Source: Callorhinchus milii | Lineage: Eukaryota | DNA: 64,000 nt | Direction: 5' to 3' | NCBI RefSeq assembly: GCF_018977255.1 | Contig: NW_024704763.1 | Location: forward strand, 2,914,001-2,978,000 | Shown here: positions 1-64,000 of the stretch, in pieces | Layout: each line of letters begins with the position of its first letter | Position numbering within the stretch: position 1 is the stretch's first letter | Notes under the pieces: model-generated | What the model was told of the DNA's origin: nothing | Seen by the model: only the letters and a program-made list of their open reading frames with translations | Database searches by the model: none | Program-made: the position numbers and the translations under genes

Positions 1-616
1 CACACATACCACACACAAACAGACAGGTTGTAGATGCTTCTATACAGGCCCCTGACTTCGCACCTTCCTACACACTGAGGGATTGGAAGTCAGGAGGAAT
101 GAGAGATGCTCAACTTCACAATAGTATAATACTTACAGGCTCAAGGTTTCCATTCGGAATGGGTCTTTAAATCAGATTCAGCCCCCACTCTTCGACTACT
201 CCACAGCTCCAACACACAACAACACACAACACCCACTTACCTCGATCGCTCGCCAAAGCTCTCTGCTCAATTTTTTATTTTTTTGTGGAGGGGTAGAAAA
301 GGAAGAGGAACTTTTCAATGTTCAGTTAGCTTCCAAATCACATGAGTGATTCAATTGATTCAATGAGAAATTTTACGTGTGTTGGATAATTGCACCGAGT
401 CATCGGTTAGATAACGTTTCAGATTAACAATGTGAATGTACTGTGACCAGAGGGAAACAGGGGATGTAATGGGGAAAGTTCTGTAACATTTCCTAGGCTT
501 TGACATTCACCATATTTCTGGAATTGCGGGAAATAAGTACAATGACCCCCACACAACATACACAAGTTACCTTCTACTTGTCCAGCTAGGACCACCCTGC
601 TTTTATACAGTTCTAT

Positions 617-920
617 AATAATAATAATTCTTGCATTTGATATTGCGCCTTATCACGTCTTCGAGACGTCTATGTATACAAATGTGGAGCCCTTACAATG
701 CTGGTTATTATTAGAGATTGCATGACACAAAAAACTGTCTGCTGGGAATATTTTCCTATTTTGTGGGTGCAAAACCGCAGTCAATTTGTGTCTCACAACA
801 GTCATGGAATGAGTCACCAATTTTATGTGGGGGGTGATTGACCAGGAGAGAGAGAAAGAGAGACACTCTTTGCCCTTTTCAAATAATGCCATGGGAATCT
901 TTAACGTCCACCTGACAGTG
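617..920 (-). mobile_element. Old Deu-type SINE remnant
   Basis: (TAA)n tail, then TTGCATTTGATA...GACGTC tail, then core (ATGCCATGGGAATCTTTAACGTCCACCTGA). Shared with copies at 4620, 6818, 48475 and 62470. Boundaries approximate. Confidence 0.7.
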
Positions 921-1202
921 AGCACAAGTAGGGTATTCGAGTTTGGGAGGTGAGTTCTTTTACAGAAAATCAGCTGCAAAAAACTGAATTCAACAATTTG
1001 CCAAATTGTAGATTCCTGGAATGTTGCACTATTAAACAAATGGGTGTTTGACACATTGAGAAACCCATCACCGTGCTTCAGAGTATCCAAATTAAACTGA
1101 GGATTTCACGCATCCCACTTACACTTACCTAGTTATTTTATTATATATGAAATATGAATATAAAATATTAATATTTTATGTTGTTCATATTGGAGTAAAT
1201 CT

Positions 1203-1312
1203 ATGGGGAGAGCGCGGGGGAATGGGATTGATTTGGAAGCTCTTTTCAAAGGGCTGGCACAGACACGATGGGCCGAATGGCCTCCTTCTGTGCTGTATAA
1301 TACTATGATTCC
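1203..1312 (+). mobile_element. CR1-like LINE 3' end
   Basis: GGCACAGACACGATGGGCCGAATGGCCTCCTTCTGTGCTGTA...ATGATTC tail, also seen at 33100 and 48170. Confidence 0.7.
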
Positions 1313-2308
1313 AAATCGAGACTCATTTCCTGCCCAACACACACACACACTCACACGCGCACACACACATCCATATATTGTAATCCCCACCAATGTGATT
1401 TGCTATTTCTACCTTCTAGTTTTATAATACAATATTGTATGCCGAGCACGACATACACTTTCTACCAAATTATCCTTGATAAAATCTATATCGCTGCAGT
1501 GAGACAACACATCATAAATAATATCAATAATCCTTGCATTTCATATCGCCCCTTTTAACACTGAAACATTTCAAAGGCTCGACAGAGACTTGCTGTCAAG
1601 TGATGTGGCTGTCTATTTGCAGCCGAGGCCGGTCGCCAATTTGCACGCAGTCATGTCCCACAAACAGCCATGAAGGCACAACAGTTGTAATGACACCGAC
1701 ACAGGTACGTGACACACACACACCGTATAAAAAGCTGTAATAACTTATCAACTAAGTTTACTGTGGCATCTTGGTAAGCCTTAGGCACTTGGTCGAAAGC
1801 GTTCAACACGTTTAATCAGTAAGAAGATGTCAGTTACCTGAATTTTTTTTAAACCACAGTTTTTCTGTTACTTGATTGTCTGATTTTGTTCTCAATTCAG
1901 CCCACAAGGCACAGAGATAGTTTGCAGTCACAAGGCGCCCTGAGGTTGTAGCCACAACCCGGATGAGACTTCCTGTCTTCAGTTTGAGAACATTACAAAA
2001 CTGCAATGAACTTGTCTGAACAGCAACAATCAATGGAAACCGATCTACTGTGTGTCAGCCTGGCTTTGTTGGAAGCACGCTCGCCTCTGAGTCAGAAGGT
2101 TATGGGTTCAAACGCCACGCAAAGACTCAAGTCGTCTGGACTGACACTTCAATAAAGTGATGGAGGTGGGGGTGCCGCGTAGTTCTGCACAGTTGAAGGG
2201 GTCGGAGTTATGAAATTTGCTGCGTTTCAGATTGACACGTTAAATGCCACAGGTTTCACTCAGTTTCACCCAATTCACCTCCCTCCTATCAGGCCCAGTC
2301 ATTCCTCC

Positions 2309-2582
2309 AAGTTCTGTAGCTCAATGGTTAGAGCACTCGCCTCGCAAGCGAGAGACCTGGGTTCGATTCCCGGCAGGGCGAAACCTTGGGCAAGTTTCCT
2401 TACTCCACACGCCTGATAATAATCCCTCAAGAAAAAAGCAATAATAAATTGGTCATTTCAATCCACGACTGTTTGTGGGACGCTGCTGTGTGCAATTGGC
2501 TGCTACGTTTTGCCCACAAATATACAGTCAATTCACTTTACAGTATATTCTGTGAATATCAAATGCAAGGATCATTATTCAT
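2309..2582 (+). mobile_element. tRNA-derived SINE, younger family
   Basis: A box TAGCTCAATGGTTAGAGC, anticodon-like stem CTCGC-CTCGCAA-GCGAG, B box GGTTCGATTCC, then the shared body and a CAAATGCAAGGA...TTA tail. Confidence 0.85.
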
Positions 2583-2764
2583 TTATATATTATCTTCCAC
2601 CTTCATCAGTACTCACTGTTTAAATAGAAATATTTGCAATAGTTTTTTGTATCAAAGATTTTAATCTCTGATAAATGCATTTCACAGATATATCCCCTAC
2701 AAAATATACAGTCAATTCACTTTACAGTATATTCTGTGAAGTGCTTTGATTCGTCTCACAATGT

Positions 2765-2950
2765 AACAATAATAATCCTTGCATTTCATATAGTGCCTTG
2801 TCACGTCTTCGAGACGTCTCAAAGCGCTTCACAGAATATAATGTAAAGTAAATTGACTGTGTATTTTGTGGGTGAAACACAGCAGCCAATTGCGCACAGC
2901 AGTGTCCCATAAACAGTGGTGGATTGTGTGACCAAATTAGTATTATTAAG
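2765..2950 (-). mobile_element. SINE 3' portion, inverted relative to the 2309 copy
   Basis: AATAATCCTTGCATT...GAGACGTCTCAAAGCGCTTCACAG...GCAGCCAATTGCGCACAGC body. Confidence 0.75.
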
Positions 2951-4619
2951 ATTGATAAAGCTCTATATCAAATGCAAGGATTATTTTTTATATAGTATTA
3001 TTATTATTTGCTGCATTGGTTTCTAGAGCATATGTTAGCTTTGGGTTCCTTTCGTGAAAGCAATAACAGATCTTGTGATCCATCAGGATCTCTTGTAGCT
3101 TCCCAACTCAGCCCTCCCCAGTCTGGCTGATCAAGTCCTTGAGCTCAAGTTAGCGAAATTCCTCTGATGTAATTGAAAACTATATGGAAAATACCATCAA
3201 GTGAGGTATGCGTGTCTCCTTATGGTGTACAGCAACTTCTGATCACAAGCCATGAATGCACATGAACAAGCCATCATGGGTTTAGCAACAAAATATTGTT
3301 CAAAGACTAATTCGGATCTGGCTGTACAATTCCACCCAAACCTATAGATTTGCATTCTGTTTACAACATCGTTTCTCTGTAACCCTGAGACTCATTCATA
3401 AAACGTATTTGCCCAGTTACTCACTGTACTTAGGTAAATATTTGCTTTATTAACACTAGCTCATTCTGCCTAGCTCAACCCTTTTCTGCAATCTGTCCTG
3501 TGGGGGTGGGGGGACTGAGATGGGGAGGGGAGAGTGGTAATAATTGTATTGATCGGAATATATATTTTTTAAATGTTCTAATAAAGATTTAGGGATTTCT
3601 TACAGTAAATTTATAACAATAATAATCCTTGCATTATTCCTTGAACTTCTCCACGTAAAGAAATACTTCTTGATGTTTCTCCGAAGATTGCCCTTCACAG
3701 CCCTGACCCTATGCCTATTATTCTGTTGTCCCAGGCAGTCTTGGGGAGTTAGGCCAGAAGGGTCTGTTATAAACACACACCTGAAAGATCACTTTTAGCG
3801 ATCCATGTGAGCTAGTATTCCTGGGAGCATTGTGTTTTTCCTTTGAGGCACATTTTCGTACTAATATACATTCCGTTTAATCCGGAATCTTTAGTCTTAA
3901 TATCACAGGAGAGACACAATACCAGGGGATGTGATGGACTCATTGCATAGGTCAGTCTGTCCAGCTTTTCCTCCATATCTCCTGTTGCAAATCTTAGCAC
4001 ATGAAGTGTTGCTCCAGTGGAGTGCGCTTTCAGTCATTCAACTAGTCACTAGCAGGTGGCAGTGGTGCTACAGAAATGGGCAGTCCAGCACTACGCTGAC
4101 AAGGAGCGAGGATTATAACAATAATAATTCTTGCATTGGATATAAAGCCTTATCACGTCATCGAGATGTCCCAAAGTGCTTCACGTGATATACTGCAAAG
4201 TGGAGTGACTGTATATTTTGTGGGTGAAACACACAACAGCGAAACATGTATCAAACTGCGAATGTGATCTTTAGACACCAATGTTATTGGTGGGTTCAAT
4301 CTATTAATTGACCCAACTCTTCTGCATTAAGGGATGTGGGGAAAGAGGAGAAAAGTGAGACTAATAATAAAAGGTGAATGAGATAGTCAGGTAGCAGCGC
4401 CACAAATAGGATGGGCTGAACAGCCCCTTTCGAAGCTGTAAGAAATTATTTGTAAGGTAAAAAAGGTAAATAAGAAAAACTATTGTCATTGGTTGGTGAA
4501 TCAGCAAACTAAAGGGCACAATAGACTGATTGGCCTCCTTCTGTGCTGTAAAGTTCTGATTCTAGTTTAGGAGTCATTGCTTACCCCCTTGAGTCGGAAA
4601 CCTGGAAAGAGCAAAGTTA

Positions 4620-4962
4620 CTTAGAAGGTTGTGAGTCCAAGTCCCACGTTGCAATGCAGTGTGGGGGTTGGAGGCGCCGTCCTTCAGATGAGAAGTTAAA
4701 CCGAAGTCCTATCTGCCTGTTAAAGATCCCAGGGCGGTATTCGAAAGGAGAAGGGAATTTCTCACACACAGGGTCCTGGCCAACAATTCCCCAAATAAAA
4801 TTGGTCACTCACTCCTTAACTGTTTGTGGAATATTGCTGTGTGCAAATTGGCTGCTGCATTCGCCCACAAATACACAGTCACTTCACTTCACAGTAAATC
4901 CTGTGAAGCGCTTTAGGACGTTCTAGAGGCGCTATACCAAATGCAAGGATTATTATTATTAA
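4620..4962 (+). mobile_element. Deu-type SINE (SacSINE1/AmnSINE1-like core)
   Basis: CAGATGAGAAGTTAAACCGA...TAAAGATCCCAGGGC...GTCCTGGCCAACA core, then GCTGTGTGCAAATTGGCTGC and a (TTA)n tail. Family name from recalled consensus. Confidence 0.7.
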
Positions 4963-6209
4963 TTAATGGGGGGATGGGGAGGTTTGAATGTTCATCCGAA
5001 CATCTATCTCTGAACTTCTGTTCGTGTTTGTACTATGTCGATAGAGTGAATGTAAAAACATGTTTTGCTGATAAGATGGGAGTTATGAACCTGACCTCAC
5101 CCAGTACTGCTCTGCAGAGTATCAGAGCTGCAAATAACACTTCACTTGAATAACAGTGAGAAACAGCATCGTGTGAACATAGCACAGTTATTTAACTATC
5201 TGGCAGTTAAAGTTTTAGTGTTAAAAATAGAAATAAACAAATAAAGACATTAAGGTTTGAGCGTGTTCAATTAGATAGTAGATAAAGTCGCTTCCTTACA
5301 CTGTCTGTGCCATAATGTTCGCTCTCTGTGCTATTTGTGAACGAACATTTAAAAGTGATCATCTTCTCATCAGAGGAAGGTGTTAGGGGCTATTTAAGGG
5401 TTCCTAAATTAGTCTCAACCACAGGCATTACTACGAATAAAGTGCTCCTCAGCAATGAAGAAATAACTGCTGCTGGGGAGGTGGGGAGGAGATGAATTAA
5501 TTCCCTACTCTCTCAAGAACTGAAAAGTTTTTATCTTGAAATTTTTGGACTGGTTCATGAAAAGGTCTATGAAACCCAGCAGTAGAGTCAACGTTGTTTG
5601 GTAATAACCCTATAAATGTAACTCTATAAGCCATGTAATAATAGTTGAAGTTTGGAAGTACTTTCATTGACATTAAACAACCTGCGTCTATATAGAGTGT
5701 ATATAGAGTCCCAGAGCGCTTGACAGTGGCGGAGCACGGAGGGAGGAGACCGTAGGCACTTTTATTTTATTGTAATATATTTTTTATTTAGGTACTTTTG
5801 TTGATAACTTCAGTGGTAATACCTTTAAGTCAGAACAGTGGGTTCAAGCCCCAAATTGGGTCTTTGAACTCATACCCTGGCTTGGCACTGTATTTCTGTA
5901 TTGTTCGAGGTGCCATCTCCCGTCTGTCTGTTCATACACAAATTAGTTAAAAGATGACAGTTTCTCCTGATGTCTTGGTCATTCACTTCACGGCTGTTCG
6001 AGAGTCATTGCTGCGTGAAAATTGGTTGTTGTGTTCACCTACGAATACACAGTCACTACCCGTAATACAAAATCTCTGTGAAGTGCTTCGAGAAGTTTCA
6101 ATGCGATAAGCCAAAATATCAAACTCAATGATTATTTTATTATCTCTTGGCTGGCAAGCATTCTGTCATTGCGTGCCTTACTGTCTCTCTGATAGCTTTA
6201 CTCCACCAA

Positions 6210-6545
6210 CATTTTGTAGCGTAGTGGTTAGAGCTCTCGCCTCGCAAGTGAGAGGATCCAGGTTCGATTCCCGGGCATTCCCGGTAAGTTTCCTTACCCC
6301 ACATAATAATAATAATAATAAGTAGAAACTTAGTTGTTAGTCGATTGGTGGATCACTTTTCCAGGGGGTAATAATCCATTCCAAAAAAAATAATAACTTG
6401 GTCACTCAATCCACGACTGTTTGTGGGACGCTGCTGTGCACAATTGGCTGCCAAATTTCACGCACAAAATACCCAGTCAACTCACTTTACAATATATTCT
6501 GTGAGATGTCTCAACCACGTGATAAGGCGCTATATCAATTGCAAA
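6210..6545 (+). mobile_element. tRNA-derived SINE
   Basis: GTAGCGTAGTGGTTAGAGC / GGTTCGATTCCC head plus shared body. Confidence 0.8.
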
Positions 6546-6817
6546 TCAGTCCGGACAGATTGTGCTCAAACAAGTGGATCCAATTTCTTTTGATCCAATT
6601 GCTCCGGTCCTGTCATTCCTATTTCCTACAGTTGTGTTAATGGACTTTTGCTGGCTCCCACTTCAGACACATAAACATCAACAGTGTAAAACAATACAAG
6701 TTCTCAATGAAGTAAGTTTTGCTAGTCATGCATTAAAACTGCTGCTTGCTGACTGTGGGAACAATACACAAGGTCACACTTCTGTCCTCTGGAGCCAGTG
6801 TTCATAAACTTGCACAG

Positions 6818-7205
6818 AATAATAATAATAAACCGTGCATTTGATATAGCGCCTTACCACATTGTCGAGACATCTCAAAAGCACTTCACAGGATATACTG
6901 TAAAGTGGATTGACTGTGTTTTGACTGTGGATTGATTTTGTAAACAAAACCCTACGGTCAGTTTGCTCACAGCAATGTCCCACAAACAGTCATACAGTGA
7001 GTGACTAATTTTTATTTGGGGGATTGTTGGCCATGAGAAACGATCTTTTCGAATAGTGCCACTGGATCTTTAACGCGCACCCAAACAGGTAGACGAGACC
7101 TCAGTTTATTGTCTCATCTGAAGGACAGCATCTCCTACAATGCAACCACCCACTCCCAGCACTGGATCGGAGTGTCATCTTAGATTATATGCTTCCAAGT
7201 CCCAA
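6818..7205 (-). mobile_element. Deu-type SINE
   Basis: Reverse-complement tail, body and Deu-like core (GAATAGTGCCACTGGATCTTTAACG...GTCTCATCTGAAGGACAGCA). Confidence 0.7.
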
Positions 7206-7499
7206 TAAGACATTAGGATTGGGTGCAATCGCCCACATTTGTGGGGGCATTTACTGGCACCAATGGGTCAAAATTTCTGGCTGAAATCTGTTGCTGAGAA
7301 CAAACCCTGGGGTATTAATACAGCCTTGGTCACTAGTGTCCCATATTCCGCTCTAGTTATTCTAGAAGTTTGCCGTCTATGAGTCTTTCACCGTATTAAA
7401 TGACACCTTCTCGTGCTCACGCGCTCCCCCCGAAGAAGCCAATGCAAAAACCACGCGTCAAGGTTTCCAGGGCGGGATTTTTTTTTTGGAGCTGAGTAC

Positions 7500-7680
7500 A
7501 CTTTATCTGGAACCAAACAGACTATAAGTGGAGACCACTGATTAGAGACGATTCCCCCAAATAAGGCAACTGGGAGGGGGAGGCGCTGGGTCACAGGACT
7601 GGAGAGTGGAGAGGGGTGGGGTGGAAGTAGGCAGGAATCAGCCAGTGGCTGTCAACTGCCGAGGGTATTAATATGACAGG
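7500..7680 (+). promoter_or_regulatory. Putative muscle-type proximal promoter of the NMRK gene
   Basis: CArG box CCAAATAAGG 7557-7566, E-boxes CAACTG 7567-7572 and 7653-7658, GATA TTATCT 7503-7508, Meis sites CTGTCA 7649 and TGACAG 7674, AT-rich TATTAATA 7666-7673. Lies at the edge of a CpG-rich region. Motif-level evidence only. Confidence 0.5.
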
Positions 7681-7984
7681 GGGAGGGCGGGTTGGTTTCT
7701 GAGGGTTTGCTGCAGCGTTTGGCACGTTGCATTTCGTCTTGTGCTCAGGGGCTGCCCGGAGAGCGGGGTCGGCGATCTATGTCTCCTCTCTCTCTTCAAT
7801 TAGAGAACATGGCTGAAAAAAGTAGGTGACAATAACTCGCAGACCAGACCAGACCAGGACTGGACGTGGACGTGGAGAGTCAAAGCAACAGCAAGAACCA
7901 CCTCCGCGTCTGACTTTGCTGCTCTCTCCCACCTAAACCGACCCCCCCGGTGCCCCCCCGGCGGCCCCACCGACACATACAGAC

Positions 7985-10491
7985 ATGAGCGAAGGAAACA
8001 TCGGAAACTCTGGAATGAAGTTCATCATTGGAATCAGCGGGTGAGTGAGTGAGTGAGTGGGTGAGTGAGTGAGACCAGAGTTGAGAGTAAAACGTGGGAG
8101 TTAAGCACGTGCTCTCTTTCTCTGTACCCGGAAGGAACGTAATGTATCGATTCAAATGTATCCATTTAAATGTATCCGTGCGATGTGGCCATTTAAATGT
8201 ATCCATTTAACAGCTGATCGATTTGCAGTCGCTGCATCGCCGGTTACACCTTCTCCATCTCCTGACCTGAGCAGTTGAGGGGGGGCTTGACCCGGGTTAG
8301 GATTATCTGGAACTAAATGGTCAGATTAACACGGGGGTAAGGCCCCAATACCCGAGAGGGAGGAAAATACGGGATCACCCCCTCTCCCCCCAACCCCACC
8401 CCTCCCCCCCACCCCTCCATTCCCCAGATCGGAATCTTCTCAAATGGACATTTTGCACTTTTTAATTTAAAGCCATTTGCTTTCCAAATGGAGAGATTTC
8501 CCCCAAACCCCCCCCCCCCACACCCCCATCACCACCCCCCACCCACACCCCCATCACCCCCCCCCCCCACCCCACCCCCTCTCCCTCTGATCCCAAAGGT
8601 TCCATCCATTTCGATTTGATTGAAACCGAATTGAAAGGATTTAAAGCACAAAAAAAAGCGCTTTTTTTTTCTATTTTCAAACGCTTTATTTTTTTTTGGA
8701 GTGCGCGTGGAAAAAAAAGAGGAAAAACTCGCCTCGCGCAAATATTGGGGCGAAATAAATGTATGATTTGTGGTGTTAAAATCAAATTCCGACCCTCAGC
8801 GCGGGGCCAACCATGTGCTTTCCTTCCACATCTTTTGTCTCCCGAATCGGGAAGGAAAGGGGGAAAACCGCCCCTTTTTTTTTGATGGAGGGGAAGGGAG
8901 GGGGGGAAAATGTGTTGCTTTATTGGCGAAAGTTTCGCAAAAGTTTATTACAGAAATCAAAATAAATGTTTGTTGAAGCGCTGTGTCCCGCGGGGATCCG
9001 ATACCCTGGGAATTGTTAGGGAGAAGAGCGGAGGCAACATCGCCACGTGGGACCGGGGACAGATCGGTGCAGTGCCGGTGTCCGGTTGACTTGTCTTTGT
9101 TGTAGAGCTTTCTCTCTCTCTCTCTCTCTCTCCTCTCTCTTCTCCCTCAGACCTGTTCAGGATGAATTTTTTTTTAAACAAAAATGATCCAGTGGTTATG
9201 TCCCGTGGAGGGATTTCTTTTATTTCTATCTAACTGTTTTTTTTTTTGGTGGGGTGGGGGTTTTGTCTGGACTTTTAATTTCTCTGAAATTCCCTGTTGT
9301 ATCCAGGGGTGATATGGGGTGGGGGTGGGGGGGGGGGGGGAGAGTGTACCAGTGGAGTCTCCTTGGACCTGAACTGGCTCCCCCAGGTGATGTGTTTGGC
9401 AACGGAGGGTCAGAATCGAGCCAGCCCTCCGTGGCGGTCTCCGTAGTCCAGTTCCTGAGCCAGGCGGGTCAGCGGTATTCCAGGGCGAATCCAACGTGGG
9501 GCTCGAGCCCAGAAGGCTTTGACCCACAGGCAAGAGGGCTGCCAACCTGGCGTTCTCGCTTCTGAGTCAGAAGGTTGGGTTCAAGCCCCACGTCGGGACC
9601 TTGGAATCATAGTCTAAACCAGCGGTGGCAACGATGATGCCAGCCGTCAAAATGCAGCCTGACCCTCCAGTGCTGTACTGAAGTAGTTAGTTGTGGGTTT
9701 GTGGGTTGTTAAATAGGCTTTTGGTGAGAGGCTGAACAATGCCCTTCTGTTCTGGTGCTTCAGGTAAACGTTACAGAAACCACAAGCGGGAAACTCTCTT
9801 GGTGTCCTGGTTTAGTCTATCCCTACCTCCTAAATTCATCCTAACCTGATTTCCATTTAGTTATTCATCTTTCTGCTGCCCAGATTAGCTCCTGTGAGAT
9901 TGCCTAGATAGCAACAGCCACTCCACTCTGCATATGAGTAGCTCATTGTGTGAAATGATTCGAGAGACACTGTGACTTGATATTCGAAAAGAGACAGGAG
10001 TTTCCATCTCTCCCGGTGTCCTGGCCAACGATCCCCCAAATTAAATTAGCCACTCACTTTGTGGCTGTTTATGAAAAATTGCTGTGTGCAAACTGGTTGC
10101 CAGGTTTCACCCTCAAAATATACAGTATATCCTGAGAAGCACTTTGTACGTCTTGATGATGTGTTAAGACGCTATATCAGAGGCAAGGATTATTATTAAG
10201 ACGCCAGATCAAATGCAACTGTTAGTCTCCGATGCCTGAGCACAATGCTGCTCTGCTCTGTGTCTGGACAGTGTATTTATTATAAACTCTTTACTCTCTC
10301 TCTAGTGTCACTAATGCTGGTAAGACCACACTCACCAAGCAGCTCTTTAAAGCCCTACCAAACTGCTGTGTGGTGCACCAAGATGAATTCTTTAAGGTGA
10401 GGTTTTGCACTTACACTTTTAAGCAGTGAGTATAAATGTGGTGATGTCGTGGGTAGATAAAGCAGAGACCACAGCTTCTTTTGAAGGGAAA

Positions 10492-10549
<58 letters not shown>

Positions 10550-12940
10550 GAATGAGGAGGGATTGGGCAGTGAGCCAGAGAATGGGATTGGATACTGTGG
10601 CTCATGTGGAGAAAAAAACACCAGCTCAGACGTGATGAACCGAACGACCTTTTTTTATGCTGCAAGGTGTGATGTTGAATGAAAAATGCTTGAATGAGCA
10701 CTTGATCAATTTTCTTTCTGACATCAATATTAATTCAGCTTCATCACTTTGGTGGGTGAAGATTTGATATGGGGGATGAATGGTGGGTTTCCAGATCTTT
10801 GGGGTGGGTGGGGGGAGAATAATCACTGCTTAAGAATCTCCTGGGAGCATTTTTTTCTGCCCCAAATAACACTACAATTGGGAAGCTCATGACTGTTTTC
10901 AGCACTTGTGCTAAGGTCAAACCTTTTAGGTATGTTTACAAAGGCCATGCTAGCTGGACTTAATTGTACGTTAAAGAATCGCTGCTCAGGCTCCAATAGT
11001 GGGTTAGTGGGTAAATGCATTGCTCACTAACCCGACGAGAGTACTTACAAGAGGGGTGCAGTAACAGACCAGAAGGTTTGAATCTGTGTCCACTAAATGG
11101 GCTGATCTCAGTTGGGGGTACAATTGGCCTTGACAGCCCTGGTTTTGGGAGGGGAGATTAGCCAGGCTTCCCTCTACTGATCACTTTTAAGTGATATTAG
11201 GAAGCTATTAGGTGAAATAAGAACTTTCTATCCAGTCCAGCAAATCCCTGGCATTACAGGTCAGTGGGAAGTTTCCTCTTGGGCTAAGGTTTGGCCCTTA
11301 GGCTGAATGGCTGGTTGTGTACCTATTGCTGTTCACCAAACATGGGTTGGCAATGCATATGTATTCTGTGATCGCTATGTTTCAGCCCCAGGATCAGATC
11401 GAGGTTGGTGAAGATGGCTTTAAGCAGTATGATGGTAAGACCACAGGTCTCACTTTAACCTCAACTGCACGTAGTCCAACACTCTTGTTGGAGTAATGCA
11501 CCCCTGTGACTGTTCATTTCAAAGTGTGTTAACACTATTTTGCCCTAAGCAACTCTTCAGCTCCCTGTTATCCATAACAAAACTTACAGTATGCGGGTCT
11601 ATCCTTTTATTAAATTAACAAAAAAAAAGCATTTTGTGCATGTCTAAATGCACATCAACTTAAAAGTTATTTCCGTTTGTTCTGCCCTGTTTGCAGTTAT
11701 CACGGCATTAGATATGGAAGCCATGATGAATACCATCCGAGCGTGGATTAAAGACCCAGTGAAATTTGAGCACTCGCACGGCATCAACCCGCTGGAAACT
11801 GAACCCAAACCGAAGACTTGGGACAACAGAATCCACATCCTCATTGTCGAGGGCTTCCTCCTCTACACCTACCAGTAAGAGCTCAGTCACCAGCACTCTC
11901 GCATTCTTGACTTGTTTGCGATGTATTTTAATAATATATATAATTTTTAATTGTATTTATGAAGCACCTGTAAACGTCAATGTCTCACTGCGCTTCTCGG
12001 GCAAATTTGTGCCAACGTGGATTGTGATAATTTAACAATCCTTGCATTTGATACAGCACCTTATCACGTCATTGAAACGTCTCACAGTGCTTCACAGAAT
12101 CCATTGAAAAGTGGATTGACTGTGTATTCTGTGGGTGAAATGCAGCAGCCAGTTGCGCACAGCAGCGTCCCACAACCAGGTTCCTACTTACTGCTCGGTA
12201 AACAGGCGTGTAGAGTAAGAAGACTTGCCTAAGGTTTCGCCCCACCTGGGAATCAAACCTGGATCCTCTCACTTAGGAGGCAAGCGTGCTTACCACTACA
12301 CTACGGATCTCCTGCGCACGAGGGAGATTTTCCCGAAAGTGGAGCATTGGACTCGTGATTTGACCAATTGCCGGTTGCTTTTGTCCACAGACCCCTGATT
12401 GACATGTTCCACATCCGCTACTTCCTTCACATTCCATACGAAGAATGCAAGAAACGGAGAAGGTAAAGCTCGAAAGACCCCCCCCCCAAAAAAAAATCTT
12501 CCCCATTTCCTCTTTCTCCTCCACCAAAGCTTTGGTGTCCAACTTCCCAACACGAGTCTCTTTAGTGATGCTCCCTTACTATTGTTTGCAGTACAAGGAA
12601 CTACTTGGTACCTGATCCACCTGGGCTGTTTGAGAAGCACGTGTGGCCCATGTACCTGAAGCACAATCAGATGATGGAGGACATGGCTGTTAATGTGGGT
12701 GAGTCAATCTTCTGCAAATCTGTCTTCGCTTCTATACTCAAAAATGGGGATATTCCAGTGCTCCCAACATGTAAGTTCAATTCACTTGAAACGCCTGTCT
12801 GATATTCTTTCTCATCCTTCTTGTGAAATGCAGTGAATTTGGATGGAACTAAATCAAAGGACGAAATGTATAACTTTACGTATGGTGACATCCAGAACCA
12901 GATTGACCAATATCTCGAAGAACTGAGAAGTGAGTCCTGA
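7985..12940 (+). CDS. NMRK2: Nicotinamide riboside kinase, NMRK2/MIBP-like (7 coding exons, about 209 aa from ATG 8015)
   Basis: join(7985 or 8015..8040, 10306..10396, 11386..11434, 11697..11874, 12391..12462, 12592..12698, 12834..12940, or donor after 12929). All introns GT-AG with compatible phases. Protein: [17 protein letters not shown] (P-loop)...[29 protein letters not shown]...[11 protein letters not shown]...[32 protein letters not shown]...LDGTKS. Closer to NMRK2 than NMRK1. True orthology and the last exon are uncertain. Confidence 0.9.
10493..10548 (+). repeat. (GATT)n microsatellite
   Basis: Pure GATT run in NMRK intron. Confidence 0.95.
12030..12305 (-). mobile_element. tRNA-derived SINE in NMRK intron
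   Basis: Reverse-complement tail, body and head (GGAATCAAACC...ACCACTACACTAC). Confidence 0.75.
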
Positions 12941-13435
12941 GGGGAATGGGGGTGGAGTGGGAAGAGGGGGGGAATGTTTAAATGACTTGGTGTTGGAATA
13001 AAATCTCCACTTGGGAAGCATTAATACTGTGAGCGCAGAGGGAGGAGCCCTTTTTCAGAGAGCTATACACTTGTTAAATAAGTTTCTAATTCTAGGTTGA
13101 TTCATTATGGGTGGGTTAGACACCATTCTCCGTCCCCAAACCTGTTGCATAATCCCCCAAATTTAAGCTCTTTCCAGCTGAAGTTTCAGTCTGAATCTAT
13201 GTGTTCTGCTTGTTGTGAAAGGCGCTATACAAATGTAATCTTGTTGTTGTTGTTGCAGTTACCTATCTCCAAAGAAGAATTCTGCCTCTATGCGAATGTA
13301 GGATATGTACCAGTTAAGACCAGCCCCATCTCTCTGTGTGTGAATCGACTCTCTGCCGCACAAACCTATTTATTTGCTGCAACTTAAGATCGCTGGTGTG
13401 TGCTGGGTACCATCTGCAAATACTGAAACTGCATC

Positions 13436-13441
13436 AATAAA
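13436..13441 (+). terminator. Probable NMRK polyadenylation signal
   Basis: AATAAA downstream of the last exon, followed by a GT-rich tract. Confidence 0.55.
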
Positions 13442-13979
13442 GTATCTGCCCTACACCTACTCTGCCTCTTGGTTTGTGGAAATTGGTTTGGTGAAATGTT
13501 AAGAGTAAATGGCTTCTAAACATGGCACCAATAGACAACAACTGTGCACTTAACTAACACCTTTCATGTAGAACGTCTCAAAAGTTCTTTACAAAAGTCA
13601 GAATGAGATGGAAGGAGGGGGAGGAAAAAGGTGCAGGTGAACTACAATCCCTGCATTTGATATAGTGCCTTATGCTGTTGAGACGTCTCAAAGGGCTTCA
13701 CAAAATATACTGTAAAGTGCCTTGACTGTATTTTGTGGGCAAAACGTGGTGGGTTAAAGCAGAGAAGAGGGCTGAGGGTTTGGGTGACATTACAGTGACC
13801 TGTTGACATTCCTCTGATTCAAATGGTCTTTTACTTCCTGACTTTCGTTTGGACGTTGCTGTGCACAAAGTAATTATTGTTTTGCCCACAAAATATACAG
13901 TTAATTCACTTTACAATATATCCTGTGAAGCGCTATGAGATTTCTCAATGACTTGATAAAATACTATATCAAATGCAAG

Positions 13980-14630
13980 GATTGTATAGGTTACAGGAGG
14001 ATTTGAACATACTTGGGAATTGGGCAGATCGATGGCAGATGAAATTCAATGTGGAGCAATGTAAAGTAATAATAATAATACTTGCATTTGAAATAGCGCT
14101 TTTCACGTCTTCTAGACATCCCAAAGCGCTTCACAGACTATACTGTAAAGTGAATTGACTGTATATTTGTGGGCGAACGCGGCAGCCAATTGCGCACAGC
14201 AATGTCCCACAAACAGTCGTAGATTGAAAATGACCAACTTATTATGGTTTTTTGAGGGCTTATTATTAGACGTATGGAGTAAGGAAACTTGCCCAAGGTT
14301 TTGCCCTCTGCCTGGAATTGAACTCAGGTCTCTCGCTTGCAAAGCGAGTGCTCTAACCATTGAGCTACACTGAGTACTTCTCATGGGGACACAAAATCCT
14401 GGAAGGGACTCTTATTTGAATGAAAGGACCTGGGGGTCCTGATTGACAATAAATTGAAGCTCTCCCAACAATGCTCTGTGGCAGTGAGTAAAGCAAACCA
14501 GATGTTGGGGTGGATCAAAAGCAAACCAAAATACTGAGGTAATCCTGACACTGTATAAATCATTGCTGAGACCATACTTAAAAGAGTACTGTGTACAGTT
14601 CTGGTTGCCGCAGTACAAAAAGGATATCGG
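13980..14630 (+). mobile_element. CR1 LINE RT fragment interrupted by a SINE
   Basis: QEDLNILGNWADRWQMKFNVEQCKV before 14066. After 14430 it reads DLGVLIDNKLKLSQQCSVAVSKANQMLGWIK. Both are CR1 ORF2 C-terminal motifs. Confidence 0.8.
14066..14372 (-). mobile_element. Full-length young tRNA-derived SINE
   Basis: Complete head to (TTA)n tail, closely similar to the 30232 copy. Confidence 0.85.
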
Positions 14631-14671
14631 AGAAATACGTCACACAGATAATTTGAATAGCTTTGGTATGC

Positions 14672-14677
14672 TTTATT
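14672..14677 (-). terminator. Probable SQOR polyadenylation signal
   Basis: TTTATT on + strand (AATAAA on -), about 340 nt after the stop codon. Confidence 0.55.
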
Positions 14678-15017
14678 ATAGAAGTCGACCGAGTTATGTG
14701 CCCAACTCCAAGAAATCAAAAAAATAATGGTTCTCCTGCCTTTGATGGGATTTTGTTCAATACGTGACAGATCCAGGTCTGAATAACAAGAGCCACAGAT
14801 GTGGTGTCAATGTACACGTGGAAGATTAGTGCTGATCTGACTCAGGTCAGAAAGGGTTACAGAGTCATCAAGTTAGCATCTCAGTTCGATTTTTTTTTAA
14901 AAAGACAAATAGGCTTCTGATCAGTGAAAATTAAGATTTGACAAATCAGGTGACTAGACAAGAGTTCAAACAAATGGAACGATTATCGTAATGGTTGGTC
15001 TGAGCACAAACACTCAC

Positions 15018-24865
<9,848 letters not shown>

Positions 24866-25047
24866 TCACAAATACAGAATCATCCACAATATTGGCCAAA
24901 TGGCCTATTCTTGTCCATCTTTGACCATTTCTTACAAAGGCCACGACACGAGGCAATGCCAAAGCAACCCACGGTGATAAATGTGGAGCACAGTGACTGT
25001 TTTTTTTGTAAGGAAAGGCCTATTTCCAACTTGACAACTGTAGGACC

Positions 25048-26050
25048 TTGAGTACCACCTGTTCCCTCGACTCCATCCCTACCACACTCCTTACCTCCAG
25101 GCTCCACCTCCTTGCCCCTCTACTCACTGACATTGTTAACCTCTCCCTGTCCTTCTCTAGCCCTCGGATCATCATATGCGGCGTTCCTCGGGGCTCTGTC
25201 CTTAAGATCGAGGCTCTCCTGATTGGCTCCCATCAGCGCCTCCTCACCTCAGGCGCTGACAACATCACCATCCATGGTTGCACAGTCCACCTTGCTAAGC
25301 CAGTCCGGAACCTTGGGGTCTTGTTTGACCCTCAACCATCCTTTCTACCCCACATCTGCACCATGACCCGCTCTGCCTTTCCCTATCTCCGCAAGGTTAC
25401 CCGGCTTCGACACTGTCTCACACCACAGGCCGCCGAAACCCTCATACATGCCTTCATTACATTGAGACTTGACTATGCAAACTCACTGCTTGTCGGCCTC
25501 CCCAACTCCTCCCTCCACAGGCTGCAGATCATCCAGAACTCTGCAGCCCGTGTTCTCCCCCGCACCAGGCTCCGCAATCCTATCATCCCCATCCTTGCCC
25601 AATTCCACTGGCTTCCCATCACACAGAGGATACAGTTCAAGATCCTGGCCCTCACCTTCAAAGCCCTCCACGGTCTTTCTCCCCCCTACCTCTCCGACCT
25701 CCTAACCCCCTACCATCCTGTTCGCTCCCTCTGCTCAGCGGGCTCTGGCCTGCTTCATGTCCCCCGCCTTGCTCACCCCACTGTCGGTGGCTGGGCCTTC
25801 CCCACCCTCTGGAATCTCATCCTGCAGTCCCTCCATCTCGCCCCCTCCTTCGCCACCTTCAAGACCCACCTCAACACCCTCCTCTTCGATCGTGCTTTTG
25901 ATCTCCCTGCTTCCCCCCCTTTCCCTACCGCCTCCCCCACCCCGACCCTCAGCTCGAGTCCGTAACTCTGTCTAACCAGCTCTTGGGACATCCTCCCGAC
26001 TTGAAAGGTGCTTTAGAAATGTAATCAAATGTAATGAAATGTTGTTGTTT
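25048..26050 (+). mobile_element. Internally deleted L2 LINE (RT remnants, ORF2 C-terminus, 3' tail)
   Basis: TCSLDSIPT, GVPRGSVL, VRNLGVLFD, LIHAFITLRLDYANSLL, LQIIQNSAARVL, HWLPITQRIQFKIL. Tail GGGACATCCTCCCGACTTGAAAGGTGCT...(TTG)n. No YADD motif. Confidence 0.9.
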
Positions 26051-28694
26051 TCTTATTGTTGACGCAAAAGTTTGAACAAGTTTTCGTAACTACTTTACAG
26101 CACTAATGAGGCTCTTCCAATACCATCATTTTCTGCAGGAACGCACCTTAAATACACATGAGCGCCTTGTACACACGTCTAATACACAACCAGCAATTCA
26201 TTGCAAGGCGTCTTACAGATTCCAACTACTCAAGGTCCTACAGTTGATAAAAAGAAGTAAAATACTTGTATTTGTTGCAACATCTTATCATTTCAAAACA
26301 GTTCCCGTTAACTGTTGAAGTGCAGTGATTCTTGCCAACGTAAGGCAAACTCAGCAGTTAATCTACAAAGAGCATAAGATCAGTTGACCCTCTTGGTTTT
26401 ATGGTGAACTTGGAGGAGTAAGAAATGTTGACTTAGACACAGAGAGAACTCCTTGCTCTTCAAAAGCAGTTTCTCTTGATGTACTGGTCAACAAGTTCCC
26501 CCAGGCAAAATTGGTCATTCCCGTCATGGCTGTTTGTGAGACGTTGCTGTGTGCAAAATGACCACCACATTCTCACACAAGGACACACATTATAGTCACT
26601 GCACTTTACAGTACTGTATACCCTGTGAAGCACTTTGAGACATCTCAATGATGTGATCAGGTGCTATATCAAATGCAAGTATTATTATTATTATTATTGG
26701 CTGTAAATTACGAAACAGATTCTCCCTCCCAAGCCTTTGCACTGACATTAGATATCACTGAGAGATAGTTTTATGAATTTTATGTTTTATTGTCGAATAA
26801 CTTGAAAATAATGAGGTGGGGAAACGTTGGGGGGGGGGGGGGGGGGGCGGGGGAGAGGTGGAATCTATTCTGTTCAACAAAATAAGATTTTAAAATAATA
26901 AATCACATTTCTGCTCTCAGATTGATCAATCCTGCCTAATCCTACCTGAACAGTGTGATTAGAAATAGGTTAATGAGAGCAAATCACTGAAAGAGCAGAA
27001 AGTACAGCTGTGTTTTCAGGATTTAGTAGATGGAAGCTCAGTTTCACCAATTACCTCCTGAGCAAAGTCTTGCACTGAGCTCGATCAATCACACACAAGA
27101 GTGTTTTCAAGACAAATAGATTTGCTTTGAGTAGCCGAGACAACCTTCAAACCTGCTTCTCATGTCCATGATCCATGGGTAATAAATAGTGAGATATGTA
27201 GTCTCATCTCACAACAACTTACGTTTGGTACCTTTCGCCGTGACTAAGAGATTGAAGCCGACCTGTTCTTGTGACGTGGATTATGGTCAAACGTTCAAAC
27301 TACAGCACATTCACCAAGTGGTCCCTCAATCCGAGAGGAACATTTGAGAAAAAAAGTTGCTTTTCTCCACTTTGTGCACCACGTGGGGAGGGAAGGCTAT
27401 ATGCAGGTCCAGGTTCACAAGAGGGCCTAGCAAAGACAGTTTTGTAAGTTTTTATAACATTCTCGGCCGTCGGTGAACCCAAGTCATAAACTGGAGGCGT
27501 GTCCACTTGGGCAAGAACTCAAGCAATGACTGTACGGCTTGCGGTCGGTGGTAGCATTTGTCAAACCCAAACCACAAGTGTCTTTTCAACCTCCCAGTGA
27601 ACTTTGGCTCCCAAATTCTTTCCTTTCCCCGCCCTCCACATTCAGCTTTTACCTTTAGCATTCTTGCTCCTTTCGTTCTTGAAACTGAGCTTCCCCGGAA
27701 GCTCAAAAACAAATTGAAAACCTTGGCTTCGCAAAGTCTTCTGCTAAATGATGCCTTACCTCCACCACCGAGAATTTGTATTCTCTTAAGAGTATGTTTT
27801 ACTGCTCCACTGGATGAGAGACAGCGACAAGCAGCTTTGATGCACAGTAATTTGATCCCATTTCCTTTTTTGTTCCTGAGAAAATATTCCCCACTCCGGG
27901 CCTCCACAAAGACTACAGCCTCATCATCCGCGATCATCCTCAACAATAAACCACCCTTGTAAGATGGGCCAAAGGCCTAAAACTATCTTTGTCTCCCATC
28001 CACCCGGATGTGGGAATGGTTAATCCGTAATGTTTACCCATTGTCACAGTTTTAATTACTGACTGCGACAAAGTTCGAAAAATGATTTTGCAACAATTAA
28101 AAAAAAGTCCTCACTCCTTTCGCTCTCCTGTCAACAGCCAAGCCTTCAACCAGTTAGCTCTCTGTGTACAACATTCTTCCAAATCCATTCACTACCTCTT
28201 TCTCGGGTTCCCGAATCCTCTGAAAAACACATCTCTTTGACATCAACATCTCTCCATCTCTGATTTCCACAGATTGTCTCCGCGACCATAATTGTCAAGC
28301 AGTTTGAGACGTTCTTTAAACAGAGAGTGCTGCACTAAAATACAAGTTGTTGCACGTTTCGCCCACAAAAATATTGTAAAATACCCTTTACAGCATATTC
28401 TGAGAAGCGTTTTGAGATACCTCAACGGCGGGATAAGGCGCTATATCAAATGGAAGTATTATTATTTTTAAGAACTGCAAAATGGTTTTACAGGCTAACA
28501 ATGGGTGTAATTTCTGGCCTCCGGAGAGGATGGAAGGAAGATAAACAGCGAGACAAAAAGAATAGTTCAGGAAGCAGAGATAGCAGCACAAAAACTGGAT
28601 GCACTATTGCCAAAGTTAACTCAAACAGCATTTTGGTTCTTTTCTAATCCTTCCCACAGTGGATATGTAAATAACAATTTGCTGCATAATAATT

Positions 28695-29012
28695 TTTATA
28701 ACCCTTGCATTTGATATAGCACCGTATCACGTCGTTGAGACGTCTCAAAGCGCTTCGCAGGATATACTGTTAATCTGATTGTGCATTCTGTGGGCGGCAG
28801 TCAATTGCGCACAGCGGTGACCCAAACAGTCGTGGATTGAGTGACCTTTTTTTTAGGGCATTATTACCCCCGGATAAGTGATCGGCCAGTCGACTAACAA
28901 CCAGGATCACTGCCAGGTAAACAAGAGGTGTGCGGAGTAGGGAAACTTGCCCAACGTTTCGCCCTGCCCGGGAATCGAACCCGGGTCCTCGCTCAAACCA
29001 CCATACTACGGG
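28695..29012 (-). mobile_element. tRNA-derived SINE
   Basis: Tail, body and head (GGGAATCGAACCCGGG). Confidence 0.8.
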
Positions 29013-29077
29013 TCTCCCACAAAATGTACATCAGGGCTTTATCCTGGTCACAGGCGGATTCCTTGGCAGAGAGGAAG

Positions 29078-29113
<36 letters not shown>

Positions 29114-29315
29114 CAGACAGACAGGTCCAGCAGCTGATAAGAAGTGGGTCTGAAGCTGTTGTCCTCTCTTGGTCTCCCCCACAGCCCCAGGTCCCACCAC
29201 CCCTACATTCCTGCTCTGAGATCCCTTTCCCCATCCCTCACCCCCTGTGCAAAGCCACAGCCATTTCGTTTACAGACGGTCCCTTTAAACCCAACACATC
29301 GATCTCTGACCGACA

Positions 29316-29332
29316 GAAAGAGAGAGAGAGAG

Positions 29333-29366
<34 letters not shown>

Positions 29367-29462
29367 CAATTCTCAGCTGTTCGCTGCGGATTTATGGCAA
29401 ACGAAAGTCCAGAGCTGGAACAACAGAACAAAAAGTTGTCGAGTGACATGTCCCCCCCCCCC

Positions 29463-29496
<34 letters not shown>
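29316..29496 (+). repeat. (GA)n and (TG)n microsatellites in the probable SQOR 5' region
   Basis: Direct inspection. Local CpGs suggest the SQOR non-coding first exon is nearby, but it was not resolved. Confidence 0.85.
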
Positions 29497-29497
<1 letters not shown>

Positions 29498-30231
29498 CCA
29501 CCTCCCAGAGCCCCCGACCCTTCTGGATCCCAACCACAAAGAACATCTGGACTCGAACCTCTCAGTTTGCGCATCGATTCTCCCTACGTTTTAAAGGGAA
29601 ATTGTTCTAATTGGAAGAGCGATCGGTCCTCACCTCCTCTCGTCCTGGGTTTCTTTTTAAAATATATATATGTATATATATATCAAAAAAACCTGCAAAC
29701 GACTTGTGGTCAATCCATCCCTCGGGGGCTCCAGCCCTTCACCACCCACTGTCCTGGAGCCCTAATGAGATTCGCTGCCTCCCATCCTGTAGCTCATTCG
29801 TTCGAAAGATTTGGGTCAGAAACAAGTCAACGCCCCCTTTTTATTTTTATTTGATACCAATTATACTTCAAATGGCCTTTCTTGTTTTTTCACGTGATGA
29901 CACTTCTTTGCAACCCCCCCACCACCACCACTGGTCCCCACGTTACATCTCTCCTGGTTGGGGGTGGGGGTTGGGGGTGGGGGTTGGGGGTGGTTTGGAA
30001 CTTGGTTCAGTTGGTAGCACTTTGACCTGGACTTTTGAGTTCCCGGTCATCTAATTATGGTGACACTGGGAGAATAACAACGAGATCACATTTGCATAGC
30101 GCCTTTCACGTCGGGAGGACGTCGCACTGTGTCGTTGGGCAATGTCAGCACTTGCGATGAGATGCTTATGTTTTAACGTTTAACCCCCGAGTTCCCCGTC
30201 CATCTGTGAAAGTGGATCTTAAAGATCCTGT

Positions 30232-30232
30232 G

Positions 30233-30267
<35 letters not shown>

Positions 30268-30569
30268 CCTTGCATTTGATATAGCGCTTTTCACGTCGGG
30301 AGGACGTCCCAAAGCGCTTCACAGAACACACTGTAAAGTGAATTGACTGTATATTTGTGGGCGAACGCGGCAGCCAATTGCGCACAGCAATGTCCCACAA
30401 ACAGTCGTAGATTGAAAATGACCAATTTATTATTGTTTTGTTTTGTAGGCATTATTATTAGGCTCTGTGTGGAGTAAGGAAACTTGCCCAAGGTTTCGCC
30501 CTCTGCCTGGAATTGAACTCAGGTCTCTCACTCGCAAAGCGAGCGCTCTAACCACTGAGCTACAGGACT
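30232..30569 (-). mobile_element. Full-length young tRNA-derived SINE
   Basis: Long pure (TAA)n tail. Body near-identical to 60912-61100. Confidence 0.9.
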
Positions 30570-31482
30570 CCACGTATAGTATCAAATGATACTATTTGAA
30601 GAGAGTTTCTGTTGGTTCCTGGCCAGCAATCGCCCAGATAAAATTGGTCACCAACTTGGTGGCTGTTTGTCGGGACTCCCAATGCAGCGCTGGGGGAGTG
30701 TTGAGTTGTCGGGGAGGTGCGGTCCTTCGAATGTAGACCTTTCACAGTAATTCCTCTGAAGTGCTTCGAGACTTCTGACATGATGAGGCGCTGTACGAAA
30801 TGCAAGGATTATTATTAAAGTTCTACTGGGACTGTTCCGAGAGGAAACTGGAATGATCTGAGTGCATTGGCGTGAACGCAATCTATTCATCAGTCCAGTC
30901 CCGCTGTGGTCCACTCCGTTCCTCAAACACTGATGATTTAGACAGGTAATCACTGTGTACATATTAACCAGGAATTTAAGTGACTTTATAAAGACCTGTG
31001 CAGTTTTGCTACAATGAGATTACATATCACAGGGCTGCCCCGTATTGCCTGAAAACCAGACAACAGCACTGACAGTCACACATCCCAATTACCACTAGGC
31101 AGCAAACGAGCTGCTTAAAGGGTAAAGAGGAGGCGCTGATATTATAACCTAATTTATCACTCTTCTTATACCAGTATTTCATTACTTCATCCATAAAAAT
31201 GCTTACCTACTTGTAAGAATAATCCCTGGATTTGATATGGTGACCAATTTTATCTGGGCGATTGTGACATCAAAATGTCAAAGTGCTTCACAGGTAATTG
31301 CCGTCAAGTGTAGTGACTGTTCTTTTTTTGGGTCTCTCATCACTTATACAGGCCCACTCATGCTCAGTGGGGGAATTTTTTATTAAAGAAATTGGCAGGA
31401 TTGTCCGAAAGGCCAACCTAACTAAATATTGGTTGCAACAAAAAGACAAAAGACACCCAGGAACAGTTTGAGAAATTCAAAT

Positions 31483-31488
31483 TTTATT
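31483..31488 (-). terminator. Probable BLOC1S6 polyadenylation signal
   Basis: AATAAA on - strand about 770 nt after the stop. A second one lies at 31379-31384. Confidence 0.45.
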
Positions 31489-32258
31489 TGTTTCGCCTCC
31501 AACATCTTCACCCAAGTGTTGGTAAAGGCCAAGGAAAATGTAACACGGTAAGGAATTTGCCCAGTGAGTTCTAATTTGGCTCAAATCCAAATCGAAATAT
31601 TTCTGAGAGAATATCAAAGGAACAATGCAATTACTGCCATAAAAAAATAAAAGTGTAGCCACAGTTGCCAGCGAGGTGAACTTCCAGAGGCCTGACTGCT
31701 AGGAGGTTGCATGTGAAGGAAATGATGGTGGAATCCCAGTCTCTAACCCAGAACCTCTCAGCTCCAAATGAGACCGAGAGCCGTGTCCCACACCACAGCA
31801 CAGGGCATTGCTGTTCCAATGTACCTCTGGAATTCCCTTTCATAGGACCCTGTGTTGGGGGCCCAACTGTCTCTATTATCTGGAGTTAACTTTGCATTAT
31901 GTTGTTCCTGTGCCCCCCCATCCATACAGAACACACTTTTCCTTTTACACATTAAAACATTTCAAGAGCACAAAATACTGTGTTTTTTATACTATACGTA
32001 TATATAAAAGAAGAAATCACAAGCTGCAGTTGAAATCTCATTGCAAACCAGACTCCCACCCTCCCCCTCCTTCACAGCAGAGTCTACATTACCACACTTG
32101 GCTTGTAGCTCAAATTATGAAATAAAGTGATCTTTATAGTTCATAGATTCCTGTGCGGCAAACAGAACCCCTGGGTTCCCGGCTGCTCTGTAAGCCGGAG
32201 ACGTTGCTGTTTGCGGGGTTTGTGCTGATCCACTCGGCTCTGAATGATGTACGCTCCG

Positions 32259-34307
32259 CTACGAGCGTTTGGCCGGTTTGGCGATCAGCTGCCTCTCGCG
32301 CTCCAGGTCTCTCTCTCGCTGCTGCTCTCGCTCTAACTCCTCCTTCTGTCTCTGCTGCTGAAGTTTCAGGGCTCGTCTCTGCCAGCGATCATAGTGAAGG
32401 AAATGTGGGGGTTATTGTTATTAGTATTATAAGATGAGGCACAGTTACCTCTGGCTATGGCTGTTTTGTGCTCCCTCACTATTGTACTGGAGCATCATTG
32501 ATCTTAAGTCATGCTGCCTGCTCAAAGACACACAGGTTGAACAGGAGGCTAGAGTTCTACCAGCTGAGCCCTGATATTCTGCCACGTAACTTGTCCTAAC
32601 CACCTGCCTATTTACGATGTTCTCTCAACAACAGCATCATTACATTTACACAGCACTTTTCAAGTCATAAGGATGTCCCAAGGTGCTGGACAGTTAAGGG
32701 TTTGCACTCAAGCTGCTCCCAGCTGCATGAGCCAGTGAGACAAACGGGAATAAAACACACTTCACTTGCCTTCAGTTTGGTTGTCTTTTCGTGCAGGGTG
32801 ATCATCTCCTTGCGAATGTTAACCAGTTTGTTGTGGTAGAATTTAGCTTCTGCGAACTAAAGGGAAAGAACACAAAATATTTTAAAAAGACGAATTGATT
32901 CAAAATATGTTCACAAATACTTACACATCAAAATTTATATTATATCAACTGAAGATTATGTGTAAAAAATATAGTTCCGGAGTGCGCTGCCTGAAAGAGG
33001 GGTGGAAGCAGATTCAATAATAACTTTCAAAAGGGAACTGGATATATATACACTCGAAAAGAAAAAAATGTACATGTCTATGGGGAAAGAGCAGGGGAGT
33101 GGGACTCGTTGGATAGCTCTTTCAAAGATGCAAGATTTTTGCCTCCTTCTGTGCTGTAGGATTCTATAAAACGCATCAAAGCACTTTGCAGTAATTGCTG
33201 TCATAATAATTTAGTCACTCAATCCACAACGGTTCAGATGTAATTTTGTATCGTACTGTGCATGTCTTGTACTTACAAGTGCATTGATATCCAGCACTAA
33301 ATGGCACTCCTGGAATTTGCAGATCTCTTGTTCCAAGGTGTCCAACAGCACCAACTGGTTCTGTCTAAAACAATTTGAAACAATATATAATAGTTTGTGC
33401 ACACACGCAACAAAGCTGCCTCTCATATAAAGACGCAAGACATGCTATGCTGCTCCCACTATCAGTTCAACCCATTCCCAAAGCGAATTGCAACTGTTTG
33501 AACGAGAGGAATGTTTGCATAAACTTACGTCAGTTCCTGGAGGGAGCTTTTGGATCGCTGTAGGTCAGGGAGGTAGTGGGAGATCAACCCCTCTGTCAAT
33601 TTTTCCACCGTCTCTTGGTCAACAGGCATTGCTTCGCTGGAGCTCTCACACTCTGCTTCGAGTTCTTTACGATTCACACCACAGGAGAAACATAATAATA
33701 ATTCATGCATCTTTCTGAAGTGAAGGGCACTAAGTGTAATTTGTTGTTGTTGTTGTTGTTGACATAGCGCCTTATCACGTCTTTGAGATGTTTCAAACTT
33801 AACAGTTGTGGGTTGAGTGACTAAACTATTATTTTTTTAGGGATCATTACCCAGGAAAGCGATCCACCAATAGACTAACACTCGAGTTCCTACTTGCTGC
33901 GTGGGGAGTTCCTACTTACTGTGAGGCGTGAGGAGTAAGGAAACTTGCCGAAGGTTTCGCCCCGGCCGGGAATCGAACCCGGACCCCGTCGCTTGCGAGG
34001 CGAGCGCTCTGACCATAATGCTGCAGGGCTCCACTGCAGGAAAATGGCTGTGGGCGGGGAACGAAGCGTCACCAGAGGGTAGCCTCGGAGGGAGACCCTC
34101 AGGTTGTTGCTCGTCATCCTGAGAAGCCCTTTTCCTCAGTGGGCTTTTCCCTACAGCAACTTGCTGCGCGTCTCCACGTTAATCAGGAGGTTCATACTTC
34201 CTGTGCCACCTGTGCGACCCAAGCCAATTAATCTCACCTGCCGAGCCATCACCTGGAAGTGAAGCGGTGCGTGGAGGAGCTTCGGAACTTGTCTTCTCCG
34301 GCTCCAT
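32259..34307 (-). CDS. BLOC1S6: BLOC-1 subunit 6, pallidin (5 coding exons, 166 aa)
   Basis: complement join(34238..34307, 33529..33664, 33277..33364, 32770..32856, 32259..32378). Protein: VEKLTEGLISHYLPDLQRSKSSLQELTQNQLVLLDTLEQEI...LDINALFAEAKFYHNKLVNIRKEM...RALKLQQQRQKEELEREQQRE...AKPAKRS*. Intron 4 is GC-AG. Exon 1 is assigned by phase and is less certain. Confidence 0.93.
32977..33168 (+). mobile_element. CR1-like LINE 3' end in BLOC1S6 intron
   Basis: GCTGCCTGAAAGAGGGGTGGAAGCAGATTCAATA...CCTCCTTCTGTGCTGTAGGATTCTAT. Confidence 0.75.
33745..34028 (-). mobile_element. tRNA-derived SINE
   Basis: Head GGGAATCGAACCCGG...CGCTTGCGAGGCGAGCGCTCT plus partial body. Confidence 0.75.
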
Positions 34308-34399
34308 CGGTGCCCACGAAAGGGAGCCTTGTTGTTGGTGGTGGGGGGAGTGGGGGGGGGGGTGGGGGCGGGGGGAGGAGGGGGCACGAAGCGAGCGAG

Positions 34400-35555
34400 G
34401 GTCCGTTTCGGATACTTCCTGCGATGTTTCCCTCCCTCCTAACGTCCAGGCGACTGCAATCAACCAGATTGAAGAGAGTCAGTCAGTCAGTCAGTCATTC
34501 CGCTCTCCAACGTCCCCGGCGTCGATTCGAGCACATCTGACGCAAAACACACTGCACAGCCGGTGTGTCCCCCCCACCCCACCACCCCGAACCCACCCCC
34601 ACCCCCACCCCCCCACCCCCACCCCCCCCCGAGGAAGCGCTTCGAGACGTCTCGACGACCCGATAACGGCGCCGCATCCAAAAGCGACGACTGTCAAGAA
34701 ACAAGTTAGGGTTTGCGACGGCGCCTTTCAGGTCGGGAGGGGCGGCCCAGCCCCCCCCCACCCCCCCCACCCCCCACCCCCGGCCAGCGCCTCGGGGGGA
34801 GGGGGGGGGAGGGGGGGGCCTTCACCCCCGACGTGGAGGCGGCGCGACCGCAAACGCCGTCTGTTGCGTTGTTTCGTTGTTGCGCTGCGGTTGTAAAAAC
34901 TATTATTATTATTATAAGAGACTGTGAGAGGTCCAAATTCATCACATCATACACCCCCTCCCCCTCAAACCCCCCCCCACCTCACCCCAAACCCCCCACA
35001 ACCCCCCACCCCAAACCCCCCACAAACCCCCACCCCAAACCCCCCCACAACCCCCCACCCCAAACCCCCCACAACCCCCCATCCCAAACCCCCCCACAAC
35101 CCCCCACCCCCCCCCCCCACCCCCAGTGTGTGTGTGTGTGCTGAGGGAGAGGGAGAGGGAGGGGCGGCTCCTGGGGGTCGATCGTTGTAGCTCCGCTTGT
35201 AGGAAAGGCCGAGGCCGAGGCCTTCCCCCCCCCCCGCACTCCCCGCCCCCCCGCGCGGCCGCCAAGGACCTGGAGTTCCCGACAGGTCCCGAGACCCCAC
35301 CGCGAGCGCTCGGTGTACCTGCGGCCGACCTCGGGCCTCGGGAGGGAGGGAGGGAGGGGGCGGGGCCACCGCAACCCCCCGCCCATCAGCGCGAAACCCC
35401 GCCCCCTCCCTCGCTCACTGACGCGCTCACGCCCCGCCCCCCTTTATGCCGAAGCCCCGCCTTCCGGTCACAGACCCCTCCCCCTCCCCCCCCACCCCCC
35501 GGCCTGACATCAGCTGTGAGAGAACATTTAAAGGCCCCGCCCCCACCACCATCTC
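34400..35555. promoter_or_regulatory. CpG island and probable divergent promoter region of BLOC1S6 and SLC30A4
   Basis: High CpG and GC content, several GC boxes (CCCCGCCCC, GGGGCGGGG), ETS site CTTCCGG at 35461, C-rich tandem tract 34955-35125. Lies between head-to-head genes. Confidence 0.65.
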
Positions 35556-36924
35556 CCCGACACCCGGACACCCAGACAGACACCCAGACACCCCGACACC
35601 CAGACAGACACCCAGACACCCCGACACCCAGACAGACACCCCGACAGACACCCCGACACCCAGACAGACACCCAGACACCCAGACAGACACCCCGACAGA
35701 CACCCCGACACCCAGACAGACACCCAGACAGACACCCAGACAGACACCCGGACACCCAGACAGACACCCAGACAGACACCCCGACAGACACCCCGACACC
35801 CAGACAGACACCCAGACAGACACCCAGACAGACACCCCGACAGCCAGACAGACACCCCGACACCCAGACAGACAACCGAACACCCGGACAGACACCCCGA
35901 CACCCAGACACCCTAACACCCAGACACCCTAACACCCAGACACCCTAACACCCAGACACCCTAACACCCAGACACCCTGACACCCAGACACTCTGACACC
36001 CAGACACTCTGACACCCAGACACCCTAACACCCAGACACCCTGACACCCAGACACCCTGACACCCAGACACTCTGACACCCAGACACCCTAACACCCAGA
36101 CACCCTGACACCCAGACACCCAGACACTCTGACACCCAGACACCCAGACACCCAGACACCCAGACACTCTGACACCCAGACACCCAGACACTCTGACACT
36201 CTGACACCCAGACACCCTAACACCCAGACACCCTAACACCCAGACACTCTGACACCCAGACACCCTAACACCCAGACACCCAGACACCCTGACACCCAGA
36301 CACTCTGACACCCAGACACCCAGACACCCTGACACCCAGACACCCTAACACCCAGACACCCAGACACTCTGACACCCAGACACCCTAACACCCAGACACT
36401 CTGACACCCAGACACCCTAACACCCAGACACCCTAACACCCAGACACTCTGACACTCTGACACCCAGACACCCTAACACCCAGACACCCTAACACCCAGA
36501 CACTCTGACACCCAGACACCCTAACACCCAGACACCCAGACACTCTGACACCCAGACACCCTGACACCCAGACACTCTGACACCCAGACACCCTAACACC
36601 CAGACACCCTAACACCCAGACACCCAGACACTCTGACACCCAGACACCCTGACACCCAGACACTCTGACACCCAGACACCCTGACACCCTAACACCCAGA
36701 CACCCAGACACTCTGACACCCAGACACCCTAACACCCAGACACCCTGACACCCAGACACTCTGACACCCAGACACTCTGACACCCAGACACCCTAACACC
36801 CTAACACCCAGACACTCTGACACCCAGACACCCAGACACCCAGACACCCTAACACCCAGACACTCTGACACCCAGACACCCAGACACCCTAACACCCAGA
36901 CACTCTGACACCCTGACACTGTGA
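35555..36924 (+). repeat. Compound minisatellite of 8-nt units (CACCCAGA, CACCCCGA, CACCCTAA, CACTCTGA, CACCCTGA)
   Basis: Direct inspection, about 1.35 kb. Confidence 0.95.
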
Positions 36925-37248
36925 CTCTGAACCCGGGACTGAATGTGGGAAACCAGACAGTGAAGGCGGACCTTGGACTGGAGTGTGAAGTAAAGTGGTT
37001 CATTGTCTTCGGAGGAGAAATGATACGTTGAGAAGAAAGTTCACCCAAAAGAAGCTCCGGAGAGAAGTTCCATCGGCGTTTAAATGGTTCACACGATGGC
37101 GGTGGGGACGCGAGGGCTGAGCGGTTGGTTGTCCGGAATGTCGATCAGGGAAGACGCCAAACAGAGTGGCTCTGCCTGAAGGGTCAGTCAGGAAAGTTCC
37201 TGCAGTTTGGGGGAAAAAACATACGGATGGACACTTTCACTGAGAGAT

Positions 37249-37385
37249 NNNNNNNNNNNNNNNNNNNNNNNNNNNNNNNNNNNNNNNNNNNNNNNNNNNN
37301 NNNNNNNNNNNNNNNNNNNNNNNNNNNNNNNNNNNNNNNNNNNNNNNNNNNNNNNNNNNNNNNNNNNNNNNNNNNNNNNNNNNNN
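37249..37385. other. Assembly gap (137 N)
   Basis: Run of n. Confidence 0.99.
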
Positions 37386-37690
37386 AGTAAAGGAGTGAGT
37401 GGGTGAGTAAAGGAGTGAGTGAGTGAATAATTGAGTGAGTGAGTAAATGAGTGAGTGAGTGAGTAAATGAGTGAGTGAGTGAGTGAGTGAGTAAAGGAGT
37501 GAGTGAGTGAGTAAAGGAGTGAGTGGGTGAGTAAAGGAGTGAGTGAGTGAATAATTGAGTGAGTGAGTAAATGAGTGAATGAGTAAATGAGTGAGTGAGT
37601 CAGTAAATGAGTGAGAAAATGAGTGAATAAATGAGTGAGTAAATGAGTGAGTGAGTGAATAATTGAGTGAGTGAGTGAGTGAGTGAGTGA
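37386..37690 (+). repeat. (GAGT)n degenerate microsatellite
   Basis: GAGTGAGT arrays with GTAAAT/GTAAAG variants. Confidence 0.95.
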
Positions 37691-38723
37691 GGATCAGGTA
37701 TGATGGACTCTCTGTGTTGAGTCCGAAGTTGATCGGTGAGAGCAGTGACAACCTCTACGTCGTTAATAACCGGATCGGGTTTTTAAGTCATGAACGAGAG
37801 TAATACTGGAACTCTCGATCCTTTCTCGGGGCGGTTTCCTTTTGCACTTGATGGAGGAATTGTGTGTGTGAGTGAGTATTCGTGTCGGGAGGGGGTGGGA
37901 GGGGGTGGAATCGTGAGACTTCCCAATCTTCAGTAAACTTTCCAACCAGTTTAGCATTTCTTTGGGGTGTTGTTGTTGTTGTTGTTGTTGTGTGGAGGGG
38001 GGAGTGGGTGGTGGTGGTGGTGGTGATGGTGATGGGGTGGAATGATCGAATGCTTTTGCGTTTGCATAGGCGAGAAGGAAGGAAAAGGGAGGACTGGAGG
38101 GAAGGAAGTGTTCCTGTTGGAATGGGTCAGAATTGCAAAGGCAGCAATTACTGTACATGTACCGAAAGAGAAAGAAAAAGAGAGAGAGAGGGGAGAGAGA
38201 GAGAGAGAGAGAGAGAGGTAAGGGAGGAGGAGGAGGAGGAGGAGGAGGAGGAGGGATGAAATAAATTGTTGTTTTTTTTTTAATTGGAACGATCTGATCT
38301 GCCCGAAAATGTCATCCTGTTGGAATAGCCTGGAACCAGCCCGGACATTGTGTACTGCTGCTCACTCACACTCACCCCAACAGCTGCCAGGTTTGCCCAG
38401 ACAGGGCTGAGAGGCAGTAAAGTTATTATTTTTTTATTGTGACATCGTGTTCCTTGAAGGCATGAACCGTGCGGTTCTTTTTCATGCCTTTCCCTCCCCC
38501 CCCACTCCCCACTCCCCACTCCCTGAACTCCTTCTCGTTAGTCAGATAGCATCATCCGTGTGCATTATACCGGAGTAGTGCGGTTAATGATTGTCTTGTC
38601 TCTCAGGCAATGGAGTGTCAGTAGATTGGAGGAGAACTTCAGGTGGAAGCGAGCACATTCTCGGGAGCTGCTCCGATCAACCCTAAGCTCTCCGAGCCTG
38701 TAAATCCCGACATTTGGATGACC

Positions 38724-41700
38724 ATGGCCAGATCCACCTGGGACACCTTCAAGTCCTATCTCCGCAAAGGCGATGGCACGAGTCATCTGACCAGTGACAC
38801 GGTCACCCTGGATTTCTCCGATGACATGGTGGAGGAGGAGGACGACCTGCCCAAATTCGGCAACGCCAACCAACTCCGAGTGGTCGCCTCCGACATGTTT
38901 AGCGAGATTGCCCACGTGCCCACGCTGGTTTGTAACGGGAGCTCCGTGCCCAGTGTCGGGAACCCAGACCCGCAGCAGCCCTATGACGGCTTGCTGTCCT
39001 TCGAGTCCCAAGCCGGGCTTCAGATCCCCAAAGCAGATGCGGTGGAGAAATGCGATGGTTGCACTAAAACTAGAGAGTTGATGAGGCAAAGGACCGTGAA
39101 GAGGAAACTCTGGATTGCCATAACTCTCTACGCTCTATTTACCATCGGAGAGTTCCTGGGTAATTTTTTTCTTCTTTGTGCTTTGCAGAATGCAAGTTTC
39201 GATTTTCTTAAAATCAGGATAAAATTGGTCACAGGGTAAGATTGACTTGTTTGTGGGACATTGCTGTGCGCAAACTGTCCACATGTTTTGCCCATGGGAT
39301 GTCTCGACGATGCGATAAGGCGCTATATCAAATGCAAGGATTATTTAGTTATTTAAGTTTGTGCCATCGTCCTCTCCCCACGGCTATTATTCTGTAAATG
39401 CATTCTCGTAGTGTATTGTTCAGAGCACTCGCCTCGCAAGCGAGAGGACCCGGGTTTGATTCCCGGGCAGGGCGAAACCTTAGGCAAGTTTCCTTACAAA
39501 TCACTTTTCGGGGATAATAATAATAATAATTAAAAAAATGATTTGCTCGCTCAATCAACGACTGTTTGTGGAACACTGCCGTACGCAAGTGGGTGACATT
39601 GTTCGCCCACAAAATGCGCAGTCAATCCACTTTCCAATATTATTCTGTGAAACGCTTTGAGACGTCTCAACGATGTGATAAGGTGCTATGTAAAATGCAA
39701 GGGCGATTTCGACTCCTTTTGAACTGCACATTTGATGGTTCTGAAACCCTCAGTTAAAACCTCGTAACCATTCCCAAGCGTTCATTCTTGTTGGTCTTTA
39801 ATGTGTTCCTACAGGTGGCTTTCTCTCCAATAGCCTGGCTGTTATGACTGATGCTGTGCATATGCTGGCGGATGTTCTTGGAATTGCTGCCTCTCTTTTC
39901 GCACTATACCTCTCTGGAAGGTCTCCAAGCAAACGGTTTACCTTTGGCTGGCACCGGTTTGGTATGTGACCCTTACCTGCTGGGGGTCGTTAAGATTGTG
40001 GTCATCATGACTTGGTTTATTCCGTTGATGTGTTTTGCATGTATAAAAGCTCGGTGCCGTTGACCAACTCGGTTTAGGGTTCGAAGCATCGATGGATGTT
40101 TCGTCAGTGCACTTCTGCCAGTGATGACATTCCCAGCAGTTAGTGGGATGCAAACATATTACTGTACAACAATAAATGGTGAGATATTACAGGTGTCTGC
40201 TTAGTGGTAACGCTTTCTCCTTTGAGTGAAAAAGTTATGGATTCAACCCCGACTTGAGTTTATACTGTAAATCAGTGCTAGGCAGTGCTGTGTTGATGGA
40301 GGTGGTGTTCTATGAAAGAGATTTTAAACTCCACCTGTAGATTTTAAGTATTGTATAACACTATTCAGGAATAGTTTCTCCTGGTGTCCTGGCCAACAGC
40401 TCTTTCTCTACATTGACCTTGTGGTTGTTTGTGGGAGGAACCTACCTTGCTATGCACAAAATGCCTAAGACAGTTAACTTATTTTTTTTGTAAATACTTT
40501 GAGAGGCTTTGATGCGATAAAGTGCCACAAAAATACAAGTGCGTTCATTTCTTTTCCCCACCAAACATTTCGATTTGAATTTCAATGTTTCATATGGAGT
40601 TTAATTGGCCAGTGTGAGAGCTCAGCACACATTGTGGATTTTCTAGTGTCACATTGAGCCAGTATATTGAAAATGAAAAGAACTTGGGGAGAAAAATAAT
40701 CATTGACTGATTTCACTAAAAGCCCTATTTGCCTTCTGGAAGACTGCTCTTAAAGCAATACTGATTATTGCCACATCCAACAGTGTTCAGCTTGATATTT
40801 CGCAAATGCTTCAGCTAGTTTTGACCATTTATTTCTGAACAGGTGATAAAGAAATGGAGCGGTACAGCATTGGGATAGTAATAGAAAGGGATAAAGTAAA
40901 ATATATAGAAAGGGCAAAGGATGTGGAAAGGAAGGTGAGGGGTGATAAGCGTTAGAGCTTTATCAAGGGAGTTCTGTAGCATAGTGGTTAGCGCGCTCGC
41001 CTTGCAAGCAACAGGACTCAAGTTCAATTCCCTGGTAAGATAAAACCATAAGCGTGTTTACTTCCTCCACACGTCTCTGTTTACTTAGCAGTAAGTAGGA
41101 ATACGGTTGTTAGTCGATTGGCGTATTGGGTTTCTGGGCGTAATAATCCCTCAAAAAAATATTGGCCACTCAATCCATGAGTGTTTGTGGGACACCGCTG
41201 TGTGCAATTGACTGCAGCGTTTTGGGTGGGTTTCCGCATGTGTCCAGACACATGGCTACAGCATTGTCTCTGAAGAGATTTGAGATATTTAATTATGTGA
41301 ATGGTGTGTTTCAGTGCTCTATGCATTGCTGTAACTGTTGGGTTTAATGTTTAAGAGGGCAGCTCGTTTATTGGTAATTAAATGCGCAGTGAGCAATTGC
41401 TGCAGTTTGCAAAGCTTTGCACTAATCGGTAAACCAACAAAGAGCTGTATCTGTACTTTGAGTGTGGTTACTTTGTACCTGACCCTGTCAGATCTTTGTC
41501 CTGCACTGTGCGTTGATAGTGAAACAGTAACTGAAAATGGATTTCTCTCCTCGCTGCACGCGCAGTTCAGAAAATCTACCGTGTACAGCTGTTGAGAATG
41601 CGCACTTATTTTAACCCATATTTAACCGAGTGCCAAGCCATGCGCTGCAAGGCTAGGGACACCGGATCCGGTTATGAAACGCAAATTTGCGCCAAAACTA

Positions 41701-44700
41701 TATTACCTCTCCCCTCGGCAGGATACGGCCTGCTCCAGGTCCCCCGCCCGGCCCGCCCCACCTTAGGCAGTCGAGCCTTCAGCTTCTCAGCCCCTACTCT
41801 TTGGAACTCCATCCCACTATCCCTTCGCCTTGCTCCCTCCATTGGCTCCTTCAAGGCACGTCTCAAGGCTCTCTTCTTCGACCGCGCCTTCGGTCACCCT
41901 CCTACCCGTACCCTCCCTGCATTCCAACCCCCCTGATCCCAACCCCCTGCTCGGGTCCAAATCCCTGACTGTCCAGGCCTTGGGCACTGGGTAAATATAA
42001 TTTGTTGCTTTTGTTCCAAACTAAGGCTATACCAGGAACAAGGATCCATTTTAAAAGGTTGTTGTTGTTCACTTGCAAACCGATGTCATTCAGATGACTC
42101 CCAGTCCTGGATAAACCAGGTTGTCATAAGCCTTTGACTTGATCCGAAGTCTTCAGGGGATATTTCTAATGATCACGTCTGTGATGTTTTGAACTGGAAA
42201 CTCCCTCTTGTACCCAAAAGTTGGGCGGATCCTGTAAAATTTCATCTTCCGGTCCTCAGTCCATCTGCTTAATTTGTGCAGGGTTTTTTTTCAGTCTTCC
42301 CTACATTGTTCTCAAAGCTTGATGTCAGCGGCAAATGTACAGTACTCACTTCCACACTGCTTATGGATACCACAAATTGGCACCTTGAAGGATGGCCATT
42401 TTCTCGAGGAAATCTCCTGTGTATCACGCAAAGTCGTGAAACCTCGGCTCGCACCAGAGATTTCATCAGAGTGACTTTACCCAAATTACAGGGATTCTTG
42501 GACAAATTCTCACCTTGACTGGGTGGGGGGCTGGCAGTTGTGGAGTCCTGTAGCGTAGTGGTTAGAGTGCTCGCCTCGTAAACGAGAGGACCCGTGTTCG
42601 ATTTCCAGGCAGGGCGAAACCTAAGTCAAATTTCCTTACTCCACACGCCTAGCAGCAAGTAGGTATCTGGTTGTTAGTTGATTGGTAGATCACTGTTGGG
42701 AGGTAATAATTCCTCAACAAAAAATGTGGTTACTCAATCCACGACAGTTTGTGGGACACTGCTGTGCACAATTGGCTGCTGTGTTCCACCCAAAAAAATA
42801 CAGTCATTATGCTTTACAGTGTATTCTGTGAAGCCATCTCAATGATTTGATAAGGAGTTATATCAAATGCAAGGATTATTATTATTATTATTGCCAGCGG
42901 TTACACCACTAGTGTGTTCTTAAACTGTCCATGTTAATCCCAAACATCCACTCATACAACATCACTGTCAGGTAGCTGTGTGCGAGAGTTCAAGACAGTT
43001 ATGTAATATATAAATGATGCTTCTTGCATTGTTTATGATAATAATAATAAATAATAATATGATCCCACATTACCTAATGCAAGGTGTTAATAAAGAACAC
43101 AAGCTCAACGTTTCATCCAACAAAAAATATCCGGCTAGTATGCGGCTAATCGTAGATATTTCTGACTTTGTTGCTCACTAGTCATCTGATATTGAATCCA
43201 GAAGAGCCATGGACTAATGTAGCTCCACTGGCTACCAATCACAGAACAGATCAATTTCAAGATCACTCTCACTCGTCTTGCCCTGGCACCTTCCTACCTC
43301 TTCAATCTGCTTAGTCCCCACTCCACTGCCTGCTGTCTCCGCTCGGCTGGCTCCAGCCTTCTGCGTGCTCGTCATTCCCTCCGCTCCACCATTGTCGGCC
43401 ATGCTTTCAGCCACTGCGCCCCGAAGCTTTGGAACTCTCTCCCTTAATCCCTCTGCCTTGCCCCCTCCTTCACCTCTTTCATATCATGACTGATCAGGAC
43501 TACAAATCATGACTATAAATGTAAGTTGTTGTTGTTGTGTGCTGTATTGACCAAGGCTAAATTCCTCCCTTTCGTTCTCCAGAGGCTATGGCTGCCATCA
43601 TCAGTGTTATTCTCATCTACTGTGTGACTGTCTGGCTTGTGTTTGAAGCCATACAGAGGACGATACACCAAGATTTCGAGATCAATGCAGACGTGATGAT
43701 CATCATAGCTGCGGTCGGAGTAGCAGTTAACATCATGTAAGTCTGGTGCTCTCTCACTTTATTTGATGGCGGGGTAGGGTTTTTCAAATCCAATTTGGGA
43801 TGAGTTTCCTGAGATCACTTTATATTAATCCAGAGTGAGATGGGTTTCTTCAGAGGCCTTTATGTTAATCCAGAGCCAACTGAAAGAAATGTGAAGCCAT
43901 CCATGCTTCAAATTACTGGAAGAAAGTGCGGTGATCAGAAATGACTGAAAATCTCCAAGATCTATCCTGTAGACACTGTGAGGTTGCAACTGAGTCATGC
44001 AGCAAAGGGAATTAGTGATGTTACTGTAAAAAGGACTTTCTGGTCACTCCCAATAGGACTAATTCCTGGCTTACTTTGTGGCACAGTATACGTGAGTTAA
44101 ATAGTTGCAATACAGCCACCTGCTAACTTTACTCTGTATCTCGACTAAAGATGAGCCAAAAAAAACTCTGGTTGTCTGAATGTCAAAAATACTCTTGAAT
44201 CGGAATGAAAGGCTCTTTGCTGCTTAGTTAATGTGCGACAGGATGGAGTGCTGTGTCCTAAGCGAGTTTCTTTTTATCCTTAATTGTTACCAGGCAGCGC
44301 ATGTGAAATCCGCACTCATGGCCCTGTGCATCCGAACTGCAACCGAGTAGAGCCTTATTGAGTAGGTTAGAGTCTGAAACAGGAGATAATTAAGATGAGA
44401 TGAGCAGGATATAACCCCATCCAGTAAATTACCTCCATTACCGGAGTCTGGAGATAGACAACTTCCAAGCCCAACTGGTTTAACCTTTGTTTCACGATGA
44501 AGAATCACTCCTAAAAATAGCCTGACATTTTTGTTTGGGGATCTTGGGTTAATAATTCCATCAAGTTTTTGAATACAGTACGTTGATGTTATAGTTAATC
44601 CTTTAATCCCCTCTCGCTTGTTTGCCAACGTTCCTGCTGCTGACTCTGTATGTTTACTCATTAGAGCTTGTTTTTTGGCCTGGTATATGCAACCACCTTG

Positions 44701-47244
44701 ATTTTTTGAGGTGCTTGGATTTGAACCAACAAATGGAGCATTTATTTTTGGTCAGCTGGTTCCCATATGCATGCAGAAACTCATCACCAAAATACTGATG
44801 GTTCCACATATGAGTGCTTTTCATTTGTTTGGTATGAAGTGTGTACTCCTCTCACTCTCTCTCTCTCTCCCTCTAGATGTATTCATCCTGTTTGTCTAAG
44901 TTTTGGACAGTTTAGGCACAGTTTTGACAAAAGCTTGGGGACCTCACAGTATGCTAGAATTTTTCCAGCTAAAACCAGGTAGCTTGCAATAATGAACAGT
45001 GGCAAGCTTCCCACTGTTTGCCGGCTAGGACCAACCTACCTGGTAGAGCCTTGGTGGGTCATTTCTGCTCGGAACAGTGAAGAGTACAGACTTTTCCCAG
45101 AATGGAAGATAAGTGAATGACTAGACCAGTGGTAGCCAAACAGTGGCTCCCGGGCCAGAAGTCGCCCATTCGGCCATCAAGAAGTGACCCCTCAATAGCC
45201 GCATGAGTCTAGATAAATCGTGTTCGATCGTTAGTGTGTTTTCAATTTTTTCTTGATTGAATATTTCTTGATTTATGGCAAGAAAAATTCTTTTGATGAC
45301 CATTTATAAAGGTTGGCCGCCACTGAACTAGACCTTTAAGATTCTAGACCAATTGGGCATAGAACCTCTGGATGCTGGACACTTAGTACCACTGTCAGAC
45401 TGGGGTGGGGGGGTGGGGAAAGGTGTATGCAATGTATAGTGCAGTGGCAATGTGTTTCAATGTACAAGTCTTTTTCACCCCCTTCTCGTGTGCTTCCATT
45501 TCTCCTGATGTAACAGAATGGGCTTTTTGCTCAACCAGTCAAGTCACTTGCACTCTCACTCTCACTCGCACTCGCACGGGCTGTCAGGACAAACTGTGCG
45601 CGGAGGTCAAGGGAGTGCTCACGGACACAATCACAGCGCAGGCAGCTTGGCAGTAAGAGCAGCTTTCATCCACGCCCTGGGGGACTTGTTGCAGAGTGTT
45701 GGCGTGCTGGTCGCTGCTTACATCATCCGATTTAAAGTACGTGTTGCATTTCACTCCACTTTACAGTATACCCTGTGAAGCGCTTTGAGACGTCTCGACG
45801 ACGTGATAAGGCGCTGTATCAAATTCAAGGATTAGTATTATTCCCTCTCCTATACCCCTCTATTACCTATTGACACAATTGACAAATTGATTTGTTCAAG
45901 CACACGGCCTCTGTTCTGGTTGCTCCTCAACGATCTTCACTGTTTTGGTTTGACTTTCACAGCCAGAGTACAAGATCGCTGACCCAATCTGTACTTACAT
46001 CTTCTCTTTCCTCGTGCTGTGCACAACATTACGAATCCTGCGGGACACTGGGATCATCTTCTTGGAAGGTAAGGGGATTTATTTTAAATTTAAAAATTGT
46101 TTATTATTTATTTTCAGACAGTGACAACACCCAGAATTGGGGGACAGGGAAGAGCAGTATTGAGACTAGAATCCTATAGAGACAGCGTGTCTGATAAAGG
46201 TCATTCACTTTATGGCTGTTTGTGGAACGGCACTGTGCACATAGTGGCTGTTTAAACATGCAGTCACTGCACTTTACAGTATAGCATGTGAATAATTTTG
46301 AGATGTCTTTCCGATGTGAAAGGCGTTGTATCACTGTGCAATTGCAAAGCTATATGGTGAGATGGTGGACAACGTTTGCACTAAATGCAGGGGAATGATT
46401 ATTATAGTGTCTAATAGCCACTAATTTATATACAAAGACCTTAAGAGTTGCTGCTGTGGATGCATTAACGCTTCTGTCTCTGACGTTCTGCCCACAGGTT
46501 CTCCGAGTCATTTGGACGTCCATTGCATACGGGAGATCTACTAAAAATCGAGGATGTTTACTCTGTCGAAGATCTAAACGTTTGGTCTCTGACTGTGGGC
46601 AAAACAGCAGCCATTGTGCACTTAAAGCTAGGTATGCACACTGCCTTTTAAACTTGGTTACTTGGTAACGTAGCACCATCCTAGCTTAGACCTGGCACCT
46701 GAGAAAGGTGTCATAATAATAATATTTGCATTTGATACAGCGCCTTATCATGTCGTTGAAATGTCCCAAAGCGCTTCATAGAATATATTATCATATATTA
46801 TAAGTGAATTGACTGTATTTTTGGGCAAAACGAGACAGCCGAGTGTCCCAGTGATATAACAAATGCAAGGAATGTTATTTATTATTATTTGCATCTCTAT
46901 TCATATTTATCCCTTTTAGATATTTGTCTTAATTCATTTTTACAGCTATTATGAATTCTGTTTCAGCAATCAGTTCCATGTTCAAATAAGCCTGTGCATA
47001 AGACTCCCCTGTACTCTCCTTGTTTTTTTTTTGTAGTGTGTGTGACAGACGTATAATCCACCTCTTTTTTGTTCATCCAGTTCCAGAGAGTTTCTCCAAT
47101 TGGGAAGAGGTTCAGTGCAAGGCTCGACAGATATTGATGAACACCTATGGGATGCACCAATGCACTGTGCAGCTGCAAAGCTATAGAGACGTTGGTAACA
47201 ATCTTTGCACTAAATGTAGGGTTTCAGACAATCAAAATATCTGA
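38724..47244 (+). CDS. SLC30A4: Zinc transporter 4 (ZnT4), 7 coding exons; 1-nt frameshift in the 6th as assembled
   Basis: join(38724..39159, 39815..39961, 43583..43736, 45517..45736, 45963..46068, 46498..46631, 47081..47244). ACCATGG Kozak start. Motifs: [14 protein letters not shown] (TM2 HxxxD), His-rich loop [23 protein letters not shown] (TM5), [19 protein letters not shown]...CTVQLQSY. 453 aa if one base is restored near 46533. Confidence 0.93.
39403..39700 (+). mobile_element. tRNA-derived SINE in SLC30A4 intron
   Basis: AGAGCACTCGCCTCGCAAGCGAG...GGTTTGATTCCC head plus body. Confidence 0.8.
41700..41990 (+). mobile_element. L2 LINE 3' fragment
   Basis: [30 protein letters not shown]...[14 protein letters not shown]. 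Confidence 0.8.
42543..42892 (+). mobile_element. Full-length tRNA-derived SINE
   Basis: GTAGCGTAGTGGTTAGAG / GTTCGATTTCC head through to a (TTA)n tail. Confidence 0.85.
43220..43540 (+). mobile_element. Degraded L2 3' fragment
   Basis: CACTGGCTACCAATC...TTCAAGATC (HWLPI...FKI) and (TTG)n tail. Confidence 0.65.
45127..45325. mobile_element. hAT (Charlie-like) MITE
   Basis: TIRs CAGTGGTAGCCAAAC / GGTTGGCCGCCACTG. 8-bp TSD GACTAGAC / AACTAGAC. Confidence 0.75.
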
Positions 47245-47906
47245 TTTCACAACTTTTGGAGGGTCAACAAATAGCACGAAGACTAGTATCCTTTTTATAT
47301 ATACCTGCAGTTTGCTCAAACAGCCTCCAGCCATCATAAAGTCAGAGCAAAACCTAATACCAAATAGATGGCTGTACAACAGAAAACACTACATTGCTCT
47401 ACGGAAACTACGTGACTGCTCTCTCTTGGCTGAGGATTATTTTTCCTTCCTCGATTCTGCTCACGCTGGACTTTTCTCGGTTGAAAGACCTGCAAATCGT
47501 TGGCCATTGCCAGTTCCCCAACAATATGATCAATATTTTTTACCTCCAAGAATTGTTCAGAAGTGGCCTCGTAGGACTTTCGACGTCAACGCACGTGTGT
47601 CATAAATATGCGTGAGGGGTGATATATAAATGCAAGTTGTTGTTGTTGGTCGGAACTTTTTCTTTTGTATTTTTCCCCCCAATTTCATTTGCACTTCACC
47701 GCCATTTTGCTTGTACAGCAACTTCTTGAGCAAGTGAGGAACCGTGAAGACATTTACTGTTCCTGGGCCCTTTTTTCATCCGAATCTTGTGATCTTGTTT
47801 ACTTGAGTTTTGAGACAAGCATGATGTTAATTCAGCAGAATATCGGAGTGATTAGGACCTGTGGCCTCCAGCTAAAGTGAAGCATTTCTTAAATACTATC
47901 ATTTAA

Positions 47907-48230
47907 GAACTGTTTCCTCTGGCGGGTGGATCAGTAAGCAGAGGACACAGATTCAAGATAATTAGCAAAAGAACTAGAAGGGAGGGGAGGAGAATTTTTT
48001 TTTACCCAGAGAGTTGTTACGGTCTGGAGCCCACTGCCTGAAAAGGTGGTGGAAGCAGATTTGATAGTAGCTTTCAAAAGGGAATTGGAGAGGTATTTGA
48101 AAAGGAAAAATTGCAGGGCTCTGGGGTAGGAACGGGAGAGTGGGACCAATTGGTAGCTCTTTCAAAGAGCCAGCACAGGCACGATGGGCTGAATGGCCTC
48201 CTTCTGTGCTGTAAGATTCTATGGTTCTAA
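47907..48230 (+). mobile_element. CR1-like LINE 3' end downstream of the SLC30A4 stop
   Basis: CTGTTTCCTCTGGCGGG...TTTACCCAGAGAGTTGTT...GGCACGATGGGCTGAATGGCCTCCTTCTGTGCTGTAAGATTCTATG. Confidence 0.85.
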
Positions 48231-48474
48231 GTTCAATTGTTTCTGGTGATCGTGGTCAACATCTTACACATTCACTGGGTCTTCTAAAGGTGAAGCTGAC
48301 AGACTCTGCTTCCTCTTAGCTACGATTAATGACACAGATTTTTAAGTGCCAAACACAGGGGATAAGCTACATTTAGGACTGTGTTCAATAAGGTTATAAC
48401 CCGAACAGGTTTACCTAGCCTTAATCATTGTGAATATTATGTAAGACACATCCATTCAAGTTGCTTCTTTATTA

Positions 48475-48830
48475 TATTATAATAATAATCTGTGCATTTT
48501 ATATAGTGTTTATCGCATCGTTGAGACTTCTCAAAGTGAGTCACCTTATTTTACCATGAAGTGTATTTGTAGATGAATGCGGCATCCAACTAGCACACAG
48601 CACCAATTTTATTTGGGGGATTGTTGGTCAGGACACCGGGAGGAACTACCTACTCTTTTCAAATAGTGCCATGGGATTTTTAACGCCCACTGGAACAGGC
48701 ATTTAGAACCTTAATTTAACTTCTCATCCGAAGGATGGCACCTCTAATACTGCAGCATAACCCCAGTCCTGTATCGGAGTATCAGCCTAGACTGTGAGCT
48801 CAAACACACAACTTTCTGACTCAGAGGCAG
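48475..48830 (-). mobile_element. Deu-type SINE
   Basis: AATAGTGCCATGGGATTTTTAACG...TCTCATCCGAAGGATGGCACCTCT...TTCTGACTCAGAGGC. Confidence 0.7.
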
Positions 48831-50039
48831 AGTCCTATCTTAATCCATTCCTATATACATATATTAATATTCAGTGATATATAATTGTAATGTATATGAT
48901 ATTTAGGATATGAATATATGTAATTTTATTGAGGGGATATTGGAGGCGAGTCCTCCTTCCCCTCGTTCCTCTTTTAAGACGCTAGTACATAATAGGGTAC
49001 CTTTCACTTCCACCCATGTAGCTTGCTTTTTATAATGTGCGTCATTCAATTTTGTTAAGAGGCACTAAATGATTTTCAGTTAACTATTTCTCTCCGTTTA
49101 ACAAAATAGATTCGGACTCGTAACCTTTGTCACAGTCAATTAATGATTGATTGCACTGGTGTTTATTGCTCTCTCTATGTCCATTCCACTGATGTCAGTG
49201 TTAAACCTTACAACCGTTTTATCAGTCTTCCTTCTGAATCCATTCTGCACTCGTTCTAATTGCCATTCTGCACCTGTTTGTCCTCAGTGCTTTGTGCATT
49301 AAAGGGTGATAATCGAAGGCTTGAAATTGGCTGTAGCCTTCAGACCATTGGTTGTCGCTCTGAGACGCTACCTCGGGTGAGGAGCGCTATACAAATGCAA
49401 GTTAAAAATGTTGGCTTAAAAATTTGAGGACTGTGTGGAAGTTTGGAAAATTCTGAAATTCAATCTTAATTTGGAAGCCAATTTTCCGCAGTCATTTTTA
49501 AGAGACCTTTCCGAAATTCTGGAACGATCTTCAATTTTAAGACAGTGGTCTTAAGTCAAAGGCCGTGAGGAATTTGGGGATGCGGAGGCTTGACGGTCTG
49601 GCTCATATGATGATTAACGAGATCCATTCTGTTTCACTTTAAATTTAGGACGTTGAATTTTGAAGGATTTTGTTCAGTGGGGCAGTGTGATAATACTTCC
49701 ATTGATCTTTCTGTCATATCATGTCCTGTCCTATTTGTACCAGCAAACGGTCTTCATTTGTAACGTTTCATTTTTTTTCTCCCTATTTGCTCAATTAAAT
49801 GTGTGTTGCACAGTTTCCTCCTGTAGCTTGTTATCTTTTTGATACGTTTCAGTGAGACGTGGCAAAACTAGTTATTACAAAAGGCGTAATTTGAGTGGCT
49901 ACAAATCTTTCATCATAACTATTATTCTGTGTGTGTGTGAGTGTGTCTGTGCTACTGTTTCCATTGCTATAATCACAATATGATTAACAATATTATTATT
50001 ATTATATAAAAATACAAAATGATCACAAGCAAGGTTCAG

Positions 50040-50390
50040 ATGAAGCAGTCACTTCGGTCCATTTGATCTCGGCCTTCCAGAATACCCATTCCCCTACCTC
50101 CCATCACAGTTTCTAGCTCTTTCTGTTAAGACAAGCTCAACATCCTGGGCTCAAACAATCTTCCTTGTAATCTATGCCAGTCATTAACTACCCTTTTGGT
50201 GCGGAAATAGTTTCTGAAATTGTCCTTTGCCGCCTCAATCCTGTGTTCTATTGTTCTGCTATCCAAATGCACCCGAATGTGTTCTGAGGTTACTTTCCCA
50301 GTTCCATTTACAATCTTATACACTTTTACATGGTCCTCTCTGAGATATCTTCTTTCAAGGCTGAAGACCCGTAGTTTGTCTGATTATTCC
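50040..50390 (-). mobile_element. Degraded CR1 3' fragment
   Basis: YKIVNG...FRNYFRTKRVVNDWHRL resembles the CR1 ORF2 C-terminus. Confidence 0.55.
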
Positions 50391-53300
50391 TCATGAGCTT
50401 GGTACAGTAGAAGCATCTTATGACAACATACATTTTCAGCAAAGAATCCCATGTTTCTGACTCAAGAGACTTCGGTCCCAAGGAGAACTGGATAAGTAGA
50501 AAACATCAGACCTCACAGGGATATGAACACCTGCTTTATTGTAGACTGATACCTGTGCTGCTAGGGCTATGGATTTTTTAAAAAAATTAGTGTTCAATGG
50601 TGAAAGTTCTGGATTTTGTGCTTCATTAACTTCTGAGGATCAGGGAGTATTGACACATTATGGTACTTTTTCCCCCAGGGGATAGAGTGGGTGCAGCGAA
50701 TTACAGAGTGGATATTGCTTTAATAAGAAGCATTGGGCTTGATCAGCTGAATGATCTTATTGTGTTTTATGTTCTCAACGTGAGGTTAAACAATGGAAAA
50801 TCAGCCAAGCTTCGCACCAGAATGTACTGTGCTCTCACACCCATTGGCATGTGGAGCAAATCACCAGCACAGGTGGTGGAATGAGGAACTATAAAAGGCT
50901 TTTAGAAATGAACCAGACAGATTCCTGGAAATTAGAAGGTTTCAAGGTTACCAGATGACAAAGTAGTAGATGGTTCTAAGATTTTTTGGGGGGGCGGGGG
51001 GTGGGGGAAGATGGATGGGAAGGCAAGATGGACCAATGATCCTCTCCTGACTGAAACATTCTTGCAATGTATGTTGTTTAATTGCAGCTCATTGCCCTCG
51101 GCACATAATCAAACACATTTCATTAATCCACTAACATATTCCCCGAGTGCCTTGTACATTGGGGGTCTGGTTTTAGCCTTAAGAAAATTGTCTTAAAATT
51201 TCAGCTCGTGCAGCAAATTTTGGCAAATTTCTTAACTCTCTTTGGTATTAACTCTGAAACTAGTTTTCCTGCTGTTCTTATTTAAGATCTGCAGAAACCG
51301 GCTGCCAAATTTAAGAATTTGCCAAGATTCTGCAATGATCTGAAATGTGTAGGTAATGGTTTAGAGACTGAACAGATTTGGGTCAAATGTCTGTATCCTC
51401 ACCAGAGGCTTTGGTACCTGTAGAGACCAACACAACCTCGTCAGATGGGCTAATCATGGCCTAGATGTGTCAATCTGCCTCTATGGTAGACCCATCTTTC
51501 TTGGTTTGGATAACTCTATATGGCTCTGAGGTCCAGTTTATGCATTGGTCCAGTCCACTGTATATAATGAGAGACTGCTGCTGGCTATCACCAGATCTGG
51601 AGACTCTGTGATTCATCATCTTGCATTCACATCCTCTGTTATTGCTGAGAGAATTCTAAAGCCAAATGCAATGTATGCAGATGCGATTGACCCCGTCTTA
51701 TGGCTGAACAGAGCCTGTTTATCATTAGCTGTTTTCTTGGTCAAAACCTTGAGCTCAACACAGCACTGGGGATCAGTGCTCACACAAAGCTTCATTTCTT
51801 CATTATCCCCGGCCTCAAGTGGTAACTAGCTGCGGAGAAGGTCAGTCTCTAGCTCGGTCTTTGGTCTTAATTCAGTAATTGCTGCGCTGTAACTTTTCCC
51901 TGACCCTTATGCTCTCATGCAGCACGAGTGAATTAACTTGCTCAAAGCTTCTTTATAGCAATGTCTCAGTGTGAACAGAATGTTCCTTTAATCTTAGAAT
52001 TACAATGGGAATGGGAGTTTGAGCGAAATCAAAACTCACTCAAACCTCTCTACAGCCCCTATCTAATCAAATCACAATTTCTTGCTTTTTCCCCCAAACT
52101 TGTTTGGACATTTTGAAGACTTGATGAGACCCTATATCAGATATAAGAATTATCATTAAAGATGCCCTGACACTATATGAAAGGAGAAAGGGCTCTGAGC
52201 CAACAATCCTCCAGTTTAATTGATGGTTCACTTTATGGTTGCTTTGGGGGAACTTTGCTGGTTCAACTGGCTACTGCATTCACCTATTAAAACAATCATT
52301 ACCTGTGAACTGCTTTTCAATGTGAGAAGGCGATGTAAAAAAAGCACGTTTCTGATTAATCCTTTCTACAGATAACATTTCACACCCGCACCCGAACAAT
52401 TGTGTGCCATAGAGCATGCAATCAACTCAGCCTATCTTTATGGTGTTTAACCCCATTCCAAACAAGATATGCATTAAGATAATTTTTTATTATAAGAAAA
52501 AGGAGTTTATTGCTACAAGTTTTGTTACTTTCGGAGGGCTGAGAGAAAAGGAAATCCTGGAATCTCTATATTTTCCTGGGTTTTTAATGTTCTTCCCACG
52601 TTCGCTGGTCAATAGTAATCCTTCTAATCCTTGCATTTGATTTTGCGCCTTATCACATGGTCAAGAGTGAACTCATGGTGCAAATCATATGAAACGCACA
52701 ACCTATTACAGTACTTGACACCATAGTAACATTGCTGACACCTTTTTATAGCCAGTGCATTTCTTTGGATGACCACAAATTTTACGGGGGTGAACTGGTG
52801 AACTGTAAATGTGATGGTTTAATTACAAGCGCTCTAGGATCCTACCCTGCATCAGGGGCATTATACAAATGCAAGTTGTTGTTGATTGAAGTTGGGTAAG
52901 CTTTTGCTGTTGTAGAAGATTCTCCATTTGTGGTGAATATTCAGATCAGACCAAGGACAGATCTTTTGGCATGAAATGAACGAATGATAATAAACTCCCT
53001 TCTGTATTCCAATAGTGTATTACCGAGCGCCTGAACAGGCAGGGTATATGAATTATTCAGTTTTTGTGACTTATCAAATGCAAGGATTATTATTATTATT
53101 ATTATGATGATGCTCTGGAAACCAATAATAAATATTCTGTCACCAAATAAAGGTGAGTATCTGCAGTCCGAAGAGCTGCCAGCAGATAGCGCCACAACAC
53201 TGAGCAATGCTCTCTCCTTCCAAAGACCCAGAAAAGTCCAAGTCATTTGGTGTGATGCAGGGATGAGTGGTTCTCATTAAACTGCCCGCTAACCGCTGTT

Positions 53301-55779
53301 CTGTAAACCTCTCTAGCAGGCTTATCCGAGTTGGAGGGGTGTGTGTCCCTTCCTGTGTATGTGGTTTGGGGCTCAAGCCAGGGTTTCACAGCATTTCCGA
53401 GAATTGTGCTCTCGAGCCTTTAACACAGAGGCTGTGCTTTAATCCTTTCCACAGATAAACATTTCCAATCTGATCTCACAGTGCAGCCCAGCGTGAGAAT
53501 GCTTGACCCAAACCTCAGAAAGTTTACGCAAGTTTTCCGTAAAGGAATCTTACGTGTTCTGGTTCATGGTGCAATCCTCAGCAGCACATAAACACATGAA
53601 ACTGTGCGTGGATGTTGAGGTTGGATCAGTAAGGAACTGGATAAGCAACTGTGCAGCAGAACCATTAAGTAAAGGGATATGGGGAAAGGGCTGGAAAATG
53701 GGGTTACCCACAGTTGGGGCTCCCGGGCAGCTGTGTGGAGTGCTTTGAGACACCCTCCCTACGTGAAAGGCACTATACAAATGTACATTTTGACCCACAA
53801 AACACCCAGTCACTCCATATTGCAATATATTCTGTGAAGCGCTTTTGAGGCGTCGCGATGATTTTTATTATTATTAAATCGTCATCGCAATATTAAAATA
53901 CGGTGATTAAGAAAAAAGGAGAGCAGTGACACGGACGCAGTGGATCAAATTGATATTCCCATCTGTGCAGAAAATGTCCACGTTTCTACCTGTGTCCCAC
54001 TATGTGCATATTGAGGTCCATACATCTATGTAGAGTGAAAGTATCTCCGTAGTTTACTACAGAGCAGGGTTGAGTTCAGATGATAGATTGGTTTCGAAAT
54101 GCAGTAACAGTGACGCCATGAATATGTTACTGGCTTCTAACCAGCCATTACCAGAAATTGATATACTTTGCTCCACCCACGTCTCGTGACAGACAGAGAT
54201 CTGCAGATATACTGAGGGAAGCACTCGCCCACGCATACACCTTTCAGTACAGAATAATGACCTTCAGACTATCACCGTGTTGTGCAAGGCTGGTGCCTGA
54301 GGAATGAGAAAGTTACATAACAAAGAGCAGCCTTTCCCGTTGCTGCTCCCTGGGTGTTGTCTCGTGTTGCCGGTTAATCTATACACTGGCACATCTAGTT
54401 CCCTGGTCTCCATTGGGGACTTTTTTGTAGATATACTGGTGGATATACTCTGAAGTGGATTGACTGTATATCTTGGGTTTTGCCCACCAAATACACAGTC
54501 AATTCACTTTACAGTCTATTCCGTGAAGCACTTTGAGATGTCTCAACGACGTTATAAGGCGCTGTATCAAATGCACGGATTATTACTATTTTTGTGGCCA
54601 AGACATCAAGTGTGCTGCACTCTGGGTCTCAGACTCTTGTCAGTTTATGGTGGTTTCACAGCTCTGAAAACATAGGACAGAGAGACAGAGAGATTGCGAG
54701 CCGCACTATTTTTATGTAAAACTACTTTCTACTTCTGCAGCCCTTTGGCAAAAGACAAGCCTGTTGCTGGATTATTCACAGGGCAGATCTCAAACTAATC
54801 AACAAGATTTGTGTCTAATTCACTTAATCCCTTTTAATCAGCCCCATCCATATCCATTCTGTGCAACATGTTGCTGACCCAACACCTACTCAATTTTTTG
54901 ACAACACCTTAATATATTAAATGGGATTTGTTCCTTCTTCCCTCTTGCTGAGTCTCAACTGAGAGTCCAAGAAGGAAGGACAACAATTCAGGAGCAAGAA
55001 GAGCTGGGAAGAAGTGGGGGTTAGAAACAAGAGACTTGAACCATCTCTGCTCCCATGACCATCCTCAGTCAGTTTTCTGCTCCGGGCTATAGGTAGGGTG
55101 CAAAGCAATGCATTCCAGAGACTAGAACCAAATAATTTTACAGGCGATAAGGAAGCTGCCTGGTTGCTTGAGGCTATGAGGGCCCTGTGACAAAGCTTCT
55201 CATTTATTCCAACTCACCTTTAACCCATTTAGTCCCTTGTATGTGTACATATATTTGTTTTCATACATTTCCCCTTTTAAGAGCTGTGATGGATTTCTGC
55301 TCCAACCTTATATTTTAGCAGGGCGTTCCATGATCTAATAATCCTCTGTGTGCAAGAAAAAATATCTTCTCCCTCTTTCTCTTTGGTTTATTAATCACTT
55401 TAAGCTTAGGACCTTGAGTCATTCCTACAGATGGGAATGAAATAGAATTATACCAGTGGGTTGTGCTAAGAAGCAGGAATGTTTTTGCCTGAAATTATTG
55501 CAGTGCGACAGCATATGGCTCAGTGAGTCATTTGTGGAAATTCCAGACTTCTGCAATGTGATGCACTTTCCAGACTATTTGTTTGGTGGTTGGTTCACCT
55601 TTTAAACTCTCGTTTACCAGCAGCCAGGCCGGCCTTAACCACACCCTGTTATTAAAAAAATGCAGAATTGGTATGAGTCGGCAAAAATTTTGTTGCGAAA
55701 TTTTGCTGGGACAGGTCTGAGGAGTGTTGGTGTGTGATTGAGTTCAAGATCCTCTCGTCAATTTTGAAGTCCTCCATAG

Positions 55780-56030
55780 TTTTGTTCCTACCTACCTCTG
55801 CGACCTACTAAAACTTTTTCCGACCTGTCCGCTCGGCAGGCACTGGCCTGCTCCACGTCCCCCGACCCGCCCTGCCCTGCCCGCCCCACCATCGGCGGTG
55901 GAGCCTTCAGCCTTTCTGCCCGTACCCTCTGTAACTCCATCCCAGTGGCTCTCTACCTCACCCCCTCCATTGCTTCCTTCAATACCCGTCTGAAGACCTT
56001 CCTCTTTGACCGTGCCTTCGATCATCTACT
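55780..56030 (+). mobile_element. L2 LINE 3' fragment
   Basis: Homologous to 25680-25900 and 41700-41900. Confidence 0.75.
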
Positions 56031-56913
56031 GAAGATTAACTAAACACTGAAAGAATTGTCCAGAGATATGGAGTGGCCAAGGAATTGAGGGGTGGGGAAA
56101 AAGGTTTGGTCGAGTGTCACCTGAGGACACATTAGTCATTTGCTTGTATTCTGATCAGATTCAAATAGACATACGAACCCACTGAAACCATGAGTCCAGG
56201 CAGAAATTGGCCACGTACCTTCCACATCTATTAGCACATCCTCCACAGCAGGAGCCAGGATCAGACTGATTTCTGAACTGACAACCATTAAGCCAGAGGA
56301 AGTGTGACCTCATTGCAAAAGTCAATTTTCTCATTTCCTCTTAATTCATACTGTTTGCATTATCAAATGAACAGATTGACTCCAAATTGTCTCCGAGCTC
56401 AAAGTCTTGCAATTTCTGCAATGCAGAATGAGATGACAACAATAATAATCCTTGAATGTTGATTCAGGGCCTTATCATGAACTTTGAGATGTTTCTGAGA
56501 GCTGTAATTTGTAGTCATTGTAAATAGCTCTGTATTTATAGGCAAGTGCAGCAGATGATTTGTGCACAGCAATGTCTTGAGATGAATCGCCAACCTTAAA
56601 TGAAAACATTTAATGGAAAACAAACATTTTAAATTAAATTTTCAAGTTTAATAACAGAGGTCTATGTCTCTCATATATACATATATGTCATTTTTTTTAC
56701 AGCATGTAAGAACTTATACACTTTGTAACAGTGTTAAATCTTCCATTTAATCTTCCACAAACAAGACACTTCCTTTTGAAACGTGTTTTTATCATCAGAG
56801 AGAACCCATTGGTCCACGAGACAACGTGCTTTAACTGTGGAGCGAAGCCACTGGCATTGGATCCAAGGGGAAATTAAGACTGAGAAGGATGAATGAAGCT
56901 CTTGGGATAAAGT

Positions 56914-56991
56914 CCTAAAAATGTACCAGAAGCATTTCCGCACACTGTTCCAGTACCGAGTTTGTGCAGAAATGATTCCGGGAGATTGATA
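56914..56991 (-). ncRNA. MIR147B: pre-mir-147b; mature 3p about 56924-56945, GUGUGCGGAAAUGCUUCUGGUA
   Basis: Minus strand reads ...CCGGAATCATTTCTGCACAAAC-loop-GTGTGCGGAAATGCTTCTGGTACATTTTTAGG, matching the recalled human hairpin. Lies about 30 nt after the C15orf48 stop, in the 3' UTR as in mammals. Confidence 0.95.
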
Positions 56992-57021
56992 GGCGCCAAG
57001 TCAAGGAGCAAGGTCACTCGC

Positions 57022-60000
57022 TCACTTGTATTTCTTCAGCATCTCCAGCTCTTCCAAAGGCCTCCACTCCTGGCTGATGGTCCTGAGCTGTGGGAGAACA
57101 AGACACACAAGGGAAAGGCTCATTCGGCTTCTCAACCAACACACAGGCATATAGTACAGGATCATAGACAACAATCCCATTTGGCCCATCATGTCTGTGC
57201 CTCTGATTTCTCCCACACCCTCCGCCCATGCTGTTTAATATACAACAAAACAACAACTTGCATTTATGTAGTGCCCTCCACACCGGGCGCTTTTTAAACA
57301 CCTCTCCTTTCAGAAGTCTAGCAAATTCCCTTTTAAAATAATAATGATAATAATCCTTGCATTTGATATAACGCCTTATCATGTCGTTGAGACGTCTCAG
57401 AGCACTTCACAGAATATATTGTAAAGTGAATTGACTGTATAAAACGTGGGTGAAACGCAGCAGCCAATTGTGCACAGCGGCGTCTCACAAACAGATGTCA
57501 AATTGAATGACAAAATTATTATTATTATCTTTTTTACATATAGAAAAGATGGAAGTTGTTTCAGTCATCGTGTAACAGAGTTCCATATTCCAACTACCTC
57601 TGCCTAAAGATTTGTTTGTCCCCTCCAATCTTCCCTTTAATTCCTCGTATCCTTATGTAGTCTGATACTATCTTGTTCGCCTGCTGCAGGTGATGTTTAC
57701 ACACAACAGAACAAATGGTGGGCCCCAAGGGGAAAACCAATTACACACCTGCTGGAGAGAAAATGGGCAATTCTGACGATTTCCCTTTAAGAGGCGAGAG
57801 ACAAATGACGGGCAGCGAGGCACCCAAGGTTTTTTTTCCATTAATTTTTAATCATCCTGCAAACACCCAGGGGTGGGGCGAGTCAGGTAACTGATTGCAC
57901 AGCGATAGTTTCCCTGACAATCGACAGATCGAAGAAACAAAAACATGTATAAATAATGCAAGGCTTCCTGCGATGCACAGATCCACAAGGACTTTACTGT
58001 GAAGTGTAGTGACTCGTCTATAAACCCCTTCACTCCCTGGCTCTTCTTTGACCGCTTTGTCCCCACTCCACTTACCCGTTGCCTCGCCTGGTTCTGGTCT
58101 CCTGCTCATCCCTCGTGCCCTCAGCGCCCTGAAGCTTTGGAACTCTTCCCCCAATCCTTCCTCTGCCTTGCCCGCTCCTTCCCCTCTTTTAGATCACTAC
58201 TGAAGACCTTCCTCTTCAACCGTGGTCACCTCCCCTATCTCCCTGTCTCAGGGTTAGGCTCTTTCACTGTTAAGCGCTCCAGAACACTGCCCCACATGAA
58301 GGGTGCTGTGTAAATGCAAGTTATTGTTGTTGTTGTAGTGACTGTGTATTTGTAAGTGAATGTGGCAGTCAGTACCTTCTGAGGTTTGGTTGGATCGATA
58401 TTCTCCCATGGAGTTGGATTATTTCTTTTATCGATTCTGAGACAAGAGCAAAAACTGTTTTTATTATTATATGAAAAAGAGAGAAAAACACAATCGTATC
58501 ATTTCTGAGTAAATAAATATTGCAATTTATAATCCCGAGAATTGGCAGTGATTGGGGTGATGATTATTAATCCATCACAGTTGGCAATTTGGGGGGGGGG
58601 TTGGAGCGAGAAAAAGAATTCTGTGCTCTGGGAAGTTCATGTGGCAAAAAGGTCTTACAAAAACATGCGCAAAATGCAAATGAAAAAAACATTAGTTAGT
58701 TGTGGACCCGCCCTACCCGGAACTGGGAAATATTGGACTTGTGTCCGTAGGTGGGGGAGGGAGAGGCGGAGGGGGTGATTGCTAGATAACTAAAGTAACA
58801 AAGAAAACTGGATCAATTTGTAGTATAAGTGGCAACAAGTGTGATCGATAGGCGAGTGTTTCAATTTATTGTACATTAGTTTATTAAAGTATTACTTATT
58901 GTATATTATTTAGTGTGTATTAGTTTATTGGGTATTAGTTTGTTGGTTATTAGTTAATCGGGTATTAGTTTATTGTGGATTAGTTTATTGTGGATTAGTT
59001 TATTGGGTATTGGTTTATTGGGTATTAGTTTATTGTTCATTAGTTTATTGTTCATTAGTTTATTGGGTATTATTTATTGTGCATTAGTTTATTGTGGATT
59101 AATTTATTGGGTATCAATTACAATTCATGAAAACGGCTCTTACATGACATCGCTCTTGGTCAGAAGGAAGTAGATGGCGGTGGAAGTGGCTCCCGTGGCC
59201 GCACAGAGCATCAGCCCGACTATAGGGATGAGCTGCGAGAGAGACAGAGAGGGTCAGAGGCATCCAGTTAGTCCCACAGCAGCCACCGGTCTCACCCTCT
59301 CTCTCCCACACACACAAATCACTGTCGACCACTGACCCCCTGATCCTTGATCCCAGGCTGTCAATGACCATCCATGCAGCAGAGTGCAGGGCTTGCTTTT
59401 ACCCATCATAGAATCGTACAGCACAAAAAGAGGCCATTCGGCCGCAAAGTTTCAGATCTATTATTATTATTTAATAAACTTGTAGTCAATTTATTATTAA
59501 ATCCCTAACAGCGGAAAACGACTCAAAACAGCCGAGAACCGCGGAATAATAATAACAACAATAATCACCAATGATTATTATTAATCCATACTACTGATTC
59601 ATTATGAATAATATTATTAATAATAAGCCTTGCATTCAACACAGAGCCTTATCACTTGGTTGATATTATTTTGGAAGATATCTGCGAACACGGTAGATAT
59701 TTTCAAACATATTTAAATATTTTACAGATAATTTTAAAAAATATAATTTTTTAAAAAAATGGTAATTTAACTCATATCTACTGCAGTTCCAGGTAATTTT
59801 GAGTCGTTTTCCGCTATTTTTAAGTGTTGGGTCCCCTGTATTAAAGAGCCAGTCCCAGTTTTAGGTGATATTCTCTTGGGTCAGCTCTGTGAAAAACAAC
59901 AACCTGTTTTATTCTCTCTCTCGATATATACATATATATCTATATGTTAACCATCTAATTTTATCAAAACATGTAGAAATCCCCATTCGATTCCACAGGT

Positions 60001-60173
60001 GCATTCAGAGAAACTTTCAGTTGACAGAATACATTTCCTTGTCATTGCATTAAACAGACAGAAAGAATATCAATGCAAACTTGGAGACACTTAAAAAATA
60101 GGGAACAAATGAAAAATTCTAAATAGTCCCTTACCTCTTTCTTCTTCATGATCATTTGAAATATACCAGTCAT
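57022..60173 (-). CDS. C15orf48: NMES1/MOCCI, NDUFA4-family complex IV subunit (4 coding exons, 84 aa)
   Basis: complement join(60135..60173, 59144..59232, 58376..58436, 57022..57087). Protein: [84 protein letters not shown]. GT-AG introns with consistent phases. Non-coding exon 1 probably ends at 60385. Confidence 0.95.
57337..57530 (-). mobile_element. SINE lacking head, in C15orf48 intron
   Basis: Shared tail and body. Confidence 0.75.
58862..59115 (-). repeat. 15-bp minisatellite (NNNCAATAAACTAAT)n
   Basis: + strand ATTAGTTTATTGGGT-type units, about 17 degenerate copies. Confidence 0.9.
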
Positions 60174-60443
60174 CTTTATGTGAGCACAAAATGTCCAGGT
60201 GATGCAAAAAAAAAAAAAAAAAATCCTAAAGAATCCCGAAAGAAATGATCACTTGAAGCATCAAACTTCTGTTCTGTTCGTCCAGCGAAAGAAAGAACTT
60301 AAAAGCAAAAAAGAAAACTGTAATTATCTTGAACCAATTCGGTCCCGATGTAAATAAATGTGACTTCGGTTGTGTAGCTCTCACCTCTCTCTCTCTCTCT
60401 CTCTCTCAGATGACAACCTTGAGCTGTGCTTCCTGATTCTGAT

Positions 60444-60491
60444 ATTTATAGGTTATATCAGCCTTGGGTGGGACGTGTTGCAAGTCACGTA
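60444..60491 (-). promoter_or_regulatory. C15orf48 core promoter: TATA box with HRE/C/EBP composite
   Basis: TATAAAT 60450-60444; GAG|GTGAGA donor at 60384; ACGTG-N8-CACGT 60473-60490 containing TGTTGCAAG. Confidence 0.55.
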
Positions 60492-60911
60492 GTCGAGACA
60501 CTTCACAGCCACTGAAAACAGTGTTTATTAATATCGATACTGTACAAAGATCCTCAAACGCACACACACACAAAGCCTGAGTTTTATCAATGAATGTTGC
60601 CTTGTGCTGTGCAGTCACTCTGCCTCCTGCTGGACGTGCTTGGAATCGTACAATAACAGACCCAGTGGGTGAGGCGACTCAGATACACACACACACACAT
60701 ACACAGAGTACATAATAATAATAATAATAATCATAATCCTTGCATTTGATACGTTTTGATATTTCGCGGGCGACACGCGGCAGCCGATTGCGCGCAGCAG
60801 TGACCCGCAAGCAGTCGTGGGCCAAAACGTTTCCCCTTTTTCTAGAGGGCTTCTTTCTACTTCTTTCGCCCCCCCCCCCCACCCCAAAAATACCCTCACC
60901 TCGCTTCGTTT

Positions 60912-61100
60912 TAATAATAATAATCCTTGCATTGGATTTTTCACGTCGGGAGGACGCCCCAAAGCGCTTCACAGAACACACTGTAAAGTGAATTGACTGT
61001 ATATTTGTGGGCGAACGCGGCGGCCAATTGCGCACAGCAATGTCCCACAAACAGTCGTAGATTGAAAATGACCAATTTATTATTGTTTTTTTTTTGGGGA
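60912..61100 (-). mobile_element. Young SINE lacking head
   Basis: Nearly identical to 30262-30440. Confidence 0.85.
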
Positions 61101-62469
61101 GGGATTTTGGTTAAAAAGGCAGAGTTTTATTTAGCACCGATTTCCAAAGCAATGCGTATCACTGAATCGAGGTCAATCTTAACGCGCAGAATTTAGCCCA
61201 TTTATGGACACGTTAACTGATACGCAGTGGTTACTATATATACATATATATGATGATACAGGAAAAACAATGGGCTTGGAGTACAAGTTTTAAAAAAAAA
61301 TGGAAAGATACACAAACTACCATTTTAAAAAAAAGCCAATCTAGTGAAGGGAAAGGGCATATTAAACTTACACCGCACATTATATGAATATTATTATATA
61401 TATATGGTATATCCTACTCGTTTACCTTTAAGAACGATTGAAAACTGCCCTTTGGATTAAATTGACCCTTATGACGCTCATAAGGGTCATTTCCTTTGCA
61501 AATTATATTGTGAAACTTCATCTATCATTTTGTCATTTGGTTATAAAAGCAAGACGTGCTGGCATTTTAAAGAAAATGAAACTGACTGCTTTTCTTCGTA
61601 TAAATCACTTGCAGCGTGTGTATAAATATCCTCAAATCAATCATAGGGTTCTCTGTCTGGGCACTCCACTGTGCAATACGAACATGTAGCTTCCTGTGTA
61701 AGTCAGGCAAAGACAGACAGACAGACACCCAGGTGTCTATGGCTTAGACCAGAGAACACGTCTTCATGGGAACTCTGTCCTTGGGCCAGTCACTGATCAC
61801 ACACGTTCAGATCAAGGTCACGGAACCAATTAAGCAAACATCAACTGAGCTATAAAACTGTCCTCTTACCTTTATTGAAGAATGGGATGCAGTATTTGGG
61901 TCATGATGTATGCTGAGTGTAGTATGCTTGGGATAGACAGACAACTTTGGACGTTGAGACATCTCAAAGCTCTTCACACAATATACTGTGAAGTGAATTG
62001 ACTGTGTATTTTAGGGGGTGAAATGCGGCCACAGCGATGTCCCACAAACAGTCATGGATTGAGTGACCAAATTACATAGGAGGCGCTACATCATATGTAA
62101 GGATTATTATATTAACTAATCAAAGTTAGGAAGGTTCAAAGGCAAAAAAGAAAATTATTTCTCGACTGGAATCGCTTTGGTCACAGGAATCAGCTGCCTG
62201 CGTGGTGAACACATTCCTGAAAACGTGCGTCTCAAAGGTACAAGTCTGTCTTGTTACAGTACAAGCAGATGTGCCTGCAGCAATGTAACAGGCATATTTT
62301 ACAGAAATCTGTTTTTTATCTGGATAAACATGAGAACAAAGGCTCTCACCCCAGCCCACATCAGAAACTACGAGGACTGCATTGAGCAACAAACACAAAA
62401 GTACAAGATATGAGAGAGAAAGAGAGAGAGAGTAGCCAGAGGTAAAGGGAGGGTTTCTACTAAAAACAA

Positions 62470-62800
62470 AATAATCCTCACGTTTGATATACCACCTTTC
62501 ACATTGGGAGAAAAAGCGTATCAAAGCACTTTAAAGGAGACACTGTAAAAGTGCAGTTATTTTGTATCTGTAAGCTGACCTGGCACCCGATTTACTCACA
62601 GCCATGTCCCGCAAAAAGAGTGACTAATTTTAATCGGGGGATTGTTGGCCAAGGAAACCCTTTCTCTTTTTGAATAAAGCCATGGGATCTTTAACGTGCA
62701 CCTGAACAGGCACAGACAGTATTTTGATTTAATGTTTCATCCTAAGGACGGCATCTCTGACAATGCAAAACCCACCCAGCACTGCACTGGAGTGTCTGAT
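62470..62800 (-). mobile_element. Deu-type SINE
   Basis: GCCATGGGATCTTTAACGTGCACCTGAACAGG...TTTCATCCTAAGGACGGCATCTCTGACAATGCA. Confidence 0.7.
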
Positions 62801-63181
62801 GCACAAATAGCCGCAAGAAACCACTGCTCTGTGCTACCCAATCCTTTTCAGTTTCCACTCTTTTCTGCTCCCATTGAGTCTGTGTGCGTGTGCATGTGTC
62901 TGTATCGTCCCGACGTGAAAGGTGCTGTACAAATGTAATTTTGTATTGTATGTTCACCACTCCTCTGAACCCATTCTGAGAGTAATACTTTTACCCAAAA
63001 AATCTCTGTCCTCTAATACTACAAGGACACACGGAGCCTTTTTGTCCACTTCAATGTAAAATCACAGGTGTCTTATGTTCACAGCCAAGTCAAAATTCTT
63101 CAGTAGGGTTGTCACTTGCGGAAGATACAACCGTGCATTAGAGACACCACGCGAAGTCATCATAGAGTGTCTACGTGTTAA

Positions 63182-63340
63182 TTACTCAGCAATGGTTCTC
63201 TTGCTGGAAAATAAACTGCAATAGAAATCCAGGTGCCCATCAGTCAAAGTGGGTTTAAAACTCTCAAGAGAGGTTAGGAAGTGTCTGCGGTTGACAGCAG
63301 TAGCTTGTAGTTCACTCTCCTGGAGAGCCAGCAAGGCAGC
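63182..63340 (-). CDS. AFG2B: Last coding exon of AAA ATPase AFG2B/SPATA5L1 (gene continues beyond the window)
   Basis: Acceptor TTCTTCACAG, then [44 protein letters not shown]...*, resembling human [33 protein letters not shown]. Expected position upstream of C15orf48. Candidate AATAAA at 61871-61876. Confidence 0.9.
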   Translation of the reverse strand, partial: [52 protein letters not shown]

Positions 63341-64000
63341 CTGTGAAGAACAAAAAGGAGTGTCACAAAAGGCAAAGACCAATGAAGTAATTTTAGCCCT
63401 AAATGTTCAGCTGGAATCCAGGCCAACACTCCAGCTCAGTCAGTGCCAGGGAAGCGGGTGGGTGGAGGGGGAACACTGCATTGTCGGAGATGCTTAAATT
63501 GAGAATCCATGACTGTCCAGCGCCTTGGGACGTCCTCCTGACTTGAAACGCGCTATACAAATGTAATTTTGTTGTTGTTGTTGTTGTCATCCTGCCTGCT
63601 GAAGATTGTGTGACATCATTTGAAAAGAGAGGTATTGTCTCCCGATGTCCTGGCCAACACACTCTGCCCTTTGAGTCGTCTAGAAGACGTGAAAAGCGCT
63701 ATATCAAACGCAAGGATTATTATTATTTATTATTACTCTCCAGATTTAAACCATTGAAATGAAACCCAATCCTTTCATGACTGTTATTGGGATCAGATTT
63801 TTGGCAAATTCGCTGCCGCTTGTACAAATAGACGTTCGCTGCTCTTGGCAGAAAATACCAACGCAGCAATTTAAGAAGTTATGGGAAACATTTCAAAAGC
63901 AAGCATTATTAATTATTATTATTGGCTGGTTACAGACTGGGAGCCGCTGCTCTGTGTAAGCAAATGTGCCTGGAGAGAAACAAACATGAAGAATGCAACA

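What the first reader, a model, noticed from the sequence alone, without database searches (positions are those of the whole stretch)
7985..12940. Intact NMRK gene beside SQOR: candidate third vertebrate NRK ohnolog
Seen: a complete NMRK2-like gene with the P-loop, the catalytic Asp (QD) and the IVEG Glu, tail-to-tail with SQOR. Known: human NMRK1 is on 9q21 and NMRK2 on 19p13.3. The SQOR-BLOC1S6-SLC30A4 block on 15q21 has no NMRK, but 15q21-22 is paralogous to those regions (DAPK1/2/3, PRUNE2/BNIP2/ATCAY, SEMA6B/6D). Inference: this is a separate genome-duplication paralog lost in mammals, possibly related to fish mibp genes, and automatic pipelines would label it NMRK2. It has NRK1-like positions (FIIGISGV, KQYD, LDGTKS) on an NRK2-like backbone, plus a longer loop before HILIVEG.
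Basis: partly seen in the sequence, partly recalled or inferred. Interest (0 to 1): 0.75.

Follow-up and report, generated by a model that had tools for sequence, protein, structure and literature searches.

The report
Third vertebrate NAD-salvage kinase (mibp2)
This elephant-shark gene, already named mibp2 in databases, belongs to a third line of vertebrate nicotinamide riboside kinases found from sharks to birds, likely born in an early genome doubling and likely lost in mammals, and its fish counterparts are among the most abundant transcripts in nucleated red blood cells.

Summary
The gene is real, intact and spliced. It has 8 exons, not 7, and its 235-aa product is identical to RefSeq NP_001279459.1, Callorhinchus milii mibp2. 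Trees place it in a clade spanning chimaera, shark, coelacanth, ray-finned fish, amphibians, reptiles and birds, sister to NMRK2 and separate from NMRK1; one shark, one bichir and one gecko species each carry all three. Placement inside NMRK2 is rejected (AU p=0.004). Chicken 'ITGB1BP3' beside BLOC1S6 on chromosome 10 is this gene, on a paralogon-7 sister chromosome, which fits a genome-doubling origin. Refinements: the gene is not unnamed; the plain three-ohnolog branching order is weakly rejected (p=0.03-0.04); the 'NRK1-like' residues are old shared states or chimaera-only, while both published specificity sites are NRK2-like (predicted ATP-preferring, uridine-accepting). No mammalian member appeared in capped hit lists; monotremes and marsupials are untested. 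Published tables put mibp2 in the top 20 transcripts of salmon red cells and the top 50 of turbot blood. I found no paper treating it as a third NRK. A known kind of enzyme, an overlooked paralog, and a testable red-cell lead.

The parts
7985..8040 (+). mibp2 coding exon 1 (start codon; first half of the P-loop)
   Evidence: N-terminus equals NP_001279459.1; a contig end in one run joins its last bases to exon 2 (loose ends)
10306..10396 (+). exon 2 (P-loop Lys25/Thr26, catalytic Asp45, Phe48)
11386..11434 (+). exon 3 (Tyr64, Asp65); 49 nt, skipped in some transcripts with a frameshift
   Evidence: (skip in 3 of 4 runs)
11697..11874 (+). exon 4 (variable loop; catalytic Glu117)
12391..12462 (+). 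exon 5 (Arg147, Arg148)
12592..12698 (+). exon 6 (Arg151, Tyr153, Leu154-Val155 at the NRK1 Gln135-Pro136 site)
12834..12929 (+). exon 7 (Lys193 at the NRK1 Glu174 site); splice donor after 12929
15018..24846 (-). SQOR (neighbour, tail to tail)
   Evidence: (E 1e-34 to human SQOR structures)
32259..34320 (-). BLOC1S6 / pallidin (synteny marker; ends approximate)
   Evidence: Snapin_Pallidin E 4.5e-6, below the Pfam cut-off on a single exon
38718..47244 (+). SLC30A4-type zinc transporter (synteny marker)
   Evidence: Cation_efflux E 6e-15; the subfamily name follows from gene order
59143..59235 (-). exon of a C15orf48/NDUFA4-family gene (synteny marker)
   Evidence: B12D E 7e-7; C10H15ORF48 is listed in the same chicken block

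Best explanation
This is mibp2, an intact, spliced member of a third jawed-vertebrate line of nicotinamide riboside kinases, sister to NMRK2, likely split from it in the first vertebrate genome doubling and likely lost in mammals; it is predicted to phosphorylate nicotinamide riboside to NMN for NAD salvage. Shown here: exon structure, identity, clade membership, conserved catalytic residues and fold. Inferred from NRK1 structures: Asp45 activates the ribose 5'-OH, Glu117 holds the Mg water, Lys25/Thr21/Arg151/Tyr153 hold the gamma phosphate, Asp65/Arg148 bind the ribose, Tyr64/Tyr153/Phe48 stack the base. Predicted specificity is NRK2-like (ATP over GTP; uridine tolerated) with an NRK1-like Tyr where NMRK2 has Trp. 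Inferred role: the non-muscle copy, strongest in nucleated red cells in teleosts. Inferred history: NMRK1 branched earlier (most simply a local duplicate on the same ancestral chromosome before the doubling), then NMRK2 stayed on paralogon copy 7B and mibp2 on copy 7D.
For: Identity to NP_001279459.1. Splice joints in contigs of 4 runs from 3 studies. MIBP2 clade 100/98 and 95/95 under a mixture model; sister to NMRK2 99/91 and 90/90; window gene inside NMRK2 rejected, p=0.004. All three paralogs in Pristiophorus japonicus (P0005, P0216, P0431), Polypterus senegalus (P0243, P0235, P0391) and Euleptes europaea (P0035, P0196, P0508). Chicken chromosome 10 list reads SLC30A4, BLOC1S6, ITGB1BP3 and the chicken protein of that name nests with bird MIBP2 at 99; SEMA6D, FBN1, SHC4 of that block are quadruplicate 7D; 7B and 7D parted at 1R. 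Asp45 in 105, Glu117 in 114, Arg148 in 109, Arg151 in 111, Tyr153 in 110 of 114 full-length MIBP2 rows; residue roles from PMC1994991. Model pLDDT 90, best match human NRK1, E 1e-23, target TM 0.9. Val at the Pro136 site in 107 of 114 and Lys/Arg at the Glu174 site in 102 of 114. Salmon red cells: mibp2 79,622 counts, rank 18 of the top 20, against mibp 105; turbot blood: 2052 TPM, in the top 50.
Against: No enzyme assay seen for any MIBP2. The specificity sites are Tempel's structural proposals, not swap-tested in the passages I read. Only hagfish (2 species, one gene type) stands for cyclostomes; no lamprey or amphioxus sequence was listed, so 1R timing and the early NMRK1 split rest on chromosome position plus a weak test (p=0.027-0.041); NMRK1+MIBP2 is not rejected (p=0.17); with invertebrate outgroups NMRK1 falls apart by long-branch pull. 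A tunicate has Leu at one of the two best shared sites. The human positions of NMRK1 and NMRK2 are recalled, not from a call. Mammalian loss rests on capped lists (120 of 331, 120 of 1467, 120 of 1707, 150 of 729 hits). The gene is also expressed in killifish neuroblasts, sole ovary, salmon cell lines and chicken kidney, so it is not red-cell specific, and no tissue data were obtained for the chimaera.
Confidence: 0.65

Rival explanations
1. All three genes are plain ohnologs of one ancestral gene (NMRK1 on 7A, NMRK2 on 7B, mibp2 on 7D), and the tree joins NMRK2 with MIBP2 only because NMRK1 and hagfish are long branches or because of late rediploidisation or gene conversion.
For: Three genes on three sister chromosomes; NMRK1 and NMRK2 both lie near the ohnolog pair PRUNE2/ATCAY (marker positions; NMRK positions recalled). 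Rejection of (NMRK1,NMRK2) is only marginal (p=0.041 mixture, 0.027 LG).
Against: Of majority-state columns polarised by hagfish, 5 group MIBP2 with NMRK2, 1 groups NMRK1 with NMRK2, 0 group NMRK1 with MIBP2; with invertebrates 2, 0 and 1. NMRK1 keeps the Pro and Tyr of hagfish and most invertebrates where both others have Val and Leu.
Confidence: 0.18
2. mibp2 is a single-gene or segmental copy of NMRK2 made in stem jawed vertebrates after both doublings, which landed on a paralogon-7 sister chromosome by chance; it is then not an ohnolog.
For: Short stems between the NMRK2 and MIBP2 clades (0.09-0.2 changes per site) with hagfish outside both; BNIP2, the 7D partner of ATCAY, is some 5 Mb from the block on bird chromosome 10.
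Against: Landing on one of the sister cells of the same paralogon, out of 68 cells, is unlikely by chance; the gene keeps its introns, so it is no retrocopy.
Confidence: 0.14
3. It is the chimaera's NMRK2 moved next to SQOR, or a recent lineage-specific duplicate.
For: No C. milii NMRK2 appeared in the listed hits and no genome was held to search.
Against: AU p=0.004; 76% identity to shark mibp2 against 63% to the same shark's NMRK2-type gene; same position in chicken.
Confidence: 0.02

Closest known systems
C. milii mibp2, RefSeq NP_001279459.1; teleost mibp2
   Same: The same gene: 235 of 235 residues; teleost, gar, coelacanth and shark records named mibp2 are its nearest named relatives.
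   Different: Nothing in sequence. The name implies muscle integrin binding, which the papers I read show only for the human heart clone MIBP/NMRK2.
NMRK2 (ITGB1BP3, MIBP; teleost mibp and nmrk2)
   Same: Sister clade; 59-66% identity; Val at the Pro136 site and a basic residue at the Glu174 site.
   Different: Tyr instead of Trp at the base-stacking site (Tyr in 112 of 114 MIBP2, Trp in 135 of 137 NMRK2); loop about 4 residues longer in most members; other chromosome; 760-fold higher than mibp in salmon red cells.
NMRK1 (human NRK1, PDB 2QSY, 2QT1, 2P0E)
   Same: Fold, P-loop and all catalytic and substrate residues named by Tempel et al. 2007; Tyr55.
   Different: 49-53% identity; lacks the Gln135-Pro136 pair that excludes uridine and has Lys for Glu174; C. 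milii has its own NMRK1 (P0441) on another contig.
Uridine-cytidine kinases UCK1/UCK2
   Same: Same fold class (E about 1e-9).
   Different: 16-21% identity; far weaker match than NRK1.

Membership tests
Nicotinamide riboside kinase family | P-loop with Thr, Lys, Thr, Thr | tested here: met
   Thr21, Lys25, Thr26, Thr27; reference residues
Nicotinamide riboside kinase family | Two essential carboxylates (NRK1 Asp36, Glu98) | tested here: met
   Asp45, Glu117
Nicotinamide riboside kinase family | Nucleoside site: Phe39, Tyr55, Asp56, Arg129, Arg132, Tyr134 | tested here: met
   Phe48, Tyr64, Asp65, Arg148, Arg151, Tyr153
Nicotinamide riboside kinase family | NRK1-type fold with lid | tested here: met
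   predicted model
Nicotinamide riboside kinase family | Phosphorylates NR to NMN | not testable with these tools
   no assay seen for any MIBP2
NMRK2 orthologs | Nests in the clade with mammalian NMRK2 | tested here: not met
   AU p=0.004
NMRK2 orthologs | Trp at the NRK1 Tyr55 site | tested here: not met
   Tyr64; Trp in 135 of 137 NMRK2 rows
NMRK2 orthologs | Binds beta-1 integrin tail; muscle-restricted | not testable with these tools
   published tables show teleost mibp2 in blood, neuroblasts, ovary
NMRK1 orthologs | Nests in the NMRK1 clade; Pro at position 136 | tested here: not met
   C. milii NMRK1 is a different protein
MIBP2 clade | Nests with named mibp2 proteins | tested here: met
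MIBP2 clade | Lies beside SQOR/BLOC1S6 in more than one lineage | tested here: met
   window and chicken by gene name; other lineages not tested
Vertebrate 1R/2R ohnologs | Paralogs on sister chromosomes of one paralogon | tested here: met
   7D; 7A and 7B for NMRK1 and NMRK2 rest on recalled human positions and marker rows
Vertebrate 1R/2R ohnologs | Duplication before the shark/bony-fish split | tested here: met
   each clade holds cartilaginous and bony fishes
Vertebrate 1R/2R ohnologs | Branching order ((7A,7B),(7C,7D)) for all three genes | tested here: not met
   weakly rejected, p=0.041 and 0.027
Vertebrate 1R/2R ohnologs | Single ancestral gene in amphioxus; cyclostome copies date the split | tested here: inconclusive
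   only hagfish and tunicates were listed

The most novel reading that the evidence does not exclude
mibp2 is the ancestral red-cell NAD-salvage kinase of jawed vertebrates: an ohnolog of muscle NMRK2 that keeps long-lived, nucleated, respiring erythrocytes supplied with NAD (perhaps cycling NR and NMN with the co-abundant cytosolic 5'-nucleotidase), and mammals lost it as their red cells lost nucleus and mitochondria.
Probability: 0.2. Interest if true: 0.7.

Novelty: new member of a known kind. Interest (0 to 1): 0.4.

Why it matters
NAD-precursor biology counts two vertebrate NR kinases because mammals have two. Sharks, fish, amphibians, reptiles and birds have a third, and tetrapod databases hide it under the names NRK2, NRK2-like or ITGB1BP3, so fish and poultry data filed under 'NRK2' may belong to a different gene. 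It is a natural hybrid at the specificity sites (Tyr base stack, NRK2-type 135-136 and 174 sites), which would test the published explanation of ATP/GTP and uridine choice. Its abundance in fish red cells and apparent loss in mammals make a concrete, testable question about erythrocyte evolution. The gene itself is already annotated and the chemistry is known, which caps the interest.

Tried and rejected
Genome search for other NMRK loci: no genome held. Idea that the original MIBP clone of Li et al. 1999 was this gene (my recollection that it was chicken): rejected, it came from a human heart library. Single-sequence fold: pLDDT 46, discarded. Pfam gave no hit for P0001, which lacks the P-loop exons. 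Trees with invertebrate outgroups rooted inside NMRK1 and are treated as long-branch artefacts; their AU values (both alternatives p=0.003) are confounded and not used. GATA motifs near the promoter: 1 in 1 kb upstream, 3 in intron 1, against 2.1 per kb in the window, no enrichment. No run was on record as RNA; the four laid runs are guessed RNA, their contig depths were not used to rank tissues. Ohnolog lists: NMRK absent from the Lamb 2021 supplement as held (cut when stored) and from the single small Singh 2015 file. Goody et al. 2010, which may compare zebrafish Nrk2 paralogs, is not held. PMC7755862 was uninformative. Earlier scan findings: none.
Full report
OBSERVATION. Exons at 7985-8040, 10306-10396, 11386-11434, 11697-11874, 12391-12462, 12592-12698 and 12834-12929 have GT-AG ends and one open frame. 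[quoted passage not shown] Contigs of four runs from three studies (guessed RNA) show joints 2-3, 3-4, 4-5, 6-7 and 7-8 in 4 of 4 runs and 5-6 in 3 of 4; joint 1-2 shows only as a loose end in one run. SQOR is on the minus strand with its stop at 15018-15020, followed by BLOC1S6, SLC30A4 and a C15orf48-type exon.

WHAT IT IS. A search with exon 4 found 331 proteins and listed 120; 118 of the 120 class with the window gene, 2 with NMRK2. Named ones are mibp2 of shark, coelacanth, gar and teleosts and 'NRK2' or 'NRK2-like' of amphibians, reptiles and birds. One outlier (sturgeon P0022) pulled a second set (120 of 1467 listed): teleost mibp and nmrk2, shark 'mibp', newt, reptile and bird NMRK2. 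A hagfish/ray/bichir profile pulled NMRK1, including C. milii NMRK1 on a 139-Mb contig against 10.7 Mb for mibp2, and two mammalian NMRK2 (120 of 1707 listed). I picked 58 of the 518 proteins held for a first tree and 35 for a second. MIBP2 is one clade (100/98 with LG+G4; 95/95 with LG+C20 PMSF), sister to NMRK2 (99/91; 90/90), each holding cartilaginous fish, ray-finned fish and tetrapods. Forcing the window gene into NMRK2 is rejected (p=0.004). Pristiophorus japonicus, Polypterus senegalus and Euleptes europaea each have all three genes. Whether C. milii itself keeps NMRK2 is open: no genome was held and none was in the listed hits.

SYNTENY AND ORIGIN. A chicken GWAS table lists SLC30A4, BLOC1S6, ITGB1BP3 in that order on chromosome 10 (PMC7597553); another puts SEMA6D, C10H15ORF48, SQOR and BLOC1S6 in one interval there (PMC13018949). 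[quoted passage not shown] Lamb 2021 (PMC8040251) puts SHF, SEMA6D, FBN1 and SHC4 (human 15, bird 10) in quadruplicate 7D; ATCAY, DAPK3, TJP3 (human 19, bird 28) in 7B; RORB, PRUNE2 (human 9, bird Z) in 7A; and gives the order ((A,B),(C,D)). That NMRK1 lies between RORB and PRUNE2 and NMRK2 between ATCAY and DAPK3 is recalled; contig sizes fit (bird NMRK1 82-86 Mb, NMRK2 5.1-5.9 Mb, several MIBP2 20-25 Mb). Three plain ohnologs should therefore group NMRK1 with NMRK2. With hagfish as fourth group that is weakly rejected (p=0.041; p=0.027), NMRK1+MIBP2 is not rejected (p=0.17), and majority-state columns favour MIBP2+NMRK2 by 5 to 1 to 0. The simplest reading is that NMRK2 and mibp2 are a 1R pair and NMRK1 an older local duplicate; the plain model and a post-2R copy remain rivals. 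Invertebrate outgroups rooted inside NMRK1 and gave no usable root. No lamprey or amphioxus sequence was listed.

MAMMALS. No named mammal is in the MIBP2 class among the listed hits, while mammalian NMRK1 and NMRK2 were listed. All tetrapod-like unnamed MIBP2-class rows nest with frogs, turtles, birds, lizards or snakes. The lists are capped (also 150 of 729, at 50% clustering that could hide a mammal), and Tempel 2007 treats human NRK1 and NRK2 as the human set. Loss in placental mammals is likely; monotremes and marsupials are untested.

HOW IT LIKELY WORKS. Tempel et al. 2007 (PMC1994991) name the NRK1 residues; the alignment to 2QG6 and a column count over full-length rows of 185-260 aa (114 MIBP2, 137 NMRK2, 114 NMRK1, 3 hagfish, 12 invertebrate; 21 ambiguous rows and all shorter or longer ones left out) show every catalytic and substrate residue kept: Thr21, Lys25, Asp45, Phe48, Tyr64, Asp65, Glu117, Arg147, Arg148, Arg151, Tyr153. 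A model on 127 rows has pLDDT 90 and matches human NRK1 best (E 1e-23; UCK about 1e-9). The two sites proposed to set specificity are NRK2-like: Leu-Val for Gln135-Pro136 (Val in 107 of 114; Pro in 112 of 114 NMRK1) and Lys for Glu174 (Lys or Arg in 102 of 114). So I predict an ATP-preferring NR/NaR kinase that tolerates uridine, with Tyr where NMRK2 has Trp. Activity is inferred, not measured.

WHERE IT WORKS. In Atlantic salmon red cells mibp2 has 79,622 counts and a second 'NRK2-like' gene 142,822, both in the top 20; mibp has 105; cell lines have 3.7-4.9 thousand mibp2 counts (PMC10899339). That the second gene is a salmonid duplicate of mibp2 is my guess. In turbot blood mibp2 is in the top 50 at 2052 TPM, near ALAS2, and nt5c2l1 is at 428 TPM (PMC8147184). 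It is also reported in killifish neuroblasts, vitellogenic sole ovary, and chicken Itgb1bp3 is a stable kidney transcript. Gene names in these tables are the authors'. So it looks like a broadly expressed, non-muscle copy with a red-cell peak in teleosts; nothing was measured for the chimaera. Integrin binding was shown for the human heart clone (PMC2174245; PMC8036583), not for this gene.

WHAT IS KNOWN. The gene is annotated and named. Ten full-text searches listed no paper that treats it as a third vertebrate NRK or notes its loss in mammals; a 2025 paper simply calls zebrafish mibp the NMRK2 ortholog, which my tree supports. The library lacks most subscription papers, Goody 2010 is not held, and orthology databases were not seen, so this is weak evidence of novelty. 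Seen of each paper: section 3.4 and supplement rows (PMC10899339); passages and supplement rows (PMC8040251, whose supplement was cut when stored; PMC8147184; PMC12669676); first quarter of the text (PMC2174245); passages only (PMC1994991, PMC7597553, PMC13018949, PMC8036583, PMC5840929, PMC2751788, PMC9514876, PMC7755862, bioRxiv 10.1101/2021.07.04.450918, whose supplements are closed); one small supplement, blank (PMC4504502).

VERDICT. A real, overlooked third paralog of a well-known enzyme family: distinct pan-gnathostome line about 0.97; genome-doubling partner of NMRK2 about 0.8; active NR kinase about 0.9; lost in placental mammals about 0.85; the red-cell explanation of that loss about 0.2. 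Interest 0.4.

Noticed in passing
window 10396 to 11697 (exon 3 skipped): Contigs in 3 of 4 runs join exon 2 to exon 4; the frame ends after 53 residues. RefSeq lists a 164-aa isoform from an internal Met that lacks the P-loop and Asp45 (P0393), reminiscent of the kinase-dead short human MIBP.
   Followed up: partly
proteins P0246-P0377 and P0045-P0112 (unnamed rows): 37 unnamed, mostly truncated and degenerate mibp2-like proteins group with Amphiprion mibp2 (FastTree 89): a possible burst of copies, perhaps by transposon capture, in anemonefish or kin, or poor gene models.
   Followed up: partly
P0049; chicken chromosome 10 list: The chicken gene carrying the old human NMRK2 symbol ITGB1BP3 is the mibp2 ortholog; several turtle and frog mibp2 orthologs are named plain 'nicotinamide riboside kinase 2'.
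   Followed up: yes
window 11354-11385: UniRef V9LA86 (P0001) starts at a Met in the last bases of intron 2, an intron-retaining form without the P-loop.
   Followed up: no
window 35555-36919 and 37386-37691; N gap about 37249-37385: A 1.4-kb array of 8-bp units (173 copies) and a TGAG-rich array flank an assembly gap between the 5' ends of BLOC1S6 and SLC30A4.
   Followed up: no
window 45518-45736: The SLC30A4 exon holds the His-Ser repeat loop typical of these zinc transporters.
   Followed up: no
P0329 (Phallusia), window residues 161-165: The tunicate protein shares the LFEKHVW stretch with chimaera and shark MIBP2, where most vertebrate NRKs read differently; probably convergence.
   Followed up: no
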